NCBI GenBank assembly: GCA_964630525.1
Contig: CAZVUY010000002.1
Span: forward strand, 99,693-163,692
DNA from: an uncultured Candidatus Saccharibacteria bacterium
Lineage (GTDB): Bacteria > Patescibacteriota > Minisyncoccia > Phycocordibacterales > WO2-35-19
Reading direction: 5' to 3'
Length of the DNA: 64,000 nt
Shown: positions 1-64,000 of the stretch, piece by piece
How positions within the stretch are numbered: the stretch's first letter is position 1
Layout: every line of letters begins with the position of its first letter
Program-made: the position numbers and the translations under genes
Notes under the pieces: generated by a model
Databases searched by the model: none
What the model was told of the DNA's origin: nothing
The model's input: only the letters and a program-made list of their open reading frames with translations

Positions 1-61
1 TATTGCGGACGCCTACAGTAAATGGTCGAATAATTTCAAGGTAAGAGATCTGAAAAATATC

Positions 62-577
62 TTGATAATAGAATCAGTAGTTTTTCGAATGAACCAATCA
101 ATACCTTCAGGCGATTCTAAGAAGTTTTTAAGGATGTTAGAAGCAGCTATTTTACAACTAGAGAATTATTTCGAAGCAAGTATAAGAGACAAACACGGGT
201 GTTTTTCTTCTGATCCGATAGTAAGCACAAGTATTAGAAACTACGAGGATTTTCAAAAATTGAAAGACCTATACGTATCCAGAAAAATAATACCAATGAA
301 AGATTTTTGGGAAAATAACAAACAAAGTCTCGAGGCCCTACTCTCTTCTAAAAGTAATTATGATAAGTGCGGTAAAAGTGGCAAGGCAACTCTCGAAGTC
401 CTGGAAAAAATATTCTCCGAACCAGACCAATCGGAAAATTATAATAATAATCGTAAACTAGGCGACTCTATTGTGGCGGTAGATTGCCCTAAATCTTATA
501 CTCTTCTAACCACTGATCGTATATTTGAAGTTTTGTGTGGGTCGCTAGGGAAAAAACATATCGTTTTGGGTAAATAG
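62..577 (+). CDS. hypothetical protein; frame stays open to window start, so it may be 5'-partial
   Basis: ORF of 171 aa with no recognisable motifs; AT-rich; no stop in frame upstream to position 2. Confidence 0.3.
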   Translation: MIIESVVFRMNQSIPSGDSKKFLRMLEAAILQLENYFEASIRDKHGCFSSDPIVSTSIRNYEDFQKLKDLYVSRKIIPMKDFWENNKQSLEALLSSKSNYDKCGKSGKATLEVLEKIFSEPDQSENYNNNRKLGDSIVAVDCPKSYTLLTTDRIFEVLCGSLGKKHIVLGK

Positions 578-610
578 ATGTTACATATTTGGAAAGCAAT
601 TCATAATCTT

Positions 611-886
611 TTACTTGTCTAATACACGGCGTATTAAGATGGTAATGCCAATAGTGAGAATAATCACGCCAAACATTTTTTCATCAATATGGTAATCAGC
701 ATAACCACTTAAAGAAGGTAATTTTGGTAAACCTCCATTTTTTTCTGTTGGGCGAATTATATTATAAAAAAGAATCCATGATCCAATATTGATAAAAATA
801 TCCGGTAGGTATTTTTTGAGTAATTGTATTTTTTTCATATATTTTTTATTTTGCAAACCATTGCTTATACATAATAAACACAACAA
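611..886 (-). CDS. small membrane protein, about 2 TM, charged C-terminus (holin-like topology)
   Basis: Hydrophobic segments in translation; likely start at internal MKKIQLL. Confidence 0.25.
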   Translation of the reverse strand: MLCLLCISNGLQNKKYMKKIQLLKKYLPDIFINIGSWILFYNIIRPTEKNGGLPKLPSLSGYADYHIDEKMFGVIILTIGITILIRRVLDK

Positions 887-1157
887 AACCTGTAATCGGA
901 ATCAAAAATGTTATGACTGGATGGGTCAAAGAGGTATAGAGAAATAAAAAAAATATAGAACCAATAAAAACATAGAACAGTATGACAAGAACAATTATCC
1001 TAACCGCATGCCATTTTGAAGTTGGTTTTGTTCTAACCTCGGCAGGATTTATTATCCTTGAAGCAATCCTTTCTTCTGGGGTTAGATTTTCTTCCTTGAT
1101 CTCTTTCAACGCATCAATAACAAGCCCTTGCAATTCTTCTTTTCTCCTAGCTCTCAT
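846..1157 (-). CDS. small membrane protein
   Basis: Charged N-terminus followed by two hydrophobic helices. Confidence 0.25.
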   Translation of the reverse strand: MRARRKEELQGLVIDALKEIKEENLTPEERIASRIINPAEVRTKPTSKWHAVRIIVLVILFYVFIGSIFFLFLYTSLTHPVITFLIPITGFVVFIMYKQWFAK

Positions 1158-1482
1158 AGATCAGGGTTAGAGAGAGTAGATAAATCAGAGAGAAAGTAAT
1201 TCCCAAAGTAAGACAAATCAGATATAAAATACGATCCTTTTTGAGAATAGAAGTTTTGTAGGACCGGAAACCATTGATAATTACAGTGATGAAAAATAGA
1301 GGCGGAACCAGGTATATAAGCCAAAATGAAGAAGAGTGTATCTTAGCTCCTAAAGTGTATCCTAGAGCCAAATCTGGGCTTTTAGAGGCAATGTAAAACC
1401 ATAGTTTAGTAATGCCGGGGAATAGGACGAATGGCGCTAGAAGTAGAAGTACCAATTGAACCTGTTTATACGTTCTTTCCAT
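1147..1482 (-). CDS. membrane protein, about 4 TM
   Basis: Four hydrophobic stretches; contiguous with the two preceding small ORFs on the same strand. Confidence 0.25.
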   Translation of the reverse strand: MERTYKQVQLVLLLLAPFVLFPGITKLWFYIASKSPDLALGYTLGAKIHSSSFWLIYLVPPLFFITVIINGFRSYKTSILKKDRILYLICLTLGITFSLIYLLSLTLIYES

Positions 1483-1485
1483 GTT

Positions 1486-1622
1486 ATTGATCGTGATTTA
1501 CTAATAAACACAAAGCCCGCCGCTAGGAAGGTCCGAAGACCTCTATGGAGTTTCCCCCATAACACGATCAATGCCCTAACGACGGGTTCTCTATCATTGA
1601 TCGTGATTTACTTGGACCATGC
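1486..1622. repeat. pair of perfect 17-nt direct repeats ATTGATCGTGATTTACT (1486-1502 and 1606-1622) flanking a GC-richer ~100-nt spacer
   Basis: Read directly from the sequence; lies in the 5' part of the 1456 ORF, which is therefore probably not coding here. Confidence 0.8.
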
Positions 1623-1701
1623 CGTTTCCGGTTTAGGTCCTGCCCTCGCGGGCTATTCGGTTGTTATTGCAATAATACCAAGTTTGGAGGAATATAGGAA
1701 T

Positions 1702-2394
1702 ATGGGGCTGGATAGAGAAAAGTCAAAAAGAGTTCGGGCAATACAAGAAAAATACGGCAATCTGCTTTTGAAACTGGATGGATTTATAAGAACAAATAAT
1801 CTGATGCCAGTAGATCTATTTACTCAATACAAGGAGATTGTTGATGAATATAACGATTTGGACAAAAACGTCTCGGAAATACTTTCATCCGACCCGTCCT
1901 ACTCTCATTACTATACGGAATGGTGGCTTTATTCTTTAGAACTTCAAGAAATCACCTCGCCTAACAATTTCAAAAGAGATCAGAACACTAGATTGCAAAA
2001 TCTCATGGTTATAAAAAGCAATCTCGTAAAAAAGCTGCCGATATTTAGCAGATTTATTGAGAAAAATGTAGTCGGGAATGTTAGAAATATTGAAAGGTAC
2101 GATTTACAGAAAGGAGTTTTTTATTTCGGCAATTTGGAAATACTAATGGAAAGAGGTCTTGGCAGCATGATGGATACATTTTTGGAAGAACCGAGGCGAA
2201 TAAAGAATGGCAAACTAACACAAGGGGGCACTCCAATAAAAAGAACAGATTTAGAAAATGTCGGTGGCTATAAGAACGAAGCTTCATTTAGAAGGGCTTT
2301 AGGAAAATTACGCGAAATAATAAAAGAAAATAAGCTGCCAATGGCAATCTTAAATCCGCAGACAAATCACTACTTGCTTCAAATTGATGGGTAG
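1702..2394 (+). CDS. hypothetical protein; start placed at internal Met downstream of the direct repeats
   Basis: Long ORF 1456-2394; no recognisable domain. Confidence 0.3.
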   Translation: MGLDREKSKRVRAIQEKYGNLLLKLDGFIRTNNLMPVDLFTQYKEIVDEYNDLDKNVSEILSSDPSYSHYYTEWWLYSLELQEITSPNNFKRDQNTRLQNLMVIKSNLVKKLPIFSRFIEKNVVGNVRNIERYDLQKGVFYFGNLEILMERGLGSMMDTFLEEPRRIKNGKLTQGGTPIKRTDLENVGGYKNEASFRRALGKLREIIKENKLPMAILNPQTNHYLLQIDG

Positions 2395-2682
2395 GACTTT
2401 TTGATACTTTTTGATTTTGTAAAAACTATATAACTGAACATCTTTGTAAAAAATATCAATCAGCCCAATATACAAGGGCTTCTTAGACGAAGAAAATGGG
2501 TGTGTGAACTCGCAAGAAAACACACTTAACGACGAAGATATATCTCTGCTCGCAGACATTTTTGACTTGCTTGCGCAGGGAGATTTTGAAGACCAAAAAA
2601 TAAACATATCGGATCTCAACAAGGACTCTACCGGACCAGCCCCGGAAGGGTCCTTGTTGGTATCTGAATAAAAGCAAAATCT

Positions 2683-3054
2683 ATGTGGCTGGATAGATCT
2701 AAAAAAATATGTGAGAAAGGCAATTGGTTTCCAATACCTTATGAGTTGGTAGATGAGTATGCAAAAGAGGTAAAGACCGGCCCTTTTTCAATCTATATTT
2801 GTTTATTAAGGCATAGGAACGAAAAAGATGATTTTTCTTTCCCATCCCAAAAACTTATAGCCAAAAAACTCGGTATCAGTAACAGAACGGTAATCAAATA
2901 CTTAAAGGTTTTAGAACAGCTAGGGTGGATTAAGACCGCAAAAAAACGCGAACACAATGGGACCAGGAGGAAAAACCGCTACTTCTTTACCAAACCCAGT
3001 TTATGGAAAAAGCGATTAGACCAGGTGAAAGATAAGTCGCCTCCATGTGAATAA
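2683..3054 (+). CDS. winged-helix/HTH DNA-binding protein (replication-initiator or DnaD-like N-terminal type), element-associated
   Basis: Motif LIAKKLGISNRTVIKYLKVLEQLGWI typical of wHTH DNA-binding domains; basic C-terminus; sits directly upstream of the recombinase. Confidence 0.4.
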   Translation: MWLDRSKKICEKGNWFPIPYELVDEYAKEVKTGPFSIYICLLRHRNEKDDFSFPSQKLIAKKLGISNRTVIKYLKVLEQLGWIKTAKKREHNGTRRKNRYFFTKPSLWKKRLDQVKDKSPPCE

Positions 3055-3124
3055 TATTCACCTACATTGGTGACGGATATTCACTGTAAATATATAAATT
3101 ATAAAAATATAAAAAATAAATAAT

Positions 3125-4855
3125 ATGGAAACTTCTACAAAAACAAGCAACAATGATAAAATAATTGAAATGAATAACAAAGCAGTAATTTATTGCAGAG
3201 TATCATCCAAAGAGCAGGAAGAAACCGGCTATTCATTGCCGGCACAGGAAAAACTACTTACTGAATATGCTCAAAAAAGAGGTTTGGATATAGTAAAGAT
3301 ATTTTCTATATCTGAATCAGCAAGTGGTGCAAAGCAGCGGCAAGTATTCTATGAAATGATGAGCTTTTTGGGGAATAAAAACATCCCTCATCTGTTATGC
3401 GAAAAAGTAGATCGCATTACTCGTAATATGAAAGATGCGGTAGTAATAAATGATTGGATTGAAGATGATGCAGAAAGACAAATCCACTTCATAAAACAGA
3501 ATCTTGTAATTCATAAGAATGCAAAGTCAGACGAGAAGTTTCGCTGGGATATTGAAATTGTCCTAGCCAAAAAATATATCGCAAACCTATCGGAGGAAGT
3601 GAAAAAAGGACAAGCAGAAAAAATTAGGCAGGGATGGCTACCAACAAGACCACCCATCGGGTATAGGACTGTCGGAGAAAAAGGCCATAAAACTCATGTG
3701 ATTGATGAAAATACAGCTCCACTCATAAGGAAAGCTTTTGAGTTGTATGCCACTGGCAATTATTCTATGAAGCGACTAGCTGATGAGTTGTATAAAGACG
3801 GCCTCCGAACGAAATTAGGAAAGAAGCCGGCCAAAAGCAGGATTGAAGATATTCTCAAAGAGCCATTTTATTATGGTGCGATCAGGTGGAATGATGTGCT
3901 TCACAACAATGGCGCCCATAAGCCGATTATAACCAAAGAGTTGTTTGATAAGGTTACAGAGGTCCGGACAAGGGGTGATACTCCAAAATATCAGAGGCAT
4001 CAGTTCACCTTTCGTAAACTTCTAAGATGCAAGGAGTGTGATGGCACGATCACGGCCGAGATTCAAAAAGGAATTATTTACTATCACTGCACTCATTACA
4101 AAGGTTGCACTCAAAATAAATACACCCCAGAGAAGCAAATAGAGGAAAAATTATTAGGTGTATTTAAGTTTTTTGAGAATATAACTCCGGGAGAGGCAGA
4201 GCGTATCAAGGATAAAATAAAGGCCAATCACGCTGTTGAGATTGAATACAAGGAAAACACCATAAAGTCCCTCAACGAGCGGTATAGCCACTTACAGAGG
4301 CGCGTAGACCAGTTATATGACGATAGGTTGGACCATATAATCACCAACGAGCATTGGGAGAGAAAGCAGAAGGAGATAAACGACGAGCAGGCAGTAATCA
4401 GAGATCAGTTGGCCCAACTCAAAAGTGAGGAAACGAAATATTTTGAAATCTGGCTCAATATCTTGGACCTTGCTAGGAGGGCAAGAGAGATATACCAAAA
4501 GAGAAGCCCGGAACAGCGTAGGACCCTTATAAAGTATATTTTTCAAACCCTTATGCTAAAAGATGGAGAAACCGAATCCACCCTAAAGCCGACTATTGAA
4601 AAAATAGCCAAAAGAGTGCAACAGAAGCTAGATCAAGAAAAGATTTTCGAACAGACACAAAAAACCGCTAAAAGCACTGCTTCTAGCGACTCTTTGCGTT
4701 CTTCAAAACCAAATAATCCGTTAGAACTTTCGGAGGGTCAAAATAATTTTCGAACCTCAAAAAAGCTCTCTGTTAAGGCACGACACAGTGATTTGCACAC
4801 TGCTTCACGCCCTCTGCTCCGGGAGCAGGGATCGAACCTGCGACCAATCGCTTAA
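3125..4855 (+). CDS. large serine recombinase (resolvase/invertase catalytic domain, recombinase domain, zinc ribbon, coiled coil)
   Basis: N-terminal VIYCRVSSKEQ with catalytic Ser; recombinase domain; zinc ribbon CKECDG...HC; long coiled-coil tail; the ORF ends inside tRNA-Asn. Confidence 0.85.
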   Translation: METSTKTSNNDKIIEMNNKAVIYCRVSSKEQEETGYSLPAQEKLLTEYAQKRGLDIVKIFSISESASGAKQRQVFYEMMSFLGNKNIPHLLCEKVDRITRNMKDAVVINDWIEDDAERQIHFIKQNLVIHKNAKSDEKFRWDIEIVLAKKYIANLSEEVKKGQAEKIRQGWLPTRPPIGYRTVGEKGHKTHVIDENTAPLIRKAFELYATGNYSMKRLADELYKDGLRTKLGKKPAKSRIEDILKEPFYYGAIRWNDVLHNNGAHKPIITKELFDKVTEVRTRGDTPKYQRHQFTFRKLLRCKECDGTITAEIQKGIIYYHCTHYKGCTQNKYTPEKQIEEKLLGVFKFFENITPGEAERIKDKIKANHAVEIEYKENTIKSLNERYSHLQRRVDQLYDDRLDHIITNEHWERKQKEINDEQAVIRDQLAQLKSEETKYFEIWLNILDLARRAREIYQKRSPEQRRTLIKYIFQTLMLKDGETESTLKPTIEKIAKRVQQKLDQEKIFEQTQKTAKSTASSDSLRSSKPNNPLELSEGQNNFRTSKKLSVKARHSDLHTASRPLLREQGSNLRPIA

Positions 4856-4888
4856 CAGGCGACTGCTCTACCGCTGAGCTATCCCGGA
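4817..4888 (-). tRNA. tRNA-Asn (anticodon GTT)
   Basis: Manually folded cloverleaf: perfect 7-bp acceptor TCCGGGA/TCCCGGA, D-arm GCTC-AGCGGTA-GAGC, anticodon loop CTGTTAA, T-loop TTCGATC. Confidence 0.85.
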
Positions 4889-5094
4889 ATATTTAAATTG
4901 TAACAAACATTTTTCCGTGATATCTATCCTTGAGTAGTCGCCTGGACAGGCGCCCTCCTTACAGGAGCTGTCTACTCATTGGATTTTTTGCTTTGCGAAG
5001 CTTGCAAAAATTCTCAATGAGTCTTGCAGTTGGGTCCCATCCCAACTTCACTCCACCGCTGAGCTATCCCGGAATATTTAAATTTGTAACAAAG
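4871..5094. repeat. ~38-bp direct repeat (4871-4908 and 5056-5094, one mismatch) duplicating the tRNA-Asn 5' end plus upstream flank; the second copy is a degenerate tRNA fragment
   Basis: CCGCTGAGCTATCCCGGAATATTTAAAT(T)GTAACAAA appears twice about 185 bp apart. Confidence 0.8.
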
Positions 5095-5292
5095 GTTCTC
5101 CTTTTTAAGAGAACAGGTTCATTCTACCAAAGATTTTGGGCTGTGCAATCTAAAAAATATTCGGTATTGACACAAGCCGATTAAGTAGTGTATAATTGGG
5201 GAGAATATTTTGTGGTAGGGTTGGGGATAGAGCGATGCGTTGCTTTGTACCCCTGTTATAATAGAAACATTAAGATACTAGCTAAAATTTAA

Positions 5293-5937
5293 ATGAAAAA
5301 TTATTTGAATCTAATCAGTTTGCTCGCATTGTTTTTTGTTTTTGGGTCGGTAGCTGAAGCGGCTTTTTTCGAAACCCCACTTGGTACTGGGGCAAACAAT
5401 CCAAAGACCGAGGTTCTCAAACTTCAGCAATTCCTTTTTGATAGAGGTTTTTTGAAAGTTGCTCCTACTGGCAATTATCTCGGTTTGACCACTGTCGCAG
5501 TAAAGGCTTTCCAAAATTCGCAAGGCATTGAAACCACTGGTTTCTTTGGTCCATTGAGTCGAGCAGCTGCCAACAAAATATTGGCTAACGCTGATATTTC
5601 TGAAGTATCTTCTTTTTCCGTTGGTCCCATCAAGGGTAGCAATCTGGTGGCTAGTGTGGCACTCTCTAATACCAGGGAAATAAAATGGGAGACAAAAAAC
5701 TATCCAGACAACGTGGGTGTAAACATAAATCTACTTCGCAAGATCTCTGACAATCCTACTGAATATGTGTTAGTTAGACAGATCGCCAAAGATACCCCCA
5801 ATGATGGTATTGAAATCTGGACGCCGGTAGTTAGCGATGGTGACAAGAGCTCGCTTTTTATTGAAGTTACTTGCTCAACCACCTATGCTTTTAGTGGCGA
5901 ATGCCGTTTTTCTGGTAAAACTCTAAAGGCTTTCTAA
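5293..5937 (+). CDS. secreted protein with N-terminal peptidoglycan-binding (PG_binding_1-like) domain
   Basis: Signal peptide; motif LKLQQFLFDRGFL...GNYLGLTTVAVKAFQNSQGIETTGFFGPLS; near-consensus TTGACA-N18-TATAAT promoter at 5167-5198. Confidence 0.6.
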   Translation: MKNYLNLISLLALFFVFGSVAEAAFFETPLGTGANNPKTEVLKLQQFLFDRGFLKVAPTGNYLGLTTVAVKAFQNSQGIETTGFFGPLSRAAANKILANADISEVSSFSVGPIKGSNLVASVALSNTREIKWETKNYPDNVGVNINLLRKISDNPTEYVLVRQIAKDTPNDGIEIWTPVVSDGDKSSLFIEVTCSTTYAFSGECRFSGKTLKAF

Positions 5938-5949
5938 CTCAGGTATTCT

Positions 5950-6855
5950 TTGTTAAAATCAACGAGCAGCTTATATAAGCTGCTCGTTGATTTTTTTATG
6001 AAATTTAGTCTGAAAACAAATCTTTATCCGATCATAGCGCTTGTTTTGGTAGCTGCTTGCGCAGCAGTTGGTTACTTCTACTACCAAAACTCTTTAGAAC
6101 TCACTTCGACCAAAGTAGAGTTGCTCAACACGAAAACTGATCTGGATCAGCTGGTCGAACAAAACATGATTTTGCAAACAGAGCTCGAAGCTGAAAAATA
6201 CAAAAACAGTATTTTTAGCGGCCAGATTAGTGAAATCGCTGGAACAGTGGGGACACTCAATAAGTTGGCTAAGACCGACCGAGAACTGTTGCAAAAATAT
6301 TCGAAGGTTTATTTTTTGAATGAACACTATGTACCTGATGACCTGGTAGAGATTCCACCTGATTATATCTATGAGAGTGGCAAAAAAATTCAATTTCATG
6401 CCAAGGCTTATCCTTATTTACAAAAACTTTTGGTTGATGCCAAGAACGCTGGTTTTGAAATTAAAATTATATCCGCCTACCGTTCTTTTGGTGAACAAGG
6501 GGTATTAAAAAATGGGTATATGGTCAACTATGGCAGCGGTGCCAATCGTTTTTCGGCCGACCAAGGTTATTCTGAACACCAGCTGGGGACCGCGCTCGAT
6601 TTCACTACCCCAGCACTAGGAGCCGGTTTTACTAGTTTCGCCAAAACCGAGGCTTATAGCTGGCTGCAAGCCAATGCGTACAAATATGGTTTCGTTATCT
6701 CCTACCCAGAAGACAATACTTATTATCAATTTGAACCTTGGCATTGGCGTTTCGTCGGGGTGAGTCTCGCCACGATGCTTCATGAGGAAAAACAAAACTT
6801 TTATGACGTTCTTCAGAGCAAAATAGATGCTTATTTGATCAAGATTTTTGATTAA
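5950..6855 (+). CDS. membrane-anchored M15B (VanY-type) D-alanyl-D-alanine carboxypeptidase
   Basis: N-terminal TM and coiled coil; M15 motifs ISAYRSFGEQ, SEHQLGTALDF, EPWHWRF. Confidence 0.8.
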   Translation: MLKSTSSLYKLLVDFFMKFSLKTNLYPIIALVLVAACAAVGYFYYQNSLELTSTKVELLNTKTDLDQLVEQNMILQTELEAEKYKNSIFSGQISEIAGTVGTLNKLAKTDRELLQKYSKVYFLNEHYVPDDLVEIPPDYIYESGKKIQFHAKAYPYLQKLLVDAKNAGFEIKIISAYRSFGEQGVLKNGYMVNYGSGANRFSADQGYSEHQLGTALDFTTPALGAGFTSFAKTEAYSWLQANAYKYGFVISYPEDNTYYQFEPWHWRFVGVSLATMLHEEKQNFYDVLQSKIDAYLIKIFD

Positions 6856-6961
6856 ATCAAGGGTGGTCTGACTTGGCGCCAAGATTTTTCGGAGTTATAA
6901 TATAATAAATCCCATTGTGAGCGGGTTACTGAGGGGGATATTATAATTAATTTTCAACCGT

Positions 6962-7369
6962 ATGAAAATTAACACCAAGGCCACCAATATCAGCCTAACC
7001 CCAGCCATCTCAGACTATGTTGAAAAGAAAATCAGTTTACTAGAAAAGTTTTTCAAGAATCCGGGTGAAGTTTTGATCAACGTGGAAGTCGGTAAGACTA
7101 CCAAGCATCACAAGTCAGGCAATGTCTTTTTGGCAGAAATACATATTGTCGCTGATGGAGAAGAATATTATGCGACCACCGAAACCGAAGATTTGTATGC
7201 GGCGATCGATCTAGTCAAAGATGATATCGCAAGAGAAATGACCTCGAGAAGGAAGAAGGCGATCCGCATGTTGCGTCGCGGCGGTGCTCATCTCAAAAAT
7301 ATACTGCGCGGTATTGTCGATATCAGAGACCGCAGCTGGAAAAGGATCAAAAATTTTAGAAAGAAGTAG
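6962..7369 (+). CDS. hpf: ribosome hibernation promoting factor / RaiA family
   Basis: HPF/YfiA-like sequence INVEVGKTTKHHKSGNVFLAEIHI... Confidence 0.85.
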   Translation: MKINTKATNISLTPAISDYVEKKISLLEKFFKNPGEVLINVEVGKTTKHHKSGNVFLAEIHIVADGEEYYATTETEDLYAAIDLVKDDIAREMTSRRKKAIRMLRRGGAHLKNILRGIVDIRDRSWKRIKNFRKK

Positions 7370-8222
7370 ATCGGTTTTGTCCACGCAAGAAATCTTCGTA
7401 AGGCATTTCTTTCTTGCCTTCGGGGATCACTCTTTCAATTTTTAGTTTTGAATCTTCTATACAAGCTTTTTTTATAAGGACTCTTTTATTTCCTTGAAAA
7501 AAGTAGGTGCCAGGCCAACCTTCCAGGGCCCTGATTTTGAGTAGGTTTTGGTGAGGATCGTCCTGGAGGTCTATTTGCCCGTCTTCTTTTTTGATTTTTT
7601 TACAATAGGTAGCCAACTCTTCGTTCTGAGGAATAGGGTCGATAACTCCTTCCAACCATTCGGGTAAGATATGAGCGAAAAGGCGAGCACCTTCGATTGC
7701 CAGGGTCCTTTCTAGCTCCTTCCTAGATTCTAGTTGCTGGCTTCTAGCTACTGGTTTTTTAGCTACTACTGGTCCTTCATCCATTCCTTCGGTTATAACC
7801 ATGATGCTCACTCCAATTCCTTTTTCATCATTTAAGATTTGGCTTTGGATTGGAGAGGCACCGCGGTATTTGGGCAAGAGAGAGGGGTGGATGTTTAGCG
7901 TTTTCTTTGCCGGGATTTCAAAAATTTCTTTAGGAATTATTTTGCCATAAGAGGCGACCAGGAAAAGTTGAGAGCTGAGAGCTTGGAGCTTAGAGACAAG
8001 ATCCGGATTATTTTTTAAAGAAGATGGATCCAATACTTCTATACCATTTTCCTTTGCCCAAACTTTGACTATATTGGGGGTGAGGATCAGCTTGCGACCT
8101 TGGGGTTTGTCGGGAGCGGTTACTATCAAAGTGGGCACTAGGTGGTGCAACTTTAGTTCGTCGAGTACTTGGACGGAAAATTCGGAAGAGCCGAAGAATA
8201 CAAATCTTGAATTTTGAATCAT
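7356..8222 (-). CDS. fmt: methionyl-tRNA formyltransferase
   Basis: N-terminal FFGSSEF and HPSLLPKYRGASPIQ motifs; def-fmt synteny. Confidence 0.9.
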   Translation of the reverse strand: MIQNSRFVFFGSSEFSVQVLDELKLHHLVPTLIVTAPDKPQGRKLILTPNIVKVWAKENGIEVLDPSSLKNNPDLVSKLQALSSQLFLVASYGKIIPKEIFEIPAKKTLNIHPSLLPKYRGASPIQSQILNDEKGIGVSIMVITEGMDEGPVVAKKPVARSQQLESRKELERTLAIEGARLFAHILPEWLEGVIDPIPQNEELATYCKKIKKEDGQIDLQDDPHQNLLKIRALEGWPGTYFFQGNKRVLIKKACIEDSKLKIERVIPEGKKEMPYEDFLRGQNRSTSF

Positions 8223-8264
8223 GAATCATGAATCATGCATTTTGCATCATTCATAATCCTTAAC

Positions 8265-8828
8265 TCAAACTTCTTTTTGGGGCGGGATTTCTTTTAGATC
8301 GCTCGCTTTGTCTATAAAGAGGATACCATTTAGATGATCGATTTCGTGTTGAAAAATCTGAGAGAGAATACCAGAACCACCAAAGGTGAAAGGTTGGCCT
8401 TGCTCATCATATGCTTTGACGAGGGTTTTGATTGGTCGTTCGACCTTGCCATAAAGCCATCTGACTGATAGGCAACCCTCCTCGACTGGCTCCTTTCTTT
8501 TGGAAGTTTTGATGATGGTGGGGTTGATGAAAACTAGATCTTTGTATTCTGGCTTATCCTTGGCAAACTCGTCCAGGTTTTCCCTTTTTGATTTGCTCCT
8601 ACTTTTTTCTTCGGCTATCAAATCAAAGACTCTTTTTGAGACCACAAAAATCCGCAGACTTTCACCGATCTGGGGGGCAGCGATCGCCACTCCGTCTTCT
8701 TCTTTATCCAGAGCTTTGATCATCCTTCTGATGATCGTGTCTATTTTTTGGCTCCTGATTTCTTCTAAGGGTACTTCTAAGGCCACTTTTCTAAGCACCC
8801 GATCGCCTTTTTGGACAATTTCACTCAT
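8265..8828 (-). CDS. def: peptide deformylase, with a charged insertion
   Basis: Motifs GxGxAAxQ-like IAAPQIG, EGCLS, QHEIDHLNG. Confidence 0.9.
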   Translation of the reverse strand: MSEIVQKGDRVLRKVALEVPLEEIRSQKIDTIIRRMIKALDKEEDGVAIAAPQIGESLRIFVVSKRVFDLIAEEKSRSKSKRENLDEFAKDKPEYKDLVFINPTIIKTSKRKEPVEEGCLSVRWLYGKVERPIKTLVKAYDEQGQPFTFGGSGILSQIFQHEIDHLNGILFIDKASDLKEIPPQKEV

Positions 8829-8867
8829 ATTTTCAATTTAACATGGTTTTACCCTATAACAAAGAGC

Positions 8868-10814
8868 TTACAACAAATTGTCTGGATCGATCTTTATTTC
8901 AAAATGAAGAGGGAGGGTTTTTAAGACAGAAATGATTTTTTTGTCTGGCCAATTTTCCCGAGGAATTTTGATGACTGCATTTACCGCCGCCTGTTCACCC
9001 TTTTTTTCTTGGGAAGAGCTGAAGAGGGTGGTTTTGTAATCATGATTTTGACCGTACACTTCCTGATCATCGTCTGGAGACTTTTTGAGTTTCGCCAATA
9101 TTTTTTTTAGGTTGTCGATCTCTTTGGTAACAAAATTTTTCGAACCACGAGTAGTGATTTTGATAAAAATACCGTAAGGCGGGTATTCCAATATTTTGCG
9201 ATCTTCAGTCTCGTTGTTATAAAAACCAAGCAAATCTCCGGTTAGGGCAAGCTTGACCGTCTCTTCTTCCGGGTTGCGAGTTTGAATCAAAAAATTTTCT
9301 TTGGCTATTTCTTTGGTTTGTAGAATCAACCTAAATATTTTTTCGCGGATTTTGTAGTCTGGTACAAAAAACAAGGAGTCAAATGAGGCAATGATGGCCG
9401 TATTGATCTTTTTTTGTAAGTAAGAAAAAGCAAGCTCGGTACCGAGCAAGACTCCGCCGCGAGTGTTATAAAAGCTATCCATGATTTTTATAGCTTTGGT
9501 ACTACTATCGACCACATCTTTGTTCATTTCAAAAAGGTTGAGGTTGGGCAATTTTTCCTTTAGTTCTTGAGCGACTCGGTCGACACCAACACCATAAGCG
9601 GCCAATTTCCAGCTACCACATTTTTGGCAAACTTCAGAAGCGTCTCTGGTTTCGCCACATTGCGGACATTTGAAAAGCCCCCCATCTTTTATTTTGTAAA
9701 GAATCATGGCCGAAGCGCAGTTGGAGCACTTGACTTGTTCGCCACAATCTCGACAGATGGTCATCGGAGCCAGACCTTTGCGGGCGGCAAAAATAAAAGT
9801 GTGAGCTCCTTTTTTTGCAGTTTCTTCGATCAAGGTTAAGAGATCGTCAGAAATAATCCGAAAATCTTTTTCTTTCTTGGTCAGGGTTTTTAGGTCTATC
9901 AGGTAAGTTTTCAAATCGGAGGTTAGGCGCCATTTGAGGTTATCAAGTTCGCGGAGCTTGTTTTCTCGATAGCGGTATAGAGTCTCGATTGTAAGGAAAG
10001 AGTCGCCGATAATACAGCGAGCACCTATTTTTTGAGCATAACTTTCAACGAAAAAACGCAGATCAATGAAAGGTCTGGAGAGGGTTTTCCAACCGTTTTC
10101 ATTTTCTTTGTCGATAATGATTGTGCCGATGTCATCTCTACCGACACAAAGCCACTTAGCAGTACCAATGATGAGTACAGGATGATCAGTGTTGGAGGTT
10201 TTTTGCCATTCGGCCTTTAGTTCTTTTTTGGTCATTTCTTTTTGGAAGCTAGCCACATAGGTTTCGATACCCCGACTCAATCTTTCTTTGGCCTGCCTCA
10301 CATCTTCATTTTGGGGTAGACAAATAAAAACAGATTTCTTTTTTGCAAATTCTTCCCGAATCAAAAGTCTATAATTGCTAAAACGCTCTTCTTCACTTGC
10401 CTGGAGGATTAGGGTTTCTGTTTTTTGTTCGGTCATTTTCCCAGACTTTTGATTATAATTTTTGGCACTGATCAATCTAGGGTTTTCTAAAATGAAAGAG
10501 GGGATGAGATGATAAAGCACCCCACCGGTGGTGGCCACGAAGTAACCAGCAGTTTCGTTTACCGCTTTTAGGAAATTTTTGCCAAGGAAAGGTTTGGAGA
10601 TGGAAGCCCCAATTTTTTTTAATTGAAAGCTGGCTGAACGAATCTCTGTTTTTAATTCTGCGGCGTCTTTACTGCTGACTACTAGAGCCGGTACATTTTT
10701 ACCCCGGAGATTGATCCTAACCAAAGAGCCGGCTTCAAAATGTTGGGTTGAAAAGTAAGATAAGGATTCGGCATTTAGACTTCTAGAAAATGGCAAACAT
10801 TCGACGATAAACAT
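8868..10814 (-). CDS. priA: PriA-like primosomal protein N' with degenerate ATPase motifs
   Basis: PriA-type 3' DNA-binding N-terminus, 4xCxxC zinc module, helicase-like core that aligns to PriA; classical priA-def-fmt synteny; Walker A replaced by QASEEER and DEEH by DKEN. Confidence 0.7.
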   Translation of the reverse strand: MFIVECLPFSRSLNAESLSYFSTQHFEAGSLVRINLRGKNVPALVVSSKDAAELKTEIRSASFQLKKIGASISKPFLGKNFLKAVNETAGYFVATTGGVLYHLIPSFILENPRLISAKNYNQKSGKMTEQKTETLILQASEEERFSNYRLLIREEFAKKKSVFICLPQNEDVRQAKERLSRGIETYVASFQKEMTKKELKAEWQKTSNTDHPVLIIGTAKWLCVGRDDIGTIIIDKENENGWKTLSRPFIDLRFFVESYAQKIGARCIIGDSFLTIETLYRYRENKLRELDNLKWRLTSDLKTYLIDLKTLTKKEKDFRIISDDLLTLIEETAKKGAHTFIFAARKGLAPMTICRDCGEQVKCSNCASAMILYKIKDGGLFKCPQCGETRDASEVCQKCGSWKLAAYGVGVDRVAQELKEKLPNLNLFEMNKDVVDSSTKAIKIMDSFYNTRGGVLLGTELAFSYLQKKINTAIIASFDSLFFVPDYKIREKIFRLILQTKEIAKENFLIQTRNPEEETVKLALTGDLLGFYNNETEDRKILEYPPYGIFIKITTRGSKNFVTKEIDNLKKILAKLKKSPDDDQEVYGQNHDYKTTLFSSSQEKKGEQAAVNAVIKIPRENWPDKKIISVLKTLPLHFEIKIDPDNLL

Positions 10815-10867
10815 ATAAAGATTGTGTCAGATATTTGCCTAGCTCTCAATATTGCTGATTTGCCGAC

Positions 10868-11908
10868 TTGCTTGTAGTATTTAAGCAAATGGCATTTTTC
10901 TCTAAAAAACTAGGTATTGATTTGGGGACGGCGAATATTTTGGTTTTTGTGCCTGGCAAGGGGGTGGTATTAAACGAACCTTCGGTGGTCGCGATTGGTG
11001 TTGAAAATAATCGGATTTTGGCGGTCGGAGCGGATGCTAAGGTGATGATCGGCCGTACCCCAGAGGCCATCATTGCCTATCGTCCAATGAAAGATGGTGT
11101 GATTGCTGATTATAGAGTGACAGAAGCGATGCTACGTTATTATATCCGAAAGGCGATGGGTAGCTGGAATTTTATCAAACCGGAGGTGTTAATATCGGTA
11201 CCGGCTGGTGTGACTTCAACCGAAAGAAGAGCGGTGATCGAGGCGGCTATCAAAGCGGGTGCCAAGAGCGCGTATGTTATCAAGGAGCCAATCTTAGCAG
11301 CGATCGGCGCTGGTATTCCGATCTATGAAGCTAAGGGTCATATGATCACTGATATTGGCGGTGGTACTACTGACGTAGCAGTGATTTCGCTCGGTGGCAT
11401 TGTTGCTTCTACTTCGGTCAAGTGCGCTGGCAACCGGATCGATGAAAGTATTGCTGATTATGTAAAAAAGAATTTTAACCTAGCGATTGGCGACAAAATG
11501 GCCGAAGATATCAAAATCAATATTGGTTCAGCACTGCCTCTTGAAGAAGAGTTGCGGATGGATATAAAAGGGCGTGATCTGGTGACTGGTTTACCGCGTT
11601 CGATCGAAGTGCGCACCAATGAAATTGTGAAAGCTATCTCCAAAGAGTTGAGAGAAATGATCAAGGCTATTAAAGATGTTTTGCAAGAGACACCACCCGA
11701 ACTTGCTGCTGATATTATCGACAATGGCATCATTATGACCGGGGGCACTTCTTCTTTGCGCAATTTTCCTGAATTGGTATTGGCTAAGGTTGGTGTCAAA
11801 GCCACTTTAGCCAAAGATCCGCTTTTTTGTGTCGCTCGGGGCACCGGAGTCGCGCTTGATTACCTCGGTACTTATAAGAAGACCATTATTTCAAAAAGAC
11901 AGTCATGA
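10868..11908 (+). CDS. mreB: rod-shape determining protein MreB
   Basis: GIDLGTANILVFV...NEPSVVAI actin-fold motifs; likely start at internal MAFFSKK. Confidence 0.9.
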   Translation: MLVVFKQMAFFSKKLGIDLGTANILVFVPGKGVVLNEPSVVAIGVENNRILAVGADAKVMIGRTPEAIIAYRPMKDGVIADYRVTEAMLRYYIRKAMGSWNFIKPEVLISVPAGVTSTERRAVIEAAIKAGAKSAYVIKEPILAAIGAGIPIYEAKGHMITDIGGGTTDVAVISLGGIVASTSVKCAGNRIDESIADYVKKNFNLAIGDKMAEDIKINIGSALPLEEELRMDIKGRDLVTGLPRSIEVRTNEIVKAISKELREMIKAIKDVLQETPPELAADIIDNGIIMTGGTSSLRNFPELVLAKVGVKATLAKDPLFCVARGTGVALDYLGTYKKTIISKRQS

Positions 11909-12546
11909 CCGGAAAGCTGCATCACGCCAACGTGATTCTCGATGATCAGAGTGGAGTCGATGCCCTGACTTCTTTTGTCGAACAGAGTCTCTCTTTTAAC
12001 TCAAAACAAAACCCAGATTTTTTATTTTTAGAAACCGAAACTTTCGGCATTGAAGAAGCGCGTGATTTTACGAAATGGGCACTCGGAAAACCACTAGCTG
12101 GCGATAAAAAGGTGGCATTGCTCAGAGTCAGCTCTCTGACTCTAGAGTCCCAAAATGCCTTACTCAAAATTTTTGAAGAGCCATCAGTCGGCACTTATTT
12201 TTTTCTGGTAGTGCCTAATCTTGGTAATATCTTGCCAACTCTTCTCTCTCGAATACAGATTTTGCAAATAGCAGGGAATCAAACAGCAGACAACCAAAAG
12301 AGTGATCAAAATTTGGCTTCCAAATTTACTAAACTTTCTGTTGGACAGAGGCTTGGTCTGATCAAACAATATTCAAAAGGGGACAAATCAGAACTAAAAA
12401 AGGTTTTGCAGCAATTGGAAAAACTTGTTCCAACCGAAGGTTTTGACCATGAGTCTAAGAAAAAAATACTGACTGCTAAAATTTTTTCGACCGCTAGGGG
12501 GAGCTCTGCTCGGATGCTTCTCGAATGGTTGGCTTGTGTGCTATAA
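11905..12546 (+). CDS. holB: short DNA polymerase III delta'-like protein
   Basis: LLKIFEEPSVGTYFFLV and LLSRIQIL sensor motifs; no P-loop, as expected for delta'; only 213 aa. Confidence 0.55.
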   Translation: MTGKLHHANVILDDQSGVDALTSFVEQSLSFNSKQNPDFLFLETETFGIEEARDFTKWALGKPLAGDKKVALLRVSSLTLESQNALLKIFEEPSVGTYFFLVVPNLGNILPTLLSRIQILQIAGNQTADNQKSDQNLASKFTKLSVGQRLGLIKQYSKGDKSELKKVLQQLEKLVPTEGFDHESKKKILTAKIFSTARGSSARMLLEWLACVL

Positions 12547-13113
12547 TTGATACCAATAACAATGTTCAACTTTCAGGATTTAAAGGAAAAAATAAAGGGT
12601 GTTGAGGAGTGGTTGGCAAAGGAATTCTCGGTTATCCGAACCGGCAGAGCCACTTTGGCGATTTTGGATTTTCTCCAAATAGACGCTTATGGTCAGAAAA
12701 TGGGTATTAAGGAATTGGCCAACATCTCAATCGAGGATGTAAAAACGGTCAAAATTGAGCCGTGGGATCAAAGTGTTTCCAAGAGTATCGAAAAGGCGAT
12801 CACCAATTCTAATCTAGGTCTCTCAGTCGCCCCTTTTGAGAAGGGACTAAGAATAATTTTCCCTGATTTAACGGCCGAACGGCGTGAACAATTTGCTAAA
12901 GTGGTCCGATCAAAATTGGAAGAAGCAAGGATCTCTTTGCGAGGGTTGCGCGACAAGACTTGGAAAGAAATAGAGGAAAAAGAAAAATCTGGCGGCATGG
13001 GTGAAGATGATAAGTTCAGATTGAAAGAAGAATTGCAAAAAATGATTGATGCTGCAAATCAGGGGCTCGAAAACTTGGCGTCTAAGAAGGAAGCTGAAAT
13101 CAAGAACGGATGA
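12547..13113 (+). CDS. frr: ribosome recycling factor
   Basis: Typical RRF sequence throughout. Confidence 0.9.
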   Translation: MIPITMFNFQDLKEKIKGVEEWLAKEFSVIRTGRATLAILDFLQIDAYGQKMGIKELANISIEDVKTVKIEPWDQSVSKSIEKAITNSNLGLSVAPFEKGLRIIFPDLTAERREQFAKVVRSKLEEARISLRGLRDKTWKEIEEKEKSGGMGEDDKFRLKEELQKMIDAANQGLENLASKKEAEIKNG

Positions 13114-14237
13114 CCATAATTATTTTTATTATCATTCTCGGACTTTTGGTCTTAGTTCATGAACTGGGGCATTTTTTGGCTGCCAAAAAAGCCGGAGTGA
13201 GGGTGGAAGAGTTTGGTTTTGGCTACCCTCCAAGGGTTCTAATAATCGGCAGAAAATGGGGAACCATCTTTAGCTTAAACTGGATCCCTTTTGGGGGCTT
13301 TGTAAAAATTTTTGGTGAAAACTATGAGGAAGCTGAAAGTTTAAAGCTAAAAGCTAAAAGTGAAAATTCTCCAACCTCTAACCCCCAACCTCTTAGCTTT
13401 GTTGAGATTTCTAAAAAGTGGCAAGCACTTATTTTGGTAGCGGGAGTCACTTTCAATCTTTTATTTGCCTGGTTGCTTTTTTCCTTAGGTTTCCTGATCG
13501 GTTTGCCGACTCCGGTTGAAAATGATTTTGGTGCTACAGTCACTGATCCAGTCCTAACCATCATAGAAGTTTTGCCTGATTCACCAGCTGATCTGGCTGG
13601 TCTCAAATCCGGGGACAAAATCCAAAGTATTTATACTGCCAAAGGTGAGACCAGAGGAGTATTTGACTCAGCAGAAATCTCGACCTTGATCAGTCAATCG
13701 GAGGGTGAAGTTCAGCTCATGGTGTTGCGTGGTAGCAAACCTCTAAGTTTTGATATTATTCCAGTAGAAGGTTTGGTTGATGATAAAAAAGCGATAGGAA
13801 TTAGTATGGATATGGTTGGCACTCTGACTTTGCCGCTGCACCAAGCTTTTTATGAAGGAGGCAAAACTACTTATCGGCTAACCCAACTGACCGTTGCTGG
13901 ACTAGCAGATTTATTGGTCGATGCGATCAGGGGTGAAGCTGATACCGCGAGTGTGACTGGACCGATAGGGATCGTTGGTTTGGTTGGTGATGCTTCTCGG
14001 CTAGGTTTTACTTACCTTATTACATTTACCGCTTTGATCTCAATCAATCTAGCGATTATAAATCTGGTACCTTTTCCCGCTCTTGATGGTGGCCGTCTTT
14101 TGTTTGTTGCGATCGAAGCTTTGACTCGTCGACCAATCAATAAAAACTTCGCCCAAGTTGCCAATACTACTGGTTTTGCTCTACTTATCGGACTTATGAT
14201 TTTTGTTACTTATCGAGATATTGTTAAATTGTTTTAA
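13110..14237 (+). CDS. rseP: RseP-like site-2 zinc metalloprotease (M50) with PDZ domain
   Basis: HELGHFLAAK HExxH in TM1; PDZ segment; C-terminal LDGG. Confidence 0.85.
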   Translation: MTIIIFIIILGLLVLVHELGHFLAAKKAGVRVEEFGFGYPPRVLIIGRKWGTIFSLNWIPFGGFVKIFGENYEEAESLKLKAKSENSPTSNPQPLSFVEISKKWQALILVAGVTFNLLFAWLLFSLGFLIGLPTPVENDFGATVTDPVLTIIEVLPDSPADLAGLKSGDKIQSIYTAKGETRGVFDSAEISTLISQSEGEVQLMVLRGSKPLSFDIIPVEGLVDDKKAIGISMDMVGTLTLPLHQAFYEGGKTTYRLTQLTVAGLADLLVDAIRGEADTASVTGPIGIVGLVGDASRLGFTYLITFTALISINLAIINLVPFPALDGGRLLFVAIEALTRRPINKNFAQVANTTGFALLIGLMIFVTYRDIVKLF

Positions 14238-14240
14238 TTT

Positions 14241-15482
14241 TTGCTATCATCATCCTCAATGAGACAGTCTCAACTTTTTACAAAAACCAGACGGGAGGCC
14301 CCAGCTGATGAGACGGCTAAGAACGCCCAACTCTTGATCCGAGCTGGCTATATAAACAAGGAAATGGCTGGTGTTTATTCTCTCTTACCACTAGGTTTAA
14401 GGGTGGTAAATAAAATAAAAAAAATAGTCGGAGAAGAAATGGAAATACTCGGCTCAAATGAGCTGCTCATGTCTACTTTGCAGAACAAGGAAACCTGGGA
14501 AAAGACAAACCGATGGGATGATACAGCAGTGGATGTGTGGTTTAAGTCAAAACTCAAAAATGATAGCGAGGTTGGTTTTGGCTGGTCCCATGAAGAGCCA
14601 ATCGGCGAGATGATGAGATCTCATGTGTTGAGTTATCATGATCTGCCTCGGGCGGTCCACCAATTTCAAAATAAATTAAGAAATGAAGTGCGAGCCAAAA
14701 GTGGTATCATGCGCTGCCGAGAATTTATCATGAAGGACATGTATTTCTTTGCTGCAACCGAAGAAGAAAATAATGATTTCTACAATAAAGCAATCGAAAG
14801 TTATAAAAAAATTTTTAAGAAAGTTGGCTTGGGTGATTTGACTTACGTGACCTCGGCTTCTGGTGGGGTGTTTACTGACAAATTTAGTCACGAATTTCAA
14901 ACTGTTTGTGACGCCGGAGAAGATGTTATCTATATAAATAAAGAGAACAAAACTGCGGTGAATGAAGAGGTTTACAATGGAGAAGATGGTTTTGAGAAAA
15001 TGAAGGCAGCAGAAGTGGGCAATATCTTCAATTTTGGTAATAAAAAATGTGATCAGCTGGGTTTGAATTTTTCAGATCAAAATGGAGAGAAAAAATCGGT
15101 TTTTTTGAGCTCCTTTGGTATCGGTATTACCAGACTGATGGGTGTGCTTGCCGAAGTTTTTGGAGATAATACTGGTTTGGTCTGGCCTGAAAGTGTTGCT
15201 CCGTTTAAAATCCATTTGATTGAAATTCCTTCGGGGAATTCAGAAGTTAAAAAAGTGGTTGAAAATGTTTACCAAAAAATCGGAGCTGAAAATGTTTTAT
15301 ACGACGATCGGGATGTGCGAGCGGGAGAAAAATTCGCTGATGCGGATCTTATAGGTATACCGTATCAGGTTATTGTGAGTGAAAAAAATATCGAATCTGG
15401 AAAATTTGAAATGAAAAACAGGAAGACTGGAGAAGTGAAAATGTTGAGTGAAAGAGAAATTTTTGAAATGCTGGCAAATTAA
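14241..15482 (+). CDS. proS: prolyl-tRNA synthetase, short form without editing domain
   Basis: Class II ProRS motifs; 413 aa. Confidence 0.9.
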   Translation: MLSSSSMRQSQLFTKTRREAPADETAKNAQLLIRAGYINKEMAGVYSLLPLGLRVVNKIKKIVGEEMEILGSNELLMSTLQNKETWEKTNRWDDTAVDVWFKSKLKNDSEVGFGWSHEEPIGEMMRSHVLSYHDLPRAVHQFQNKLRNEVRAKSGIMRCREFIMKDMYFFAATEEENNDFYNKAIESYKKIFKKVGLGDLTYVTSASGGVFTDKFSHEFQTVCDAGEDVIYINKENKTAVNEEVYNGEDGFEKMKAAEVGNIFNFGNKKCDQLGLNFSDQNGEKKSVFLSSFGIGITRLMGVLAEVFGDNTGLVWPESVAPFKIHLIEIPSGNSEVKKVVENVYQKIGAENVLYDDRDVRAGEKFADADLIGIPYQVIVSEKNIESGKFEMKNRKTGEVKMLSEREIFEMLAN

Positions 15483-15510
15483 AAAATCCAAGCATCCTTG
15501 CAGGAAAAAC

Positions 15511-15577
15511 AGAAAACTAAAATTTCAAAAGCTGCAGATAAATCTCGCTTATTGAAATTTTAGTTTTCTGTTTTTCT
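15511..15577 (+). terminator. rho-independent terminator after proS
   Basis: 18-bp stem AGAAAACTAAAATTTCAA/TTGAAATTTTAGTTTTCT followed by GTTTTTCT. Confidence 0.6.
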
Positions 15578-15646
15578 AAGTGGATATCAAATTACAATCA
15601 ATTAATTAACAGCGACGATTTCTAAAAACTGTGCTAGATTATCGTC

Positions 15647-16717
15647 ATGTTTAGAGAAAAGATGGAGCAATGGTGGCGCATGATGCGCAATGACATTGGT
15701 ATTGATCTTGGTACCGCGAACGTACTGGTCTATGTGCGTGGCAAAGGGGTTATACTCAACGAACCCTCGGTTGTCGCTGTAAATCAAAAGACCGGTCAGA
15801 TCGTGGCAGTTGGTCGGGAAGCCAAAAATATGCTAGGTCGCACTCCGCCGCATATCATAGCTGTCCGACCAATTGTTGGAGGAGTAATTTCTGATTTTGA
15901 GGTGACGGAAGAGATGATTAGCTATCTTTTAAAGAAAGCTCAGGCAGTTTCCAAAAAGTTTTTTGGTCCGAGAGTGGTGGTGGGTGTGCCATCACATATC
16001 ACCAATGTGGAAACAAGGGCGGTGAGAGATGCGACCCGCAATGCGGGAGCCAGTGAAGTCCATATTGTCGAAGAGCCGATGGCTGCAGCTATTGGAATGC
16101 ACTTACCAATCAACGAACCAGTTGGTAACATGGTGATCGATATTGGTGGCGGTACAGCTGATATAGCAGTTATTTCTTTGGGTGGTGTGGTGAGTTCTAA
16201 AAATGTCAGGATCGCTGGCGATAAATTAAATAACGATATAACTTCTTACATTAGGAGTGAATTTAAGATAGTGATTGGCGAGAAAACAGCTGAGAGTATC
16301 AAGACTACAATCTGTTGCCTTTTACCCGAAGAAAATCCGCTCGAAACTAAGGCGCGAGGCAGAGATCTAATCACTGGTTTGCCACGGGAAGTGGTAGTCA
16401 CCGATGCTGATATTAGGAATGCTGTTTCCAATTCGATCGAAAGACTCGTCGAAGCCACCAAAGAAGTTTTGGAATTAACCCCACCGGAAATATTGTCAGA
16501 TATCATGCATCGAGGTATTCACTTGGCGGGTGGCGGCGCTTTGATTAGGGGGTTTGCCGAGGTGCTCCAAGAAGAGGTAAAGATTCCGGTCTATATAGCC
16601 GATGACCCACTTTCTTGTGTGGTGAGGGGTACTGGTATGATCCTTGAGAAGTTAGATAAATTTAAAGACATATTGGTAGCTGACGAAGATGATATATCAA
16701 CTAAAGCATACGAATAG
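15647..16717 (+). CDS. mreB: second MreB paralog
   Basis: IGIDLGTANVLVYVRGKGVILNEPSVVAV; followed by mreC. Confidence 0.9.
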   Translation: MFREKMEQWWRMMRNDIGIDLGTANVLVYVRGKGVILNEPSVVAVNQKTGQIVAVGREAKNMLGRTPPHIIAVRPIVGGVISDFEVTEEMISYLLKKAQAVSKKFFGPRVVVGVPSHITNVETRAVRDATRNAGASEVHIVEEPMAAAIGMHLPINEPVGNMVIDIGGGTADIAVISLGGVVSSKNVRIAGDKLNNDITSYIRSEFKIVIGEKTAESIKTTICCLLPEENPLETKARGRDLITGLPREVVVTDADIRNAVSNSIERLVEATKEVLELTPPEILSDIMHRGIHLAGGGALIRGFAEVLQEEVKIPVYIADDPLSCVVRGTGMILEKLDKFKDILVADEDDISTKAYE

Positions 16718-17492
16718 TAAAAGTGGTTTGCGAGGAAATCGATTTTTTAGGACGATTGTTATTCTGCTAGTTGTTCTGGCTCTGTCTTTTGGTGCCAATT
16801 TTTTTATTGGACGTTATTTTTCCAGCACTTTCTCTTATCTTTTTGAGCTTGGCGACTATTTTTATCAAGATTTTGCTCTCATTCCTAAAAAGGTTGGTGA
16901 CCAAACAAGTCTAGCCGAAGAAAATGCCAAACTGGCAACAGAGGTGGAGGTTTTGCGGTCAGCCGTCTTTGATTACGAACTTTTAAAATCTGAAAATCAA
17001 AAACTTTATGAAGAAATCAAACTTAAGCCGGCAAGTGGGCTAATGGCAGCCAAAATTATTGCTCGTCCGCCCCAATTGCCGCTCGATTCTATTTTGCTTG
17101 ACCGAAGTTTCGAAGATGGGGTGGTTGTCGGTGATTGGGTTTTGGCGAGTGACAGGATCGTGATCGGTAAAGTATTGAAGACGGCGGAAGGACGCTCGGT
17201 GGTGGCTTTAAATTCTTTTGCTGATACTGTCTCTTATGGACATCTCGAGCGTACCAATGAATGGATAGAGGTGGTTGGTGACGGTGGCGGTAGTTTGACT
17301 GCTAAAGTACCAATAGATTTTGATGTTAAAACCGGTGACCGTATTTTGATTGAAGGCCAGCATCCTTACCTGTTGGCGGTTGTTAGTCTGATAAAAGAAA
17401 ACACCGCTTCTGGTTTCAAAGAGATATTGCTTTCATTGCCTATCAATTTATCCAAGATCAGGATAGTTTTTTTAGAAAAATCAGGTCAATGA
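16689..17492 (+). CDS. mreC: MreC-like rod shape protein
   Basis: N-terminal TM, coiled coil, beta-rich C-terminus; position after mreB. Confidence 0.6.
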   Translation: MIYQLKHTNSKSGLRGNRFFRTIVILLVVLALSFGANFFIGRYFSSTFSYLFELGDYFYQDFALIPKKVGDQTSLAEENAKLATEVEVLRSAVFDYELLKSENQKLYEEIKLKPASGLMAAKIIARPPQLPLDSILLDRSFEDGVVVGDWVLASDRIVIGKVLKTAEGRSVVALNSFADTVSYGHLERTNEWIEVVGDGGGSLTAKVPIDFDVKTGDRILIEGQHPYLLAVVSLIKENTASGFKEILLSLPINLSKIRIVFLEKSGQ

Positions 17493-17758
17493 GGAAAATA
17501 TATCGCATCGGCATCTTATTGTTCAGCATTTTGCTACCGATTATTTTCGGATGGTGGCTATTTTTACCACTCATTCTCATATCTATTTATCTGATCAAAT
17601 TGCCTTACGAAATCATCCTGGCTGCTGCGATCTTGGATTCCTTCTATTATTTTGGAGACAGTTTTTTGTCTAACCACAGGCTCACCTTGGCCGCCTTTTT
17701 TGCTATACTGATAGCACTTTTCCTGAGCGATAAGCTCAATTGGCAAAGAAGAATATAA
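17489..17758 (+). CDS. small polytopic membrane protein, possibly a minimal MreD
   Basis: 89 aa, hydrophobic; lies between mreC and the PBP2 gene. Confidence 0.3.
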   Translation: MRKIYRIGILLFSILLPIIFGWWLFLPLILISIYLIKLPYEIILAAAILDSFYYFGDSFLSNHRLTLAAFFAILIALFLSDKLNWQRRI

Positions 17759-19488
17759 AAATGCTAGGCATCATCAGGCGGTTTTTTGGTAGATTCAATA
17801 GAAGAAGTTATACCGATATTGATCCGGATTTGATTTTTCTTGATTCGAAAAATTTGCCAGAGTTTGATACTTACCAGCTGGAGGGTCGTCTCGAAAAACC
17901 TATTTCTAAAAAAGCATTTGGGGTTTTCCAGGTTTTGTGTTTGCTCGTATTGTTAGTCTTTATTTCCAAGATTGGTCATTTGCAGATCGTCGAGGGTCAA
18001 GTTTATCGAGAGCGAAGCGAAAATAATAAACTCAAACAAATTTTGATTGTCGCCCCTCGAGGGATGATCGTGAGTCGCGATGGCGAATCCCTCGCTTGGA
18101 ATCAACAACCACTTGGTGCAAACGGAGAAACGCAGGATTTTTCCCATCGCAAATATACCGATCGTGAAGGTTTCGGCAATCTACTCGGGTTTATCAAATA
18201 TCCCGCTAAAGACAAATCAGGTTTTTATTACGAAGAAGAATTTTTGCCCAAAGATGGGTTGGAGTTGTATTTAAATGAGATTGTCGCTGGTCGCAATGGT
18301 TTGGAATTTGTGGAAACTTCGGTAAACGGTGAAGTAGTTTCGGAAAGTGTGGTAAAGCCGCCAAAAATAGGCGACAATGCTCGGCTTTCTGTAGACGCAA
18401 GAGTTCAGGAGAAGTTTTATCACACCATCAAAGAGTTGGCCGGAAGAGTGGGTTTCCAAGGGGGTGCTGGTATTATCATGGACGTGCATTCGGGAGAAGT
18501 ACTCTCCATGGTGAGTTATCCAGAATACGACCCGGAAGTGATGACCGAAGGTGAGGATGCCAAACTGATTGACAGTTATTTTAAAAACCCCAATAACCCG
18601 TTTTTAAATCGAGTAATTGCTGGACTCTATACCCCAGGATCAATTATTAAACCTTTTGTCGCTCTAGCGGCGCTAGAAGAGAAGGTGATCAGCCCGCAGA
18701 AAGAAATAGTGAGCACCGGCCGGCTGGTGATCCCAAACCCTTATAATCCGGATAACCCGACTATTTTTCGTGACTGGAAAGCCCATGGAGCAGTCGATAT
18801 GAGGCGAGCGATCGCTGTTTCTTCGGACGTTTATTTTTATCAGATCGGCGGCGGGTTTGAGAATCAGAAAGGTTTGGGTGTTGAAAAGATCAAAAATTAT
18901 TTAGAAAACTTCGGCTTTACCAAGAAAACAGGTTTTGATAACTCAAAAGAAGAGATGGGTATAATACCTAGCCCCGAATGGAAGGCCAAGACTTTTAATG
19001 GTGAGATTTGGCGAGTGGGCGATACTTATAACACTTCGATTGGCCAATACAGCATGCAGATCACACCTATACAAGCGGCAGTCGCCACGGCTTCACTCGC
19101 GAATGGCGGCCACTTGGTGACCCCGTCTATTCTATTTACGGCGACCAGTACTGTAGCTTTTGGTGAGAAAGTGAAAGGTTCTCCAGAAAATTTCCAAATT
19201 GTAAAAGAAGGTATGAGACAGGCGGTACTTGAAGGCACGGCGGCGGGTTTGAATATGGGTGCGGTCGAGATCGCCGGCAAAACTGGGACAGCGGAACTCG
19301 GCGCCAGAAAACAATTTGTAAATTCGTGGGTGATTGGTTTTTTCCCTTATGAAAATCCAAAGTATGCTTTTGCGACCGTGATGGAGCGCGGTCCAGTCAC
19401 CAACCTAACCGGTGCTACTTATGTCATGCGCCAACTTTTTGATTGGATGTCGATCAACACCCCGGAGTATTTTAAGAATTCTCAATAA
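17740..19488 (+). CDS. mrdA: penicillin-binding protein 2-type transpeptidase
   Basis: SIIKPF (SxxK), SSD (SxN) and KTGTA motifs; mre context. Confidence 0.85.
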   Translation: MAKKNIKMLGIIRRFFGRFNRRSYTDIDPDLIFLDSKNLPEFDTYQLEGRLEKPISKKAFGVFQVLCLLVLLVFISKIGHLQIVEGQVYRERSENNKLKQILIVAPRGMIVSRDGESLAWNQQPLGANGETQDFSHRKYTDREGFGNLLGFIKYPAKDKSGFYYEEEFLPKDGLELYLNEIVAGRNGLEFVETSVNGEVVSESVVKPPKIGDNARLSVDARVQEKFYHTIKELAGRVGFQGGAGIIMDVHSGEVLSMVSYPEYDPEVMTEGEDAKLIDSYFKNPNNPFLNRVIAGLYTPGSIIKPFVALAALEEKVISPQKEIVSTGRLVIPNPYNPDNPTIFRDWKAHGAVDMRRAIAVSSDVYFYQIGGGFENQKGLGVEKIKNYLENFGFTKKTGFDNSKEEMGIIPSPEWKAKTFNGEIWRVGDTYNTSIGQYSMQITPIQAAVATASLANGGHLVTPSILFTATSTVAFGEKVKGSPENFQIVKEGMRQAVLEGTAAGLNMGAVEIAGKTGTAELGARKQFVNSWVIGFFPYENPKYAFATVMERGPVTNLTGATYVMRQLFDWMSINTPEYFKNSQ

Positions 19489-19507
19489 AAATTTAATAAA
19501 TAGAAAA

Positions 19508-19527
19508 GGGACCGATTGCTCGGTCCC
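19508..19527. terminator. GC hairpin GGGACC-N8-GGTCCC, bidirectional; U-tract is on the minus strand
   Basis: Sits between the convergent mrdA gene and the 19549-20301 gene. Confidence 0.5.
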
Positions 19528-19548
19528 CTGTGTGGAGGGTGTTTCGCC

Positions 19549-20301
19549 TCATCCCTTTCCGGGATTGATGTCGACCCTCCTGTAGAAGATCTCGGTTTCG
19601 CACTTGCCACCTTGGCAGATGGTAAGTGTGGTTGGCCCGGGTTCAGGCAGAAAGAACGTGTCGATCGGGAACCCTACTCTGAAGACGTTGTTTCCAATTG
19701 GTTCCACAATGCTCGATACCGCTCCGCGGCCGATCGCGACCACCACACCTTTTTGGACTCTGGGCGAAGATAAATGGATCAGGTATCCTCCTCCGAAATC
19801 CACCGATTCCGCCACAACCTGCGTTGGCGAGTTACTCGGCTTTGCTGCCAAGTAAGTTTCCAGCTGCTGGACCTCTCCGCTACGGGTGAGACGGAAGACG
19901 TTCACCCAGCAAAGTCGGGGCGAAGATGGTGCTGCTTCGAGCAGCTTCGTGGTGTCTACTACCAGTAAGTGGTTGATGCCATTTACTATGTTGTAGTACC
20001 CAGTGTCCCCCAATCGCATGGGGGCACCTTCACAAGTTACCCCGCTGAAAAGATACAAGCCGGGTTGGGAGAAAGTTAGGAAGACCTTCTCCCCGGAGCC
20101 GTTGATTTGCTGCTCCCGTATGAGAGCAGCCCTTGGGATCGGTTGCATTTCTGCCGCCCGGACGCCTTTCGGTGCCGCTGACTCGACTGTTACCCAGGCT
20201 TGTGCCCGGGCTTCTTCAGAAAGCTTCTCTTGCCCGAAGGCGAGAAAAGCGGAAAATAACAGAAGTGAAAGTGTTTTCAAGGTTGTGTCTCCTGCGTCCA
20301 A
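19549..20301 (-). CDS. GC-rich secreted hypothetical protein, probably horizontally acquired
   Basis: Signal peptide LKTLSLLLFSAFLAFGQE; local GC clearly above flanks; many spurious overlapping ORFs in the same region. Confidence 0.5.
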   Translation of the reverse strand: MDAGDTTLKTLSLLLFSAFLAFGQEKLSEEARAQAWVTVESAAPKGVRAAEMQPIPRAALIREQQINGSGEKVFLTFSQPGLYLFSGVTCEGAPMRLGDTGYYNIVNGINHLLVVDTTKLLEAAPSSPRLCWVNVFRLTRSGEVQQLETYLAAKPSNSPTQVVAESVDFGGGYLIHLSSPRVQKGVVVAIGRGAVSSIVEPIGNNVFRVGFPIDTFFLPEPGPTTLTICQGGKCETEIFYRRVDINPGKG

Positions 20302-20367
20302 TTATACATCTATGCTGTATACTTGTCAAGTAGGCTGAAGGGGGAGGTTGGGATAGAATGAAAGGCA

Positions 20368-21633
20368 ATGAAATCTCTCCTCAAAAGTATTTTAGTAGCT
20401 ATTTTGGGCAATCAGGTGAGGAGGTTGCGAGCGAGGCGGAACCCAAAGATTGTCGGGGTGGTCGGCAGTATCGGCAAAACCAGTACCAAGCTCGCGATCG
20501 CCAAAGTACTCAGTTCTCATTATCGGGTGCGCTACCAAGAAGGCAATTATAATGACATCGTGAGTGTGCCTTTAGTTTTTTTTGGTCATCCAATGCCGAA
20601 ATTGTGGAATATTTTTGGTTGGCTCAAGATTTTTTTTCTCAATGAATTTCAAATCTTATTTCAATATCCTTTCGATTTTGTAGTGGTGGAGCTTGGTACT
20701 GATGCTCCGGGCCAGATCGCTTTATTTAGAAAATATTTGAATCTGGATGTAGCGGTCATCACCGCTGTAACACCCGAACACATGGAATTTTTCGATACTT
20801 TAGAAAAGGTGGCCGAAGAAGAGTGGTCGGTGAGCTTTTTTAGTAAGCAAGTTTTTGCCAATCGAGATTTGGTGGAGATTGTACCTGATCAGGTCGATCA
20901 TCAGAAAATCGTTTTCTATGGCAAAAATCCCGGTTCTTATTACAAGATCGATAATTTGCAAAAGAGGGCTGATAATTTTGAATTCAACTTGTTTGCTCAG
21001 GGTAAAGAAATCTTAAATTTGTCTTTGGCTACGGTCTCGGAAGTAGCGGTTTATAGTGCGGCTATAGCTGCCATCTTGGCTTTGCAATTTAAAATAGCTC
21101 CTGAAAAAATAAAAAAATCAATCGGTGAGCTGAAACCTTTTGCTGGTCGAATGCAAAAACTTTTAGGTAAGAAGGGTTCGATCATCATCGACGACACTTA
21201 CAATGCGAGCCCAGAATCGATGAGAATAGCCCTTACTACTTTGTATGCTCAGGAGGCGACCGAGCGGATCGCCATTCTCGGTATGATGAATGAATTAGGT
21301 ACGATTTCCAAAAGGGAGCATGAGAAAGTCGGCGCTCTTTGTGACCCTAAACTTTTAGACTTGGTGGTTACTATAGGCAGAGACGCCAATGAGTATTTGG
21401 CCAAGGCAGCTGAAGCTCGTGGTTGCCAAGTCTACCGAGCTCTAAACTCGAAAGATGCCGGCGAGTTTGTCAAAGAAAAAATAAAAAGTGGTGCAGTTAT
21501 TCTTGCTAAAGGTTCTCAAAACGGCGTCTTTGCCGAAGAAGCGGTTAAGGTGTTACTCAAAGATCGGGCTGATATCAGGAGACTGGTCAGGCAGGATAGG
21601 GATTGGCTATCTAAAAAGTCGATTGACTTTTAG
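20368..21633 (+). CDS. murF: UDP-MurNAc-tripeptide--D-Ala-D-Ala ligase
   Basis: Mur ligase motifs VGVVGSIGKTSTK and DDTYNASPESM. Confidence 0.85.
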   Translation: MKSLLKSILVAILGNQVRRLRARRNPKIVGVVGSIGKTSTKLAIAKVLSSHYRVRYQEGNYNDIVSVPLVFFGHPMPKLWNIFGWLKIFFLNEFQILFQYPFDFVVVELGTDAPGQIALFRKYLNLDVAVITAVTPEHMEFFDTLEKVAEEEWSVSFFSKQVFANRDLVEIVPDQVDHQKIVFYGKNPGSYYKIDNLQKRADNFEFNLFAQGKEILNLSLATVSEVAVYSAAIAAILALQFKIAPEKIKKSIGELKPFAGRMQKLLGKKGSIIIDDTYNASPESMRIALTTLYAQEATERIAILGMMNELGTISKREHEKVGALCDPKLLDLVVTIGRDANEYLAKAAEARGCQVYRALNSKDAGEFVKEKIKSGAVILAKGSQNGVFAEEAVKVLLKDRADIRRLVRQDRDWLSKKSIDF

Positions 21634-21678
21634 TCAAAATCAAATACAATATCTGCCATTATTTATATTCAAAATTAA

Positions 21679-22143
21679 ATGTCAGAAAAAGAATATCTTA
21701 CAAAAGAGAAGCATCAAACTCTAGTAGAAGAACTCGAATATTTGAAGAAAACCAAGCGCAAAGAAGTAGCGGAGCAGCTTGAGTATGCCAAATCTTTGGG
21801 TGATCTTTCTGAAAATGCCGAATATCACGAGGCGAGGGAAAACCAGGGCTTGATCGAAGACAGGATCAAGAAAATAGATTTAATTTTGAAAAATGCGGTT
21901 ATCGTCTCTTCTCATAAAACCGAATCAGTGGGTGTTGGAGCGGTGATCACGGTGACAAAAGAGGGAGACAAGAACGAAAAGACTTACACTGTCGTTGGTG
22001 GTGAAGAGTCAGACATTGCCGCAGGCAAAATATCGATTAATTCTCCATTTGGTCAGGCAGCGATGGGAAAAAGGAAAGGGGATAAGTTTACCTTTCAGGC
22101 ACCAGCTGGACCTGTTACTTACAAAATAATTGAGATAAAATAA
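21679..22143 (+). CDS. greA: transcription elongation factor GreA
   Basis: Typical GreA N-terminal coiled coil and C-terminal FKBP-like domain. Confidence 0.9.
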   Translation: MSEKEYLTKEKHQTLVEELEYLKKTKRKEVAEQLEYAKSLGDLSENAEYHEARENQGLIEDRIKKIDLILKNAVIVSSHKTESVGVGAVITVTKEGDKNEKTYTVVGGEESDIAAGKISINSPFGQAAMGKRKGDKFTFQAPAGPVTYKIIEIK

Positions 22144-22147
22144 CCAA

Positions 22148-23740
22148 GTGAGGTTAGATATCGAAAAGTCCCTACAAAGAGGCGAACATTGGAGTGAGGT
22201 GACAGCGAGGGAAGTCAAAGCTGTTTTTGGTGATGCTACTCTTTTTACTACCGCCGCCGGTATTAGCCCATCAGGAGTGGTGCATTTTGGCAATTTTAGA
22301 GACGTGATCACTTCTTATGCCACCCACCTCAAATTGAAAGAACAAGGTTTAAAGACCAAGATGATTTTCTCTTGGGACAACTTCGATCGTTTTCGCAAAG
22401 TACCAGTCAATATTCCGGAGGATTTCAAACAATATATCGGACTTCCTTTGAGCGCCGTACCGTCTCCTGTAGATGGTTTTTCTTCCTATGCCGAATATTT
22501 TCAAAAGCCGTTTGAGGAAGCGATGAAAGAGCTCGGCATAGATCTTGAATATCGTTATCAAACAGAAGAATACAAAAGTGGGCAGTATGATGAGTTTATT
22601 TTTCAGGCATTGAAACGTCGCCAAGACATTGCCAAGATCTTGCTTTCATTTATGACCGAGAAGGGTAAAGTCGAAGCGGGTATCGTCGAATCTGAATACA
22701 TCGAAAATTATTACCCGATCTCTGTTTACTCGAGGTTTACTGGCAAAGATGCGACCAAGGTGCTTTCATACGATGGCGAAAGATCGATCACTTACTATTG
22801 TGCGGAAACCAAAAATACTGAGACTGTTGATTTAGGCAAGGACAGGATCGCCAAATTGGCGTGGAAGGTGGATTGGCCGATGCGCTGGAAAGTAGAAAAT
22901 GTCGTCTTCGAGCCGGGTGGCCATGACCATGCTTCGCCCGGAGGCAGCTTCGATGTTTCGAGTGTTATCGCCAAAGAGATTTTCGGTATTACCGAGCCGG
23001 TGTTTGTCGAATACAAATTTGTCGGTATCCAGGGTGGTGGTACCAAAATGTCTGGTTCTAAAGGCAATGCGATCTCGCCCCAACAACTCTTGGAAATTTA
23101 CGAACCGGCGCTTTTGAAATGGCTATATTTGCGCAAAAATCCGAGCCAACCATTTAGTTTGGCTTTCGATACCGAAATCTATCGCCAGTACGACGAATTT
23201 GATCGAGCTTTGCAAGCAAACTCTGGTGAAGTCGCTTTGAAACTGAGTGGTGCAACCAAGCTTGAAAACCCGATCCCTTTTAAACAAGCGGTCTCGCTCG
23301 GGCAAATCACCCAATGGAATGAAGAGAAAGTTTTGAATTTGCTTGCTGATCTGAAAGCTGACTACGATCCGCTCTCGGTCAAAAATAGATTGCCCAAAGC
23401 CAAAAACTGGCTCAATGAATACAACCAAGAAGAAATGATCGGTCTCTTGAGAGAGGTCAATGTAGCCTATGTGACTACCATGAGCGAAGCGTCAAAACAG
23501 CAGGTGTGGAAGTTGAAGGAAGAGTTGGCCAAAGAATATTCTTCGATTGAGGAGTTGGAACATCTTGTTTACTCGATTCCAAAAGATAATACGAAAACTG
23601 ACAAAGAAAATGCGCCAGCCCAAAAAGAATTTTTCCGTCATGTCTACAACCTTTTGATCGGCAAAGACGCCGGTCCCCGCCTCTCCACCTTCCTCTGGGC
23701 CGTCGATCGAGATCTTGTGCTTAAATTGTTGAATATATAA
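22148..23740 (+). CDS. lysS: class I lysyl-tRNA synthetase
   Basis: HFGN (HIGH-like) and KMSGSKGN (KMSKS) motifs in about 530 aa, the class I LysRS pattern. Confidence 0.85.
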   Translation: MRLDIEKSLQRGEHWSEVTAREVKAVFGDATLFTTAAGISPSGVVHFGNFRDVITSYATHLKLKEQGLKTKMIFSWDNFDRFRKVPVNIPEDFKQYIGLPLSAVPSPVDGFSSYAEYFQKPFEEAMKELGIDLEYRYQTEEYKSGQYDEFIFQALKRRQDIAKILLSFMTEKGKVEAGIVESEYIENYYPISVYSRFTGKDATKVLSYDGERSITYYCAETKNTETVDLGKDRIAKLAWKVDWPMRWKVENVVFEPGGHDHASPGGSFDVSSVIAKEIFGITEPVFVEYKFVGIQGGGTKMSGSKGNAISPQQLLEIYEPALLKWLYLRKNPSQPFSLAFDTEIYRQYDEFDRALQANSGEVALKLSGATKLENPIPFKQAVSLGQITQWNEEKVLNLLADLKADYDPLSVKNRLPKAKNWLNEYNQEEMIGLLREVNVAYVTTMSEASKQQVWKLKEELAKEYSSIEELEHLVYSIPKDNTKTDKENAPAQKEFFRHVYNLLIGKDAGPRLSTFLWAVDRDLVLKLLNI

Positions 23741-23763
23741 CCAAAACTAATGAAGAAAAGGAA

Positions 23764-23791
23764 AAGCGGGCTTGTGTTGCCCGCTTTTTTG
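23764..23791 (+). terminator. rho-independent terminator after lysS
   Basis: AAGCGGGC-TTGTGTT-GCCCGCTT followed by TTTT. Confidence 0.6.
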
Positions 23792-23814
23792 TATCCAAGT
23801 CTTTTATCCACAGA

Positions 23815-23880
23815 AGGGAGTGGTAGACGATGGTGGTCTAGTGGTATAAAATGGAACCAAGTGGGAAGAAGTGGGGTAAA
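23815..23880 (+). promoter_or_regulatory. series of GTGG[GT] direct repeats with about 10-bp spacing upstream of mraZ (MraZ-box-like operator)
   Basis: GTGGT/GTGGG repeated at 23821, 23832, 23841, 23863, 23874; TATAAA -10 nearby. Confidence 0.35.
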
Positions 23881-24327
23881 TTTCGAAAAATGCTTATTGG
23901 AGAATATACACACACGATAGACGACAAAAACCGGATTTCTATGCCAGCCAAGTTCCGGTCTCTGATGGGTAAAAAAATCGTGATCACCCCGGGTTTGGAC
24001 CAGTGTTTGTTTGCCTTCACTGCCAAAGAGTGGGAAAGGATCGCGGTAAAACTTTCAGAAAATGCTTCGATGCTTTCTTCTGACATGCGCAGCTTCACTA
24101 GATATATGTTTGGTGGGGCCAGTGAAGTGGAGGTCGACAACATTGGACGAATTCTGGTTCCGGATTTCTTGCGAGAAAGAGCCAATCTGAAGTCGAAAGT
24201 CGTATTGATTGGTGTTCAAAATCGCATTGAAATATGGAACGAGAAGTCGTGGGCCGACTATAAGAGGCAGGTGGAAAAACAAGCCGACGGTTTAGCCGAA
24301 AAGCTTTCCGGTCTCGGCATTATGTAA
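23851..24327 (+). CDS. mraZ: transcriptional regulator MraZ (true start probably at internal MLIGEY, about 23890)
   Basis: Two DxxxR-containing MraZ repeats; heads mraZ-rsmH-ftsL-ftsI. Confidence 0.85.
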   Translation: MEPSGKKWGKFRKMLIGEYTHTIDDKNRISMPAKFRSLMGKKIVITPGLDQCLFAFTAKEWERIAVKLSENASMLSSDMRSFTRYMFGGASEVEVDNIGRILVPDFLRERANLKSKVVLIGVQNRIEIWNEKSWADYKRQVEKQADGLAEKLSGLGIM

Positions 24328-24333
24328 ACCACC

Positions 24334-25242
24334 ATGATCCACGAGAGTGTTCTTTTAAAAGAGGCAATAGACGGGCTCGACCTCCAACCAGGAGACGTGT
24401 ATTTGGACGCCACTCTTGGTTCTGGTTTTCACGCTGAAGAAGCTTGGAAGAGACTTCGCAAACAGGGGACGGTGGTTGGCATCGATGCCGACCAAATGTC
24501 ACTTGATATTGCGAGGGCCAACCTGGCTCTTTCTGGAGTGGAGGCCAAAACCACGGTTCTAAATTTCCGTCACCTTGACCAGGTGCAGGAGATTTTGGGG
24601 ATAGAGAGACCAAACAAAATACTTTTTGACTTGGGTTGGAACTCACCACAGTTTGCCGAAGGTGGGAGAGGATTTAGCTTCCAAAAAGACGAGCCACTTC
24701 TCATGACTTTCAGTCAGGAAGTCAAAGAGTCCGACGTGACCGCCTATGATGTGGTCAACGACTGGAGCGAAGAGAGTTTGGCCGACATCATCTATGGCTA
24801 TGGGGAAGAGAAATATGCGAGACGGATCGCTAAAGCAATAGTCCAAAAGCGCAACGAGAGACCGATCAATTCTTCCTTGGAGCTGGCGCAGGTGGTGAAG
24901 TCTGCGGTACCGATCTTTTACCGCTTCGGCAGGATCCACCCAGCCACCCGTACCTTCCAGGCTATCCGGATCGCGGTCAATGATGAGCTTGGGGCGCTAG
25001 AAGAAGGCTTGACCAAAGGTTTTGAGATCATTCCTGATCAAGGTCGGCTAGCGGTGATTTCCTTCCACAGCTTAGAAGATCGAATCGTCAAAAATTTTTT
25101 CAAGTCAAAAAAAATGAGCGGTGAGGCAGAACTCTTGACCAAAAAACCCATTTTACCGACCGAAGCTGAAATAAAAAGAAATCCCAGGAGTCGTAGTGCC
25201 AAACTAAGAATAATCAAAAAGGTAAAAACCAATAATCAATAA
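24334..25242 (+). CDS. rsmH: 16S rRNA m4C1402 methyltransferase
   Basis: LDATLGSGFHAEE SAM motif; dcw position. Confidence 0.9.
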   Translation: MIHESVLLKEAIDGLDLQPGDVYLDATLGSGFHAEEAWKRLRKQGTVVGIDADQMSLDIARANLALSGVEAKTTVLNFRHLDQVQEILGIERPNKILFDLGWNSPQFAEGGRGFSFQKDEPLLMTFSQEVKESDVTAYDVVNDWSEESLADIIYGYGEEKYARRIAKAIVQKRNERPINSSLELAQVVKSAVPIFYRFGRIHPATRTFQAIRIAVNDELGALEEGLTKGFEIIPDQGRLAVISFHSLEDRIVKNFFKSKKMSGEAELLTKKPILPTEAEIKRNPRSRSAKLRIIKKVKTNNQ

Positions 25243-25255
25243 AATAAAAATCAAC

Positions 25256-25579
25256 ATGGCAAGTATCGCAAAAGAAAAAGCAATAAATCTGATGACCAGC
25301 CAATGGCTTGTTTATATTTTGGTTGCCATGATTTTCGCTTGTGTAGCCATGTATGTTTATTTGGCCAATTCGACCGTCAGGACGCTGGCCGTTCTAGAAA
25401 AAACAAAAACAGAAGTACAAACGCGCAATATTGGGGTGAGTGAGCTCGAAGCCAAACGACTCTCGATCGACAACAGCTTGAGTAGCTCTATGGCTAAGAG
25501 TCTGGGTTTGCGAGAGGTGACTGATCAGACTTTTATAGTGAACAAGGCTAAGAGCAAACTTTCTTTTAATACCGAATAA
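25256..25579 (+). CDS. ftsL: FtsL-like cell division protein (single TM)
   Basis: Small bitopic protein between rsmH and ftsI. Confidence 0.45.
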   Translation: MASIAKEKAINLMTSQWLVYILVAMIFACVAMYVYLANSTVRTLAVLEKTKTEVQTRNIGVSELEAKRLSIDNSLSSSMAKSLGLREVTDQTFIVNKAKSKLSFNTE

Positions 25580-25594
25580 TTTTAGACTAAGATA

Positions 25595-27316
25595 ATGAAC
25601 GGTAGGATACGACTTATATCGGGTAGTATCGTTTTCTTGGCGCTACTTCTGATTGCTAGGCTTTATTTTTTGCAAATCGTACACGGTGAATCCTTCGTCG
25701 CTGAAGCCGAGCGTCAATATGTAAACAAAAACACCGTTTCTTATGATCGCGGTGAAATTTATTTTGAGACCAAAAACAGTGAAAAGGTGCCAGCCGCTAT
25801 CTCTCGTTCTGGCTTCACGATCTCAATAAACCCAAGTATCATCAAAGATCCGGAGGCTATCTATCAATCACTCAGAAAAGTGCTGCCACTTGATCGGGAA
25901 GAGTTTCTGGCTAAGGCTGGCAAAGCAAACGACAAGAATGAAGAAATAGCCAATCGTTTGAATAAAGAGGCTGCTGATAAAATAAAAAATCTCAATCTTT
26001 ATGGTGTGAATATCGCTACCGACAAATGGCGGTTTTACCCGGGTAATAGTTTGGCGGCACAAAGCATTGGTTTTGTTGCTTACAAAGACGACGCTTTGGC
26101 CGGACGTTATGGTTTGGAGAGGTATTATGAAGATGTCTTGAGGCGCGATCCAAGAAGTGCTTATGATAATTTTTTTGCTGAATTTTTCTCAAGTGTTAAA
26201 CAGACTTTTGGTACTGGTTCGAATCAAGAGGGTGATATTGTGACTACGATTGAGCCATCGACCCAACTTTTTCTAGAGGATGAATTGAAAAATATAAAAC
26301 AAACATGGGGGAGCGATGGTGCTGGAGGTGTTGTTATAAACCCCAAAAATGGTGAGATAGCAGCACTCGCTTGGTACCCTTCTTACAATCCCAACAACTT
26401 CAAAGAAAGTGAAGTCTCCCTGTTTAATAACCCGATCGTAGAAGGGGTATATGAAATGGGTTCGATCATCAAACCGATCAGTATGGCGGCCGGTATCGAC
26501 AGTGGCACCGTCTCAGCTACTAGCACGTATTATGATGCGGGTTTTTTGGTTTTGAACAACAAAAGAATTTCTAATTATGACAACCGGGGCCGAGGTCTAG
26601 TAAATATGCAAGAGGTACTCAACCAATCTTTGAATACCGGGGTGGCTCATGTGGCGATGAAAATGGGTAATAAAAAATTCTCTGAGTACATGAAGAGTTT
26701 CGGGGTGGGTATGGAGACCGGGGTAGATTTGCCAAACGAAGCGAGAGGGCTCATTGACAACCTTGATAGTGAACGGGAGATTGAAATGGCAACAGCGGCC
26801 TATGGTCAAGGTATTGCGATGACTCCCATTGCCACCGTACGTGCTCTTTCGGCTCTAGCGAACGGTGGTACGCTAGTGACGCCGCATTTGGTTAAAAAAA
26901 TAGAATACGAGACCGGACTTTTCAAAAGAATATCTTTCCCCGAAGGTAAGCAGGTGATCAAGAAGGAAACTTCGGATGAGATATCGAGAATGTTGGTGAA
27001 AGTGGTAGATACTGCGCTCCGCAATGGTACGGCCAAAATACCTGGCTACTCGGTCGCTGCGAAAACTGGTACGGCTCAGATGACTGATGAGGGTAGGCGA
27101 GGTTATGCCGAGGGCAAGTATCTCCACTCCTTTTTTGGTTACTTCCCAGCTTACGATCCGAAATTTCTAGTTTTTCTTTTCCACATTTATCCTAAAAATG
27201 TACGTTATGCTTCAGAAACATTGACCGATCCATTTATCAATATTACAAAATTTCTAATAAATTATTATCAGATCCCACCCGACAGACCAGAGGATGTGGC
27301 AATTAAAAATATTTAA
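25595..27316 (+). CDS. ftsI: penicillin-binding protein 3-type transpeptidase
   Basis: SIIKPI, SLNTG and KTGTA motifs; dcw context. Confidence 0.85.
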   Translation: MNGRIRLISGSIVFLALLLIARLYFLQIVHGESFVAEAERQYVNKNTVSYDRGEIYFETKNSEKVPAAISRSGFTISINPSIIKDPEAIYQSLRKVLPLDREEFLAKAGKANDKNEEIANRLNKEAADKIKNLNLYGVNIATDKWRFYPGNSLAAQSIGFVAYKDDALAGRYGLERYYEDVLRRDPRSAYDNFFAEFFSSVKQTFGTGSNQEGDIVTTIEPSTQLFLEDELKNIKQTWGSDGAGGVVINPKNGEIAALAWYPSYNPNNFKESEVSLFNNPIVEGVYEMGSIIKPISMAAGIDSGTVSATSTYYDAGFLVLNNKRISNYDNRGRGLVNMQEVLNQSLNTGVAHVAMKMGNKKFSEYMKSFGVGMETGVDLPNEARGLIDNLDSEREIEMATAAYGQGIAMTPIATVRALSALANGGTLVTPHLVKKIEYETGLFKRISFPEGKQVIKKETSDEISRMLVKVVDTALRNGTAKIPGYSVAAKTGTAQMTDEGRRGYAEGKYLHSFFGYFPAYDPKFLVFLFHIYPKNVRYASETLTDPFINITKFLINYYQIPPDRPEDVAIKNI

Positions 27317-27324
27317 AAAGATGT

Positions 27325-27348
27325 GCCCCCAACCGTAAGGTTGGGGGC
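27325..27348. terminator. bidirectional GC hairpin GCCCCCAACC-GTAA-GGTTGGGGGC between convergent ftsI and the XRE gene
   Basis: Perfect 10-bp stem; U-rich on the minus-strand side. Confidence 0.55.
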
Positions 27349-27361
27349 ATCCCATTCTCTT

Positions 27362-27688
27362 TCAATGTCGTCCGCGATATCCACGCCGCCGACTTCTCTG
27401 CTGCAGTACCGATGAGTGCAGATGAAATTTAACTTTTCTTTTTCTTCTAGGATGAATGATCCCGAGAAGTTGCCCGGCTTTGCCACGAAGTTTTTTGGAC
27501 AAAGCGAGCGCCACAATGATCTTCTGGAAGTCACTCCTAGTCGGGTTGACGACTCCATGCTCAAGCTTGACTATCACCTCAACCTGGAGACCTGTCCGTT
27601 GCGCAAGAGTCTCTCTATCGAGTCCCTTTTTCTCCCGCACCTTTCGGAGCAGGGAACCGAGCCCGTCTCTGGCCTCATGACTACTCAT
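27362..27688 (-). CDS. XRE-family HTH transcriptional regulator with basic C-terminus, in a GC-rich patch
   Basis: LRKVREKKGLDRETLAQRTGLQVEVIVKLEHGVVNP helix-turn-helix. Confidence 0.55.
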   Translation of the reverse strand: MSSHEARDGLGSLLRKVREKKGLDRETLAQRTGLQVEVIVKLEHGVVNPTRSDFQKIIVALALSKKLRGKAGQLLGIIHPRRKRKVKFHLHSSVLQQRSRRRGYRGRH

Positions 27689-27770
27689 CTAAAACACCTC
27701 CTTTTATTATCTAACCACTTCTTGGTTGAGGTTGCAAATTAAAAATCGAATAAATTAATAATATCAAAAG

Positions 27771-27793
27771 ATGTCAAAGGGCACCTTTGACAT
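27771..27793 (-). terminator. hairpin ATGTCAAAGG-GCA-CCTTTGACAT downstream of tRNA-Glu
   Basis: 10-bp perfect stem; U-rich tail on the minus strand. Confidence 0.45.
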
Positions 27794-27819
27794 TTGAAAA
27801 CGTGGTGTGATAAACCCCA

Positions 27820-27891
27820 TGACCCTACGCGGAATCGAACCGCGCTTTTCGCCTTGAGAAGGCGACGTCCTAACCGATAGACGATAGGGCC
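27820..27891 (-). tRNA. tRNA-Glu (anticodon CTC)
   Basis: Manually folded: acceptor GGCCCTA/TAGGGTC with one G-U pair, 3-bp D-stem as in bacterial tRNA-Glu, anticodon loop TTCTCAA, T-loop TTCGATT. Confidence 0.8.
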
Positions 27892-28025
27892 CCACTACGC
27901 TAAAGCTTCGCGGGGCAAGCCCTTAGAAACTAGTAGGTAGAGACGGGAAAATCATAACACTTTTTAGGTTTGATGACAAAATACTATACAAGTAAGGAGG
28001 CGCCTTTAAGCGCCCCCAGAGAAGG

Positions 28026-28334
28026 TTACAGGTATCTTGTTTTCAGCTCCTCAAACTGTCCTGGGAGTATATCACTCGACTCCATGAGAGCCGAGAGTAC
28101 TTCCGCTGCTTTTTCTTTGCCCCCAGCCTCGAAGGCTGTCGCAACGGCCCCTTTTCTGTACTCGATACCCTCAATTGAGGCACGGTCACTCAAACCGGCC
28201 AGTTGGAGATAGTCATTACATATCTCCTCCCACTGCTCTTTGGCTAGGTCGGCGGTGGCTTGTCCGCCGGATTGGAGATTCCTGGCCATCTCAATCTTTT
28301 GAGCCAGCTCCCCTTTAAAACTTTCCATGTCCAT
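28026..28334 (-). CDS. hypothetical protein in a GC-rich patch
   Basis: 102-aa ORF with coding-like composition; no motif recognised. Confidence 0.35.
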   Translation of the reverse strand: MDMESFKGELAQKIEMARNLQSGGQATADLAKEQWEEICNDYLQLAGLSDRASIEGIEYRKGAVATAFEAGGKEKAAEVLSALMESSDILPGQFEELKTRYL

Positions 28335-28528
28335 GTTAGTTAACCTCTTTTTTATTTATACCACTAAAGATTCTAAATCGTCAAATTTTGAATTGGTCAA
28401 ATATGCACACTTTTTGATTTTATTTCAAAATAGATGCGATATAATAGAAGGGTAATCATAGAGGGTCGAGTAAATTTAATAATAAAATTTAAGAAAAAAA
28501 GCTATCTCTTAGCGGACGTTGAGATAGC

Positions 28529-28738
28529 ATGATTTCGCAAAATCATATGCAAAAAGCAGCACATTGGCTCCTAGTGATCGGCGGTCTAAACTGGCTTCTA
28601 GTGGGCCTTTTGAGTTGGGATGTAGGGCAATTGTTTGGTGGCCAAGAGGCTATGATCTCAAGAGTGGTTTACATTCTTGTTGGTCTTTCCGCTTTGGTTT
28701 CTCTTAAACCAAAATCTTCTTCCATGCCTCAGATGTAA
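28529..28738 (+). CDS. DUF378-family small membrane protein
   Basis: VIGGLNWLLVGL motif characteristic of DUF378. Confidence 0.6.
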   Translation: MISQNHMQKAAHWLLVIGGLNWLLVGLLSWDVGQLFGGQEAMISRVVYILVGLSALVSLKPKSSSMPQM

Positions 28739-28759
28739 CCAATTTTTTTGAAAATTTTG

Positions 28760-28795
28760 AAAACCGCTCCAATTTTTTGGGGCGGTTTTCTTTTT
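28760..28795 (+). terminator. terminator after the DUF378 gene
   Basis: AAAACCGCTCC...GGGGCGGTTTTC hairpin followed by a T-run. Confidence 0.5.
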
Positions 28796-28821
28796 CCCCT
28801 CTCCTAGATCTAGGAGAGGGG
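28796..28821. repeat. perfect 26-bp palindrome CCCCTCTCCTAGATCTAGGAGAGGGG about 25 nt upstream of the VirD4-like gene
   Basis: Read directly from the sequence; same CCCCTCTCC...GGAGAGGGG arms as the hairpin inside uvrB at 40408-40432. Confidence 0.8.
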
Positions 28822-28846
28822 CTAGGAGTGAGGTATAATAATATTT

Positions 28847-31594
28847 ATGGAGCACAAATTTTCTTCACCAGTATCGCCCTTCAAAAATTCTGAAGAAGAA
28901 ATTGCGCATTTGCGCCAGCTCATATCTGAGAAGGAACGAGCCTTAGAAAATATAGGTTTAAAAAGGGAGGATCTGGTTGAGGCACGAGAGACACTAGCCC
29001 AATACAAAACTGCCAAACACGCAGAAGTCTTACACCCTTCTTTTACACTCAATGAAGCCACTGTTGGAGAGCTGGCTCTCAAGTTGGCACCCGAAGAGCA
29101 TGATACTCAGATCGCTGAACTCATGAAATTAGTCAAAGAGAAAGGGATCAAGAATGCTCTTTCGGTTGTTGAGAAATTGGCTGATTTTCATATCACCGAC
29201 GACTTTCATCGCTTTGTCGCCGAATATTTAAAGGAAGGGTTTACCATCCCTGGTTTGGTAGAAAAAGAGGCAATAGCCAAGGGTTTGTCGATGGTGTTGT
29301 ATGAAGTTTTGATCCCAGAAGAGGTTGGCAGGGAAGAGACAAAAAGTTTGTCGGATATCATCGCCGGGATGGAGCAGTTTTATGCCAGCATGCTCTCACT
29401 TTCACCTGATGGCAAGAGTGCCGACAGTTGGATGTCGCTTGAGATCGCGAATGCTAATTTTTCTCAGGAAATTGTTTTTTATGTAGCCGTGCCAACTTCT
29501 CGCAGAAGCCTTTTTGAAAAATCGATCATTTCAATTTTCCATAACGTCAAGATTAGAGAAATGCCCGATGATTACAATATTTTCAACAAAACCGGTTTTA
29601 CCGCCGGCGCTTATGCTGCTTTTGCCAAAAAACCGATTTACCCGATCAAGACTTATGAAAATTTTGTCCATGATCCGCTCAACCTGATCCTCTCCAGTTT
29701 TTCCAAAGTCAATCGTGACGGAGAGGGAGCCGCGATTCAGCTTATTTGGTCGCCGATGGGAGATCGTTATTTGAAAAAATACAAAGAAGCACTTGAAAAA
29801 ATAAAAAAAGGAACACCTTTAAAAGAAGCTATCGATATCCCAGACAGTATCGGCGGTGAATTTGTCCACACTTTTAGAGATCTCTTTTCTTCCAAGCCAA
29901 CCAAGAAAGAAGGTGAGCCGGAAAAGCCGGAAATCATTGATCAGGCGGCGCTTGAAGAAATCGGCAAAAAGATAGCGGCGCCAATAATCAAATGCAATTT
30001 GCGTTTGCTCGCTTCTGCTCACACCAAAGAGGAAGCTGAGGAGATCCTCGATAGTCTGAAAGCGAGTTTCAATCAGTTTACCAACACGCTGGGCAATAGT
30101 TTCGAATGGAAGAAAACGGAAAAGGGCGCTTTGCGGTCGCTGGTGCGCAACTTTGTCTTTCGTCTTTTTGAAGATGCTTCGGCTCTGCCAATGAATCTCA
30201 AGGAGCTTAACTCTGTTATTCATTTTCATACCAAAGCCCTCAGTGCTTCTGAGGGTTTGCGCCAATCACGCTCGGCCACCGCTCAGGCACCACTCGATAT
30301 TAGTAGAGAAGGGTTGTTGTTGGGAGTGAACAAGCACCGCAACATAGAGACCGAAGTCAGGGTGTCGGAAGATGATCGGTTGAGACACTTCTACTGCATT
30401 GGGCAGACCGGTACCGGCAAATCAACTCTGCTGAAAGAAATGATCATTCAGGATATAAAGATGGGTAATGGGGTTTGTATGATCGATCCACATGGTAGCG
30501 ATGTGCAAGATGTGCTCGCCAATATTCCAAGTGAGCGGTATGAAGACCTGATCTATTTTGATCCTGGCTTCACTGCTCGACCGATGGCACTCAACATGCT
30601 CGAGTATGACCCAAACTTCCCAGAGCAAAAAACTTTTGTGGTCAATGAACTTTTCAATATTTTCCGCAAACTCTATGGCAATGTGCCGGAATCGATGGGA
30701 CCGGCCTTTGAACAATATTTCAGAAACTCGGCTCTCTTGGTAATGGAAGACCCCGCTTCCGGCAATACTCTAGTGGATATGTCGCGTGTCCTTTCTGACA
30801 AAGCATATCGCGATCTCAAACTTTCTCGTTGTAAAAACCCGCTGGTCAAGCAGTTCTGGATCAATGCCGAGAAGACGACCGGGGAGCAAGGTTTGGCCAA
30901 CTATGTGCAGTATGTCACTAACAAGTTTGATGTTTTCTTGGCCAACGAGATTATGCGGCCGATCGTCGCTCAAGAAAAATCCTCTTTCAACTTCAGAGAC
31001 ATTATGGATGGTAAAAAAATTCTTTTGGTCAATTTGGCCAAAGGTCGACTCGGCGATCTCAATGCCAACCTTATAGGCTTGATCCTAGTGGGCAAAATAC
31101 TGATGGCGGCGCTCTCCCGGGTAGATATGTTTGGTAAAGATTTTCCACCCTTTTATCTCTACATAGATGAATTTCAAAATATTACAACTGACTCAATTGC
31201 TACCATTCTTTCAGAAGCGAGAAAATACAAGCTCTCGCTGAATATTGCTCACCAGTTTATCGCTCAGCTTGAAGAAAATATCAGAGATGCTGTTTTTGGT
31301 AACGTTGGCTCACTTTGCTCTTTTAGGGTGGGGGCCGAGGATGCTGAATATTTGGAAAAGCAATTCACTCCGACTTTCGTAGCTTCCGATCTGATGAATA
31401 TCGACAATCGCAATGCCTATTTGCGGCTTTTGGTAAATGGTAAGCCCGCTAAACCTTTCAATATTGCCGTCTTGCCACCGCCAGTAGGCAACCTAGAACA
31501 GGTAGAAAATCTGAAACAACTTTCTTATGTCAGCTTCGGGCGACCTCGAGAAGAAGTGGAAAAAATGGTTTTAGAGAAATATAAAATAACTTAA
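28847..31594 (+). CDS. VirD4/TraD/TrwB-family coupling-protein-like ATPase with a ~480-aa soluble N-terminal domain of unknown function
   Basis: Walker A GQTGTGKST, IDPHG (TrwB IDPKG-like), Walker B YLYIDEF, and IAHQFIAQL of the TraG-D_C type; no N-terminal TM helices. Confidence 0.65.
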   Translation: MEHKFSSPVSPFKNSEEEIAHLRQLISEKERALENIGLKREDLVEARETLAQYKTAKHAEVLHPSFTLNEATVGELALKLAPEEHDTQIAELMKLVKEKGIKNALSVVEKLADFHITDDFHRFVAEYLKEGFTIPGLVEKEAIAKGLSMVLYEVLIPEEVGREETKSLSDIIAGMEQFYASMLSLSPDGKSADSWMSLEIANANFSQEIVFYVAVPTSRRSLFEKSIISIFHNVKIREMPDDYNIFNKTGFTAGAYAAFAKKPIYPIKTYENFVHDPLNLILSSFSKVNRDGEGAAIQLIWSPMGDRYLKKYKEALEKIKKGTPLKEAIDIPDSIGGEFVHTFRDLFSSKPTKKEGEPEKPEIIDQAALEEIGKKIAAPIIKCNLRLLASAHTKEEAEEILDSLKASFNQFTNTLGNSFEWKKTEKGALRSLVRNFVFRLFEDASALPMNLKELNSVIHFHTKALSASEGLRQSRSATAQAPLDISREGLLLGVNKHRNIETEVRVSEDDRLRHFYCIGQTGTGKSTLLKEMIIQDIKMGNGVCMIDPHGSDVQDVLANIPSERYEDLIYFDPGFTARPMALNMLEYDPNFPEQKTFVVNELFNIFRKLYGNVPESMGPAFEQYFRNSALLVMEDPASGNTLVDMSRVLSDKAYRDLKLSRCKNPLVKQFWINAEKTTGEQGLANYVQYVTNKFDVFLANEIMRPIVAQEKSSFNFRDIMDGKKILLVNLAKGRLGDLNANLIGLILVGKILMAALSRVDMFGKDFPPFYLYIDEFQNITTDSIATILSEARKYKLSLNIAHQFIAQLEENIRDAVFGNVGSLCSFRVGAEDAEYLEKQFTPTFVASDLMNIDNRNAYLRLLVNGKPAKPFNIAVLPPPVGNLEQVENLKQLSYVSFGRPREEVEKMVLEKYKIT

Positions 31595-31602
31595 AAAAGA
31601 TT

Positions 31603-31629
31603 GCCGTGTCGAGCTTCGCTCGACACGGC
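31603..31629. terminator. 12-bp-stem hairpin GCCGTGTCGAGC-TTC-GCTCGACACGGC
   Basis: Immediately after the VirD4-like stop; U-tract is on the minus-strand side. Confidence 0.4.
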
Positions 31630-31920
31630 GCATCTAATCGTTGAGAGGGCAGATGTCCTCATGTGCCTCCCGCTGGGCTTCCGCAGCTCCAGAGAGACGC
31701 ATAAGGATTTTTATCCGGATTCTTTTTTTTCTAGAATCCGCCCCCTTTTTTCCAAGTCGCGATAGCTCTTCTTTGTCTCCGCAAGCTAGCGCGACGTCGA
31801 CAGATTCATAACCTGTCATCTTCATCATACTGTCTAATATTATATCACGTATAAAAAATAAAGCAAGGAGCTGTGGATAGCAAAAGGGCGCCTCCTTGCG
31901 GGGCGCCCTAGATTCGACTA

Positions 31921-32424
31921 CTACGGTTGGAGTTCTTTGATGCTCTCCAGCATTTTGTTCCAGTCTGGCTCGGGCGGGTCAGATGCTCTTAGAGCCAAAT
32001 ACCCATAAATCTGGTTTTGGTCAGTATTTTCAAAATGACCAAAACGGTACGCAAGGTCTAGCAGTGTGGCCAACCTTTCCTTGTATTGGTCAGCCAATTC
32101 TTGGGCCGAAGTTGCTTCCGCGATCTTTTTTGGATCGCGGTCGGCGTCAAGACCACGCAAGGTAAACCTTGCGATCGTCTCATTCACTACAATTTCATTC
32201 GCAGTGTTCCTTATCTTTTTCCAAATCACGAGCTCGCGATTTTTGCGAGCTGATGAATCGAGGTCTTTAATTTCCACTGGTTGTCCAAATTCCATCCGGA
32301 ACCGGATCTTTAAAATCTCGTTTTCTTGGGTGTGTGCCAGGTACATCCCAAACCCAAATGCCGAAGATAGCACAACCACCAATCCCACAACCCGCACAAT
32401 CGGGTCTTTTAACAGTTTTTTCAT
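31921..32424 (-). CDS. membrane-anchored hypothetical protein
   Basis: N-terminal TM; hairpin GGGCGCC...GGCGCCC downstream at 31873-31900. Confidence 0.4.
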   Translation of the reverse strand: MKKLLKDPIVRVVGLVVVLSSAFGFGMYLAHTQENEILKIRFRMEFGQPVEIKDLDSSARKNRELVIWKKIRNTANEIVVNETIARFTLRGLDADRDPKKIAEATSAQELADQYKERLATLLDLAYRFGHFENTDQNQIYGYLALRASDPPEPDWNKMLESIKELQP

Positions 32425-32514
32425 GCGAACCTCCTTTTTGTTTATAACATCTAAAATAGTTTTTGTAAAATTTGGATAGAAGCTGATTTTGGTGTATATT
32501 TAAAGTGTGTTTGG

Positions 32515-32590
32515 GGGCCATTAGCTCATTTGGTAGAGCGCGCCCATGGCATGGGCGAGGTGAGCGGTTCGATCCCGCTATGGTCCACCA
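32515..32590 (+). tRNA. tRNA-Ala (anticodon GGC) with encoded CCA
   Basis: Manually folded: acceptor GGGCCAT/ATGGTCC with G3:U70, anticodon loop ATGGCAT, T-loop TTCGATC, discriminator A. Confidence 0.85.
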
Positions 32591-32807
32591 TACGAAACTT
32601 GTTCGGAATTACTTTTGCTTGTGGATTATTTTTCAAAAGTGCTTTCAGTGAATCAACATGAAAATGGTCGGCGTGTTCGTGCGTGATAAGTACAAAATCT
32701 ATATTTTTTACTTCGCTCTGTTGTGTTGAATAAGTCCCAGGGTCGGTCAAAATTCTGACTCCTTTTTCTTCTATCAATAAGCAACAATGTCCAAATTTTG
32801 TGATTTT
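32591..32807 (-). pseudogene. truncated MBL-fold metallo-hydrolase: N-terminal ~70 aa only; frame reads into the tRNA-Ala antisense
   Basis: MKITKFGHCCLLIEEKG...ITHEHADHFH (HxHxDH) then no further MBL motifs before abutting the tRNA 3' end. Confidence 0.5.
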
Positions 32808-32814
32808 CATAAAA

Positions 32815-33315
32815 TTATTTTTGACTCTCAATAAGTTTAGAAGCAAGTTTTTTAAGTTCTTCGGAGTCGGCCATTGGTCCACTCCCCGAAGAAATCCAAC
32901 CTTCGTATTTATCAAACCAAAATTCTTTTCCGCTTAAAACTTGCTTCCAAACACCTTGCTTTAGGTTTTCTGTTCCGTGAAGCGGAACAAGTTTAATATG
33001 TGCGTGGTCTATACCTGTTCCTTCCATCATCAATCCAACTCGTCCAACATCGTCAAAATAATTTTCTAAAATATTCGCCACTTTTTTGGAGGCAATTATG
33101 AATCTTTGCAAAACATCATCAGGCATTTTCAAGACATCGCTTCCAAAATGTTGCTTTGGAATTACGCAAGTAAAACCCTTGGTGTTCGGGTCAATGGCAA
33201 GCCAAGCCATAAATTCCTCATCTTCCCAGAACTTTCCAGCCGTTTGCATATTGCCCGCGACTATCTCGCAGAAAATACATTTGTTGTCTTTGGTTGTTGC
33301 TTCGTAGTGAGTCAT
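32815..33315 (-). CDS. HIT-family (histidine triad-like) protein
   Basis: IFCEIVAG N-terminus and GIDHAHIKLVP histidine motif (third His replaced by Lys). Confidence 0.75.
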   Translation of the reverse strand: MTHYEATTKDNKCIFCEIVAGNMQTAGKFWEDEEFMAWLAIDPNTKGFTCVIPKQHFGSDVLKMPDDVLQRFIIASKKVANILENYFDDVGRVGLMMEGTGIDHAHIKLVPLHGTENLKQGVWKQVLSGKEFWFDKYEGWISSGSGPMADSEELKKLASKLIESQK

Positions 33316-33317
33316 AA

Positions 33318-34037
33318 CTAGATAATTTTTCGCCAGCGTTTGAACGCCTTTATATCAGTTGCGTTGAGGTCAAACCATTCGCCATTCATTCGTTTTGCGT
33401 CAAATCGCTTATGCCAATATGCCTCAACGCCGCTGGGGTCGTCAGTCTTTATTTCGTGAATCAAGTCAAGATTTTCTGGTAATTGGATTCTAAGCTCATT
33501 TCCTCTCCGAACAGTGTCAAAAGTTTTTCCAATCTTGTAATACTTGCCATGCCTGAAAAGATAAACTGCACCTTCAATTTCTCCAGAGTCACCCTTTTCA
33601 GTTTCAGTTTTTGAGTTTTGTTCAATGATAGCAGTGCAGATTTTTACAATATCTGCGTATCCTTTCTGTTCGGCATATTCCAAAACCTTATTGACTCTCC
33701 CATTTTTATTTCCAAGACGATCAAAACTTCCTGGGCTTGGAAAGTCGGAATCTCTATGTCTTTTCCCAATTAAATCCGCATTGGTCGGGAATCTGCCAAT
33801 TTCCCGCATTAAGACAACTGCGCTTTCCAACAAAAACTCCATATCGTGTGCAGATTGCAAAGTATTCGGCTCAAAACCCGCTTCACGCTGTGCTTCACCA
33901 AAACTTGGCCAAAATTTCAAAATTTCGTATTCATTGATTCCTGTTTCTTTTCCGAATCTTCCACGACCAAGCGGAACGCCACCATTTTCTTTTGCGGTTT
34001 CCTGGATTGCCTTGATTATATCTTGTTTTGTTGCCAT
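33318..34037 (-). CDS. protein with C-terminal T5orf172/MUG113 (GIY-YIG superfamily) domain
   Basis: GAVYLFRHGKYYKIGKT...RRGNEL...LIHEIKTDDP...AYWHKRF...NGEWFDL. Confidence 0.65.
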   Translation of the reverse strand: MATKQDIIKAIQETAKENGGVPLGRGRFGKETGINEYEILKFWPSFGEAQREAGFEPNTLQSAHDMEFLLESAVVLMREIGRFPTNADLIGKRHRDSDFPSPGSFDRLGNKNGRVNKVLEYAEQKGYADIVKICTAIIEQNSKTETEKGDSGEIEGAVYLFRHGKYYKIGKTFDTVRRGNELRIQLPENLDLIHEIKTDDPSGVEAYWHKRFDAKRMNGEWFDLNATDIKAFKRWRKII

Positions 34038-34038
34038 A

Positions 34039-34245
34039 TCATTTCAAAAGCTCATCAACGGAAACATCAAGCGCTTTGGCGAGCTTTTCTAAAACTGCCA
34101 GCGTAACATTGACCTTTCCTCCCTCAATCGCACTCATGTAGCTTCTGTCCATATCTATTGCTCGACAAATGTCGCCCTGCGACATTTTACGGCGAAGCCG
34201 TATGCGCTTGATGTTTTCTCCAAGTTTTTTGGAAATTTGAGCCAT
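34039..34245 (-). CDS. Cro/C1-type (XRE) HTH regulator
   Basis: LGENIKRIRLRRKMSQGDICRAIDMDRSYMSAIEGGKVNVTLAVLEKLAKAL. Confidence 0.8.
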   Translation of the reverse strand: MAQISKKLGENIKRIRLRRKMSQGDICRAIDMDRSYMSAIEGGKVNVTLAVLEKLAKALDVSVDELLK

Positions 34246-34519
34246 ATTTATATTATCACTTTATCAACTATTGCGCCATGCCTCAATATGGAGGTATAAT
34301 CCCATATATGGATTCTCTTTTTGTAGCCGCCGATTTTTTCAAAAAAGAAAGCCGAAGCCCGCGCGGATTCCTCCCCAGACCCCTCCTCCGCGCGGGCGAG
34401 TCCATCGCCCCGCCTCCTTTGCCCCAGAAAAATAGTGGCGGGGCACATCAGGAGTTCCGTTCAAAGAAAGTTCGAGCAAATGCTAGAATAACACCACATG
34501 TTTAATAATAATTAAAAAT

Positions 34520-35047
34520 ATGTCTACCATTTTAAGTTTATATGCAGTAGAAAAGGGGAAGGTTGAAAAAATTATTAAAGATAAAGATGTTAGCGTATTG
34601 GATCAGATGCCTGACGCTGAATCCAAATCTTACCTAAATAAAATTTTTGATCATGAATACGATCGTGATCCAGATACTTACGAACATCCGGAAGGAGGTC
34701 AGTATATCTTTGCTTTTCATGAATTGTGCAAATTGTCAGCTACAAAATCTACGAGTGTTGAGTGTAGTGTAGATGACGAGCAGACTCCCGAATTTTGGCA
34801 TTTCGTTTGGAGTGATTGGGAACCAGAAGATTTTTTGGAATTACCACTTTCACCAGATGGTTTACCGGCGGTGACTTACAAAGGTTCAACCATGTTGCAA
34901 AAATATATAGACCAACTGAAGGGGGTGGAAGCAAATGGTGGTTATGATTCAAGATTTCTTAAGATCGATGATTTGAGAGAAATTATCAGTTTTCTTCAGG
35001 ATTCTACATCAGCGGGTACGGATGTGTTTGTTTTTATATCAGAATAG
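34520..35047 (+). CDS. acidic hypothetical protein; an immunity-protein-like role is speculative
   Basis: 175-aa acidic ORF, divergent from the XRE gene across a GC-rich palindromic spacer. Confidence 0.4.
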   Translation: MSTILSLYAVEKGKVEKIIKDKDVSVLDQMPDAESKSYLNKIFDHEYDRDPDTYEHPEGGQYIFAFHELCKLSATKSTSVECSVDDEQTPEFWHFVWSDWEPEDFLELPLSPDGLPAVTYKGSTMLQKYIDQLKGVEANGGYDSRFLKIDDLREIISFLQDSTSAGTDVFVFISE

Positions 35048-35170
35048 ATTGAGTTTCTCTGTAAAACTAAAAAATTTTGGTGTTGTCGATGGACACGGTA
35101 TGAGGTTGCTTTTTGCTGATTTTAAACTAATAATTAAATTGGCAGTACTTTGATTTTTTAGGAGGAGTAG

Positions 35171-35758
35171 ATGGGTAAACTGTTGCAAATGGATATTAAC
35201 CCGATGCGTCTCTCGGAACAACTTTTTAACCAAGCTCTCGAATGGGAGCCAGTCAACGTCGAACGCGCTGAAAATCTCTATCAAAGAGCAATCAGAGTTT
35301 ACCCCTACAACGTAGGGGCTCTACTCAATTTGGGCACGATTTTTTTTCGCCGTGACGATTTTAACAGGGCGGAGCAACTCTATCGTCAAACTATCGTAAT
35401 TAATCCTAATTACGCTTTAGCTCATTTTAATCTAGCCAATCTTTTGGATAAACGTTGGCGGAAATGGGAGGCGCTAGAGCATTATCGCACGGCAGTTGAG
35501 ATTGACCCAAACTATGCGGATGCACACTACAACCTTGCTAGCACTCTTCACGACGTGGGGCGCCCAATGGAGGCAGCGAAACATTGGCTTGCTTTCTTGC
35601 GCCTCGAACCTTACGGTGATTTTGCCGAAACTGCCAAGAAAAACTTTTCGGCTATTGCTGACAAGCTTACTGTCCAAAAAAACACAAATCCGGAGGTGCC
35701 TCATGATGGAAAGTTTGGCGCGGTGGTTGGAGAAAATGATGGTGGTGATCTCGTGTGA
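35171..35758 (+). CDS. TPR-repeat protein
   Basis: Several 34-aa TPR-like units (e.g. AEQLYRQTIVINPNYALAHFNLANLL; ALEHYRTAVEIDPNYADAHYNLASTL). Confidence 0.7.
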   Translation: MGKLLQMDINPMRLSEQLFNQALEWEPVNVERAENLYQRAIRVYPYNVGALLNLGTIFFRRDDFNRAEQLYRQTIVINPNYALAHFNLANLLDKRWRKWEALEHYRTAVEIDPNYADAHYNLASTLHDVGRPMEAAKHWLAFLRLEPYGDFAETAKKNFSAIADKLTVQKNTNPEVPHDGKFGAVVGENDGGDLV

Positions 35759-36125
35759 ATCTTTCTGGTGGGGTTATGAAAAAACTTGTGGCCAGGGTGA
35801 CTACCCACAACTTTGGGCAGAAATGGTAGGCAAGGAAATCATCCGTAGCCTTACCAAGATGGTTCATTGTGGGGAGCTCACTGATAAGTTTGTGGTTACC
35901 GGTTTTTTGGTTGGTCGGTTGTATCGGGTCAAAGTTTTTTGTGGTGGAAAGGAGGTGATGAGGGTTGATATATCTCATCCAAACCAGTTGTTGCCGATGA
36001 TGGTGAGAGACGGCCAAGTCCTAGGCCAACCTTTTCATTATTGCACAAACCCAAAACAACTCCTGGAATCATCCGAGGAGTTGCTGACTTATATAATTTG
36101 GCCACATACGAAAGTGGCCACTTGA
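35704..36125 (+). CDS. hypothetical protein (start uncertain; overlaps the TPR gene 3' end)
   Basis: ORF 35496-36125 with the most plausible Met at 35704. Confidence 0.25.
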
Positions 36126-36173
36126 GACCGTCAATCAATGGTTGGTTGGCGGTCTTTGTTTTTTGGCTATTAA

Positions 36174-37244
36174 TTAGTTTCTGGTCAATTCATCTATTTT
36201 AGAAGCCAAGATAAAATCGTTTTCGGAGAGGCCACCGATCGCATGAGTGGAAATCTTTACATCGACGTTTTTAAAGTCGTGAAGCTTGATATCGGGGTGG
36301 TGCCCTTCTTTTTGGGCCACCATCGCTACTTCATTCATGAAATTGACAGCTTCGCGAAAGTCGGTAAACTCGTAAGTTTTTTCTATTTCTTTGTCTTCAA
36401 CCAATGTCCATTGGCTGACTTTTTCAAGTAAACGTTCTGATTCTTCGTGTGATAGGGGAGAAGTGTCTCCTTCGCATGGTACGCAGTGTTTTTGAGAAAG
36501 GGCGGTGAGCGGACCTTCGCCGTTCCCCTTATTGTTTGAGTTGTTTACATCTTCTGATTTCTCGTCGTATTTTAAACCTATCCTGACAGGAGCATTTTTT
36601 ATCGCCTCAAGAACTTTTTGTTCGTCATCTGTTATGAGGTAAAGTTCCAAATCTTTTTCTTCGATCATGGAATTTGAAATCAGAATTTCTCTGAAAAAAT
36701 TCTCAAGAGGTTTCCAGTAACTTTCTCCAAAAAGGATGATGGGTACTCTTGGTATTTTATTTGTTTGAACTAGTGTCAAAATTTCCAAAAACTCATCTAA
36801 TGTGCCAAACCCTCCAGGAAAGAAAATATAAGCTTCCGCAGAAAAAGAAAGACAAACTTTGCGACTAAAAAAATAATGAAAACCCATTTTATGGGTCAGA
36901 TATTCGCTTGTTACTTGTTCGTGGGGGAGTTCGATCGTGAGGCCGACCGAATTGCCACCGGCTTCGTAAGCGCCGCGACTCGCCGCTCTCATGATACCTG
37001 GCCCACCGCCAGTGACGATCGAATAATGTAGCTCTTCGACGATGCGGCGAGCCAAAGTCCTGGCCTTCTCATAATATTCGTCACTTTCTTTGGTTCTGGC
37101 TGAGCCAAAAAAAGTAACCGAGCGGGGATAATTTTTTATAAATTCGAAACCATCGGCAAATTCTTTGGAGATAAGAGCAACCCTTTTTTGGGCAGCTTGG
37201 CTTAGCTCGACTAAGGTCAGAGGTTTGTTGTCCATGCTGATCAT
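36174..37244 (-). CDS. fusion of a LOG-family (TIGR00730, lysine-decarboxylase-like) domain with a C-terminal pterin-4a-carbinolamine dehydratase (PCD/DCoH) domain
   Basis: LOG motifs GGGPGIMRA and PGGFGTLDE in the N-terminal ~230 aa; C-terminal ~100 aa with E-G-H-H-P-D PCD signature. Confidence 0.7.
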   Translation of the reverse strand: MISMDNKPLTLVELSQAAQKRVALISKEFADGFEFIKNYPRSVTFFGSARTKESDEYYEKARTLARRIVEELHYSIVTGGGPGIMRAASRGAYEAGGNSVGLTIELPHEQVTSEYLTHKMGFHYFFSRKVCLSFSAEAYIFFPGGFGTLDEFLEILTLVQTNKIPRVPIILFGESYWKPLENFFREILISNSMIEEKDLELYLITDDEQKVLEAIKNAPVRIGLKYDEKSEDVNNSNNKGNGEGPLTALSQKHCVPCEGDTSPLSHEESERLLEKVSQWTLVEDKEIEKTYEFTDFREAVNFMNEVAMVAQKEGHHPDIKLHDFKNVDVKISTHAIGGLSENDFILASKIDELTRN

Positions 37245-37373
37245 TTTAATTGTTTTAAATAATAAGGCAATATGATAAAATAGACTCCGAGGCTAAAAGT
37301 TATAAGTTTAACCTGTCTTCGCTGAAGCTTCCGGTCTAGTGCCAAGGCTGACGGCGAGGCAAGAAATTAAAAA

Positions 37374-37880
37374 ATGAGGAAATTATCTAAGAATGAGTGG
37401 GTAGCGACAGTGCTTGCGATCGCTTTCGTTGCTTATACTTTGTTTGGAGGCAGTATTATGGGATTATTCAAAAAAAATTCAATGAATGAAAACTCGGCAG
37501 CCGCTATCAATACTACAGCTAATAGCAGCAATTCCTCGGTTATTATAAATGACATTACTGTTGGTAATGGTCAGGAAGTTAAAAATGGTGATCTGGTGTC
37601 AGTACATTACATTCTCTCGCTCTCAGATGGTACTGTTTTGCAGAATTCCAAAGATGTTGGTGCACCATTTCAGTTTACTCTCGGTGCTGGTGAAGTGATC
37701 CCTGGGTGGGAGCAAGGTTTTGCAGGTATCAAGGTTGGTGGTGTCCGTACCATTGTTATCCCACCAGAGCTTGCTTATGGCGCCAACCAGGCTGGACCAA
37801 TCCCACCAAATTCAACTCTAATCTTTACTATTGAAGTTGTAGATACTACTCCTGCTCCAGCTGCTGCAACCACTCAATAA
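37374..37880 (+). CDS. FKBP-type peptidyl-prolyl isomerase with signal or anchor
   Basis: VSVHY...DGTVLQNS...FQFTLGAGEVIPGWEQG...LIFTIEVV. Confidence 0.85.
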   Translation: MRKLSKNEWVATVLAIAFVAYTLFGGSIMGLFKKNSMNENSAAAINTTANSSNSSVIINDITVGNGQEVKNGDLVSVHYILSLSDGTVLQNSKDVGAPFQFTLGAGEVIPGWEQGFAGIKVGGVRTIVIPPELAYGANQAGPIPPNSTLIFTIEVVDTTPAPAAATTQ

Positions 37881-37883
37881 TCA

Positions 37884-39080
37884 ATGTTTCGGATTGAAAA
37901 AGAGATACCTAATTTTCTTGGCCGAGCCGGTGTTCTAGAGACTTCTCATGGGTCTATCAAGACACCGGCTTTTGTGACGGTAGGTACCAAGGGTACGGTC
38001 AAGTCTTTGACTCCTGAACAAGTGAAAGATCTTGGGGCTCAGGTGGTGTTGGCTAATACTTATCACCTATATCTGGAGCCGGGCGATGAAATGGTGAAAA
38101 AGATGGGTGGTTTGGGTCAAATGATGCAGTGGTCGGGTCCCACCATGACTGACTCGGGCGGCTTCCAAGCTTTTTCTTTGGGTGTGGCTTATGAGTATGG
38201 TATTGGTAAGTTCATTTCGAGTGAAGCGCCTCAAGAGCAGGTGGTGGAAGAGGCTTATGATACTACTCGCAAGAACAAAAAAGCCAAAATCACAGAAGAT
38301 GGGGTCGAGTTTCAGTCGGTGATCGATGGTAGTACTCACTTTTTTTCACCGGAAAAATCTATCCAGATTCAGAAAAATATCGGGGCTGACATAATATTTG
38401 CTTTCGATGAATGTACTTCGCCTCACGCCGGCTATCAGTATCTCAAAGAGTCAATGGAACGCACCCACCGCTGGGCGGAGAGGTGTTTGGGGGAACACAA
38501 AAAGAGCCCACCCTCCCAATCCCTTTTCGGTATCGTCCAGGGTGGTCGGTATCAGGATTTGCGTGAAGAAAGTGCCAAAGTGGTAAGTGCGATGGGTTTC
38601 GATGGCTTTGGGATCGGCGGTTCATTTGTCAAAGAAGATATGCATGATGCGGTGAAATGGGTCAACACTGTTTTGCCCAAAGAGAAACCAAGACATTTGC
38701 TCGGGGTGGGTGAGCCAGCTGATCTTTTTGGAGCGGTGGAAAATGGTTGTGATCTTTTCGATTGTGTCGCCCCAACCAGGATCGCGCGCAACGGTACTCT
38801 CTACACTCATTTTGGCAAAATCAATATTTTGAATAGTAAATTCAAAAATGATCTAGTTCCCATAGATGAAGGGTGCGATTGCTACACCTGTCAAAAATAT
38901 TCTCGTGCTTACGTGGCTCACTTATTTCGAGCTAAAGAAATGTTGGGGGCCACTCTCGCCTCAATCCACAACCTACGTTTTATTGTGAGGATGGTTGATG
39001 CTATGCGTGAAGCTATTTTAAACGGCACTTTTTTTGAATACAAAAAAAATTTTCTTGATCGCTATCAACAAACAATATGA
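37884..39080 (+). CDS. tgt: queuine tRNA-ribosyltransferase
   Basis: DSGGFQ, DCVAPTR and zinc site CDCYTCQKYSRAYVAHL. Confidence 0.9.
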   Translation: MFRIEKEIPNFLGRAGVLETSHGSIKTPAFVTVGTKGTVKSLTPEQVKDLGAQVVLANTYHLYLEPGDEMVKKMGGLGQMMQWSGPTMTDSGGFQAFSLGVAYEYGIGKFISSEAPQEQVVEEAYDTTRKNKKAKITEDGVEFQSVIDGSTHFFSPEKSIQIQKNIGADIIFAFDECTSPHAGYQYLKESMERTHRWAERCLGEHKKSPPSQSLFGIVQGGRYQDLREESAKVVSAMGFDGFGIGGSFVKEDMHDAVKWVNTVLPKEKPRHLLGVGEPADLFGAVENGCDLFDCVAPTRIARNGTLYTHFGKINILNSKFKNDLVPIDEGCDCYTCQKYSRAYVAHLFRAKEMLGATLASIHNLRFIVRMVDAMREAILNGTFFEYKKNFLDRYQQTI

Positions 39081-39092
39081 TATATTATCCGC

Positions 39093-41228
39093 ATGAAATT
39101 TGAGCTGAAGGCCAAATTTGATCCTGCCGGAGATCAGCCAAAAGCTATTGAAAAATTGGTGGCTGGTGTGCGAAAGGGCAAAGATCATCAAACACTGCTC
39201 GGGGTGACAGGGAGCGGCAAGACTTTTACTATTGCCAATGTGATAGAGAAGATCAATAAGCCGACTTTGGTCATTGCCCACAACAAAACCTTGGCCGCCC
39301 AACTCACTCAGGAATATCGAGAATTTTTCCCCAACAATGCTGTTCATTATTTTGTTTCTTATTACGATTTCTACCAGCCGGAAGCTTATATGCCGGTCAC
39401 CGATACTTATATAGAAAAAGAGGCAATGATCAATGAGGAGATCGAGCGGTTGCGCCACGCTTCGACCGAAGCTTTGCTCACCCGAAAAGATGTGATCATC
39501 GTGGCCTCTGTTTCTTGTATTTATGGCTTAGGTTCTCCGGAAGAATATGAAAAAGTGAATCTCAAAATCGAAGCGGAAAGCAAGATAAACCGAGCCGAGT
39601 TCTTACGAAAACTGATTTATATCCACTATGAGCGGACCAACGCTGACCTGACGCCCGGTACTTTTCGGGCGATCGGCAATATTATTGAGATCATGCCGGT
39701 CTCTGAAAAACAGGTTTATCGGCTTGAAGTGGTGGGCGACCAGATCAAATCTATCCAACAAATAGATGCTATTTCCAGAAGTATTTTGGCTGAACCGAAA
39801 GCTTTTTATCTTTTTCCGGCCAAGCATTTCATTACCGCCGAAGAAGATGTTAAAAGAGCGCTAAAATCGATCAAGGCTGAGTTGGCAGCACAACTTAAAA
39901 AATTTGAAAAAGAAGGCAAGCTTTTGGAGGCTGATCGACTAAAACGTCGCACTGGCTACGACCTCTCTATGATCAAAGAGGTTGGCTATTGCAACGGTAT
40001 CGAAAATTATTCCAGGCATTTTGATGGTCGCGAGGCGGGCGAACCACCTCACTCTCTGCTCTCTTATTTCCCAAAAGACAAAGATGGTAAGCCGGATTTT
40101 CTCACAGTGATCGATGAATCGCATGTCACCGTCTCTCAAATTGGTGGTATGTACGCCGGCGACGCCTCCAGAAAAGAAACCTTGATCGAGCATGGTTTTC
40201 GCTTGCCAAGCGCCAAAGACAATCGACCACTCAAGTTCCCTGAATTTACCGAACGGATTGGGCAGGTTATCTACACTTCAGCTACTCCGGGCAAATATGA
40301 ACTTGATAAAAGCGGGAAAGAAGGGGTGGCAGAACAAATCATTCGTCCGACAGGACTCTTGGATCCGGAAGTTTTCGTAAGACCGATCAGTCAGACCTCA
40401 CCCCCGACCCCTCTCCTTGGTAAGGAGAGGGGAGAAGTGGTTTTTTCTGATTCCCCCCTTAAGGTAAGGGGGGCTAGAGGGGATATGAATAAAAAAGCAG
40501 GTTACCCAGGCCAGATTCTCGATTTCATCAATGAGGCGGTGAAAGAAGTAAAGAAAGGCAATCGGGTTATTGCTACCACTCTTACCAAAAAGATGGCTGA
40601 GGATCTGTCTGAGTACTTAAAGGAAAAAAAGATTCGAGCTGAATATTTGCATAGTGATATCAAAACTATTGAAAGAATAGAAATTTTGACCAGGCTAAGA
40701 AAAGGGGAGTTTGATGTGTTGGTTGGGGTCAATCTCTTGCGAGAAGGTTTGGACCTGCCAGAAGTTTCTTTTATCGGCATTCTCGATGCAGACAAAGAGG
40801 GTTTTTTGCGAAGCGAAACTTCTTTGATTCAGACGATCGGTCGGGCAGCCCGCAACGTCGAGGGGCGAGTCATCCTTTATGCCGATCAGCTGACTGGTTC
40901 GATGGAGCGCGCAATCTCAGAAACAAATCGTCGGCGTGCTTTGCAGATCGCTTACAACAAAGCGCACGGTATCACGCCGCAGACCATCAAGAAAGAAATA
41001 AAAGATATCACCGAACAAATGCAACGAGAGCACAAAAAGGCGGTGGGTACGCTCCTTGCGATAGATTTGAAGAAGGGGGGCAAGGACGGACTCTCTGCTA
41101 AACAGGTGGCCAAATTGATCAAGACCAAAGAAAAACAAATGAACGCCGCCGTCAAAATCCTCGATTTCGAATCCGCCGCCATCCTCCGTGATGAGATTAA
41201 GGAATTGGAGAAAATGATCTCGGGCTAG
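39093..41228 (+). CDS. uvrB: excinuclease ABC subunit B with a ~39-aa in-frame insertion
   Basis: GVTGSGKTFTIAN Walker A, beta-hairpin region, C-terminal UvrC-interaction helix; insertion between VRP and QILDF relative to the canonical UvrB core. Confidence 0.9.
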   Translation: MKFELKAKFDPAGDQPKAIEKLVAGVRKGKDHQTLLGVTGSGKTFTIANVIEKINKPTLVIAHNKTLAAQLTQEYREFFPNNAVHYFVSYYDFYQPEAYMPVTDTYIEKEAMINEEIERLRHASTEALLTRKDVIIVASVSCIYGLGSPEEYEKVNLKIEAESKINRAEFLRKLIYIHYERTNADLTPGTFRAIGNIIEIMPVSEKQVYRLEVVGDQIKSIQQIDAISRSILAEPKAFYLFPAKHFITAEEDVKRALKSIKAELAAQLKKFEKEGKLLEADRLKRRTGYDLSMIKEVGYCNGIENYSRHFDGREAGEPPHSLLSYFPKDKDGKPDFLTVIDESHVTVSQIGGMYAGDASRKETLIEHGFRLPSAKDNRPLKFPEFTERIGQVIYTSATPGKYELDKSGKEGVAEQIIRPTGLLDPEVFVRPISQTSPPTPLLGKERGEVVFSDSPLKVRGARGDMNKKAGYPGQILDFINEAVKEVKKGNRVIATTLTKKMAEDLSEYLKEKKIRAEYLHSDIKTIERIEILTRLRKGEFDVLVGVNLLREGLDLPEVSFIGILDADKEGFLRSETSLIQTIGRAARNVEGRVILYADQLTGSMERAISETNRRRALQIAYNKAHGITPQTIKKEIKDITEQMQREHKKAVGTLLAIDLKKGGKDGLSAKQVAKLIKTKEKQMNAAVKILDFESAAILRDEIKELEKMISG
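40408..40473. repeat. two GC-rich perfect hairpins inside the uvrB CDS: CCCCTCTCC-TTGGTAA-GGAGAGGGG (40408-40432) and CCCCCCTTA-AGG-TAAGGGGGG (40453-40473)
   Basis: Read directly from the sequence; they encode the uvrB insertion segment. Confidence 0.8.
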
Positions 41229-41291
41229 ATCAACTTGACATCTCTTGCTATATATGTATATTAATGCTGTAGTTCATTTTATGGAGGTTAT

Positions 41292-41717
41292 ATGATTTTG
41301 CAGCTGCTCACTGAGCTGAACCAGGATCTTCCAGTGGATGATCCGCCACAACAGAAGGTCCAACCGGGTGACAAGGTCCTGGGAGTGGTCGGCATACAGG
41401 CTCAACGCCTGTTTTCGATCATTCAACGCCATGCCAATCTGGTCGACGCGAAGGCCGCCCAGCTCAAGGATGGAAGTATTTCCATCAATGATATGAGGCG
41501 TATTGTGAGGGAGATCAAGGATGATCTGCGCCGCCTGACGTTGCTGGGGCAGGTCTTTTGGACCGAGATCCGGGAAGAGGTGGGTGTTCCGGATGGCGAG
41601 CTATTGATCTGTGAGGACTGGAAAGTGGTTGCATCAGAGGTCGTCGACGAGGACTGCGGCGATCCCAACTGTCCGGCCCATGGCCACAAGCACACAAGTG
41701 AATCTGCTGCCGACTAA
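41292..41717 (+). CDS. hypothetical protein (GC-rich island gene 1) with C-terminal CGDPNCPAHGH Cys/His cluster
   Basis: 141-aa ORF with coding-like composition; first gene of the GC-rich island. Confidence 0.4.
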   Translation: MILQLLTELNQDLPVDDPPQQKVQPGDKVLGVVGIQAQRLFSIIQRHANLVDAKAAQLKDGSISINDMRRIVREIKDDLRRLTLLGQVFWTEIREEVGVPDGELLICEDWKVVASEVVDEDCGDPNCPAHGHKHTSESAAD

Positions 41718-41726
41718 TCGGGCTCA

Positions 41727-41758
41727 GGCCCCCATCGCTTTGCGATGGGGGCCTTTTT
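41727..41758 (+). terminator. strong rho-independent terminator
   Basis: GGCCCCCATCGC-TT-TGCGATGGGGGCC followed by TTTTT. Confidence 0.7.
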
Positions 41759-41871
41759 AAAGAAAGTGTTACTAACGCTTGAAAAATGTACACAGACAGT
41801 TGACTTTTTATATAACGAATGATATTATTCGGTTAGAATTTTGTCCTTTTAAATTAAAGGAGATAGAGACA

Positions 41872-43353
41872 ATGAGATTTCTTTATGCTACTGATTTGCA
41901 TGGAAATCGGGATGCTATTGAGCAAGCTTTCCAAGTGGCTCACGAAGAGCGGGTTGGGGCTATTGTATTTGGTGGCGACCTGACTCCCAAGTCAGTGGCA
42001 ATCAAGTTGGCCCACTATCCTGATCCTTCTAAAGAAGAAGTTGAGTTTGAGGGAGAAATTCCTCTGCTTGGCGGCGAAGTATTACCAACTCACCTACTGG
42101 AAGACGAGCAGCACATCCACACTTTTACAAAGAGTCTGGAGCGTGTGAAAAAACTCAACCAACAGTTGGGTTCGGATGTCCTTGCAGAACAACTTGTTCG
42201 TAAGGGATCAATCCTTCACGAGCTTAAAAACCAATACTACGAGATTGAGTCTATGCTCTCAGAGCAGATCCTTCTCGACAAATTGTATGCTTTCTTTCGC
42301 GATGCTGGCACTAACAGTCGAACACGACTTGAACTCTCCGATGAGGAGGTTGAGATCGTCAAAGACTGTGTGGCCGAGTGGCTTGCAGAATACGAGAAAG
42401 GACTAATGGATAGTCAAAAGTCAGCTTTTTTAGCTAAATGTAAACAAACATTTGGTTACGAGGGTGATGACTTTTTGGCCGTCGCACCGTCGCGACACAT
42501 CTTGGAATGTATCCTCTACGAACTTTCGAGTGGAAATCTGTCAGATGTTTTTGTTCCGATTGAAAATTTGCTTAAGAGTAAGAAGGGGTACATCGCGGGG
42601 CGACTTCTAAAGTTTTTCCACGACGAGCAGAATAGAATTTTCCGATCCGGTGCCTACAAAGGCATGATCGAGGAGTCTTGGATTGGGGCCTTGCCCTATT
42701 ACTCAACTATCGCTCAGCTCAAACGAGACGTAGAGAAAACGGAATTCTTAGGAGCGGAGCAAGCAAAATTCCTTCGGGAGTTTTTCTTCCCGCTTGTTCG
42801 GGGATGGAATGCGACACACCCAAACCAGCCCGTGTACGCCATGCTTGGCAACGACGACATCATCGAAAATGTCTCGTTGCTAGATGAAGCGGAACGGGAA
42901 GGTCTACTCTGTCATATGCATGGCGACAAAGTCAGCATGTTCGACGGTGATCTTAATATCGTCGGCTACAGCTTTGTTGAAACTCTGCCTCCCAAGGTTG
43001 AGTACCGTGCATGGGTCAAGAATGCTAGTGACATCCTATGCGATCTGAAGTCTCTCTGGTTTAGCCTGAGACACAGGAAAGCAATTTGGGTGATCCACAA
43101 TCCGCCGTTCGGCTACGTCGACCAGATCGTCGGCGGCCACGCTGGAAGCCAAGGGGTGCTAGAGTTTTTGGAGCAATTCAAACCCTCCTTAGCGCTTTTC
43201 GGACACATTCACGAAGCACCGCGACTCGCAGGAGATTTTACGGCTAAACTTGGAGAAACGCTCTGCGTCAATCCAGGAGGAGAACATGAAAATGGGCTCC
43301 AAGCTGTTATTATTAATTCAGAAACTTTGGAAGTGGAGAGGAGGTGGCTATGA
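41872..43353 (+). CDS. calcineurin-like metallophosphoesterase with a long internal insertion (GC-rich island gene 2)
   Basis: RBS AAGGAG 8 nt upstream; N-terminal LYATDLHGN...VFGGDL and C-terminal NPPFGY...LFGHIHEA phosphoesterase motifs. Confidence 0.65.
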   Translation: MRFLYATDLHGNRDAIEQAFQVAHEERVGAIVFGGDLTPKSVAIKLAHYPDPSKEEVEFEGEIPLLGGEVLPTHLLEDEQHIHTFTKSLERVKKLNQQLGSDVLAEQLVRKGSILHELKNQYYEIESMLSEQILLDKLYAFFRDAGTNSRTRLELSDEEVEIVKDCVAEWLAEYEKGLMDSQKSAFLAKCKQTFGYEGDDFLAVAPSRHILECILYELSSGNLSDVFVPIENLLKSKKGYIAGRLLKFFHDEQNRIFRSGAYKGMIEESWIGALPYYSTIAQLKRDVEKTEFLGAEQAKFLREFFFPLVRGWNATHPNQPVYAMLGNDDIIENVSLLDEAEREGLLCHMHGDKVSMFDGDLNIVGYSFVETLPPKVEYRAWVKNASDILCDLKSLWFSLRHRKAIWVIHNPPFGYVDQIVGGHAGSQGVLEFLEQFKPSLALFGHIHEAPRLAGDFTAKLGETLCVNPGGEHENGLQAVIINSETLEVERRWL

Positions 43354-43949
43354 TGCAGATGATGAGATTTAATCTAGCGCCCCGTTTCGAGTTGCGTCAG
43401 GAGCAGAGGATAGCGCACTTGCAGATTCTTTGCGCGCCGAAACCGCCTAATGCAGTTTGTGGTATTGAGGGTATGAAAGTTGCTGACAGCGTACTCAAGG
43501 AAATGGGAGTTGTTGGTATGTTGATTGGTGGCTTGGCTAAAGAACTTTGGTCTGGCGTATCGGACGAAGAACGTTTGTTGAAACATAAGGATGTTGATGT
43601 GCTGGTGCTTTCGCACGACTGCACATTTCATCCGAAAAAATGGGCGAGCGGTATCGATTGGTGGGTAAGCCATGATCCACAACAGCGCCCAACGAATGGC
43701 AATCCGGTTGGATTGCTGTGGCGGGTGCGGTTGGATTTGCATGCGCGAAATATCCCAAAAGGGTTGTATTTGTGCCCGCTGCAACTTCTTCGTGAATCGG
43801 TTGTGATGGAACGACGCTTTCTCAAGGGTCGTAAGGTGGTTGGCGGACGTTTTAAGGACAATCCCGCTTCTCTGTATCCGTCTTTGGACGAGATGCAGCT
43901 TCGATGGGACTGGGCAGGTTTAGAAGACCCTGTTGCGGACTATTGCTGA
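43350..43949 (+). CDS. hypothetical protein, possibly minimal nucleotidyltransferase-fold (GC-rich island gene 3)
   Basis: RBS AGGAGG before ATG 43350; loose IGG...x19...DVDV match to the pol-beta NTase motif. Confidence 0.3.
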   Translation: MMQMMRFNLAPRFELRQEQRIAHLQILCAPKPPNAVCGIEGMKVADSVLKEMGVVGMLIGGLAKELWSGVSDEERLLKHKDVDVLVLSHDCTFHPKKWASGIDWWVSHDPQQRPTNGNPVGLLWRVRLDLHARNIPKGLYLCPLQLLRESVVMERRFLKGRKVVGGRFKDNPASLYPSLDEMQLRWDWAGLEDPVADYC

Positions 43950-43962
43950 CAACGTTTGATAG

Positions 43963-43993
43963 GTGGCTATGCCTTCGGCTGGCCACCTTTTTG
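43963..43993 (+). terminator. terminator at the end of the GC-rich island
   Basis: GGTGGC...GCCACC hairpin followed by TTTTTG. Confidence 0.6.
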
Positions 43994-44056
43994 TTATCGC
44001 AGGAACGTATTTTATATATTTGACTCTTTTGGGGGGATTTGGTAGCCTTATTCGGT

Positions 44057-44242
44057 ATGGCCAAAAAGTCAGTTATAGCAAGAAGTCTTAAAAAGCCAAA
44101 GTTTAGTACTCGGGCTGTTAAGCGTTGCTTCAAGTGTGGCCGAGTCCGTGCTTATATGGGCGATTTCGCTCTTTGCCGCATCTGCTTTAGGGAGCTTGCC
44201 AATGAAGGCAGGATCCCCGGCATCAAGAAATCTTCTTGGTAA
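44057..44242 (+). CDS. rpsZ: 30S ribosomal protein S14, type Z (zinc-binding)
   Basis: 61 aa; CFKCGR...CRIC zinc ribbon; sits before rpsH. Confidence 0.9.
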
Positions 44243-44347
44243 ACCCAAAGAAGATATCAATATTAAAGATTAAATTTATAAAAAACAGTCAACCCAGGAG
44301 AGGAAAATATGGAAACCGTATAACTCCTCCCCTCTAACAGAAACAGA

Positions 44348-44740
44348 ATGAACGATCCAATAGGAGATTTTATAATCAGAATAAAAAACGCTAGTCAGGT
44401 CAAAAAGACTGAAGTTTTGGTGCCTTTTTCAAAGATGAAGTTGGCTATCGCCAAATTGCTTGCAGAAAAAGGTTTTGTCGGTGAAGTGAGCGAAAAAACC
44501 AAAGGCAGCGCGAAATATCTGAATGTCGGTTTGATTTACGACGAGAGCGGTAACCCAAAAGTTTCTAATGCTAGGCGTATTTCTAAGCCGGGTCGCCGAC
44601 TTTACACCAAATCGAAAGATATCAAGCGATTTCGTCGAGGCTTTGGTTTGTCGGTATTCTCAACCCCAAAAGGCATCATGGCTGATATGGACGCAAAGAA
44701 AGAGAACTTGGGTGGAGAATTTTTGTTTAATATCTGGTAA
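44348..44740 (+). CDS. rpsH: 30S ribosomal protein S8
   Basis: Canonical S8 sequence. Confidence 0.95.
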   Translation: MNDPIGDFIIRIKNASQVKKTEVLVPFSKMKLAIAKLLAEKGFVGEVSEKTKGSAKYLNVGLIYDESGNPKVSNARRISKPGRRLYTKSKDIKRFRRGFGLSVFSTPKGIMADMDAKKENLGGEFLFNIW

Positions 44741-44764
44741 CCCAGCACGAAATATAATAATAAA

Positions 44765-45298
44765 ATGAGTAGAATTGGTAAAAAAGGAATAGTAGCTGAC
44801 GGAAATGTTGAGGTCAAAATCGAAAATGGCCTGTTTTCTGCTAAAGGACCGAAAGGGTCTCTAGCGAGAATGTTTCGTCCGGAAGTGTCTATCCATATCG
44901 ATGGGAAAAATATTTCTTTAACTATCGAAAAAGAGAATACTCAGACCAAAGCTCTCTGGGGGGCGTATGCTTCCCATATCAAGAATATGGTGAAGGGCGT
45001 TGTTGACGGCTTTGAGAAGAAGTTGATTCTCGAAGGGGTTGGTTATAAATCTCAAGTGAACGGAGACAAATTGGTTCTGGCACTCGGTTTTTCTCACCCA
45101 GTCGAAGTCTTGATACCCCAAGAATTAAGTGTGAAGGCAGAGAAGAATCTCATCACTATTTCGGGTATTGATAAGGAGTTGGTGGGTAGCTTTAGCGCTA
45201 AACTTAGGGCACTTAAGAAACCAGAACCATACAAAGGTAAAGGTTTCCGTTATCACGATGAAGTGATCAGAAGGAAGCAGGGCAAGAAATCCGTATAG
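44765..45298 (+). CDS. rplF: 50S ribosomal protein L6
   Basis: Canonical L6 sequence. Confidence 0.95.
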
Positions 45299-45320
45299 TG
45301 AAATAAGAAAGCAAAAAGAA

Positions 45321-45668
45321 ATGGATACTAAAATCAAAAAAATAAAGAGAGAGAGGCGTAAAAAGCGTATTAGAGCGAAAATTTTTGGTACTGCGGCCAG
45401 ACCAAGGTTTTCCGTTTTTAGATCAAATAGGTATATGACCGCTCAGCTAGTGGATGACGCAAATGGTGTTACTTTGGCTGCGGCTACTACCAAAAATGTA
45501 AAAAGTGGTAATTTGTCAGATAAGGCGAAAATGATCGGTCAAGATATCGCCAAGCAAGCTTTGGCCAAAAATATCAAGGAAGCAGTGTTTGACCGGGGAG
45601 GCTACCTTTATACCGGATCAGTCATGTCACTTGCTGAAGGGGCGAGGGAGGCTGGGCTCAAATTTTAA
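45321..45668 (+). CDS. rplR: 50S ribosomal protein L18
   Basis: Canonical L18 sequence. Confidence 0.9.
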
Positions 45669-45675
45669 ATAAATT

Positions 45676-46278
45676 ATGATCAAAGACATGGAAGAAAAAG
45701 AAATCACAACAACCGAAGGAGAGGCTACTACCAGCGCTGAAGTCGTAGAGACTCCAGTTGTTTCGAGACAGGCGCCAGCTTCGATGAAAGAAAGGCGCAA
45801 GAATGAGCGCCGACCTTCAAGACGACCGGAAAGAGCCCGTCAAGAGTTTGATAGCAAAATCATCAGTATCCGACGAGTGACCCGAGTAACTTCTGGTGGT
45901 CGCCGATTTAGCTTTAGTATCGCTATCGTGGTGGGTGATAAGAAGGGGCGAGTGGGGGTAGGTGTCGGTAAGGCTGGGGACACACCTATTGCTGTCGACA
46001 AGGCTATGCGAGCCGCTAAGAAAGAGATGATCGTGGTGCCACTTACCAAAAAGGGTTCGATCGCTCACGAGGTGGAAGAAAAATACTCAAGTGCTCGTGT
46101 TTCCATTATGCCGGCACCAGGCAAGGGAGTGATCGCTGGTAGCGCTGTCCGTATCGTACTCGAACTTGCTGGTATAAAGGAAGTATCTTCCAAAATTCTT
46201 TCTCGTTCGAAGAATAAACTAAATATCGCGAGAGCTACCATCAAGGCATTGAGTAAGTTAAAAAATAAAAAGGGATAA
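45676..46278 (+). CDS. rpsE: 30S ribosomal protein S5 with N-terminal extension
   Basis: S5 dsRBD and C-terminal domain motifs. Confidence 0.9.
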   Translation: MIKDMEEKEITTTEGEATTSAEVVETPVVSRQAPASMKERRKNERRPSRRPERARQEFDSKIISIRRVTRVTSGGRRFSFSIAIVVGDKKGRVGVGVGKAGDTPIAVDKAMRAAKKEMIVVPLTKKGSIAHEVEEKYSSARVSIMPAPGKGVIAGSAVRIVLELAGIKEVSSKILSRSKNKLNIARATIKALSKLKNKKG

Positions 46279-46288
46279 AAGTAAAACA

Positions 46289-46735
46289 ATGCAATTCCAT
46301 AATTTAAAAAGAAATACAGCGAATAGGAAAGCCAAACAAGTTGGTCGTGGGGGTACCAGGGGCAAGACTGCTGGTCGTGGTACCAAAGGTCAAAACGCTC
46401 GATCTGGACGCAAGAAAAGACCAGAGATGCGCGACTTCATAAAGAAGTTGCCCAAATTGCGTGGTCGCGGCAAGAACTTTCTAAAATCTCGTTTTGTAGA
46501 TGCAAAACCAATCAACCTTTCGGTAATAGACAATAATTTTAAAGCGGGAGAATTGGTAAATATCAAATCCTTGCTAGAGAAAAAATTGATTGAGCAGAAA
46601 AATGGTAAAAATCCAGTGGTCAAAATATTGGCAGCTGGTAAACTTACTAAGCCACTCAATTTTGAGCAGGTGGCAGTTTCCCTAAATGCTAAAAAAGCAA
46701 TAGAAACTGCTGGCGGGAAGATAACTAATGAATAA
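46289..46735 (+). CDS. rplO: 50S ribosomal protein L15; no L30 gene between S5 and L15
   Basis: Gly/Arg-rich L15 N-terminus. Confidence 0.9.
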   Translation: MQFHNLKRNTANRKAKQVGRGGTRGKTAGRGTKGQNARSGRKKRPEMRDFIKKLPKLRGRGKNFLKSRFVDAKPINLSVIDNNFKAGELVNIKSLLEKKLIEQKNGKNPVVKILAAGKLTKPLNFEQVAVSLNAKKAIETAGGKITNE

Positions 46736-47999
46736 TTTTGCTCACAAAATTAGACTGATTTTTGGCGACAAGGTCCTACGGGGCAGGATCTTGTTTACTC
46801 TTTTTGTGCTGGTGCTTTTTCGAATGCTCTCAACCATCCCGATTCCTGGTATCGATACTCTAAGGTTGGAGCAATTTGTTTCGGGTAATGATTTTTTGGG
46901 TCTTTTGAATATATTTTCTGGTGGCGGTCTGTCTAATCTTTCGATCATTATGCTCGGTGTTTCGCCGAGCATCACCGCCTCGATCATCATGCAGCTTTTG
47001 ACGGTGATGTTTCCTAAACTGAAAGCCATGTATCAAGAAGATGGGGAGGTGGGTCGTCGCAAATTTGCTCAGTACTCCAGATTGCTCACGGTGCCACTGG
47101 CCTTCATCCAGGGCTATGCTTTCGTTACCCTTTTGCAAAATCAGAGTATTCTGGCCAGACTAGCTCCTTTTGAGCTCATTACCAATATCATAATCATCAG
47201 TGCCGGTTCGCTGCTACTTATGTGGTTGGGTGAATTGATTAGTGAGTTTGGAGTCGGCAATGGTCTTTCTCTGATTATTTTTGCGGGTATCGTATCGGCT
47301 TTGCCGGGTGCTATCGGCCGATTGTGGTTTGCTTTCGACCCATCCCAACTACCTACCTACATAGGTTTTCTAGCTGCCACTTTGTTGGTGATTTGGGGAG
47401 TAGTAATGATCACCGAAGCTGAAAGACCAATCCCGGTAACTTATGCTAAGCAAGTGAGAGGCAACAAGGTTTATGGTGGGGTTTCTACTTATTTGCCACT
47501 TCGGGTCAATCAGGCTGGAGTGATCCCCATTATCTTCGCCCTTTCTATCTTGCTATTTCCTCAGATGATCGTCAGATTTCTAACCAATGTTGATAATGCA
47601 ATCGTACAAAAAGTGGCAAGCACCATACTCGCTCTCCTCTCTAACCAAACTTTTTATGGAGCAGCTTATTTCTTGTTAGTGTTTATGTTTACTTACTTCT
47701 ACACTGCTATTACTTTTGATCCTGATTCTATCGCCAAAAATTTGCAACGCAGTGGTGCTTTTATCCCTGGAGTGCGACCTGGTGTTTCTACCTCAGCCCA
47801 TATCGCAAAGACCCTCTTCCGTCTTACCATGGTTGGAGCTCTATTTTTGGGAGTGATCGCTGTTTTGCCGATCGCGGTCGGAGCTTTGACTGGTATCAAT
47901 GCGGTTACTATCGGTGGTACCGGGCTGTTGATCGTAGTTTCTGTAGTAATTGACCTGATGAAGAAGATCGAAACTCAAGTTTCAGCTAGGGAATATTAA
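46728..47999 (+). CDS. secY: preprotein translocase subunit SecY
   Basis: 10-TM SecY sequence. Confidence 0.95.
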   Translation: MNNFAHKIRLIFGDKVLRGRILFTLFVLVLFRMLSTIPIPGIDTLRLEQFVSGNDFLGLLNIFSGGGLSNLSIIMLGVSPSITASIIMQLLTVMFPKLKAMYQEDGEVGRRKFAQYSRLLTVPLAFIQGYAFVTLLQNQSILARLAPFELITNIIIISAGSLLLMWLGELISEFGVGNGLSLIIFAGIVSALPGAIGRLWFAFDPSQLPTYIGFLAATLLVIWGVVMITEAERPIPVTYAKQVRGNKVYGGVSTYLPLRVNQAGVIPIIFALSILLFPQMIVRFLTNVDNAIVQKVASTILALLSNQTFYGAAYFLLVFMFTYFYTAITFDPDSIAKNLQRSGAFIPGVRPGVSTSAHIAKTLFRLTMVGALFLGVIAVLPIAVGALTGINAVTIGGTGLLIVVSVVIDLMKKIETQVSAREY

Positions 48000-48000
48000 A

Positions 48001-48080
48001 AAGCTTAGAGCTAAAAGGTAAAAGCTTAGAGAATGAAATCAACACTTGCAACTTTAAGCTCTAAGCTCTAAGCTTTAAGC
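48001..48080. repeat. small palindromic element with AAGCTTAGAGC / GCTCTAAGCTT terminal inverted repeats, between secY and adk
   Basis: AAGCTTAGAGCTAAAAGG...AAGCTCTAAGCTCTAAGCTTTAAGCT; related copies at 55645-55720 and 59535-59570. Confidence 0.7.
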
Positions 48081-48081
48081 T

Positions 48082-48675
48082 ATGATGCAACCACAAACTT
48101 TCATATTCTTTGGTCCATCGGGTTCCGGCAAGGGGACTCAGGCCAAGCTTCTTATTGATAAAATTAAAGAAAAAGACAGCAGTAAACCTGTTTTATATGT
48201 AGAAACAGGTCAAAAACTTAGGGACTTTGCAACCGAAGCTTCTTTCGCCGCTCGAGAAGCCAAAAATATAATGGAGTCAGGCGGCCTGCTTCCAGAATTT
48301 TTGCCGATTTGGATCTGGACAGAATATTTTATTCGACATGTTGCAGGCGATGAGCACTTGGTACTTGACGGGCTTTCGAGGAGGGCTCATGAAGCACCTA
48401 TCCTTGATTCAGCCATGAAGTTTTACAAAAGAGAAAATCCTTTTGTGATTTCCATAGATTTGCCGCGCGAAGTGGCTGCAGATCGTTTGCGCAACCGCAA
48501 GAGAAGTGATGACACAAATCTTGATATCGAAAAGAGGCTTGACTGGTACGACGAAAATGTTTTACCTGCAATCGAATATTTCAAAAGAAATCCTTACTAT
48601 CGTTTTATTTCTATTGGTGGTGATCAAAGTGTTGAGGTGGTCCATCAGGAAATTTTGAATAAAATCGGCTTTTAA
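48082..48675 (+). CDS. adk: adenylate kinase
   Basis: GPSGSGKGTQ P-loop. Confidence 0.9.
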   Translation: MMQPQTFIFFGPSGSGKGTQAKLLIDKIKEKDSSKPVLYVETGQKLRDFATEASFAAREAKNIMESGGLLPEFLPIWIWTEYFIRHVAGDEHLVLDGLSRRAHEAPILDSAMKFYKRENPFVISIDLPREVAADRLRNRKRSDDTNLDIEKRLDWYDENVLPAIEYFKRNPYYRFISIGGDQSVEVVHQEILNKIGF

Positions 48676-48678
48676 TTT

Positions 48679-49455
48679 ATGGCTATTAGATACAAGACAG
48701 AAGAGCAAATAGCTATAATGAGAGAGGGGGGCAAGATTCATGCCCGGATCTTGAAAGAGGTGGCCAAAAAGGTAAAACCCGGGATCAAGACAGATGAGCT
48801 CAATGATTATGCTGAGAAGTTGATCGATGAGGCTGGCTGCACTGCGTCTTTTTTGGGCTACCAACCCTATGATGCGAAGCGTCCGTATCCCGCTTCCCTC
48901 TGTGTATCAATCAACGAAGAGATTGTTCACGGTATTCCAAACGAAGGTGGTAGGTTGTTGTTTGAGGGCGATATCGTGACGCTTGATTTGGGTCTGACTT
49001 ACAACAATTTGATCACTGATGCGGCGATCACGGTACCTGTCGGCAAGGTTAGCAAAGAGGCAGAAACTTTGATTAAAGCAACGAGAGAGGCATTGGACCG
49101 GGGTATCTCTGCTATGCGCGTACGCGGCCATATCGGTGACATTGGTGAAGCGGTGATGCAAGTGGCGATGAAATATGATCTTGGGATTATCGAAGGCCTT
49201 TCTGGCCACGGGGTCGGTTTTGATGTGCACGAAGACCCTTTTGTACCAAACAGAGCCGAGCGGGGTGAAGGCCCAGAGATAAAGGCTGGTTTGGTGATCG
49301 CTATTGAGCCGATGCTTTCGCTTGGGAGCCGCGATGTGAAGCGGCTTTCTGATGGCTACACTTTTATCACTCGAGACAAATCACTCTCAGCTCACTTTGA
49401 ACATACTGTGGCGGTGGGTTATGATGGTAAGGTCGAAGTACTCACCAGGCTTTAG
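48679..49455 (+). CDS. map: methionine aminopeptidase type I
   Basis: Pita-bread fold metal ligands; position after adk. Confidence 0.9.
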   Translation: MAIRYKTEEQIAIMREGGKIHARILKEVAKKVKPGIKTDELNDYAEKLIDEAGCTASFLGYQPYDAKRPYPASLCVSINEEIVHGIPNEGGRLLFEGDIVTLDLGLTYNNLITDAAITVPVGKVSKEAETLIKATREALDRGISAMRVRGHIGDIGEAVMQVAMKYDLGIIEGLSGHGVGFDVHEDPFVPNRAERGEGPEIKAGLVIAIEPMLSLGSRDVKRLSDGYTFITRDKSLSAHFEHTVAVGYDGKVEVLTRL

Positions 49456-49495
49456 TAAGCTGTTGGGTCAATTAGAAATTAGAGCAATTTATCCT

Positions 49496-50101
49496 ATGGC
49501 GCACTATAAAGAAGAACGCACCTTGGTTGTTATTAAACCAGATGGTATCCAACGATCGTTGATTGGTGAAATTATAAAAAGGTATGAGAGACTGGGTCTT
49601 AAACTGGTTGCTACCAAAATGTTGGTCACTACTCCAGAATTTATTGAAAAGCATTACACTCTTGATCCAGCTTGGCGTAAAGTCACCGGAGAGAAGACAA
49701 TCAAGGGTTACAAAGACAAAGGTCTAACACCCCCGTCTGAGGATCCTTTTGAGATTACTGACAAAATTCTTACTAATTTAAAACACTATATGACAAGTGG
49801 TCCAGTGATTGCGATGGTTTGGCAAGGAGCTCACGCTGTCAAAATAGTTCGCAAAGTTACTGGAGGTACCGAACCGTTATCGACCGATGTGGGGAGTATC
49901 AGGGGTGACTTTGTAGTTGATTCATACCAGATGTCAGATACTGACAACCGAGCCATTAGGAACTTGATCCATGCGTCAGGTTCGGTGGAGGAAGCGGAGA
50001 ATGAGATAAAACACTGGTTTAAAGAAGGAGAAATCGTCAATTATCGCTTAGTGGGAGAACAAATACTTTATGATGTAAATCTTGACGGTATTTTAGAGTA
50101 A
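49496..50101 (+). CDS. ndk: nucleoside diphosphate kinase with an internal insertion
   Basis: VVIKPDG, catalytic-His region and SD...NxIHASGS motifs; about 200 aa versus a typical ~140. Confidence 0.85.
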   Translation: MAHYKEERTLVVIKPDGIQRSLIGEIIKRYERLGLKLVATKMLVTTPEFIEKHYTLDPAWRKVTGEKTIKGYKDKGLTPPSEDPFEITDKILTNLKHYMTSGPVIAMVWQGAHAVKIVRKVTGGTEPLSTDVGSIRGDFVVDSYQMSDTDNRAIRNLIHASGSVEEAENEIKHWFKEGEIVNYRLVGEQILYDVNLDGILE

Positions 50102-50302
50102 TCTATTTTATCGGAACATATTATCTACTGTTTTTGAACTATTAAACTAACCTGATTTTGTTATAATTGCCTCAGGGTTACTCGGATATTTTCTAGATTG
50201 CACATATTCAGGGAGGCTAACTTTTTGCGGTAAATATGCCGTGATCGAGGCCACCCACCTAATATTTTTCAATTAGGGAATTATACTGGGTAACCCCACA
50301 AG

Positions 50303-50331
50303 GAGGCTCGTCCTAAAAGACGAGTTTTCTT
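50303..50331 (+). terminator. rho-independent terminator in the ndk-downstream intergenic region
   Basis: CTCGTC-CTAAAA-GACGAG followed by TTTTCTT. Confidence 0.5.
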
Positions 50332-50376
50332 GTAAAACACAATAGCTCAAGAATCGGTTTGTGGTAAGATAACAGT

Positions 50377-50808
50377 ATGTTAAGAAAACCGCTTTTTTTG
50401 GAGATGTTTGCCCTGCTCCTCATTGTCGGGGTAGTTAATTATTTTGCTACCGTTTATAATCTTTACTGGTCAGTCAATGAATTAGATAGTGTAGTGCACT
50501 TTCTGGGGGGTGCTAGTTTGGCTGCTTTTTTTCTGTGGTTATATTTTTTCTCTGGTTTTTTTAATCCGAGAGATAGGGGACTAGCTAGATTTTTTTTCGT
50601 TGCAATGATTGGATCTTTGGCGATCGCGGTTGCTTGGGAAGCGTACGAGCTCTTGCTTGGTGAAGCGGTGATCCAAAAAGCGGCTTATCCTTATGACACG
50701 ACACTCGACTTCATTATGGATTTTTTGGGGATGGTAGCGGTGACTTTTTATGGTTATTTGAGAGAAATCAATTTTAAGAAAATCACTATTCAACAAAATG
50801 AAGGTTAA
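50377..50808 (+). CDS. polytopic membrane protein of unknown function
   Basis: Four hydrophobic helices. Confidence 0.4.
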   Translation: MLRKPLFLEMFALLLIVGVVNYFATVYNLYWSVNELDSVVHFLGGASLAAFFLWLYFFSGFFNPRDRGLARFFFVAMIGSLAIAVAWEAYELLLGEAVIQKAAYPYDTTLDFIMDFLGMVAVTFYGYLREINFKKITIQQNEG

Positions 50809-52186
50809 TTCGAAATTAATTTTTTATGGCGGGGTCGGGACAACAACTGGGGCCAACATTTTGCTTGATGGTGGTGACAAAAAAATAATGGTTGATTGCG
50901 GACTCCTGCAAGGAGCTAGACAATCTGAAATGAAGAATTTTAAACCTTTTGCTTATGACCCTAAATCTATCGATTTTTTGCTTATTACCCACGCCCACAT
51001 GGACCATATAGGCAGAGTACCCAAATTAGTCAGGGAGGGTTTCAATGGCCAGATCATCTCTACTCAGGAGACCTTGGAGCTTGCCCAACCAATGCTCCAG
51101 GATGCTCTCCGGGTGATGCAGACTAGACACAAAGGCAGCACTCTTTTTGAGCTGAAGGATATCGAAAAAGCGCTTACCCTCTGGCGGGGCTATAAATACG
51201 GTGAAGTGATCGGTTTGGGTCAGTCTTGCCAACTTAGCATGATAGATGCTGGTCATATCCTCGGTTCGGCCATTTTAAACATTACTTGTGGTGATGGGGA
51301 AAATAAGAAAAATATTGTTTTTACTGGCGACCTAGGCAATTCACCATCGCCTCTTTTGTCAGATACTCAAATTCCCAAAGACGCAGATTATTTGATAATG
51401 GAGAGTGTCTATGGCGATCGCAATCATGAACCCAAGGCGGAAAGACGGGCCAGATTAAAACAAGCAATTCTGAATGGTATCGAGAAAGGGGGGACGATTG
51501 TTATTCCAGCATTTTCGATCGAACGAACCCAGGTGTTGCTCTACGAAATAAACAATATGGTGGAAGACAAAGAAATTCCGACTATACCGGTTTTTCTGGA
51601 CTCACCATTAGCTAGCAAAGTTACTCATATTTATAAAAAGCATCAAGACAATTTCAAAAAATCGGTCCAGGAAGAGATCAAAAATGGCGATGATATTTTT
51701 GATTTCCCGAATCTCAAAATAATCGGCCGGTCAGCTGAGTCGCGAGAAATCGAAAACGTGAAGGGAGCTAAGATTATTTTGGCTGGTTCGGGTATGTCAG
51801 AGGGTGGGAGGGTGGTCAATCACGAGCTCAATTATCTAGGCGACCCGAAAGCCACTATTCTCTTGGTCGGATATCAGTCGGTCGGGTCGCTCGGTAGAAA
51901 AATAGCCGAAAAACCAAAAGAAATTGAAATAGTGGATAATGGTCGGCGAGAAAAAATAAAAGTCAGAGCCACAATAGAAAGTATTATGGGCTATTCTTCC
52001 CACAAAGACTCCGAGCATCTTTTGGAATTTGTCGAGCAGGTGATCAGCAAGTCTGCCCATCTCAAGAAAGTTTTTGTGATTATGGGCGAACCTAAATCCT
52101 CTCTTTTTCTCACTCAACGCGTCCGCGACTATCTAGATATCGAAGCTATTTATCCGGAAGTGGGAAAGGAGTATATTTTGGAGTGA
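50798..52186 (+). CDS. beta-CASP family MBL-fold ribonuclease (RNase J/CPSF-like)
   Basis: ITHAHMDHIGRVP HxHxDH motif, beta-CASP and C-terminal region, about 460 aa. Confidence 0.75.
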   Translation: MKVNSKLIFYGGVGTTTGANILLDGGDKKIMVDCGLLQGARQSEMKNFKPFAYDPKSIDFLLITHAHMDHIGRVPKLVREGFNGQIISTQETLELAQPMLQDALRVMQTRHKGSTLFELKDIEKALTLWRGYKYGEVIGLGQSCQLSMIDAGHILGSAILNITCGDGENKKNIVFTGDLGNSPSPLLSDTQIPKDADYLIMESVYGDRNHEPKAERRARLKQAILNGIEKGGTIVIPAFSIERTQVLLYEINNMVEDKEIPTIPVFLDSPLASKVTHIYKKHQDNFKKSVQEEIKNGDDIFDFPNLKIIGRSAESREIENVKGAKIILAGSGMSEGGRVVNHELNYLGDPKATILLVGYQSVGSLGRKIAEKPKEIEIVDNGRREKIKVRATIESIMGYSSHKDSEHLLEFVEQVISKSAHLKKVFVIMGEPKSSLFLTQRVRDYLDIEAIYPEVGKEYILE

Positions 52187-52198
52187 AAACATGCTAGT

Positions 52199-52429
52199 AT
52201 GATATTTATGAAAAGGGAATTTACAGCTATATATAAAAAAAGCGGAAATTGGTTTCTGGCTTGGGTAGAAGAAATTCCTGGTGTAAATACTCAAGGTAGG
52301 ACATTGAAAGAAGTAAAAGAAAACCTAAAAGAAGCTATTCGGCTTGTCATTGAATCGAATAGAAACATCTATTCCGGCAAATTTGCCGATCTTAAAAGAG
52401 AACCAATATCAATAAAAATGTCGGTCTAA
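52199..52429 (+). CDS. hicB: HicB-family antitoxin
   Basis: EFTAIYKKSGNWFLAWVEEIPGVNTQGRTLKEVKENLKEAI is the UPF0150/HicB fold signature. Confidence 0.7.
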   Translation: MIFMKREFTAIYKKSGNWFLAWVEEIPGVNTQGRTLKEVKENLKEAIRLVIESNRNIYSGKFADLKREPISIKMSV

Positions 52430-52430
52430 A

Positions 52431-52625
52431 ATGAAAAGACTGAAGTTTGTTTTGCATCTAAATTTTTATCACTGCATTTTGATCAGAGAAGGGGCTAAAC
52501 ATTCTGTTTTCTACAATACAAAAACGGGACAAACATCAACCGTACCAAGACATTCTGAAATAAATAATTTTCTTGCTCGCAAAATTTGCCGAGATTTGGG
52601 GATACCAATAATAAAACTAAGATAG
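52431..52625 (+). CDS. hicA: HicA-family mRNA interferase toxin
   Basis: 64-aa basic protein with ...TVPRHSEINNFLARKICRDLGIP; starts 2 nt after the hicB stop. Confidence 0.65.
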   Translation: MKRLKFVLHLNFYHCILIREGAKHSVFYNTKTGQTSTVPRHSEINNFLARKICRDLGIPIIKLR

Positions 52626-52638
52626 AGTAATAAAAGCC

Positions 52639-52660
52639 CCGCGTCTGGTGAAGGACGCGA
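52639..52660. terminator. bidirectional hairpin between convergent hicA and rny
   Basis: CGCGTC-N8-GACGCG; U-rich on the minus side. Confidence 0.5.
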
Positions 52661-52694
52661 GGCGAGGTGAAGTTTAATAGCGTAGGTTTTGAGG

Positions 52695-54227
52695 TTACCT
52701 CGCAAATTCGATGGTGCGGGATTCGCGGATGACGACGACTTTGATTTCGCCTGGGTATTTGAGTTCATTTTCGATACGGACGGCGATATCGCGAGCCATG
52801 TTCTTGGCTTCTAGGTCGGTGACTTGAGCTGGAGTGACGAACACCCGCAGCTCGCGACCAGCCTGGAGGGCGTAAGCCTTTTCGACCCCGGTGATTGCAG
52901 TGGCGATCGATTCGAGGTCACCAAGTCGTTTTAGATAATTTTCCACACTGTCTCTTCTTGCCCCTGGTCTGGCTCCAGAAATAGCGTCAGCGGCTTGGAC
53001 GATATAAGATTCTAGAGTGGAATAAGGATATTCGCCGTGGTGGGATTCCATGGCACGAATGATCCGCTCATCTGCCCCAAATTTTTGAAGGATTCGGCGA
53101 CCGATTTCAACATGGGTACCAGCGATCTCGTGGTCTACGGCTTTGCCGATATCGTGAAGGAGAGCACCCGCTTTGGCGATGGCGACATTGGCACCTATTT
53201 CAGTAGCGATCATGCCCGCTACGTGTGCCATCTCAACTGAGTGTTGGAGAACATTTTGGCCGTAAGAAGTGCGGAAATGGAGGCGACCAAGTATGCTAAT
53301 AATTCGAGGATCCAAGTTGAAGACACCGCATTCGTAAGCGGCTTGTTCACCCTTTTCTTTCATTATTTTGTTAATTTCCTGTCTCGCTTTTTCAACCATT
53401 TCTTCTATTTTGGCTGGCTGAATACGACCGTCTTGGATAAGGTTTTCAAGGGCTACCCGAGCGATCTGGCGACGTACTGAGTCATACGAGGAGAGGGTGA
53501 TCAGGCCTGGTGTATCATCTACTATCACTTCTACTCCGGAAGCTCTCTCAAAAGCTTTGATGTTGCGACCCTCTTTACCGATAATTTTACCCTTGATTTC
53601 ATCAGAAGGGATGGCGACCGTGGTCGAGAAGACTTCAGATGATACAGAATTGGCCAATCGCTGGATTGAGGTGGTCAGTATCTCTTTGGCACGATTTTCA
53701 ATCTTTTCGTTGCCGCCATTTTCTAATTTTTGCATCCTAACGATCACGTCCTCTTCCGCTTTGCGCTCGATTTCCTTCATCAACAGGTCTTTGGCTTGTT
53801 CTTCGGAAAGGCCGGCTATCCTCTGCAAATCAGCTGTCTTCTGCTTTTCTAGAGACTCTGCTTTTTCACGAATGATTTTTATTTCGGCTACTCTTTCTTT
53901 GACCTGCTCTACTTCTTTGTCGATATCAAGTTGTCTTTTGTCCAAGAATTCCTCTTTTTTGATCAGGCGATCTTCGGTCTTTTTTAACTTTTCTTCTTTC
54001 TCTTTAAACTCATTCCTGGTTTCTTTGGCTAATTCTTCAGCCTTGGTGGTCGCTTCCTCGATGATCTTCTTGGCCTCTTCCTTGGCGTGCAGCTCCATCT
54101 GCTTGATGCGCAACTCTACCGAACCTCTTTGGCCCAACGAAATGATCCAGCGCAAGAAATACCCAAAAGCCACACCCAATAGGGCAGCTAGACCTGAGAG
54201 CAGTATCGCTAACTTTAATGACAGCAT
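52695..54227 (-). CDS. rny: ribonuclease Y
   Basis: N-terminal TM, coiled coil, KH domain, HD domain (LLHDIGKAVDHE). Confidence 0.9.
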   Translation of the reverse strand: MLSLKLAILLSGLAALLGVAFGYFLRWIISLGQRGSVELRIKQMELHAKEEAKKIIEEATTKAEELAKETRNEFKEKEEKLKKTEDRLIKKEEFLDKRQLDIDKEVEQVKERVAEIKIIREKAESLEKQKTADLQRIAGLSEEQAKDLLMKEIERKAEEDVIVRMQKLENGGNEKIENRAKEILTTSIQRLANSVSSEVFSTTVAIPSDEIKGKIIGKEGRNIKAFERASGVEVIVDDTPGLITLSSYDSVRRQIARVALENLIQDGRIQPAKIEEMVEKARQEINKIMKEKGEQAAYECGVFNLDPRIISILGRLHFRTSYGQNVLQHSVEMAHVAGMIATEIGANVAIAKAGALLHDIGKAVDHEIAGTHVEIGRRILQKFGADERIIRAMESHHGEYPYSTLESYIVQAADAISGARPGARRDSVENYLKRLGDLESIATAITGVEKAYALQAGRELRVFVTPAQVTDLEAKNMARDIAVRIENELKYPGEIKVVVIRESRTIEFAR

Positions 54228-54382
54228 ATATTTGACTGTAATTCCGTCCAGGTTTTAGAAAAATAACGAGATTTTATTTATTTTTAGGTAAACTAAGCTC
54301 ATTTCAGGTGAAAAATCAGACGAAATCACTAATTTAAATGTTAATGAAGATATTATACAAACTTTAGCCAAAAAGGCAAAAT

Positions 54383-54958
54383 TTAGAGAATTTTGTCGAC
54401 AATACCGTATTTCTTGGCTTCCTCGGCTGACATGAAGAAATCTCTCTCTACATCAGCTTCTATTTTTGATAGCGGCTGACCCGTATGTTCGGCTAGCATT
54501 TTGTTGAGGTTATCCTTTGTTTTTAGGATATGTTTGGCTGAAATTGCGATATCAGTGGCCTGACCTTCCGCGCCGCCTAGAGGTTGGTGGATCATGACTT
54601 CTGCATTTGGCAAGATAAATCTTTTACCTTTGGCACCGGCGGAAAGTATCATGGCTGCACCGGAGGCAGCGATACCGATACAATAGACTGCCACATCGGG
54701 CTTGATAAACTTCATAGTATCTATTATGGCCAAAGTCGAAGTGACAGAGCCTCCGGGTGAATTGATATAGACAGAGATGTCTTTTTTCGCATCTTCTGCC
54801 TGCAAGAAAAGCATCTGGGCGATTATAAGATTGGCCATGGTATCTTCAATCGGACCGCCCAAAAAGATGATTCTATCTTTCAAAAGGCGAGAGTAAATAT
54901 CATAAGCTCGCTCTCCTTGATGGGTCTTTTCGATCACTGTTGGTACTAAAATACTCAT
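54383..54958 (-). CDS. clpP: ATP-dependent Clp protease proteolytic subunit
   Basis: Canonical ClpP sequence. Confidence 0.95.
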
Positions 54959-54976
54959 ATGTTTGTTTAATTTGTA

Positions 54977-55092
54977 ACTTACGCAAAATAGTCCTTAAGC
55001 GAGATTCCGGAAGCTGCTGGAAAGCTGAGGACAAGGAAATTTTTAGCAAAAAATTTCCGTATCGAGCGAAAGGAGCTATTTTGCGTAAGTGT
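54977..55092. repeat. nested inverted repeats in the clpP/rsmE divergent leader: outer 15/16-bp arms AACTTACGCAAAATAG / CTATTTTGCGTAAGTG enclosing an inner hairpin GGAAATTTTT-AGCA-AAAAATTTCC
   Basis: Read directly from the sequence. Confidence 0.6.
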
Positions 55093-55152
55093 TAATTACT
55101 AAGGTCAACAATATAGCATAAATTTGGCTTTTGCGCTAGGATAAAGATACCA

Positions 55153-55887
55153 ATGAGACTGCATCGTTTTTTTGTTGATTTCAATATTTCTCAGACTGAA
55201 TTTAGTGTTAAGGATGAGCGCCTAGTTCATCAATGGCGCAATGTGTTTAGATACAATACCGGTAGCGAGCTAATTCTTTTTGATGGCAGCGGGTACGAAT
55301 ACGACTGCTTGATTCAGAACCTAAACAACAGGGAAGCTGTTTTAGAAGTGGTTAGAAAAAGAGAGGGGGTTTTGCCAAAACATAAAATTACTCTCTACCA
55401 ATCAATCATCAAGAAGGACAAAATGGAATGGATAGTCGAAAAGGCGACTGAGCTTGGAGTTTCCAAAATCGTACCAATCATTTCTGAAAGGAGCGAGAAA
55501 AAAGATTTGAATCTGGAGCGAATGCAAAAAATTGCGATTGAGGCTGCTGAACAATGCGGTAGGGCGGATGTACCAATTATCAGCGATGTTACAAGTTTAG
55601 ATGAGGCTTTAAAATATTGTGAAAATGCGGTGACTTGTGATTTGTCTGGAAGCTTAGAGCTAAAAGCTGAAAGCTTAAAGAAAACTCTTAGCTCTAAGCT
55701 TAAACCTCTAAGCTTGTTCGTCGGTCCTGAAGGTGGTTGGTCTGACAATGAGATTGAGCTATTTAAGCAAAAAGGAGTGCAAATATTTAGTTTGGGAAAG
55801 CTTACCCTAAGAGCAGAAACGGTCGCTATTGTAGGTTTGTCAAAAATTCAGACCTCAAACCAGCTACTAATTTTCCAAAAGCTTTAG
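55153..55887 (+). CDS. rsmE: 16S rRNA m3U1498 methyltransferase
   Basis: RsmE N-terminal PUA-like and C-terminal SPOUT motifs (GPEGGW). Confidence 0.8.
   Translation: MRLHRFFVDFNISQTEFSVKDERLVHQWRNVFRYNTGSELILFDGSGYEYDCLIQNLNNREAVLEVVRKREGVLPKHKITLYQSIIKKDKMEWIVEKATELGVSKIVPIISERSEKKDLNLERMQKIAIEAAEQCGRADVPIISDVTSLDEALKYCENAVTCDLSGSLELKAESLKKTLSSKLKPLSLFVGPEGGWSDNEIELFKQKGVQIFSLGKLTLRAETVAIVGLSKIQTSNQLLIFQKL
55645..55720. repeat. copy of the AAGCTTAGAGCT palindromic element inside the rsmE CDS
   Basis: AAGCTTAGAGCTAAAAGCTGAAAGCTTAAAG...CTTAGCTCTAAGCTTAAACCTCTAAGCTT; its first 17 nt match 48001-48017 exactly. Confidence 0.7.
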
Positions 55888-56937
55888 CACCTCTTGATTA
55901 AGGAGGACTGTAGTTACGTAAACACGTGCATTTTGTTCGCTTGCGTCTTTATAGTGGTCTAAAATATGCTTTACTTCCTGTTCCAAAATTTCTTTATTCG
56001 GTTCTAGTTTTTCTACCTCTGCTATTTTGTTAAATATAAGTTGGATTTTGGCCTTCTTTTCCGAAGAGTCTCTCAAATCTTTTTTCAAATCCTCCTCCGT
56101 TTTTTTAGTATGCGTTAGATAATCTTCCCATTTTCCTCCAATTCGAGTTATATCGTCTTTCATTTGAGCAAGAGACTTGTTTATTTCGCTTTCTATCAAA
56201 ATATCCGGCACTTCAATTTTTGTATTTTTTAGAAGTTCCTCCATTAGCTCTGCGCGCCTTTTCTCATGCTCCTTGTGTTTTTTGTCTTCAATTATATTTT
56301 GCTTCACTTTTTCCTTTAGCTCGTCCAAGTTTTTGAAATTGCCCGCAGATTTTGCAAGTTCATCGTCAAGTGGTGGCAAATTTTCCGGCTTTTCTAAATC
56401 TACTCCTGCGTGATCGTGATTTTTGTCTTCAGGGTTATTCTTATGCCAATCAATGTGCGCTTTATTTTTCCTAATTTGCAAAAGCACCTCATCAACTTCT
56501 TTTTCTGTCGCCTCAATTTTTTCTTCTTTCCTAGATGCTGACTGCTTGCTACTAACTGCTATTTTCTTGTAATCAGGCAAATCAAAAATGGGAAGCACGG
56601 GGAAGTTTGCTTTAAATTCAAGCGGATTACCGAGCGCCAATTTGGTTATAGAAATTTTTGGGCTTCCCAAAATATCGAACTTCTCTTGCTCTACGATTTT
56701 AGGAAAATGTTCTTTGAGTAAAATATCAGCTACTTCTTCCAACAGCCCTCCCTCTCCTACTTTTTCGATTACCACATTTTCTGGTATGTGGCCTTTTCTA
56801 AACCCATCTATATTTAAAGAGTTGCTAAAATTTTGAATGGCTTTCTTCCTTGCTCCATCCAGTAAATCAGCAGGCAAAGAAACCTCTATCTCCACCTCCG
56901 ACTTAGGCAACTTTTTAGTTTTTATATTGTATTGCAT
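55867..56937 (-). CDS. tig: trigger factor, short form (PPIase domain apparently absent)
   Basis: N-terminal ribosome-binding motif GFRKGHIP; C-terminal helical domain. Confidence 0.8.
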   Translation of the reverse strand: MQYNIKTKKLPKSEVEIEVSLPADLLDGARKKAIQNFSNSLNIDGFRKGHIPENVVIEKVGEGGLLEEVADILLKEHFPKIVEQEKFDILGSPKISITKLALGNPLEFKANFPVLPIFDLPDYKKIAVSSKQSASRKEEKIEATEKEVDEVLLQIRKNKAHIDWHKNNPEDKNHDHAGVDLEKPENLPPLDDELAKSAGNFKNLDELKEKVKQNIIEDKKHKEHEKRRAELMEELLKNTKIEVPDILIESEINKSLAQMKDDITRIGGKWEDYLTHTKKTEEDLKKDLRDSSEKKAKIQLIFNKIAEVEKLEPNKEILEQEVKHILDHYKDASEQNARVYVTTVLLNQEVLKLLEN

Positions 56938-57127
56938 TCAAATAAATTAACACAAATTATTAAAAACACAAGGTCAATTTTAAATAAAAACCTGATTTTA
57001 AGTAGAGATATACAAAAAACCACGACCGTGGGAAAGTGTATAAAACACCTTTTTAGCAAACTACTAATTAATTTTGTATCCAATCATCCAATTTTAAAGA
57101 GCGCCTACCTGCCACAGATAGACGCTC

Positions 57128-57421
57128 TTACTTACCCCAGTGAGGGGCTCTTTCACGAAAAAATCTAGCTACGTCAGGGGTGAGGTGGAACCAAAACTTT
57201 GAAAAACATTTATGGCATTCAAAAATCGCAATTCCTACCCGTGCATTGCTCTCAGAAGTTTCCGGTCGAGCTCCCTCTGTAGTAAATCCAACTAGAAGCG
57301 GTATGCGTGCTTGAAGATTGAATGGTAGGTCAGCTCCACAACTACACTCGTGGTCAACTCCGTGGTGCATATCTGACGAGAAAGTTGTGCCCCAAGTCTT
57401 GAATTCCATACTTATCACCAA
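57128..57421 (-). CDS. small Cys/His-containing hypothetical protein
   Basis: ORF only; HxxxHECSCG and CHKC clusters. Confidence 0.3.
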   Translation of the reverse strand: MVISMEFKTWGTTFSSDMHHGVDHECSCGADLPFNLQARIPLLVGFTTEGARPETSESNARVGIAIFECHKCFSKFWFHLTPDVARFFRERAPHWGK

Positions 57422-57496
57422 CCTTTCTTACTTGAATTTAATCTAATTTAACTTAAAAATCAACTTTTATTTCATAAAAAGAATTAGAACATAAAA

Positions 57497-57517
57497 TGTC
57501 AAAGACCGTCTTTGACA
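57497..57517 (-). terminator. hairpin TGTCAAAGAC-C-GTCTTTGACA immediately 3' of the xer stop
   Basis: 10-bp perfect stem; U-rich tail on the minus strand; stem nearly identical to the 27771 hairpin. Confidence 0.5.
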
Positions 57518-58444
57518 CTAGCGTCTGCTGTGGAATTTTTTGTGGATGTCGCGGAGGTGGCGGTCGGTGACATGAGTGTAGATCTGGGTGGTGCCGATAT
57601 TGGCGTGGCCGAGGAGAGCTTGGACAGAACGCAAATCAGCACCGTTCCCAAGCAAGTCGGTGGCAAACATGTGGCGCATGGTGTGAGGAGTCACTTTTTT
57701 AGAGATACCAGCTTTGATAGCGCGCTGTTTGATAATCCGCTCTATCGAGCGCCCTGTGAGGCCGATATTACCTTTTCTTTGTTTGGTAGTTTTGCCGTTG
57801 CGAGAGAGCTGGACAAAGAGGGCTTCATCGAGATCTTTTCTTTTGTCTAAATATTTTTTCAAAATTTTCTTGGCTTCATCAGAAATGAAGACGACCCGCA
57901 CCTTGCTACCTTTGCCGCGGATAGAAAGTTCGTCGGTTGAAAGGTCGAGGTCGCGAGTGAGCGAACAGAGTTCGGAGACTCGCAGCCCAGTGGAGAAAAG
58001 TAGTTCCAAGATGGCTCGATCTCGCAGATCAGTGATTTCTTCGCCATCGGCAGAAGCGAGGAGCCTTTTCAATTCCGCTTCAGTGATCAGTTCGAGTGAA
58101 CGCTCGGGCACCTTGGCGAGCTCGATCCGCTCGGCGGGCAGAGTCTTTATTTCTTGCCGAGCCAAGTATTTGAGAAAAGCGCGGAGAGCGATCAAATAAT
58201 AATTTTGAGTTTTTTTCGATATAGTATCGCTGGTTTTCTTGTTTTTGCCGGTCACTTGTCGGTTGAGCCAAAGGCGGAATTCGCGCACCGCGTCATCGCT
58301 TATGTCGGCGGGGGATTTGAGACCTGTGTGTTCCAAAAATACACTCAAGTAATGATCATAATTTTCGACCGTCTTCAGCGATCGCCCTTTTTCGATTTCC
58401 ACATATTCGAGAAATTGTCTTTTGAGTTGTTGTAAGTCTTTCAT
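57518..58444 (-). CDS. xerC: tyrosine recombinase XerC/XerD family
   Basis: R...HxxR...Y catalytic region HTMRHMFATDLL...LLGHANIGTTQIYTHV. Confidence 0.85.
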   Translation of the reverse strand: MKDLQQLKRQFLEYVEIEKGRSLKTVENYDHYLSVFLEHTGLKSPADISDDAVREFRLWLNRQVTGKNKKTSDTISKKTQNYYLIALRAFLKYLARQEIKTLPAERIELAKVPERSLELITEAELKRLLASADGEEITDLRDRAILELLFSTGLRVSELCSLTRDLDLSTDELSIRGKGSKVRVVFISDEAKKILKKYLDKRKDLDEALFVQLSRNGKTTKQRKGNIGLTGRSIERIIKQRAIKAGISKKVTPHTMRHMFATDLLGNGADLRSVQALLGHANIGTTQIYTHVTDRHLRDIHKKFHSRR

Positions 58445-58578
58445 AATAACCTCACTCCTCGCTATCGCGCAGACCCCCCTTTTTGGTCAGGAGAGGGAAG
58501 AGGGAAATAGAATTGTACCATATTTTAATGTCGTAAAATAAATAAAAAGTTGGGGAAAGGTTTGTTATGAAAAGAGAT

Positions 58579-58608
58579 AGGCCGCCTCGCGCATGCGCGA
58601 GGCGGCCT
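58579..58608 (-). terminator. perfect palindrome AGGCCGCCTCGCGCATGCGCGAGGCGGCCT
   Basis: Immediately downstream of the 58613-59092 gene. Confidence 0.6.
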
Positions 58609-58612
58609 TAGA

Positions 58613-59092
58613 TTATCCGAGCGCTTCCACCGGGTCGTAGTTTCTCACGGCTTCACATAAAGCCGCGAGCTTTACCGCATCCAATTCTTTTGCCAGTTCT
58701 GAATTTGTCCCTCGACGGATTGTTATCGGCAGAGTTTTTTGGTGGGGTCTGATCTCAACCCCCAGCAGCCTACTCCCCTTTGTGGGATGAAAAGCGTAAG
58801 AATCAACAACTACCATCTTTACGAAGTCGGTGCTGATTTTGTGCACTCGCAACTTCGCAGGCCGGTTTTCATTCGCTGCCCTTTTGAGGGCTTCTGAGAT
58901 TTGCATGAGAAGCTCTTGCCCAGTCCTCTCTCTCAGAAGGGTGTAGGCTCTCCGTTTTTTCTTTCGCCGGACTCTTTTTGTGAGAACGGCGATGCCGAGT
59001 ATCCCTAGAAGTAACATTACCTCAAGGACCATTCCAACGGGGGATATGAGGAAATCCCCCAAGTTAAGCATCATCTTCTCGAAATTTCTCAT
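58613..59092 (-). CDS. membrane-anchored hypothetical protein, GC-richer
   Basis: N-terminal TM, basic stretch KRVRRKKKRR. Confidence 0.4.
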   Translation of the reverse strand: MRNFEKMMLNLGDFLISPVGMVLEVMLLLGILGIAVLTKRVRRKKKRRAYTLLRERTGQELLMQISEALKRAANENRPAKLRVHKISTDFVKMVVVDSYAFHPTKGSRLLGVEIRPHQKTLPITIRRGTNSELAKELDAVKLAALCEAVRNYDPVEALG

Positions 59093-59231
59093 CAGGTGCC
59101 TCCTGTTCCATACTCTAAACTATTATTAATAATATGTCAAATTTTGGCATTGGCTGGCTAGCAGAGGGGGTCGGTGAGGGGTTTTGGGTGAACTTGCACA
59201 AAAAAGGCTTTCGTGATATCCTTTAAGCACA

Positions 59232-59504
59232 ATGTTAACCAAAAATAAAAAGCAAAAAATTATCAAAGAGGTCAAAATCCACGACAAAGACACCGGTTCC
59301 CCGGAGGTGCAGATAGCGGTCCTTTCTCGTCGAATCGATGATTTGACTTCTCATTTGAAGAAAAACAAGAACGATAAGCACTCTCGTCGAGGTCTTCTAA
59401 GTCTGGTGGCTGACCGCAAGGCTCACTTGAAGTATCTAGAGAAAAAAGACACAAAGAGGTATAATTCTCTCGTTAAGAAGCTAGGATTGAAGAAAGCTGC
59501 TTAA
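59232..59504 (+). CDS. rpsO: 30S ribosomal protein S15
   Basis: Canonical S15 sequence. Confidence 0.9.
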   Translation: MLTKNKKQKIIKEVKIHDKDTGSPEVQIAVLSRRIDDLTSHLKKNKNDKHSRRGLLSLVADRKAHLKYLEKKDTKRYNSLVKKLGLKKAA

Positions 59505-59534
59505 TTTTTAATAAAAAAGTTTGAAACTATATGC

Positions 59535-59570
59535 CAAAAGCTTTTAGCTTCAAGCTCTAAGCTAATTTTT
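59535..59570. repeat. third, shorter copy of the AGCTCTAAGCT-type palindromic element
   Basis: AAGCTTTTAGCTTCAAGCTCTAAGCT. Confidence 0.5.
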
Positions 59571-59571
59571 T

Positions 59572-60123
59572 ATGGCTGTAATTAAACACAAGAATCAGCG
59601 CGTTGGTATTTTTATTGATACTCAAAATCTCTACCATAGCGCTAAAAATATTTATAAGGCACGGGTCAATTTTGACCAAGTGGTTAAGGAGGGTTTGGCC
59701 GGTCGCCCGCTTACTCGAGCGGTCGCTTATGTCATCACCACCGAGACAGGTGAAGAAAAGAACTTCTTTGAGGCTTTGGAAAAAATGGGTATTGAGACCA
59801 AGACCAAAAACCTACAAGTCTTTGCTGGTGGTGCCAAAAAAGGTGATTGGGACGTTGGCCTGGCGATCGACGCCATCAAGCTCGCACCCAAGTTGGACGC
59901 GATCATCCTGGTCACTGGCGATGGGGATTTCGTTCCTCTAGTGGAATATCTTAAAAATGATGGTTGTCAGGTAGAGGTTGCTTCTTTTGGTAAATCAACC
60001 TCGGCCAGATTGATCGAAGTGGCGGATGACTTTATTGATCTCGACAAAAATCCGAGAAAATATCTGATCGGTCAGGTGCGTAGCCGCAGCCGCAGTACTT
60101 CGCCAGCGAATCCACTTAGTTAG
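59572..60123 (+). CDS. NYN/LabA-like domain protein (predicted RNase fold)
   Basis: VGIFIDTQNLY...LVTGDGDF acidic motifs typical of NYN/DUF88. Confidence 0.75.
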   Translation: MAVIKHKNQRVGIFIDTQNLYHSAKNIYKARVNFDQVVKEGLAGRPLTRAVAYVITTETGEEKNFFEALEKMGIETKTKNLQVFAGGAKKGDWDVGLAIDAIKLAPKLDAIILVTGDGDFVPLVEYLKNDGCQVEVASFGKSTSARLIEVADDFIDLDKNPRKYLIGQVRSRSRSTSPANPLS

Positions 60124-60188
60124 TCAGTTGTGCCCACTTTTTATTTCTGATTCTACATTTATTTTTGATATAATCTTCACAAGCACGT

Positions 60189-61943
60189 ATGCATGTTGAA
60201 GATTCACAAATAAAAGATTTTATCATTGATGCTGGGCTGATCTCCAAATCAGAGGCTGAAGAATTTGAAAAAGAAGCCAAATCCAAGAAGAGGCCAATGA
60301 GCGACCTTTTGGTCGCCAAGGGTAAATTTTCTGATGATGATTTGAGGCGTATGCAGGCCTATATTCTAGGTATTCCTTTTATTAACCTCAAAGGTCAGAC
60401 ACTTGATCGCGATCTCCTCAATCTTATTCCCGAGCCGATTGCTCGCAAGCACAATATTATCGCTTTTCAGAAAAGGGACGATTCTCTTGAGGTTGCGATG
60501 TTAGATACCGATGATTTGCAAGCACTCAACTCGATCAAGAAAAAAGTCGGCCTAAAGATCCTGCCGAGGTTGACTGATTCCGAGTCGATGCGCAGCGTTC
60601 TTTTGCAGTATCAAAAAAATCTCAAGGATGATTTTGGAGATATTATCAAAAATGAAGCCGACCAGATCAAGACCATTGCTGAGAAGGTGAATGGTGATGA
60701 TACCCCGGTTGGTGATCTCAAAAAATTAGCAGAGGAACTACCGGTGGTGCGAATCGTCGACACGTTGCTCAAACACGCTATTATCCAAAACGCCTCCGAT
60801 ATCCATATCGAACCATTGGAAGACCAGATCATGGTCAGGTACCGTATCGATGGTCTACTGCACGACGCGATGGTTTTGCCCAAACATATCGGGCATTCTC
60901 TAGTCGCTCGTATCAAAGTTCTTTCAAACTTGCGTCTCGATGAGAAACGTTTGCCTCAAGATGGTCGCTTTAAGATAGATATGAGTGGAGAGAAGGTTTC
61001 TTTCCGAGTCTCTACATTGCCTGTTTATTATGGAGAGAAAATTGTAATGCGTCTTTTGCGTGAGTCGGTTTCTGGTTTTACGCTCGAATCCCTCGGTTTT
61101 CATGGCGACGGTTTGGATCTTTTGCACAAAACTCTTCAGCACACCACAGGTATGATACTTACCACCGGACCGACTGGTAGTGGTAAATCAACCACTCTCT
61201 ATACTATGATCGATATTTTAAATACGGCCGATGTCAATATTTCTACTATTGAAGATCCGGTAGAGTATCAGATGAAAAGGGTCAACCAGACTCAGGTCAA
61301 GCCAGAAATCGGTCTTACTTTCGCCTCCGGGTTACGTACTTTAGTGCGTCAAGATCCGGACATTATTATGGTTGGTGAAATTCGTGATGGGGAAACCGCT
61401 TCACTCGCGATCAATGCTGCTCTGACCGGCCACTTGGTGCTATCTACTTTGCATACAAATTCAGCAGCAGGAGCGATACCGAGGTTGGTTGATATGAAGA
61501 TCGAGCCATTTCTGATCATCTCCACTTTAGACGTTATTATTGCTCAGCGATTGGTGCGTAAACTTTCATCGGAAAAGAAAGAAAAATACTATCTTTCAAA
61601 AGCCGAGGTTGAATCTATTTCCAAAGCAGTCAATATGGATGTAGTCCTCAAAGCACTCAAAGAAGAGAAGGTGGTTGGCAAAAATGACGACTGGGAGAAC
61701 GTGCCGTTCTTTAGACCAGAAAAAGACGCCGGCGAAGAAGCGTTCAAAGGGCGTATCGGTATTTATGAAGTGCTCAATGTTTCCGGTGCCATCAAAGACC
61801 TTATCATCAAGGGTTCGACTACCGAAGACATAGAACTTCAGGCCAAAAAGGAAGGAATGCTTACGATGCTTGAAGACGGTCTCTTCAAGGCCGCCCAAGG
61901 TATGACCACCATCGAAGAAGTTTTGAGAGTGGTATCGGAGTAG
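60189..61943 (+). CDS. pilB: type IV pilus / T2SS assembly ATPase (GspE/PilB family)
   Basis: T2SE_N-like N-terminus, Walker A GPTGSGKST, Asp and His boxes. Confidence 0.85.
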   Translation: MHVEDSQIKDFIIDAGLISKSEAEEFEKEAKSKKRPMSDLLVAKGKFSDDDLRRMQAYILGIPFINLKGQTLDRDLLNLIPEPIARKHNIIAFQKRDDSLEVAMLDTDDLQALNSIKKKVGLKILPRLTDSESMRSVLLQYQKNLKDDFGDIIKNEADQIKTIAEKVNGDDTPVGDLKKLAEELPVVRIVDTLLKHAIIQNASDIHIEPLEDQIMVRYRIDGLLHDAMVLPKHIGHSLVARIKVLSNLRLDEKRLPQDGRFKIDMSGEKVSFRVSTLPVYYGEKIVMRLLRESVSGFTLESLGFHGDGLDLLHKTLQHTTGMILTTGPTGSGKSTTLYTMIDILNTADVNISTIEDPVEYQMKRVNQTQVKPEIGLTFASGLRTLVRQDPDIIMVGEIRDGETASLAINAALTGHLVLSTLHTNSAAGAIPRLVDMKIEPFLIISTLDVIIAQRLVRKLSSEKKEKYYLSKAEVESISKAVNMDVVLKALKEEKVVGKNDDWENVPFFRPEKDAGEEAFKGRIGIYEVLNVSGAIKDLIIKGSTTEDIELQAKKEGMLTMLEDGLFKAAQGMTTIEEVLRVVSE

Positions 61944-61975
61944 CTAGTGTCTTGATTTTTATTTTATTTTAAAAA

Positions 61976-63187
61976 ATGCCACTCTATAAATACAAATATA
62001 TTAAGGATGGGGAAGAAAAAGAAGAATTGAGAGAATTTAGCAACAAAGCTGAACTTTATGGTTTTGTGAGGAACGAAAATGGCTCTATTGTTTCAGTTGA
62101 AGAGAAAAAACAGGCCAGATCTTTCAATTTATTTACTATCGGCCGGAGGATCAAGCAAGAAGAAATCATTAATTTTGCCAAAAATATGGGAGTTATGATC
62201 GATGCTGGACTTTCCATATCTAGAGCCATATCAGTTTTACAGAAACAATCAAAAAACAAGAAATTTTCTGATTTGCTAAACTCTATTTATCAATCTGTCA
62301 ATGCGGGCGAAACCTTTTCTGCCTCTCTAGAAAAATACCCAGCTACTTTTTCTCAACTTTTTGTTTCAATGGTGAAGGCTGGTGAAGAATCAGGCAAACT
62401 CCCAGAATCATTAAAAATGATAACTATCCAATTGGAGAAGAACTACCAGTTGTCGAAGAAAATAAAAGGAGCAATGATCTATCCTTCTGTGATCATTAGT
62501 CTGATGGTGGTGATCGGTATTTTATTGATGGTTTATATGGTGCCCACTCTCACAGAAACTTTCAAGGGTTTAAATATTGATTTGCCGCTACCGACGAGAA
62601 TCATAATATCGATCAGTGATTTTTTAAGAAATAATATATTTTTCACTTTTGCTGGTCTAATCGTTGCTTCGGGACTTTTTGTTTCTGGTTTGAATACTAA
62701 ATTTGGCAAAAATACTCTCGATTATCTGGTTTTAAAGATGCCGATGATTAAAAATATGTCAAAAGAAGTCAATGCTGCGCGTACTTCCAGAACTCTTGCT
62801 TCTTTGATTTCTTCGGGGGTACCGATAGTAGGTGCTTTGGAGACTACCAAAAATGTTTTGCAAAATCATTATTTTAAAGACGTTGTCTCAAAGGTAATAG
62901 AAAAAGTCCAAGTGGGAGAATCTCTTTCGAGCTCTTTCGATTTGTTCGGTAAAGATGTATACCCTCTATTTTTAAGTGAGATGCTTTTGGTTGGTGAAGA
63001 GACCGGTAAAATGTCAGAAATGCTAGATAATATTGCCAACTATTATGAGGGAGAAGTGGATCAAAAAACCAAAGACCTTTCTACTATTATTGAGCCTTTT
63101 TTGATGGTATTGATTGGTATTGCGGTAGGTGTATTTGCGGTGGCTATGATGTTGCCAACATATTCTCTCGTAGATGCTATCCAATAA
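61976..63187 (+). CDS. pilC: type IV pilus platform protein (GspF/PilC family)
   Basis: Two T2SSF repeats, 3 TM. Confidence 0.85.
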   Translation: MPLYKYKYIKDGEEKEELREFSNKAELYGFVRNENGSIVSVEEKKQARSFNLFTIGRRIKQEEIINFAKNMGVMIDAGLSISRAISVLQKQSKNKKFSDLLNSIYQSVNAGETFSASLEKYPATFSQLFVSMVKAGEESGKLPESLKMITIQLEKNYQLSKKIKGAMIYPSVIISLMVVIGILLMVYMVPTLTETFKGLNIDLPLPTRIIISISDFLRNNIFFTFAGLIVASGLFVSGLNTKFGKNTLDYLVLKMPMIKNMSKEVNAARTSRTLASLISSGVPIVGALETTKNVLQNHYFKDVVSKVIEKVQVGESLSSSFDLFGKDVYPLFLSEMLLVGEETGKMSEMLDNIANYYEGEVDQKTKDLSTIIEPFLMVLIGIAVGVFAVAMMLPTYSLVDAIQ

Positions 63188-64000
63188 AACAAAAATCCAT
63201 AAAGGTTTTGCTTTGGTCGAAGTTATTTTTGCTGCCACCATATTTGCCATAGTGGCTGTCGCTATATACCAAGGACTAGCCTCTATTACTACTGTTGTTT
63301 CTGTATCCAGAGACAAAGTTGCCTCAACTAATTTAGTAAATAGTGAATTTGAGCTAATCAGAAATTTGGCTTTTAATGATATTGGTTTGCAATCCGGCAT
63401 ACCAAGTGGAGTAATAGTGCCTAGTAGTGTTGTAGATATAGACGGCCGTTCTTTTAGTGTTACCAGGGTCGTTCGCAACATAGACGATCCTTTTGATGGT
63501 ACCATCGGTGGTTCACCAAATGACCTTTCACCGGCTGATTATAAAATGGTTGAGATTAGAGTCGTTTGTAATGATTGTAAGAAGCCCATTGATTTAAGGG
63601 CTAATTCTTATATGGCTCCTAAAAATCTAGAAACTGCTTCTACCAACGGAGCTTTGTTTGTTAAAGTTTTTGATGCGAGTGGTAATCCGGTACCACAAGC
63701 AAATGTACATATCACAAACTCAGGACTTGGTATCGATATAAACGAAACTACTGATAATAACGGCGTGTTGGCAATAGTAGACGCCCCTCCAGCTGAAAAT
63801 TCATATAGAATTGTTGTCACTAAAGCCGGATTTACAACAGATCGTACCTACCCACCGTCGGTAGGAAACCCAAATCCAGTTAAACCAGATGCTACTGTTC
63901 TTTTGCAGCAACTAACAGAAATTTCTTTTATTATTGATCGGGTTAGTAGTATCGATTTAAATACGGTAACCAACACCTGTGGCCAAGTCCTGAATGTTCC
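63174..64000 (+). CDS. prepilin-type (class III signal peptide) pilin or pseudopilin with long C-terminal beta-rich domain; 3'-partial at the window end
   Basis: ATG at 63174 overlaps the pilC stop; KG-FALVEVIFAATIFAIVAVAIY with Glu+5; missed by the ORF track because no stop lies in the window. Confidence 0.6.
   Translation, partial: MLSNKTKIHKGFALVEVIFAATIFAIVAVAIYQGLASITTVVSVSRDKVASTNLVNSEFELIRNLAFNDIGLQSGIPSGVIVPSSVVDIDGRSFSVTRVVRNIDDPFDGTIGGSPNDLSPADYKMVEIRVVCNDCKKPIDLRANSYMAPKNLETASTNGALFVKVFDASGNPVPQANVHITNSGLGIDINETTDNNGVLAIVDAPPAENSYRIVVTKAGFTTDRTYPPSVGNPNPVKPDATVLLQQLTEISFIIDRVSSIDLNTVTNTCGQVLNV

What the first reader, a model, noticed from the sequence alone, without database searches (positions are those of the whole stretch)
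1..5100. AT-rich accessory block ending in a large serine recombinase that overlaps tRNA-Asn
The first ~4.9 kb has clearly lower GC than the core genes. It encodes only hypothetical small membrane proteins, a 230-312-aa hypothetical, a wHTH DNA-binding protein and a 576-aa large serine recombinase. The recombinase ORF runs 39 nt into the convergent tRNA-Asn 3' end. Recombinase next to a tRNA 3' end is the classical layout of an integrated phage-like or integrative element. The large-serine-recombinase type of integrase here is less common than the tyrosine type. Its left end is not visible in the window.
Basis: partly seen in the sequence, partly recalled or inferred. Interest (0 to 1): 0.6.

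Follow-up and report, generated by a model that had tools for sequence, protein, structure and literature searches.

The report
Serine-recombinase mobile island at tRNA-Asn
The start of the window is the right half of a roughly 9.65-kb mobile DNA island, inserted at the 3' end of the tRNA-Asn gene by a large serine recombinase whose relatives across candidate-phyla-radiation bacteria mostly also end inside a tRNA gene, which is unusual for this enzyme type.

Summary
Window 1-4815 has 37.2% GC against 43.1% for the rest. It encodes a 576-aa large serine recombinase (LSR) whose last 40 nt, stop included, overlap the 3' end of the convergent tRNA-Asn.

An identical public contig extends 6.9 kb further left and exposes the missing end. 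The element is about 9.65 kb. A 4-nt core (GAGC in tRNA sense) sits at both junctions.

A same-species contig joins the tRNA directly to the far flank, which is an empty site. Another strain carries a different island at the same position, with a 29%-identical LSR and a type I restriction-modification system.

Of 80 related LSR genes in mostly Patescibacteria genomes, 42 end inside a convergent tRNA (32 tRNA-Asn). Three more abut an intron-split tRNA-Asn.

The element is not a recognisable phage, inovirus or conjugative element. The conserved module is a small acidic protein, a winged-helix protein and the LSR. A LOOT RNA lies upstream.

By-products:
- LOOT RNA belongs to these elements (38 hits on the element side, 1 on the other).
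- An unannotated structured RNA motif lies upstream of tRNA-Asn.

The crossover position and current mobility are inferred, not shown.

The parts
1..4815 (.). Right-hand half of the integrated element. The whole element is about 9,645 nt, corresponding to window -4829..4815, or L001 2047..11691.
   Evidence: Contig SRR13355620_4179 (L001) is identical to the window over 5,984 nt, with window position = L001 position - 6876. Boundaries come from comparing L001, L005 and L006. GC is 0.372 against 0.431 for the rest.
62..577 (+). C-terminal part of a 282-aa cargo ORF that starts left of the window. Function unknown.
   Evidence: Gene call L001 6605..7453. No significant Pfam, PHROG or PADLOC hit, and no Walker A motif.
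611..1482 (-). Three small hydrophobic (membrane) protein genes in a row: 75, 103 and 111 aa. They lie downstream of LOOT.
   Evidence: ORFs and gene calls. The ORF next to LOOT (111 aa) has a hydrophobic N-terminus; in 36 of the 38 LOOT hits examined an ORF of at least 40 aa starts within 250 nt downstream, 35 of them with such a segment.
1502..1639 (-). LOOT RNA (Rfam RF03000, 1528..1639) plus a 26-nt 3' extension. The extension pairs with the LOOT central loop and ends in a T-rich run.
   Evidence: Rfam score 53.1 bits against a gathering score of 46.4. Fold z-score -4.8. Loop-tail duplex z < -2 in 36 of 38 family members.
1804..2394 (+). 196-aa hypothetical protein, first gene of the plus-strand operon leading to the LSR.
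   Evidence: Gene call. Only one homologue, in L012, in the same position relative to LOOT.
2504..2671 (+). 55-aa acidic protein with the motif ...LADIFDLLAQGDFED.... It is conserved just upstream of the wHTH and LSR genes. It is a candidate accessory or directionality factor, which is inference only.
   Evidence: It matches a family of small ORFs in at least 15 related loci, E down to 9e-8, always upstream of and on the same strand as the LSR.
2683..3054 (+). 123-aa winged-helix DNA-binding protein. It resembles the DNA-binding N-terminal domain of replication initiators.
   Evidence: Pfam HTH_36 at E 1e-12 and DnaD_N at E 2e-6. PHROG replication-initiator families at E 3e-12. A homologous gene lies a median 121 nt upstream of the LSR in 17 other related loci (18-member cluster that includes this element).
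3125..4855 (+). Large serine recombinase, 576 aa. Residues 565-576 and the stop codon are encoded by the antisense strand of tRNA-Asn.
   Evidence: Pfam domains. The catalytic motif YCRVSS and D96/R97/R100 are invariant in the family. Predicted-fold matches to full-length LSR-DNA complexes reach E 1e-17. The tail from residue 501 on is predicted disordered.
4775..4813 (-). Strong hairpin directly behind the tRNA (tRNA sense), inside the LSR 3' coding end. It is probably part of the element-side att arm, a terminator-like barrier, or both.
   Evidence: Fold energy -23.6 kcal/mol, z -2.6. Most relatives have a hairpin plus a T-run at the same place.
4816..4819 (.). attR core: GCTC on the plus strand, GAGC in tRNA sense. 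These are the last acceptor-stem bases, the discriminator base and one further base. This is the inferred crossover region.
   Evidence: L001, L005 and L006 are identical up to ...CCCGGAGC and diverge immediately after it. The same 4 nt occur at the far junction, L001 2043-2046. Family protein conservation stops at ...SRPLL, encoded by ...CTGCTC.
4817..4888 (-). Intact tRNA-Asn(GTT), the integration target.
   Evidence: ARAGORN and Rfam (70.5 bits).
4897..4926 (-). Promoter-like site (TAGATA-18-TACAAT with an extended TG) in front of the functional tRNA, inside the 185-nt variable segment.
   Evidence: Consensus scan only.
4915..5074 (-). tRNA-Asn 5' fragment (24 nt) fused to a conserved four-hairpin RNA-like motif. 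It is not part of the LSR element and varies between strains.
   Evidence: 34-nt direct repeat 4866-4899 / 5051-5084. Absent in L004 and shortened in L003. The motif occurs in 6 other genomes with compensatory stem changes. No Rfam match.

Best explanation
Window 1-4815 is the recombinase-proximal half of an integrative element of about 9.65 kb. It sits immediately after the discriminator base of the single tRNA-Asn(GTT) gene in a Patescibacteria (candidate phyla radiation) genome.

Mechanism (inferred). The element's large serine recombinase recombines a short attP, which lies inside the last conserved codons of its own gene (...TCA CGC CCT CTG CTC, giving SRPLL), with an attB at the tRNA 3' end. 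Exchange occurs within the shared 4 nt GAGC. The tRNA stays intact. The recombinase gene is left reading into the tRNA antisense strand, so its non-conserved, disordered tail changes from about 36 residues (free form, 600 aa predicted) to 12 tRNA-encoded residues (576 aa).

The conserved module is a small acidic protein, a winged-helix protein and the LSR, with a divergent LOOT RNA upstream that precedes membrane-protein genes. The rest is variable cargo, including a PDC-S11 candidate defence gene.

Shown:
- anatomy and both junctions;
- presence/absence polymorphism at the site;
- the family-wide tRNA association.

Inferred:
- the exact crossover position;
- present-day activity;
- the roles of the accessory genes and of LOOT.
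For: LSR identity:
- Pfam Resolvase, Recombinase and Zn ribbon domains.
- Invariant catalytic residues.
- Sequence matches to TP901-1 and A118 integrases.
- Predicted-fold matches to full-length LSR-att complexes, E 1e-17 over more than 510 columns.

Left end and empty site:
- Contig L001 is identical to the window and extends it.
- L006 (same species; flanks 97-99% identical) reads tRNA...CCCGGAGC|CACTGACAC. That is exactly attR-left joined to attL-right of L001, with the 9.65 kb missing.

Independent insertion at the same point:
- L005 has a 516-aa LSR, 29% identical, with all three domains and the same tRNA-encoded tail LREQGSNLRPIA. It carries type I restriction-modification genes and no shared cargo.

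Family trait:
- 42 of 80 related LSR genes (42-89% identity) in GTDB genomes end inside a convergent tRNA: 32 Asn, 4 Gln, 2 Tyr, and 1 each Val, Leu, Ser, Arg.
- 3 more abut a tRNA-Asn split by a group I intron.
- Two provirus contigs in IMG/VR also end in ...GAGC| of a tRNA 3' end.

Crossover position:
- Family C-termini are conserved up to SRPLL and then differ with context.
- The predicted attP has an inverted repeat TCA(C)GCC...GGCTGA centred on GCTC (read directly from the sequences).

Composition: GC is lower than in every other 4.8-kb window.
Against: - No circular or attP junction was found. Two exact-match scans of IMG/VR returned nothing, and no reads could be mapped.
- A 17-nt copy of the tRNA 3' end (CCCTGCTCCCGGAGCAG) lies 196 nt beyond the proposed left junction. 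It could instead be the true attL.
- L006 is a Logan contig that starts inside the tRNA, so the empty site rests on one contig from one sample.
- No recombination directionality factor is identified with confidence.
- No replication, transfer or packaging function is recognisable, so the route between cells is unknown.
- Two LSRs would be using attB sites with different outer half-sites (segment X versus the native trailer). This needs tolerance on that side.
Confidence: 0.8

Rival explanations
1. The element is the same kind of island but about 9.86 kb long. It is bounded by the 17-nt direct repeat CTGCTCCGGGAGCAGGG (window 4814-4830 and L001 1834-1850). Segment X would be part of the element, and the crossover would lie inside the repeated tRNA 3' end, as in classical tRNA islands.
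For: A 17/18 match to the tRNA 3' end lies right next to what looks like the native tRNA terminator (CGCCCTTATAGGGCG followed by T6). Chance expectation for such a match is about 5e-4 (my estimate).
Against: L006 has segment X and the 17-nt block without the LSR element, with X joined exactly to the tRNA end. L005 has neither X nor the block, yet its LSR sits at the same GGAGC| point. X begins like the 3' end of an L005-type LSR gene (..QWLREQG), so it looks like the scar of an older insertion. LSRs do not need long identity between att sites (established knowledge of the family).
Confidence: 0.12
2. The block is a fixed, no longer mobile remnant. It would be a decayed prophage or plasmid, or a domesticated recombinase, inherited vertically next to tRNA-Asn.
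For: No packaging, replication-enzyme or transfer genes are recognisable. A GC-rich (0.54) 440-aa ORF looks like a later insertion. No attP junction was found.
Against: The LSR ORF is intact with all catalytic residues. An occupied site, an empty site and a differently occupied site coexist among contigs whose flanks are 97-100% identical. Apart from the small acidic protein and the wHTH protein next to the LSR, cargo is almost unique to this element, while the LSR family is widespread. This fits mobility with cargo turnover.
Confidence: 0.15
3. The element is a filamentous (inovirus-like) or other prophage of a CPR bacterium.
For: IMG/VR relatives with a 42%-identical LSR carry a Zot/pI-type morphogenesis ATPase and a rolling-circle Rep next to the LSR, and sit at tRNA 3' ends. 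The window element has three small membrane proteins that could be coat-like.
Against: No protein in the element has a Walker A motif. None resembles the inovirus proteins of L091-L093. There are no PHROG structural or morphogenesis hits. LOOT RNA is absent from the inovirus-like relatives.
Confidence: 0.08

Closest known systems
Large serine recombinases (serine integrases) of temperate phages and mobile elements: A118/LI, TP901-1, phiC31, Bxb1
   Same: Full domain order: catalytic domain, recombinase domain, zinc ribbon with inserted coiled coil. Conserved catalytic Ser, Arg and Asp residues. The gene lies at the edge of the element next to the att site. The att sites share only a few bases.
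   Different: Sequence relationship is distant: 13-17% identity to the full-length LSR structures and up to 23% in single-domain alignments, and E 2e-8 at best by sequence. The target is the 3' end of a tRNA gene. In a survey of 2,168 genomes, use of tRNA genes by serine integrases was 14 of 297 and was described as not previously reported (PMC7192596). The attP lies inside the recombinase's own 3' coding end.
Classical tRNA-gene genomic islands and prophages with tyrosine integrases (P4-like and similar)
   Same: Insertion at the tRNA 3' end. The integrase gene lies next to the tRNA. The tRNA is preserved. The site accumulates tandem scars and alternative islands and behaves as a hot spot.
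   Different: The enzyme family and chemistry differ. The identity block is 4 nt instead of roughly 15-50 nt. The element does not supply a replacement tRNA 3' part.
SSV1-type (fusellovirus) integrases whose attP lies inside the int gene
   Same: The recombination site lies inside the integrase coding sequence, so integration changes the gene product.
   Different: SSV integrases are archaeal tyrosine recombinases, and integration splits the gene. Here only a non-conserved, predicted-disordered tail after SRPLL is exchanged. This comparison is from my own knowledge and was not tested.
Inovirus-like proviruses in IMG/VR with a related LSR (the CPR is among the inovirus host phyla reported in PMC6813254)
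   Same: Same LSR family (42% identity), same tRNA 3'-end junction ...GAGC|, and a hairpin plus T-run behind the tRNA.
   Different: The window element lacks the pI/Zot ATPase and the rolling-circle Rep, and carries LOOT RNA, which those relatives lack.
LOOT RNA (Rfam RF03000), a metagenome-derived RNA family typed by Rfam as a small-RNA gene (PMC7779021)
   Same: The window copy passes the Rfam gathering score over the full model.
   Different: The genomic context is a new finding here. LOOT lies on the element side of this LSR family, usually antisense to the LSR. It is followed by a covarying stem plus T-run and then a membrane or secreted-protein gene.

Membership tests
Large serine recombinase (serine integrase) | N-terminal resolvase-type catalytic domain with a serine nucleophile and conserved Arg/Asp residues | tested here: met
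   PF00239 at E 4e-21. Y23, R25, V26, S27, D96, R97 and R100 are invariant in 24 family members. TP901-1 catalytic domain matches at E 2e-8.
Large serine recombinase (serine integrase) | Recombinase domain followed by a zinc-ribbon domain | tested here: met
   PF07508 at E 6e-17. PF13408 scores 26.5 bits against a cut-off of 25.3. C302, C305, C322 and C328 are invariant.
Large serine recombinase (serine integrase) | Coiled-coil motif inserted in the zinc-ribbon domain | tested here: met
   The AlphaFold model has two long helices (370-402 and 408-432) with pLDDT 87-91. The whole chain aligns to full-length LSR-att complexes 9dxd, 9y66, 9rah and 9iu2 at E 1e-17 to 3e-13. The model's overall pTM is low (0.30), as expected for a flexible multi-domain protein.
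Large serine recombinase (serine integrase) | Short att sites with a 2-bp crossover and no long attP/attB identity | tested here: inconclusive
   The junctions share 4 nt (GAGC), and the predicted attP has a dyad centred on it. The crossover dinucleotide was not determined. A 17-nt repeat nearby offers an alternative.
Large serine recombinase (serine integrase) | Catalyses attP x attB integration, with excision needing a directionality factor | not testable with these tools
   Needs a recombination assay. The conserved 55-aa ORF at 2504-2671 is only a candidate factor.
Integrative genetic element (genomic island) at a tRNA gene | Presence/absence polymorphism with precise junctions in close relatives | tested here: met
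   L006 is the empty site. L005 carries a different island at the same base. L007 and L008 (a related species) have no LSR at this site.
Integrative genetic element (genomic island) at a tRNA gene | Target gene remains functional after insertion | tested here: met
   The tRNA-Asn is complete through the discriminator base and scores 70.5 bits. Only the trailer changes, from CCA... in L005/L006 to CAG... in the window.
Integrative genetic element (genomic island) at a tRNA gene | Excised circular form (attP) | tested here: inconclusive
   There are no exact matches to either predicted junction in IMG/VR. Reads were not available.
Tailed prophage or inovirus | Capsid/terminase genes, or a pI/Zot ATPase plus a replication initiator | tested here: not met
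   No PHROG structural hits. The only 'terminase small subunit' match is a 30-residue helix-turn-helix stretch below the Pfam cut-off. No Walker A protein is present.
Integrative conjugative or mobilisable element | Relaxase, coupling protein or type IV secretion genes | tested here: not met
   No Pfam hits. A T4SS-DNA_transf match at E 0.022 (14 bits) is below threshold and lacks a P-loop.
LOOT RNA (RF03000) | Match to the covariance model at or above the gathering score | tested here: met
   53.1 bits against 46.4, model positions 1-121.

The most novel reading that the evidence does not exclude
A clade of large serine recombinases spread across Patescibacteria has evolved specificity for tRNA 3' ends, mostly tRNA-Asn. 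Its attP is embedded in its own last conserved codons, so integration swaps the enzyme's tail and places a hairpin barrier behind the tRNA. The LOOT-bearing subset of these elements would be a so-far undescribed, capsid-less type of mobile element. In it, LOOT would act in cis as a terminator/antiterminator leader for envelope or secreted-protein genes, rather than as a free small RNA.
Probability: 0.25. Interest if true: 0.75.

Novelty: new variant of a known kind. Interest (0 to 1): 0.58.

Why it matters
Serine integrases are the preferred tools for inserting large DNA. They have been regarded as avoiding tRNA genes: a survey found 14 of 297 cases and called the behaviour unreported (PMC7192596). 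A large natural clade that targets the conserved 3' end of tRNA-Asn, and sometimes Gln, Tyr and others, would have several uses.

- It would provide many enzyme/site pairs with near-universal landing sites.
- It would give a way to study how this enzyme family reads a tRNA gene.
- It would be a rare handle on mobile DNA and strain variation in uncultured candidate-phyla-radiation bacteria.
- It gives the orphan LOOT RNA its first genomic context.
- It points to an unannotated RNA motif next to tRNA-Asn.

Tried and rejected
- **Repeat of the tRNA 3' end.** I first took the 17-nt copy at L001 1834-1850 as attL. I dropped it as the main model after L006 and L005 showed divergence exactly after GGAGC.
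- **Circular junctions.** Exact searches for both candidate attP junctions in IMG/VR returned nothing.
- **Extending the contig.** I went through homologues of the AAA_33 flank gene instead.
- **Phage, inovirus or conjugative nature.** Pfam, PHROG and PADLOC scans of all cargo found only a PDC-S11 candidate defence gene and helix-turn-helix domains. Comparison with the inovirus-like IMG/VR relatives found no similarity and no Walker A motif.
- **Logan contig breaks.** Several contigs break in the anticodon loop, which first suggested a crossover there. The better explanation is that alleles of tRNA-Asn with and without a group I intron co-occur.
- **The 'ghost' upstream of the tRNA.** I tested it as a decaying tRNA fragment, a group I intron remnant and a known RNA family. 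It has no Rfam hit in six genomes, none in IMG/VR, and no hammerhead core conserved across copies. It remains unexplained.
- **Literature.** I found no description of this LSR clade or of the LOOT context. The supplement of the paper that introduced LOOT is not held.

Full report
**1. The observation**

The ORF at 3125..4855 (+) encodes 576 aa. It matches Pfam Resolvase (E 4e-21), Recombinase (E 6e-17) and Zn_ribbon_recom (26.5 bits against a cut-off of 25.3). ARAGORN places tRNA-Asn(GTT) at 4816..4888 (-), and Rfam places it at 4817..4888 with 70.5 bits. The ORF therefore overlaps the tRNA 3' part by 40 nt including the stop. The TAA stop lies in the reverse complement of the anticodon loop.

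GC is 0.372 for 1-4815 and 0.431 for the rest. That is below all 108 sliding 4.8-kb windows elsewhere (mean 0.433, sd 0.016, minimum 0.407).

**2. The missing left end**

An exact-protein look-up of the LSR returned a 22-kb Logan contig from SRR13355620 (L001). It is identical to the window over the shared 5,984 nt and extends 6,876 nt further left.

Beyond the genes visible in the window, the contig carries:
- 208-, 209- and 282-aa unknown proteins;
- a 313-aa DUF4268 protein that matches the PADLOC candidate defence family PDC-S11 (E 2e-117);
- 105- and 440-aa unknowns, the latter in a 54% GC patch;
- a 125-aa helix-turn-helix protein.

Further left still, the contig shows three features. 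First comes a 196-nt segment that I call X. Next is a 17-nt copy of the tRNA 3' end. Last is a hairpin plus T6 that reads as the native terminator of the tRNA in tRNA sense, followed by an AAA_33 kinase-like gene.

**3. Empty and alternatively filled sites**

Homologues of the AAA_33 flank gene led to contigs from other samples.

- **L006** (SRR12487014; AAA_33 region 97.4% and X 99% identical to L001) reads, in tRNA sense...CCCTGCTCCCGGAGC|CACTGACACAAACC.... The tRNA end is joined directly to X, and the 9.65 kb is absent. This is exactly the left side of the window junction joined to the right side of the far junction at L001 2043-2046 (...GTGCGAGC|CACTGACAC). The two junctions share only GAGC.
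- **L005** (ERR14821854) has a different 7.5-kb island starting at the same base (...CCCGGAGC|CAGTTAGGG). It carries a 516-aa protein with all three LSR domains, only 29% identical to the window LSR. That protein ends in the same tRNA-encoded tail...WLREQGSNLRPIA. The island also carries type I restriction-modification genes. Its far junction is ...GAG|GGAGCAGCCAACATG-terminator, with neither X nor the 17-nt block.
- **L007 and L008** (a related species) have tRNA-Asn followed by three unrelated genes and then AAA_33, with no LSR.

The site is therefore polymorphic and a hot spot. X plus the 17-nt block is best read as the scar of an older insertion. X begins like the 3' end of an L005-type LSR gene.

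**4. The recombinase**

The catalytic motif YCRVSS and the residues D96, R97 and R100 are invariant among 24 relatives. So are four zinc-ribbon cysteines. By sequence, the nearest solved proteins are the TP901-1 integrase catalytic domain (E 2e-8) and the A118 integrase C-terminal region (E 1e-5).

An AlphaFold model (mean pLDDT 65) has confident catalytic, recombinase and coiled-coil parts. Residues 501-576 are disordered. Its 27 best PDB matches are all serine recombinases, 22 of them LSR integrases. They include full-length complexes with att DNA: 9dxd, 9y66, phiC31 9rah and Bxb1 9iu2, with E 1e-17 to 3e-13 over 513-554 columns. It is a large serine recombinase, only distantly related to the characterised ones.

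**5. A clade-wide trait**

The protein search found 1,547 relatives with E < 1e-10. The few that carry a source name are from Patescibacteria-type genomes. A scan of one genome per species returned 80 loci with 42-89% identical LSRs.

- In 42 of them the LSR ORF ends inside a convergent tRNA: 32 Asn, 4 Gln, 2 Tyr, and 1 each Val, Leu, Ser, Arg. The overlap is most often 40 nt or 13-15 nt.
- In three more (L012, L013, L016) the neighbour is a tRNA-Asn split by a group I intron, which ARAGORN missed.
- Family C-termini are conserved up to ...NNFRTSKK.SVKARH...SRPLL. After that they differ by context: RR*, RG*, REQGSNLRPIA*. Conservation therefore stops at CTGCTC, exactly where the three alleles diverge.
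- Directly behind the tRNA, most members have a strong hairpin, often followed by a T-run. The window copy folds at -23.6 kcal/mol, z -2.6.

The predicted circular junction gives a 600-aa free-form protein. It contains an inverted repeat TCA(C)GCC...GGCTGA centred on GCTC (read directly). A survey of 2,168 genomes reported tRNA use by serine integrases as 14 of 297 and 'not reported previously' (PMC7192596). My literature searches found no later description of such a clade.

**6. What kind of element**

Apart from the small acidic protein and the wHTH protein next to the LSR, cargo is almost unique to this element. Clustering the upstream ORFs of all loci shows a conserved module on the LSR strand:
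- a small acidic protein, matched by the window's 55-aa ORF at 2504-2671 in at least 15 loci;
- a winged-helix protein (cluster of 18 loci including this element, a median 121 nt upstream);
- the LSR.

Some relatives add primase or helicase-like genes. The IMG/VR relatives are inovirus-like, with a Zot/pI ATPase and a rolling-circle Rep, and also sit at tRNA ends. The window element has no P-loop protein, no similarity to those proteins and no structural-gene hits. I therefore classify it as an integrative element of unknown transfer mode carrying a candidate defence gene, not as a phage, inovirus or conjugative element.

**7. LOOT RNA**

Rfam finds LOOT (RF03000) at 1528..1639 (-), scoring 53.1 bits against a gathering score of 46.4. 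It is the only non-tRNA family found in the 64 kb.

Rfam found LOOT in 6 of the 9 LSR-bearing loci scanned. A covariance model built from seven copies gave 40 hits in 1 Mb.

- 38 hits lie in the 398 kb upstream of LSR genes, against 1 in the 365 kb downstream.
- 36 of the 62 loci with at least 4 kb of upstream flank have a copy.
- The median distance is 1.9 kb upstream of the LSR, and 34 of 38 copies are on the opposite strand.

Each copy is followed by a 3' extension such as CCTGTGGTGGGCTTTTTGT. This extension pairs with the LOOT central loop: median duplex energy is -28 kcal/mol, with z < -2 in 36 of 38 copies. The paired sequences vary together, and 30 of 38 copies have a T-run. In 36 of 38 cases an ORF of at least 40 aa then starts within 250 nt, and 35 of those have a hydrophobic N-terminus. 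LOOT is absent from the inovirus-like relatives, from L005 and from L009. The layout suggests a leader or attenuator, or an RNA with its own terminator. This is inference.

**8. The segment upstream of the tRNA**

Positions 4866-4899 and 5051-5084 are a 34-nt direct repeat (97% identical). It comprises tRNA bases 1-24 plus the upstream region. One strain (L004) lacks the 185 nt between the repeats, and another (L003) has a shortened form.

The segment is not a simple pseudogene. After the tRNA-like 5' part comes a four-hairpin motif...GGTGGAGTGAG, hairpin 1, YGCAAGAC, hairpin 2, GKACAG, CTCCTGTAAGGAG, hairpin 4. The motif recurs in six other genomes. In four of them (five counting the window) it lies directly upstream of tRNA-Asn and starts with that genome's own tRNA 5' sequence. 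In two it lies elsewhere. Stem pairs change in a compensatory way, for example GTTGGG/CCCAAC, CTTGGG/CCCAAG, ATTGGG/CCCAAT and AAATGG/CCATTT. It has no Rfam match and no IMG/VR match. The window copy folds with z -2.0. It is not part of the LSR element, and its function is unknown.

**9. Verdict**

My confidence that this is an LSR-mobilised integrative element at the tRNA-Asn 3' end is about 0.8. My confidence that the crossover lies in GAGC rather than in the 17-nt repeat is about 0.6-0.7. Activity, the directionality factor, the transfer route and the role of LOOT are untested. It is a new variant of a known kind.

Noticed in passing
window 1502-1639 (-); also 38 related loci such as L013 312-431, L022 4948-5069 and L014 3922-4041: LOOT RNA (Rfam RF03000, known only from metagenomes) is a regular component of this family of LSR elements. 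There are 38 hits in the 398 kb upstream of LSR genes against 1 in the 365 kb downstream. The median position is 1.9 kb upstream of the LSR, and 34 of 38 copies are on the opposite strand.
   Followed up: yes
window 1502-1527 (-) pairing with about 1574-1596; the same in 36 of 38 LOOT copies: The Rfam model omits a 3' extension (CCYGTGGYGGGCTTTTTGT-like). It pairs with the LOOT central loop, the paired sequences vary together, and it ends in a T-run. An ORF with a hydrophobic N-terminus follows in 35 of 38 cases. This looks like a terminator or attenuator, or a pseudoknot.
   Followed up: partly
window 4915-5074 (-); L010 1576-1700; L007 31-230; L029 7682-7790; L018 7700-7790; L012 11141-11204; L052 12849-12930: An unannotated four-hairpin RNA-like motif with compensatory stem changes. 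It is usually fused to a copy of the first 24 nt of the neighbouring tRNA-Asn and lies directly upstream of that tRNA. It is absent (L004) or shortened (L003) in other strains. It has no Rfam match.
   Followed up: partly
L012 7690-7990, L013 7699-7939, L016 7681-7919 (all minus strand): Group I introns split the anticodon loop of tRNA-Asn (CCTGT|intron|TAAGCG) right next to the LSR gene in three relatives. Co-occurring alleles with and without the intron probably explain why Logan contigs L003-L006 all break at exactly this point.
   Followed up: partly
L001 1834-2042 (window -5042..-4834); L006 40-248 and 249-1990; L005 40-7604: The tRNA-Asn 3' end is a hot spot with three kinds of insertion. 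There is a 196-nt scar (X) plus a 17-nt copy of the tRNA end. One strain has a 1.7-kb insert without a recombinase. Another has a 7.5-kb island with a 29%-identical LSR and type I restriction-modification genes.
   Followed up: partly
window 2504-2671 (+): A 55-aa acidic ORF (..LADIFDLLAQGDFED..) that looks negligible but has homologues in at least 15 related loci, always just upstream of the wHTH and LSR genes. It is a candidate accessory or directionality factor.
   Followed up: partly
L001 4287-5228 (-) (window -2589..-1648): The 313-aa DUF4268 cargo protein matches the PADLOC candidate defence family PDC-S11 (E 2e-117). Other islands at or near such sites carry restriction-modification genes (L005) or AbiEii and HsdM (L009).
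   Followed up: partly
L001 2607-3929 (-) (window -4269..-2947): A 440-aa ORF with 54% GC sits inside an element that is otherwise about 36.5% GC. It has no hits in the Pfam, PHROG or PADLOC scans. It may be a later acquisition.
   Followed up: no
window 4814-4817 versus L005/L006 positions 36-42: In the empty and alternatively filled alleles the tRNA gene is followed by an encoded CCA (GGAG-CCA). In the window allele the trailer is CAG, so insertion of this element removes the encoded CCA end.
   Followed up: no
window 1456-1803 (+): The 312-aa reading of ORF 1456..2394 overlaps LOOT on the other strand. The public gene call of 196 aa (ATG at 1804) is more likely correct.
   Followed up: partly
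window 5955-5994: A perfect 20+20-nt palindrome (AAAATCAACGAGCAGCTTAT/ATAAGCTGCTCGTTGATTTT) between the PG_binding gene and the VanY-like gene. It overlaps the annotated start of the latter.
   Followed up: no

What the first reader, a model, noticed from the sequence alone, without database searches (positions are those of the whole stretch)
8868..10814. PriA homologue with both ATPase motifs destroyed but architecture and synteny intact
The protein keeps the PriA N-terminal DNA-binding domain, the 4xCxxC zinc module and priA-def-fmt synteny. Its helicase core aligns residue by residue with E. coli PriA motifs I-II. Despite that alignment, GVTGSGKTEVY is replaced by QASEEERFSNY and DEEHD by DKENE, and no QxxGRxGR arginine finger is visible. 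This suggests a catalytically dead, structural PriA. That would be unusual for the replication-restart helicase.
Basis: partly seen in the sequence, partly recalled or inferred. Interest (0 to 1): 0.5.

Follow-up and report, generated by a model that had tools for sequence, protein, structure and literature searches.

The report
Motor-dead PriA in Parcubacteria (CPR)
This gene encodes the replication-restart protein PriA of a tiny uncultured (CPR/Parcubacteria) bacterium; it keeps the PriA fold and DNA-binding parts but has lost every ATP-using motif, and so do all of its hundreds of relatives examined, which makes this a second, apparently undescribed and more extreme case of the PriA 'pseudohelicase' so far shown experimentally only in Deinococcus.

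Summary
ORF 8868-10814 (-), 648 aa, is a PriA orthologue: hhalign gives 99.8% probability against E. coli PriA, and the AF2 model (pTM 0.87) superposes on PriA structures at TM 0.72-0.74. It sits in a priA-def-fmt operon.

All ATPase motifs are gone:
- Motif I: GVTGSGKT becomes QASEEERF.
- Motif II: DEEH becomes DKEN.
- Motif III: SAT becomes DSF.
- Motif VI: GRAGR is deleted.

No P-loop occurs in any frame.

This is a lineage trait, not a decaying gene. 462 unique homologues share the losses. They include 77 GTDB species representatives and 150 clusters at 50% identity, and all that carry a lineage label are Parcubacteria/Paceibacteria/Minisyncoccia. Several replacement residues are at least 95% conserved (Q138, R144, Y148, E237, D271). 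The dead lobes are as conserved as the zinc module.

The most likely function is an ATP-independent fork-binding platform for replicative-helicase reloading. This is inferred from ATPase-dead E. coli PriA and from D. radiodurans PriA.

It is not unprecedented. Deinococcus-Thermus PriA is a proven pseudohelicase, and I show that an actinobacterial PriA (PRK14873 type) is also motif-dead. The CPR family degenerated independently and appears undescribed. I rate it a new variant of a known kind, of moderate interest.

The parts
8868..10814 (-). priA orthologue, 648 aa plus stop codon (stop at 8868-8870); motor-dead PriA
10497..10814 (-). 3' DNA-binding domain (3'BD), aa 1-106. The 3'-end pocket is largely kept: Ec Y18 = Y20 invariant, Ec K61 = K66 (K/R), Ec D17 = S/T.
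   Evidence: Pfam PF17764 24.6 bits; residue mapping; pocket residues from PMC5778457
10419..10496 (-). Short, poorly conserved, low-pLDDT linker (aa 107-132) where E. coli PriA has its winged-helix domain and linkers; the WH domain is absent.
   Evidence: about 85-residue gap in hhalign; no PF21213 hit, whereas E. coli PriA hits it at 105.6 bits; pLDDT 53-59; conservation 0.31
9900..10418 (-). Helicase lobe 1 (HD1, RecA-like fold retained, aa 133-305), carrying the dead motifs I, II and III
   Evidence: alternating beta/alpha elements with pLDDT mostly >90; TM 0.72-0.74 to PriA; conservation 0.62
10371..10403 (-). Replacement of Walker A / motif I: QASEEERFSNY (aa 138-148) on the GVTGSGKTEVY columns. 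R144 sits on the K230 column. Family signature is Q-x4-[ED]-R-x3-Y.
   Evidence: Q138 448/462, [ED]143 450/462, R144 457/462, Y148 445/462
10101..10112 (-). Replacement of Walker B / motif II: DKEN (aa 235-238) for DEEH. The family pattern is [DE][KR]E[NS]; E237 is at least 95% conserved.
10056..10094 (-). Aromatic/basic loop GWKTLSRPFIDLR (aa 241-253) on the columns of the E. coli aromatic-rich loop that wedges into the fork junction. R247, P248, D251 and R253 are at least 90% conserved (P248, D251 and R253 at least 95%).
   Evidence: ARL function from PMC5175346 and PMC10175261
9993..10007 (-). Replacement of motif III: GDSFL (aa 270-274) for GSATP; D271 is invariant in the GTDB set.
9606..9755 (-). 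Cysteine-rich region (aa 354-403) with four CxxC pairs (two predicted Zn sites). D356 (= Ec D438) and W402 (on the Ec T482 column) are invariant.
   Evidence: PriB-docking residues from PMC10175261
9144..9605 (-). Helicase lobe 2, C-terminal part (aa 404-557); together with aa 306-353 (nt 9756-9899) it forms the second RecA-like lobe.
9297..9320 (-). Remnant of motif VI: QTKEIAKE (aa 499-506). The GRAGR arginine-finger segment is deleted (5-residue gap in every family member), and the segment is not conserved (mean 0.39).
8871..9143 (-). C-terminal domain (aa 558-648), a beta-alpha-beta-beta-alpha-beta unit, with a disordered acidic insert at about aa 583-590
   Evidence: secondary structure and pLDDT; full-length Foldseek alignments; PF18074 precomputed for some family members
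8265..8828 (-). def (peptide deformylase), 40 nt downstream on the same strand
   Evidence: Pfam PF01327 E 3.8e-43; synteny kept in related loci
7356..8222 (-). fmt (methionyl-tRNA formyltransferase), third gene of the priA-def-fmt unit
   Evidence: Pfam PF00551 and PF02911; synteny; canonical Listeria priA is also followed by fmt

Best explanation
This is the single-copy-position orthologue of priA in a Parcubacteria/Paceibacteria (CPR) bacterium, and it encodes a PriA pseudohelicase. The protein keeps these parts of PriA:
- the 3'-end-binding domain;
- both RecA-like lobes;
- the fork-junction loop;
- the two-zinc cysteine-rich region;
- the C-terminal domain.

The nucleotide site has been rebuilt so that it can no longer bind or hydrolyse ATP:
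- The glycine-rich P-loop is replaced by an acidic Q-x4-[ED]-R segment, predicted to be a two-residue turn running straight into helix alpha1.
- DEEH is replaced by [DE][KR]E[NS].
- SAT is replaced by D-x-[FL].
- The motif VI arginine fingers are deleted.
- The winged-helix domain is gone.

Inferred mechanism. The protein recognises abandoned forks and D-loops by shape. The 3'BD holds the nascent leading-strand 3' end, the HD1 loop sits at the junction, and the lobes, CRR and CTD lie around lagging-strand ssDNA. [quoted passage not shown] It may do this directly or through lineage-specific adaptors. It cannot clear a duplex lagging arm, so it would act only on forks with a single-stranded lagging template, or depend on another helicase.

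Shown here: orthology, fold retention, motif loss, lineage-wide purifying selection.
Inferred: loss of ATPase activity, DNA binding, the role in helicase reloading.
For: Orthology and fold:
- hhalign 99.84% over aa 19-553.
- AF2 mean pLDDT 85.3 and pTM 0.87.
- Foldseek top nine hits are all PriA, E down to 1.8e-37 and TM 0.69-0.74. The lowest rmsd (5.7) is to 6DCR, the E. coli PriA winged-helix deletion. The next fold, Mfd, reaches TM 0.38 at most.

Motif loss:
- Searches show the replacements.
- No P-loop or DExH in any frame.
- Pfam finds only the 3'BD. E. coli PriA under the same settings hits 3'BD, WH, DEAD, ResIII, Helicase_C, PriA_C and the CRR ribbon.
- UvrB in the same window has intact motifs.

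Lineage-wide and selected:
- The same losses occur in 114 database homologues, 77 GTDB species representatives at 36-59% identity and 150 representatives of 50%-identity clusters.
- Q138, R144, Y148, E237 and D271 are at least 95% conserved in 462 unique sequences.
- HD1 and HD2 conservation (0.62) is about equal to the CRR (0.65) and higher than the 3'BD (0.57) and CTD (0.43).
- priA-def-fmt is kept in 66 of 80 loci, with a largely conserved divergent mreB-holB-frr block.

Function without a motor is established elsewhere:
- E. coli PriA K230R abolishes ATPase and helicase activity, yet supports primosome assembly and the PriA-PriB pathway (PMC5778457).
- DnaB loading is reconstituted with PriA K230A (PMC10175261).
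- D. radiodurans PriA has no ATPase or helicase activity, but binds ssDNA and forks with near-normal affinity and binds DnaB (PMC4504706).

DNA-contact elements are kept:
- Y20 and K66 of the 3'-end pocket.
- The conserved [WY]K...RP[FY].D.R loop on the ARL columns.
- D356 of the CRR.
Against: - There is no biochemical measurement. ATPase loss is inferred from sequence and a predicted structure.
- D17 of the 3'-end pocket is S/T here.
- The winged-helix domain, which contacts parental duplex in E. coli, is missing, so fork recognition may differ.
- The partner proteins are unknown. No DnaB, loader, SSB or PriB-like gene lies in the 64-kb window.
- I could not search a whole genome of this lineage, so a second, canonical PriA elsewhere in the genome is not formally excluded.
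- The strong conservation of new residues in the old ATP site (Q138, R144, E237, D271) could mean a new ligand or partner site and not simple inactivation.
Confidence: 0.72

Rival explanations
1. Neofunctionalised PriA derivative. The fold is kept, but the protein no longer works in replication restart. The rebuilt, highly conserved ex-ATP site (Q138, R144, E237, D271) and the invariant W402 on the CRR would bind a new ligand or partner, giving a different role in DNA metabolism or another process.
For: - New residues in the former nucleotide site are at least 95% conserved, and helix alpha1/beta2 next to it (REEFA..S) is the most conserved stretch of HD1.
- W402 is invariant on the surface that docks PriB in E. 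coli.
- The WH domain is lost.
- TIGR00595 scores below its equivalog cut-off (217.8 against 230.35).
Against: - The chromosomal position is the ancestral priA position: priA-def-fmt here, and coaBC-priA-fmt in Listeria with a canonical PriA.
- The DNA-contact elements (3'BD pocket Tyr/Lys, junction loop, CRR) are kept.
- The two other motif-dead PriA lineages are treated as restart proteins, and D. radiodurans PriA still binds forks and DnaB.
- No alternative function is suggested by any neighbouring gene.
Confidence: 0.13
2. Still an active NTPase or translocase that uses a non-canonical nucleotide site, for example R144 in place of the Walker A lysine and E237 as catalytic base.
For: A basic residue (R144) is kept on the K230 column in 457 of 462 sequences, and an acidic residue (E237) on the second Glu column of DEEH. 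A few members keep DEEH or EEEH.
Against: - No glycine-rich loop: mean 0.23 Gly and net charge -1.36 on the eight P-loop columns.
- The loop is predicted to collapse to a two-residue turn.
- K230R alone abolishes ATPase in E. coli PriA (PMC4504706 and PMC5778457).
- The motif VI arginine fingers are physically deleted in every member.
- Motif III is lost.
Confidence: 0.04
3. A degenerate paralogue that coexists with a canonical, active PriA encoded elsewhere in the same genome.
For: Only 64 kb of this genome, and about 14 kb around each related locus, could be inspected.
Against: - The gene occupies the conserved priA-def-fmt position in 66 of 80 species-level loci.
- tblastn of E. coli PriA finds no second PriA in the window; the only other hits are weak motif-level matches, the best two of which lie within the UvrB gene.
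- From general knowledge, not tested here: CPR genomes of 0.6-1 Mb rarely keep duplicate replication genes.
- None of the 240 listed homologues from two searches carries a precomputed DEAD, ResIII or Helicase_C domain.
Confidence: 0.06
4. A decaying pseudogene or an assembly or annotation artefact.
For: None beyond the motif loss itself.
Against: - The ORF is an uninterrupted 648 codons.
- 462 unique full-length homologues exist.
- Conservation of the dead lobes equals that of the Zn module.
- The predicted fold is confident.
- An identical protein is found on independent assemblies (P0001, 100% identity, 5 member sequences).
Confidence: 0.01

Closest known systems
Deinococcus radiodurans / Deinococcus-Thermus PriA pseudohelicase (Lopper, Boone & Morrow 2015, PMC4504706)
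   Same: - A PriA orthologue whose helicase motifs I and II are not conserved.
- Arg on the column of the Walker A lysine.
- The loss is shared by the whole lineage.
- Proposed to keep fork binding and replisome reloading without ATP.
   Different: - The Deinococcus case is proven biochemically (no ATPase, no unwinding, binds ssDNA, fork and DnaB). This one is sequence and structure inference only.
- As that paper describes it, Deinococcus-Thermus PriAs are 'poor matches' to motifs I and II with K to R in GKT. Here the P-loop glycines are all gone, motif III is replaced and the motif VI arginine fingers are deleted.
- The phylum is different and distant.
- I could not obtain a Deinococcus sequence, so relatedness of the two losses was not tested.
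Actinobacterial PriA, NCBIfam PRK14873 family ('primosome assembly protein PriA'), e.g. Tsukamurella tyrosinosolvens WP_068739079.1
   Same: Tested here:
- about 660 aa;
- 3'BD-like N-terminus;
- no winged-helix domain;
- no Walker A, no DExH, no QxxGRxxR;
- four CxxC pairs kept.
   Different: - It is a different family. The CPR profile scores Tsukamurella PriA at 30 bits, against 146-214 bits for canonical PriAs of four phyla. PRK14873 models score the query at 55 bits or less, against 218 for TIGR00595. So the two degenerated independently.
- The replacement residues differ (LWDDGDE against IIDKENE).
- From memory, not tested: UniProt flags mycobacterial PriA as probably lacking helicase activity.
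Canonical PriA (E. coli / K. pneumoniae; PDB 4NL4, 6DGD, 6DCR, 8FAK; TIGR00595)
   Same: - Same overall fold and domain order: 3'BD - HD1 - HD2 with inserted CRR - CTD.
- 3'-end pocket Tyr/Lys.
- Two-zinc CRR with D438 equivalent.
- priA next to fmt, as in Listeria.
   Different: - No ATPase motifs.
- No WH domain; the closest structure by rmsd is the engineered WH deletion 6DCR.
- Below the TIGR00595 equivalog cut-off.
- PriB-docking residues T482/H483 are W/K here.
E. coli priA300 (K230R) and K230A ATPase-dead PriA variants
   Same: Functional analogue. A PriA that cannot hydrolyse ATP but still assembles a primosome and supports DnaB loading in the PriA-PriB pathway.
   Different: These are laboratory point mutants of an otherwise intact motor. 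They depend on PriB and DnaT, which are not known in this lineage. They fail in the PriA-PriC pathway, where unwinding is needed.

Membership tests
PriA (primosomal protein N') homologous family, in the broad sense | Significant full-length sequence homology to PriA | tested here: met
   hhalign probability 99.84%, E 2.2e-30, 517 aligned columns; PDB PriA E about 9e-26; TIGR00595 E 2.4e-64
PriA (primosomal protein N') homologous family, in the broad sense | PriA fold and domain order (3'BD, two RecA-like lobes, CRR inserted in lobe 2, CTD) | tested here: met
   AF2 pTM 0.87; Foldseek TM 0.72-0.74 to 8FAK, 6DCR and 4NL4, with the next fold at 0.38 or less
PriA (primosomal protein N') homologous family, in the broad sense | Cysteine-rich region with four CxxC pairs (two Zn sites) | tested here: met
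   CxxC at aa 354, 363, 383 and 396; all eight Cys at least 95% conserved. Zn binding itself was not tested.
PriA (primosomal protein N') homologous family, in the broad sense | N-terminal 3' DNA-binding domain | tested here: met
   PF17764 24.6 bits against a 22.7 cut-off; Y20 and K66 on the Y18 and K61 columns
PriA (primosomal protein N') homologous family, in the broad sense | Winged-helix domain (PF21213) | tested here: not met
   No hit, whereas E. coli PriA scores 105.6 bits; about 85-residue gap in hhalign. It is also absent from Tsukamurella PriA, so it is not universal in the family.
'Replication restart helicase PriA' equivalog (TIGR00595), i.e. an active SF2 DNA helicase | Score at or above the curated equivalog cut-off | tested here: not met
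   217.8 bits against a 230.35 cut-off
'Replication restart helicase PriA' equivalog (TIGR00595), i.e. an active SF2 DNA helicase | Walker A P-loop GxxGxGK[ST] | tested here: not met
   QASEEERF on those columns; no P-loop in the protein or in any frame
'Replication restart helicase PriA' equivalog (TIGR00595), i.e. an active SF2 DNA helicase | Walker B DExH | tested here: not met
   DKEN
'Replication restart helicase PriA' equivalog (TIGR00595), i.e. an active SF2 DNA helicase | Motif III SAT and motif VI QxxGRxGR arginine fingers | tested here: not met
   DSF; 5-residue deletion of GRAGR
'Replication restart helicase PriA' equivalog (TIGR00595), i.e. an active SF2 DNA helicase | DNA-dependent ATPase and 3'-5' unwinding activity | not testable with these tools
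   Needs purified protein
PriA pseudohelicase (functional class defined by D. radiodurans PriA) | Clear descent from a PriA helicase | tested here: met
PriA pseudohelicase (functional class defined by D. radiodurans PriA) | Catalytic motif residues not conserved, as a lineage-wide trait | tested here: met
PriA pseudohelicase (functional class defined by D. radiodurans PriA) | No ATP hydrolysis and no duplex unwinding | not testable with these tools
   Biochemical assay required
PriA pseudohelicase (functional class defined by D. radiodurans PriA) | Retained ssDNA and fork binding, and interaction with DnaB | not testable with these tools
   Only indirect support: conservation of the 3'BD pocket, junction loop and CRR
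Actinobacterial PriA (NCBIfam PRK14873) | Best match to the PRK14873 models | tested here: not met
   55 bits or less for the query, against 914 bits for Tsukamurella PriA; the CPR profile scores Tsukamurella at only 30 bits

The most novel reading that the evidence does not exclude
The old ATP site was not just lost but rebuilt into a new, strictly conserved polar site, made of Q138, [ED]143-R144, Y148, E237 and D271 together with the REEFA helix. This site would lock the two RecA-like lobes in one fixed state or dock a lineage-specific partner. Together with the invariant W402 on the CRR surface that binds PriB in E. coli, it would let a WH-less, ATP-independent PriA load DnaB directly, without PriB, DnaT or DnaC. 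That would be the standard replication-restart route of an entire major CPR class, a minimal primosome.
Probability: 0.2. Interest if true: 0.6.

Novelty: new variant of a known kind. Interest (0 to 1): 0.38.

Why it matters
[quoted passage not shown] This finding adds a whole, very large uncultured lineage. It comprises at least 150 clusters at 50% identity, and tblastn confirmed relatives in 274 stretches of GTDB species-representative genomes. In this lineage the motor was erased far more thoroughly, while the protein stayed under strong selection.

I also show here that an actinobacterial PriA is motif-dead and unrelated in its degeneration. Together these results argue that PriA's essential, ancestral job is structure-specific fork recognition and helicase recruitment. 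On this view the motor is an accessory that has been dropped at least three times.

For CPR biology, it gives a concrete hypothesis about how minimal-genome bacteria restart replication. It also offers a naturally minimal PriA (no WH, no ATPase) as a simple system for studying fork recognition and DnaB loading.

For annotation, it flags that 'superfamily II helicase' and GO 'DNA duplex unwinding' labels on these proteins are probably wrong.

Tried and rejected
1. Intact motifs elsewhere, or a frameshifted second ORF. A regex over the protein, all six frames of 8601-11100 and 198 family members found nothing at the motif positions. Only 2 of 198 had a chance P-loop-like string, at unrelated positions.

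2. A second PriA in the window. tblastn of E. coli PriA found only this gene plus weak motif-level matches, the best two of which lie within the UvrB gene.

3. A salt bridge across the dead ATP site, revealed by charge-swap covariation between the ex-P-loop and position 236. This idea came from a few sequences. It is not supported on 462 sequences (best odds ratio 3.0, p = 0.18).

4. A partner gene next to priA. The extra 1.4-2 kb between mreB and priA in distant orthologous loci encodes an HTH-MurA-like protein, judged by eye, not a replication factor. No primosome partners lie in the window.

5. Finding the boundary between motor-dead and canonical PriA within CPR.
   - The exhaustive profile search (top 150, all above 600 bits) stayed inside the family.
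   - So did a walk from the least-degenerate member P0255.
   - So did a cluster-name look-up of the ten most divergent representatives.
   - The state of PriA in other Patescibacteria classes remains undetermined.

6. Common origin with the actinobacterial motor-dead PriA. Rejected by profile scores.

7. Literature. No paper linking PriA to CPR, Patescibacteria, Parcubacteria or Saccharibacteria in a relevant way, and none on actinobacterial PriA helicase motifs.

8. Things that could not be done:
   - The AFDB Foldseek library was unavailable.
   - The PNAS 2018 paper on PriA with the winged-helix deletion was not held.
Full report
**1. What is there**

The finding's coordinates match an uninterrupted ORF on the minus strand, 8868-10814, encoding 648 aa. 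Downstream on the same strand lie peptide deformylase (8265-8828) and methionyl-tRNA formyltransferase (7356-8222). Upstream and divergent are mreB, holB (DNA polymerase III delta') and frr (frr named from the ORF translation, which aligns to orthologous loci).

The window is a housekeeping chromosome segment of about 42% GC. It carries ribosomal proteins, SecY, cell-wall genes, a class I LysRS and UvrB. The closest database proteins are labelled Zambryskibacteria, Paceibacterota or Patescibacteria, so the organism is a CPR bacterium of the Parcubacteria group.

**2. Is it PriA?**

Yes.
- Pfam detects the PriA 3'BD above its gathering score.
- NCBIfam TIGR00595 gives E 2.4e-64.
- phmmer against PDB finds only PriA structures at E about 1e-25.
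- A 72-sequence family profile aligns to E. coli PriA with 99.84% probability over 517 columns.
- An AlphaFold2 model built on that alignment is confident (mean pLDDT 85.3, pTM 0.87).
- Its nine best PDB matches are all PriA, at TM 0.69-0.74. The next fold, Mfd, reaches 0.38 at most.

Both RecA-like lobes are predicted as regular beta/alpha units with pLDDT mostly above 90.

Numbering note. My reference for alignment A1 trimmed the start Met instead of the stop codon. Residue numbers printed are therefore one lower than the true numbers used here, which come.

**3. Are the motifs really gone?**

In the alignments:

| Motif | E. coli PriA | This protein | Residues |
|---|---|---|---|
| I (Walker A) | GVTGSGKTEVY | QASEEERFSNY | aa 138-148 |
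| II (Walker B) | DEEH | DKEN | aa 235-238 |
| III | GSATP | GDSFL | aa 270-274 |
| VI | QVAGRAGR | QT-----KEIA (arginine-finger segment deleted) | aa 499-506 |

Further checks:
- The model places a two-residue turn between strand beta1 (ending at Q138) and helix alpha1 (starting at E141), where a P-loop should be.
- No [AG]xxxxGK[ST] or DExH string occurs anywhere in the protein or in any frame of the region.
- Under identical Pfam settings, E. coli PriA hits 3'BD, WH, DEAD, ResIII, Helicase_C, PriA_C and the CRR ribbon. The query hits only the 3'BD.
- Canonical PriAs of Escherichia, Listeria, Fusobacterium and Acaryochloris all carry identical GVTGSGKT and DEEH, plus QV[AS]GRAGR.
- UvrB in this same window has GVTGSGKT, DESH and QTIGRAAR.

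So the loss is specific to this gene.

**4.

The winged-helix domain (E. coli residues about 109-181) is absent. There is a gap of about 85 residues in the profile alignment and no PF21213 hit. In its place is a short, variable, low-confidence linker. The structure closest by rmsd is the engineered E. coli PriA winged-helix deletion, 6DCR.

**5. A lineage trait under selection**

The same four losses occur in every homologue examined:
- 114 database homologues at 42-100% identity.
- 77 GTDB species representatives at 36-59% identity, labelled Zambryski-, Taylor-, Wolfe- and Campbellbacteria, Paceibacterota or Parcubacteria. 274 matching stretches were confirmed in total.
- All 150 best representatives of 50%-identity clusters from an exhaustive profile search. 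Every one scores above 600 bits, so the family is larger than that list.

A few members keep a relic DEEH or EEEH, yet still lack the P-loop and motif VI. A walk outward from one of them stayed inside the family, and no member had a DEAD, ResIII or Helicase_C domain.

Across 462 unique sequences the replacement residues are themselves fixed:
- Q138 in 448 of 462.
- [ED]143 in 450 of 462.
- R144 in 457 of 462, on the column of the Walker A lysine.
- Y148 in 445 of 462.
- E237 and D271 at 95% or more.

The remnant of motif VI is not conserved, with a mean of 0.39. The dead lobes (0.62) are as conserved as the zinc module (0.65), and more conserved than the 3'BD (0.57) and CTD (0.43). The priA-def-fmt order is kept in 66 of 80 loci, and the divergent mreB-holB-frr block is largely kept. 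This is a functional gene, not a relic.

**6. What is kept**

- The four CxxC pairs, with all eight Cys at least 95% conserved.
- The Asp equivalent to E. coli D438 in the CRR.
- The Tyr and Lys of the 3'-end-binding pocket (Y20, K66). E. coli D17 is Ser/Thr here.
- A conserved [WY]K...RP[FY].D.R loop, on the columns of the aromatic-rich loop that wedges into the fork junction in the E. coli cryo-EM structure.
- On the CRR surface that docks PriB in E. coli, T482/H483 are replaced by an invariant Trp and a Lys/Arg.

**7. Most likely mechanism**

The protein is an ATP-independent fork and D-loop recognition platform that recruits the replicative helicase. This is an inference, and it rests on three established facts:
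- E. coli PriA K230R loses ATPase, helicase and translocase activity. It still behaves nearly like wild type in vivo and supports the PriA-PriB route. The motor is needed only for the PriA-PriC route and a few special cases (PMC5778457).
- DnaB loading is reconstituted in vitro with PriA K230A (PMC10175261).
- D. radiodurans PriA has no ATPase or helicase activity, but binds ssDNA and forks with near-normal affinity and binds DnaB directly (PMC4504706).

Without a motor, the CPR protein could not clear a duplex lagging arm. It would act on forks or D-loops with single-stranded lagging templates, or rely on another helicase. The partners are unknown, and none is encoded in the window.

**8. Comparison with what is known, and novelty**

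A motor-dead PriA is not new as a concept. The Deinococcus-Thermus case was published in 2015, and a 2017 review cites it as the only exception.

I also tested an actinobacterial PriA. It came from a Tsukamurella record mislabelled as a plasmid. It is 663 aa and has no Walker A, DExH or motif VI. It keeps four CxxC pairs and has no WH domain. It belongs to NCBIfam PRK14873.

The CPR family is not a branch of that one:
- Its profile scores canonical PriAs at 146-214 bits, but Tsukamurella PriA at only 30 bits.
- PRK14873 models score the query at 55 bits or less, against 218 for TIGR00595.

So PriA's motor has been lost independently in at least two lineages that I could compare, with Deinococcus-Thermus as a third that I could not test.

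Four literature searches found no description of the CPR case. Sources annotate these proteins as 'primosomal protein N' (replication factor Y) (superfamily II helicase)'.

I therefore rate it a new variant of a known kind. It is an apparently undescribed, very large, independently derived PriA pseudohelicase family with the most complete motif erasure seen, its own conserved signature and no WH domain.

**9. Limits**

- No biochemistry.
- The boundary of the trait within Patescibacteria was not reached.
- A second canonical PriA elsewhere in these genomes could not be excluded, because only loci could be read, not whole genomes.
- One structural idea, charge-swap covariation across the site, was tested and rejected.

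Noticed in passing
L082 1940-3931 (Tsukamurella tyrosinosolvens NZ_LR134460.1, labelled 'plasmid 18'): The actinobacterial PriA (PRK14873 family, 663 aa) has no Walker A, DExH or motif VI and no winged-helix domain, but keeps four CxxC pairs. It is a motor-dead PriA in a third phylum, unrelated in its degeneration to the CPR family. The record is evidently a chromosome fragment deposited as a plasmid (coaBC-metK-priA context).
   Followed up: partly
L083 about 2501-2899 (Candidatus Stammera capleta CP144833.1): In this extremely reduced insect symbiont, only a stretch of about 133 residues matches E. coli PriA (aa 231-363). No ORF of 150 aa or more covers it, so it may be a priA remnant or pseudogene.
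   Followed up: no
window 1528-1639 (-): Rfam LOOT RNA (RF03000) match at 53.1 bits (gathering score 46.4). It lies antisense within a 312-aa ORF (1456-2394, +) that has no Pfam hit.
   Followed up: no
window 3125-4888: A large serine recombinase (Resolvase + Recombinase + Zn ribbon, 576 aa, +) whose 3' end overlaps a tRNA gene on the opposite strand (4817-4888). The first 4 kb of the window have lower GC (0.36-0.37 against about 0.43), which suggests an integrated element at a tRNA.
   Followed up: no
window 10868-11908, 15647-16717, 16689-17492, 17740-19488, 25595-27316: Two MreB paralogues, MreC and two PBP2-type transpeptidases within 17 kb: a full rod-shape/elongasome set, duplicated in part.
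   Followed up: no
window 28847-31594 (+): A 915-aa ORF, the largest in the window, with no Pfam family at E <= 1e-5.
   Followed up: no
window 33318-34037 (-), within 32-34 kb: A T5orf172/MUG113-domain protein sits in the only stretch with clearly negative GC skew (-0.12), next to ORFs without Pfam hits. This may be a mobile or phage-derived insertion.
   Followed up: no
window 36174-37244 (-): A single 356-aa ORF combines a LOG/SLOG ('Lysine_decarbox') domain with a pterin-4a-carbinolamine dehydratase domain, an unusual fusion.
   Followed up: no
L072 4433-5941 and L074 4236-5774: In the more distant orthologous loci, a gene of about 500 aa with an N-terminal XRE-type HTH fused to a MurA/EPSP-synthase-like body is inserted between mreB and priA. 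The identification is by eye only.
   Followed up: partly
P0255, P0187, P0244 (family members): A few family members retain DEEH or EEEH at motif II while lacking the P-loop and motif VI. This suggests that motif II decayed after motifs I and VI, and these members may mark early-branching lineages of the family.
   Followed up: partly
window 22148-23740 (+): The lysyl-tRNA synthetase is of the class I type (PF01921).
   Followed up: no

What the first reader, a model, noticed from the sequence alone, without database searches (positions are those of the whole stretch)
28760..31640. Orphan VirD4/TraD-like coupling ATPase with a novel N-terminal domain, preceded by a perfect 26-bp palindrome
A 915-aa protein carries the full TrwB/VirD4 C-terminal ATPase signature (Walker A, IDPHG, Walker B, HQ...QL). 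It lacks the N-terminal membrane anchor and instead has ~480 aa of unrecognised soluble sequence. No relaxase or other T4SS genes are nearby. Directly upstream is a perfect palindrome CCCCTCTCCTAGATCTAGGAGAGGGG whose arms recur inside uvrB. It could be a substrate-recruitment or DNA-translocation ATPase working with the pilus machinery, a remnant of a conjugative element, or part of an unrecognised system.
Basis: partly seen in the sequence, partly recalled or inferred. Interest (0 to 1): 0.6.

Follow-up and report, generated by a model that had tools for sequence, protein, structure and literature searches.

The report
Conserved orphan T4SS coupling-type ATPase
This is an intact, very conserved chromosomal gene of an ultra-small Patescibacteria bacterium; it encodes a soluble conjugation-type motor ATPase of a family already catalogued as orphan coupling proteins, its "novel" front half looks like the front half of VirB4, and the palindrome before it is a copy of a scattered hairpin repeat rather than a gene switch.

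Summary
ORF 28847-31594 (+) encodes 915 aa with Walker A, DPHG, Walker B and HQ...QL motifs and no membrane anchor. A perfect 26-bp palindrome lies at 28796-28821.

- **Family already catalogued.** The N-terminal region is Pfam DUF8128. Close orthologues (74% and 59% identical) are listed as T4CP, not near virB4, in a 2025 Patescibacteria T4SS survey.
- **Relatives elsewhere.** The same two-domain architecture occupies the coupling-protein slot, next to a relaxase-type gene and VirB4, on Bacillus and actinomycete plasmids. It also occurs in Bacillus phages.
- **Not a remnant.** The gene is syntenic and as conserved as ribosomal proteins, at 59-82% identity.
- **Palindrome.** It is absent upstream of orthologues at 82% identity or less. 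It belongs to a dispersed hairpin-repeat family, with a second copy in-frame inside uvrB.

Best reading: a soluble coupling-type motor for the chromosomal patescibacterial T4SS encoded elsewhere, substrate unknown. A T4SS-independent role is not excluded. It is a new member of a known kind, of moderate interest.

The parts
28847..31594 (+). Gene for a 915-aa soluble T4CP-family ATPase (DUF8128 + TraG-D_C type), apparently monocistronic
   Evidence: ORF list and translation. Pfam TraG-D_C 25.2 bits (cutoff 22) and DUF87 25.2 bits (cutoff 23.2). There are 1519 homologues, and the top 120 are 59-100% identical and about 915 aa long.
28847..29251 (+). N-terminal helical extension (residues 1-135) with invariant PEEHD (82-86) and H..DDFHR (115-122) motifs. 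It is absent from the short (~800 aa) family members and from the phage and plasmid relatives.
   Evidence: Invariant columns in alignment A1. Helices in the AF2 model. Short-form hits begin at query residue ~140. No PDB sequence match.
29264..30241 (+). DUF8128 domain (residues ~140-465), an alpha/beta domain with a predicted VirB4 N-terminal-domain fold
30299..31591 (+). T4CP-type nucleotide-binding domain (residues ~485-915). Walker A is at nt 30401-30424, a helical insertion resembling the all-alpha domain spans residues 594-700 (nt 30626-30946), and Walker B is at nt 31154-31171.
   Evidence: Motif scan. Secondary structure of the model. Foldseek hits for the ATPase part alone: Cagbeta 2e-6, DotL 2e-5, HerA 3e-5, VirB4 C-terminal domain 1e-3. 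TrwB match at Walker A. conju_CD1115 profile matches residues 491-832.
28796..28833 (.). Copy of a dispersed hairpin repeat: the perfect palindrome 28796-28821 plus a degenerate right outer arm CTAGGAGTGAGG. It is inserted between the upstream terminator and the -10 box.
   Evidence: The same insertion is present in L016 (identical protein) and in L015 (84% orthologue, with one change in the loop). It is absent in L001, L003 and L004.
28759..28790 (+). Intrinsic terminator of the upstream DUF378 gene
   Evidence: Terminator scan, 14-bp stem followed by a T run. RNA fold. Equivalent hairpins occur in L001 and L003.
28834..28839 (+). TATAAT box 7 nt upstream of the ATG, a likely -10 element of a leaderless or near-leaderless transcript (inferred)
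   Evidence: Sequence. The same arrangement is seen in L016, L015, L001 and L003.
31603..31629 (.). 12-bp-stem hairpin 9 nt after the stop codon, terminator-like. The scan scored it on the minus strand.
28547..28738 (+). Upstream DUF378 small membrane protein gene. The start is taken as the ATG conserved in orthologues. It neighbours the ATPase gene in close relatives only.
   Evidence: Pfam DUF378 5e-19. Present in L001, L003 and L016 but not in L004.
40394..40473 (+). Second copy of the repeat family, in-frame inside uvrB: GACCTCACCC, then hairpin 40408-40432, then a second GC-rich hairpin 40453-40473
   Evidence: It lies in a ~40-aa insert of UvrB that differs in L001 and is absent in L011.

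Best explanation
The gene encodes a soluble, three-part ATPase of the VirB4/VirD4 branch of the FtsK-HerA superfamily. The parts are a helical N-terminal extension, a DUF8128 domain with a VirB4 N-terminal-domain fold, and a T4CP-type nucleotide-binding domain with a helical insertion. It is an orthologue of the 'T4CP homologues encoded away from virB4' that are nearly universal in Patescibacteria.

Shown here: the architecture, the motifs, the lack of a membrane anchor, strong purifying selection, chromosomal synteny, and homology over both domains to proteins in the coupling-protein slot of Bacillus and actinomycete conjugative plasmids.

Inferred:
- It forms an ATP-driven ring.
- It reaches the membrane by docking its VirB4-like N-domain onto the inner-membrane platform of the chromosomal, MPF-FATA-derived patescibacterial T4SS encoded elsewhere. 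This would replace the transmembrane anchor of classical T4CPs.
- There it hands over or pumps a substrate. The substrate is not a relaxase-DNA complex, because these genomes generally lack relaxases.

The palindrome is a lineage-specific insertion of a dispersed hairpin repeat between the upstream terminator and the gene's -10 box. It is not a dedicated operator.
For: - **Motifs and no TM segment:**
- **T4CP-type profile hits:** TraG-D_C is above the Pfam cutoff. conju_CD1115 and SXT_TraD are the best NCBIfam hits.
- **Published classification:** orthologues KKP56088.1/KKP81135.1 (74% identical) and KKR53198.1 (59%) are listed as T4CP (profile t4cp1, 86-88% coverage, VirB4 proximity 'No') in Table S3 of PMC12102498. 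One of those genomes, GCA_000990165.1, also lists a VirB1/VirB3/TrsD/VirB4 set, with this protein as the only T4CP shown for that genome in the excerpt I read.
- **Survey figures:** 5,713 T4CP homologues in 2,918 of 3,035 genomes, 148 near virB4, relaxases in 103 genomes.
- **Plasmid relatives:** hhalign Prob 99.7%, E 6e-26, over residues 149-878 to an 885-aa B. subtilis plasmid protein. That protein directly precedes a Replic_Relax gene, TcpC, TcpE and an AAA_10 VirB4. The same order is seen on pBM69 and on an Embleya plasmid.
- **Conservation:** 82/77/72/59% identity to orthologues, equal to or above ribosomal proteins, SecY and UvrB in the same comparisons.
- **Synteny:**
- **Palindrome:**
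Against: - **No physical or genetic link to a T4SS was tested.** The window holds no T4SS gene.
- **Wider distribution than VirB4.** T4CP homologues occur in more genomes (2,918) than VirB4 does (2,417).
- **Non-essential relative.** The T4CP homologue of Southlakia epibionticum is reported as non-essential while other T4SS genes are essential. I did not establish whether that homologue is of the DUF8128 type.
- **Possible paralogue.** Several genomes carry a second t4cp1 hit with fuller profile coverage (98%) that could be the true T4SS partner.
- **Fold evidence rests on a prediction.** The VirB4-like fold depends on an AlphaFold model and on one solved family. A profile comparison with the N-terminal half of a Bacillus plasmid VirB4 found nothing.
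- **Weak curated matches.** All NCBIfam T4CP models and two of three Pfam T4CP models score below their cutoffs.
- **Poorly modelled regions.** The ATPase domain is poorly modelled in places, with pLDDT below 50 at 513-524 and 777-829.
Confidence: 0.5

Rival explanations
1. Exapted, T4SS-independent motor. The ancestral plasmid coupling ATPase was domesticated by Patescibacteria for a housekeeping nucleic-acid transaction, such as taking up or processing host-derived DNA or RNA, or handling the chromosome. It no longer works with VirB proteins.
For: The gene is unlinked from virB4. T4CP homologues are more widespread than VirB4. The Southlakia homologue is non-essential while its T4SS is essential, and the authors themselves raise exaptation. 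Conservation is at ribosomal-protein level. Relatives occur in Bacillus phages that have no complete T4SS. Relaxases are almost absent.
Against: One genome listing an orthologue also lists a full VirB1/VirB3/TrsD/VirB4 set, and two others list only partial sets. The closest non-CPR relatives sit inside T4SS operons. A VirB4-type N-domain is what one would expect for docking on a T4SS platform. No alternative partner gene is conserved next to it.
Confidence: 0.3
2. A functional VirB4 paralogue. The protein would be an assembly or pilus-biogenesis ATPase rather than a substrate-coupling one, as its VirB4-like two-domain layout suggests.
For: The top structural matches of both the full model and the N-domain are TrwK/VirB4. 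It is soluble, as VirB4 is. In phage G the relative gp156 sits beside a VirB4-like gp155.
Against: VirB4 profiles (TIGR00929, AAA_10, P-loop_TraG) do not match beyond the P-loop. The ATPase domain scores better against T4CPs than against the VirB4 C-terminal domain. Plasmid operons with a relative also carry a separate bona fide AAA_10 VirB4 and place the relative next to the relaxase gene. CONJScan calls the orthologues t4cp1, while a different protein of the same genome is called virb4.
Confidence: 0.08
3. Decaying remnant of an integrated conjugative element or prophage.
For: Relatives are found on plasmids and phages. A variable island with a GIY-YIG-like gene and tRNA-Ala lies just downstream.
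Against: The ORF is intact at full length in more than 100 relatives. Identity of 59-82% equals that of core genes. The chromosomal position between the dcw cluster and LOG-FKBP-TGT-UvrB is the same in several genera. GC content is 0.43-0.46, like its surroundings. There are no element genes around it.
Confidence: 0.03
4. The palindrome is an operator or other cis-regulator dedicated to this gene.
For: It abuts the presumed -10 box, is perfectly symmetric, and is retained at the same site in the 84% orthologue with an intact stem.
Against: It is absent from four more distant orthologous promoters. The same core occurs at unrelated places in other Patescibacteria MAGs and inside uvrB. The broader motif occurs in at least 120 metagenome contigs. 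In MAG CAYTTP01 a copy lies downstream of the orthologue, not upstream.
Confidence: 0.07

Closest known systems
Orphan T4CP (VirD4-type) homologues of Patescibacteria, from Quinonero-Coronel et al. 2025 (PMC12102498)
   Same: It is the same family. Orthologues at 74% and 59% identity are listed there as T4CP (profile t4cp1), not near virB4. They are chromosomal, lack a relaxase, and have a T4SS elsewhere in the genome.
   Different: Nothing differs at the level of the gene. In the passages I read, that paper does not describe the DUF8128 domain, its VirB4-like fold, or the plasmid and phage relatives.
TrwB / VirD4 / TraD coupling proteins (PDB 1e9r and relatives)
   Same: Both have a P-loop NTPase with GxTGxGKS, DPxG, Walker B and a TraG-D_C-type segment. 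Both have a helical insertion between Walker A and Walker B. Sequence and fold matches to TrwB, Cagbeta and DotL support this.
   Different: This protein has no N-terminal transmembrane segment. It has an extra ~465-residue soluble N-terminus. It has no adjacent relaxase. It scores below the curated cutoffs of most T4CP models.
VirB4 (TrwK of R388; PDB 7o42, 8rtd)
   Different: Identity is 9-10%. There is no VirB4 profile match beyond the P-loop. The NTPase domain is closer to T4CPs. The gene is not next to VirB3/TrsD. A separate VirB4 exists in related genomes.
Proteins in the coupling-protein slot of Bacillus plasmids (WP_345805471.1 on NZ_CP154917; WP_003349917.1 on pBM69) and of an Embleya plasmid (WP_331738717.1)
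   Same: For the B. subtilis plasmid protein, homology over both the DUF8128 core and the NTPase was shown directly (hhalign Prob 99.7%, residues 149-878). The pBM69 and Embleya proteins matched by tblastn over about residues 370-878. Sizes are similar, at 812-885 aa.
   Different: The plasmid proteins sit inside conjugation operons, directly before a Replic_Relax gene and near TcpC, TcpE/PrgI and VirB4. They lack the 135-residue helical extension. They share only about 22-29% identity with this protein.
Bacillus phage proteins (phrog_5156; phage G gp156; SP-10 gp203)
   Same: They have the same two-domain architecture. phrog_5156 matches at E 1.5e-75 over residues 149-911. hhalign gives Prob 99.8% for phage G gp156 and 98.4% for SP-10 gp203.
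   Different: The context is a phage genome and the function is unknown. They lack the N-terminal extension.
REP / MITE-type small palindromic repeats, and the in-frame Rickettsia palindromic elements (the comparison rests on my own knowledge of those families)
   Same: The palindrome belongs to a short GC-rich hairpin unit that is scattered at unrelated sites. Some copies have outer inverted arms. One copy sits in-frame inside a conserved gene, uvrB.
   Different: No associated transposase, target duplication or copy-number census was established. The motif appears in contigs spanning GC 0.27-0.70, which is unusual for a lineage-bound repeat.

Membership tests
Type IV coupling protein (VirD4/TrwB/TraD) | P-loop NTPase with T4CP-type motifs (Walker A, DPxG, Walker B, TraG-D_C segment) | tested here: met
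   The motifs are at residues 519-526, 547-550, 770-775 and 791-808. Pfam TraG-D_C scores 25.2 bits against a cutoff of 22.
Type IV coupling protein (VirD4/TrwB/TraD) | Score above threshold on curated T4CP models | tested here: inconclusive
   TrwB_AAD_bind scores 17.8 (cutoff 20.5) and T4SS-DNA_transf scores 13.9 (cutoff 20.1). All NCBIfam TraD/TraG/CD1115 models are far below their cutoffs. However, orthologues pass the CONJScan t4cp1 profile at 86-88% coverage in a published table.
Type IV coupling protein (VirD4/TrwB/TraD) | N-terminal transmembrane anchor | tested here: not met
   There is no hydrophobic segment in residues 1-500. The only one is 738-756, inside the NTPase core.
Type IV coupling protein (VirD4/TrwB/TraD) | All-alpha domain inserted in the nucleotide-binding domain | tested here: met
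   Helices at 594-610, 618-634, 641-661 and 665-698 lie between Walker A and Walker B in the AF2 model, at moderate confidence.
Type IV coupling protein (VirD4/TrwB/TraD) | Encoded with a relaxase and/or T4SS genes | tested here: not met
   None was found in the 64-kb window. The feature is met by the plasmid relatives.
Type IV coupling protein (VirD4/TrwB/TraD) | Hexameric ring, nucleic-acid-stimulated ATPase activity, substrate recruitment | not testable with these tools
   This needs biochemistry or a multimer structure.
VirB4 | N-terminal domain of VirB4 fold followed by an NTPase domain | tested here: met
VirB4 | Match to VirB4 sequence models (TIGR00929, AAA_10, CagE_TrbE_VirB, P-loop_TraG) | tested here: not met
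   TIGR00929 gives E 0.023 at the P-loop only, and no Pfam VirB4 family is listed. hhalign against the N-terminal half of a plasmid VirB4 gives Prob 0.1%.
VirB4 | Adjacent to VirB3/TrsD and other channel genes | tested here: not met
   These are absent from the window and from orthologous loci.
Pfam PF26449 (DUF8128) | Match to the family model | tested here: met
   The match is precomputed on P0001 (100% identical to the window protein over its whole length; 916 aa listed against 915 here) and on all 120 listed homologues. The local Pfam copy lacks this model, so I could not rescore it.
FtsK/SpoIIIE or HerA housekeeping translocases | Match to FtsK_SpoIIIE or full-length HerA models | tested here: not met
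   FtsK_SpoIIIE scores 11.6 bits (cutoff 24). The DUF87 hit covers only residues 512-550. helicase_HerA scores 13 bits (cutoff 970).
Gene-specific operator | Conserved upstream of orthologues | tested here: not met
   It is present only in L016 (identical protein) and L015 (84%). It is absent in L001 (82%), L003 (77%) and L004 (59%). In the 72% orthologue's MAG the copy found lies downstream of the gene.
Dispersed palindromic repeat (REP/MITE-like) | Multiple copies at unrelated loci sharing sequence beyond the stem | tested here: met
   Five loci in two other Patescibacteria MAGs carry the exact 20-nt core and share outer arms. There is a second copy in uvrB. At least 120 metagenome contigs carry the motif, and 112 of 124 matches close the hairpin.
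Dispersed palindromic repeat (REP/MITE-like) | Associated transposase (such as a RAYT) or target-site duplication | not tested

The most novel reading that the evidence does not exclude
The near-universal, relaxase-less, soluble T4CP-type ATPase of Patescibacteria could be the cytoplasmic motor that pulls host nucleic acid (RNA or DNA) inward through the T4SS conduit. That would be a coupling protein run in the import direction. It would tie the essential T4SS of these epibionts to the host-RNA feeding recently proposed for a cultivated member (bioRxiv 10.64898/2026.06.21.733656). Its VirB4-like N-domain would be the adaptor that lets a membrane-anchor-less ring dock on the VirB3/VirB4 platform.
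Probability: 0.1. Interest if true: 0.85.

Novelty: new member of a known kind. Interest (0 to 1): 0.35.

Why it matters
Patescibacteria depend on a T4SS for epibiotic growth, yet almost none of them has a relaxase. Nearly all of them keep one or two coupling-type ATPases far from virB4, and their role is an open question raised in the 2025 survey.

This gene is a typical example of the Paceibacteria version.
- **A docking hypothesis to test.** The DUF8128 half is predicted to have the VirB4 N-terminal-domain fold. That suggests how a membrane-anchor-less ring could dock on a T4SS platform.
- **Tractable relatives.** Full-length relatives sit in the coupling-protein slot of small Bacillus conjugative plasmids, where genetics is easy.

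Neither result changes what kind of thing the gene is.

The hairpin repeat is a separate oddity. It recurs in-frame in uvrB and, in a looser form, in contigs of very different GC content.

Tried and rejected
- **PDB by sequence.** Neither the single protein nor the family profile found more than the TrwB P-loop.
- **N-terminal 140 residues.** They gave no PDB sequence hit.
- **Literature on DUF8128.** No paper mentions it.
- **IMG/VR viral contigs.** The scan with the family alignment found no relative.
- **Profile comparison with a plasmid VirB4.** hhalign of the family against the N-terminal half of a Bacillus plasmid VirB4 found nothing. The VirB4 link therefore rests on fold alone.
- **Foldseek library.** afdb50 was not available.
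- **PADLOC.** It gave only weak mad8 and HerA hits confined to the NTPase core. I found no support for a defence-system reading.
- **The palindrome as an RNA.** Rfam found nothing for it or for a complete element copy.
- **Literature by sequence string.** Searching the repeat sequence returned only unrelated eukaryotic papers, and a keyword search on palindromic repeats in Patescibacteria returned nothing specific.
- **FtsK replacement.** I considered this and did not pursue it. At least Saccharibacteria have FtsK in the literature, and the FtsK profile does not match this protein.
- **A pilus link.** I rejected it. PilB and PilC lie 29 kb away, and the orthologous loci show different neighbourhoods with no pilus genes.
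- **A conserved operon partner.** I looked for one and found none. DUF378 precedes the gene only in close relatives, and the 59% orthologue has unrelated neighbours.

Full report
**1. What is at the locus**

ORF 28847..31594 (+) encodes 915 aa. The C-terminal half carries these motifs:
- Walker A, GQTGTGKS, residues 519-526
- DPHG, 547-550
- Walker B, YLYIDE, 770-775
- ARKY, 791-794
- HQFIAQL, 802-808

No N-terminal hydrophobic segment exists. The single hydrophobic 19-mer, residues 738-756, lies inside the NTPase core.

The upstream region, in order:
- the stop codon of a DUF378 gene, at 28736-28738
- its intrinsic terminator, 28759-28790
- the perfect palindrome, 28796-28821
- CTAGGAGTGAGG
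- TATAAT, 28834-28839
- 7 nt, then the ATG

A hairpin at 31603-31629 follows the stop codon, and the next gene is convergent. The gene therefore looks monocistronic.

The window is chromosomal and full of housekeeping genes:
- two MreB paralogues, PBPs, a Mur ligase, GreA and LysRS
- MraZ, MraW and a second PBP (the dcw cluster)
- tRNA-Glu
- the ATPase gene
- a LOG-pterin fusion, FKBP, TGT and UvrB
- the ribosomal protein/SecY block
- RNase Y, ClpP, trigger factor and a Xer-type integrase
- PilB and PilC

I found no relaxase and no VirB-type gene among the ORFs I scanned or matched by synteny. A few ORFs of 100 aa or more were not scanned.

**2. Who has this gene**

The homology search returned 1519 proteins. 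The best 120 are 59-100% identical, and nearly all are full-length at about 910-930 aa. Those with names come from Zambryskibacteria, Paceibacterota or Parcubacteria, that is, Patescibacteria/CPR. All of them carry precomputed PF26449, which is DUF8128.

A search of 1.84 billion cluster representatives with residues 1-480 alone found 965 clusters at E <= 1e-3. These are either full-length forms or a short form of about 800 aa that lacks the first ~140 residues. The short form occurs in Wolfebacteria, for example.

Orthologous loci keep the position between the dcw cluster and LOG-FKBP-TGT-UvrB (L001, L003, L011). A 59% orthologue sits elsewhere, between Map and NDK. No neighbour is conserved throughout.

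Identity to orthologues is 82, 77, 72 and 59%. In the same genome comparisons the other proteins score as follows:
- ribosomal proteins, 45-83%
- SecY, 67%
- UvrB, 76%
- PBPs, 68-69%

This is strong purifying selection. The gene is not a decaying element.

**3. It is already catalogued**

Quinonero-Coronel et al. 2025 (PMC12102498) report 5,713 VirD4-type T4CP homologues in 2,918 of 3,035 Patescibacteria genomes. Only 148 lie near virB4, and relaxases occur in only 103 genomes. The authors note that exaptation cannot be ruled out, because the Southlakia homologue is non-essential.

I obtained accession numbers for cluster members of two homologues and found them in that paper's Table S3. KKP56088.1, KKP81135.1 and KKR53198.1 are each listed as T4CP, profile t4cp1, 86-88% coverage, VirB4 proximity 'No'. 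One of those genomes also lists VirB1, VirB3, TrsD and VirB4. Others list a second t4cp1 hit at 98% coverage.

**4. The 'novel' N-terminal half**

The full-length AF2 model is mediocre (pLDDT 68.6) but good over residues 140-460. A domain-only model of residues 130-482, built from a 50-sequence alignment reaching down to 23% identity, has pLDDT 84.8 and pTM 0.83.

- **Foldseek with the domain model.** The top 11 hits are all TrwK chains, E 1.6e-6 to 2.3e-4.
- **Foldseek with the full model.** It aligns about 760-790 columns with full-length TrwK, ahead of the hits that cover only the ATPase part. Those are Cagbeta, DotL, HerA and the VirB4 C-terminal domain.

DUF8128 therefore has, by prediction, the VirB4 N-terminal-domain fold, and the whole protein has a VirB4-like layout. 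At sequence level the relation is undetectable, with 9-10% identity and a negative hhalign against a plasmid VirB4 N-half. The NTPase half resembles T4CPs more than VirB4.

Residues 1-135 form a helical extension with invariant PEEHD and H..DDFHR motifs and no detectable relative.

**5. Relatives outside Patescibacteria give the functional context**

*Phages.* phrog_5156 (function unknown) matches residues 149-911 at E 1.5e-75. tblastn finds 30 Bacillus phage records. hhalign of the family profile gives Prob 99.8% (E 5e-29, residues 165-893) to phage G gp156, which lies beside the VirB4-like gp155. It gives Prob 98.4% to SP-10 gp203.

*Plasmids.* 287 records match, including 91 from Bacillus and 60 from Streptomyces, plus haloarchaeal and Sulfolobus plasmids. 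An 885-aa 'DUF87 domain-containing protein' on a 27.5-kb B. subtilis plasmid aligns over residues 149-878 (Prob 99.7%, E 6e-26), so it has the same two domains. Its operon reads as follows:
- the relative
- a Replic_Relax protein (PF13814)
- an unnamed gene
- TcpC
- an unnamed gene
- TcpE
- an AAA_10 VirB4 of 847 aa

pBM69 of B. methanolicus has the same order. An Embleya plasmid has PrgI, XF1762, an ATPase, the relative, Replic_Relax and NlpC/P60.

The family thus occupies the coupling-protein slot of monoderm conjugation systems. This agrees with the published MPF-FATA ancestry of the patescibacterial T4SS. None of these relatives reaches a curated NCBIfam cutoff, so the whole clade is poorly characterised.

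**6. Mechanism**

*Shown.* This is a soluble, anchor-less, T4CP-type NTPase with a VirB4-like N-domain. It is under strong constraint, unlinked to any T4SS gene, and homologous to plasmid proteins in the coupling-protein slot.

*Inferred.* It forms a ring ATPase that docks through its N-domain on the T4SS inner-membrane platform. I draw that inference from the fold match and from my own knowledge of the R388 structures, in which the TrwK N-domain contacts VirB3 and VirB8 tails. It then energises transfer of a substrate that is not a relaxase-DNA complex.

I put identity as a T4CP-family ATPase at about 0.9 and the T4SS-coupled role at about 0.5. The main rival, at about 0.3, is a domesticated role independent of the T4SS. 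Its support is the wider distribution than VirB4, the non-essentiality in Southlakia, the phage relatives and the second paralogue.

**7. The palindrome**

It is absent from the equivalent spacer in L001 (82%), L003 (77%) and L004 (59%). Those spacers keep only the terminator hairpin and a TATAAT 6-7 nt before the ATG in L001 and L003. It is present in L016 (identical protein) and in L015 (84% orthologue). In L015 one base has changed in the loop and the stem is intact.

The 20-nt core occurs in five loci of two other Patescibacteria MAGs and in no other group among 185,579 species genomes. My own estimate of the chance expectation is about 0.5 hits for the whole collection. The contexts there are unrelated, and most copies are flanked by AGACCTCACCC ... 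GGGGTGAGGTC. In one of those MAGs a copy lies about 490 nt downstream of the orthologue.

The window has a second copy at 40394-40432, inside uvrB, followed by another GC-rich hairpin. Together they form a ~40-aa in-frame insert. L001 has a different hairpin-rich insert at the same site, and L011 has none.

By my own rough estimate the bare pattern could arise tens of times by chance in a collection of that size. However, 112 of 124 matches are closed by GGAGAGGG, which chance does not explain. The contigs span GC 0.27-0.70. About a quarter of complete units lie within long open frames, against about half for random sites.

The palindrome is therefore a lineage-specific insertion of a dispersed hairpin repeat. 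It may still affect the promoter it abuts, but it is not a conserved operator.

**8. Verdict**

The gene is an ordinary member of a known, Patescibacteria-wide family of orphan T4CP homologues whose function is still open.

The session adds three things: a predicted VirB4-type fold for DUF8128, full-length relatives in the coupling-protein slot of Bacillus and actinomycete plasmids and in Bacillus phages, and a reassignment of the palindrome.

Caveats:
- Taxonomy rests on the names given to homologues.
- The fold evidence rests on predictions.
- The local Pfam copy lacks PF26449.
- No whole genome of this organism was available.

Noticed in passing
window 40390-40500 (inside uvrB, 39093-41228): UvrB carries a ~40-aa in-frame insert between the conserved RPI and GQI motifs, made of two GC-rich hairpins. 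One of them is a variant of the palindrome upstream of the ATPase gene. The orthologue in L001 has a different hairpin-rich insert at the same site, and the one in L011 has none. This resembles in-frame palindromic-element insertions.
   Followed up: partly
metagenome loci L021-L140; window 28796-28833 and 40394-40432: The motif GACCTCACC(C)-N(2-25)-CCCTCTCC-loop-GGAGAGGG is widespread. At least 120 contigs carry it, and 112 of 124 matches close the hairpin. The contigs span GC 0.27-0.70. There is no Rfam family and no paper found. Why a ~35-nt DNA motif is conserved in sequence across such different genomes is unexplained.
   Followed up: partly
window 28834-28849; L016 ~973-989; L015 ~658-674; L001 ~404-420; L003 ~9989-10004: A TATAAT box lies 6-7 nt before the ATG of the ATPase gene in five orthologous loci, with no room for a Shine-Dalgarno sequence. 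This suggests a leaderless mRNA.
   Followed up: partly
window 1-5000: This is a low-GC stretch (0.36-0.37). It holds an HTH/DnaD-like gene (2683-3054) and a large serine recombinase (3125-4855) whose 3' end overlaps tRNA-Asn (4816-4888, minus strand). It is probably an integrated element. An Rfam LOOT RNA hit (53 bits, gathering 46.4) lies at 1528-1639 (-).
   Followed up: no
window 31900-36150: A variable island sits beside tRNA-Ala (32515-32590). It holds a HIT-domain gene, a GIY-YIG-like T5orf172/MUG113 gene (33318-34037, minus strand), DUF7691 and a TPR protein. The syntenic regions of L001 and L003 are much shorter and lack these genes.
   Followed up: no
window 22148-23740 versus L003 4227-5708 and L011 1-508: Lysyl-tRNA synthetase is class I (PF01921) in this genome but class II (tRNA-synt_2) at the same syntenic position in two relatives. 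That is a displacement in situ.
   Followed up: no
window 5955-5994 and 58579-58608: Two other perfect palindromes of 40 bp and 30 bp are present, so perfect palindromes are not special to the ATPase locus.
   Followed up: no
L014 (Bacillus phage G) 2448-6590: Phage G encodes a VirB4-like ATPase (gp155; P-loop_TraG/AAA_10) immediately before the DUF8128-type relative gp156. A phage carrying a pair of T4SS-type ATPases is unexplained.
   Followed up: partly
L011 10419-12086: The TGT orthologue of a related MAG is 555 aa rather than 398 aa, and it carries DUF559/MTES_1575 hits in the middle. This suggests an inserted endonuclease-type domain.
   Followed up: no
window 10868-11908 and 15647-16717: Two MreB paralogues lie within 5 kb of each other in a reduced genome.
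   Followed up: no
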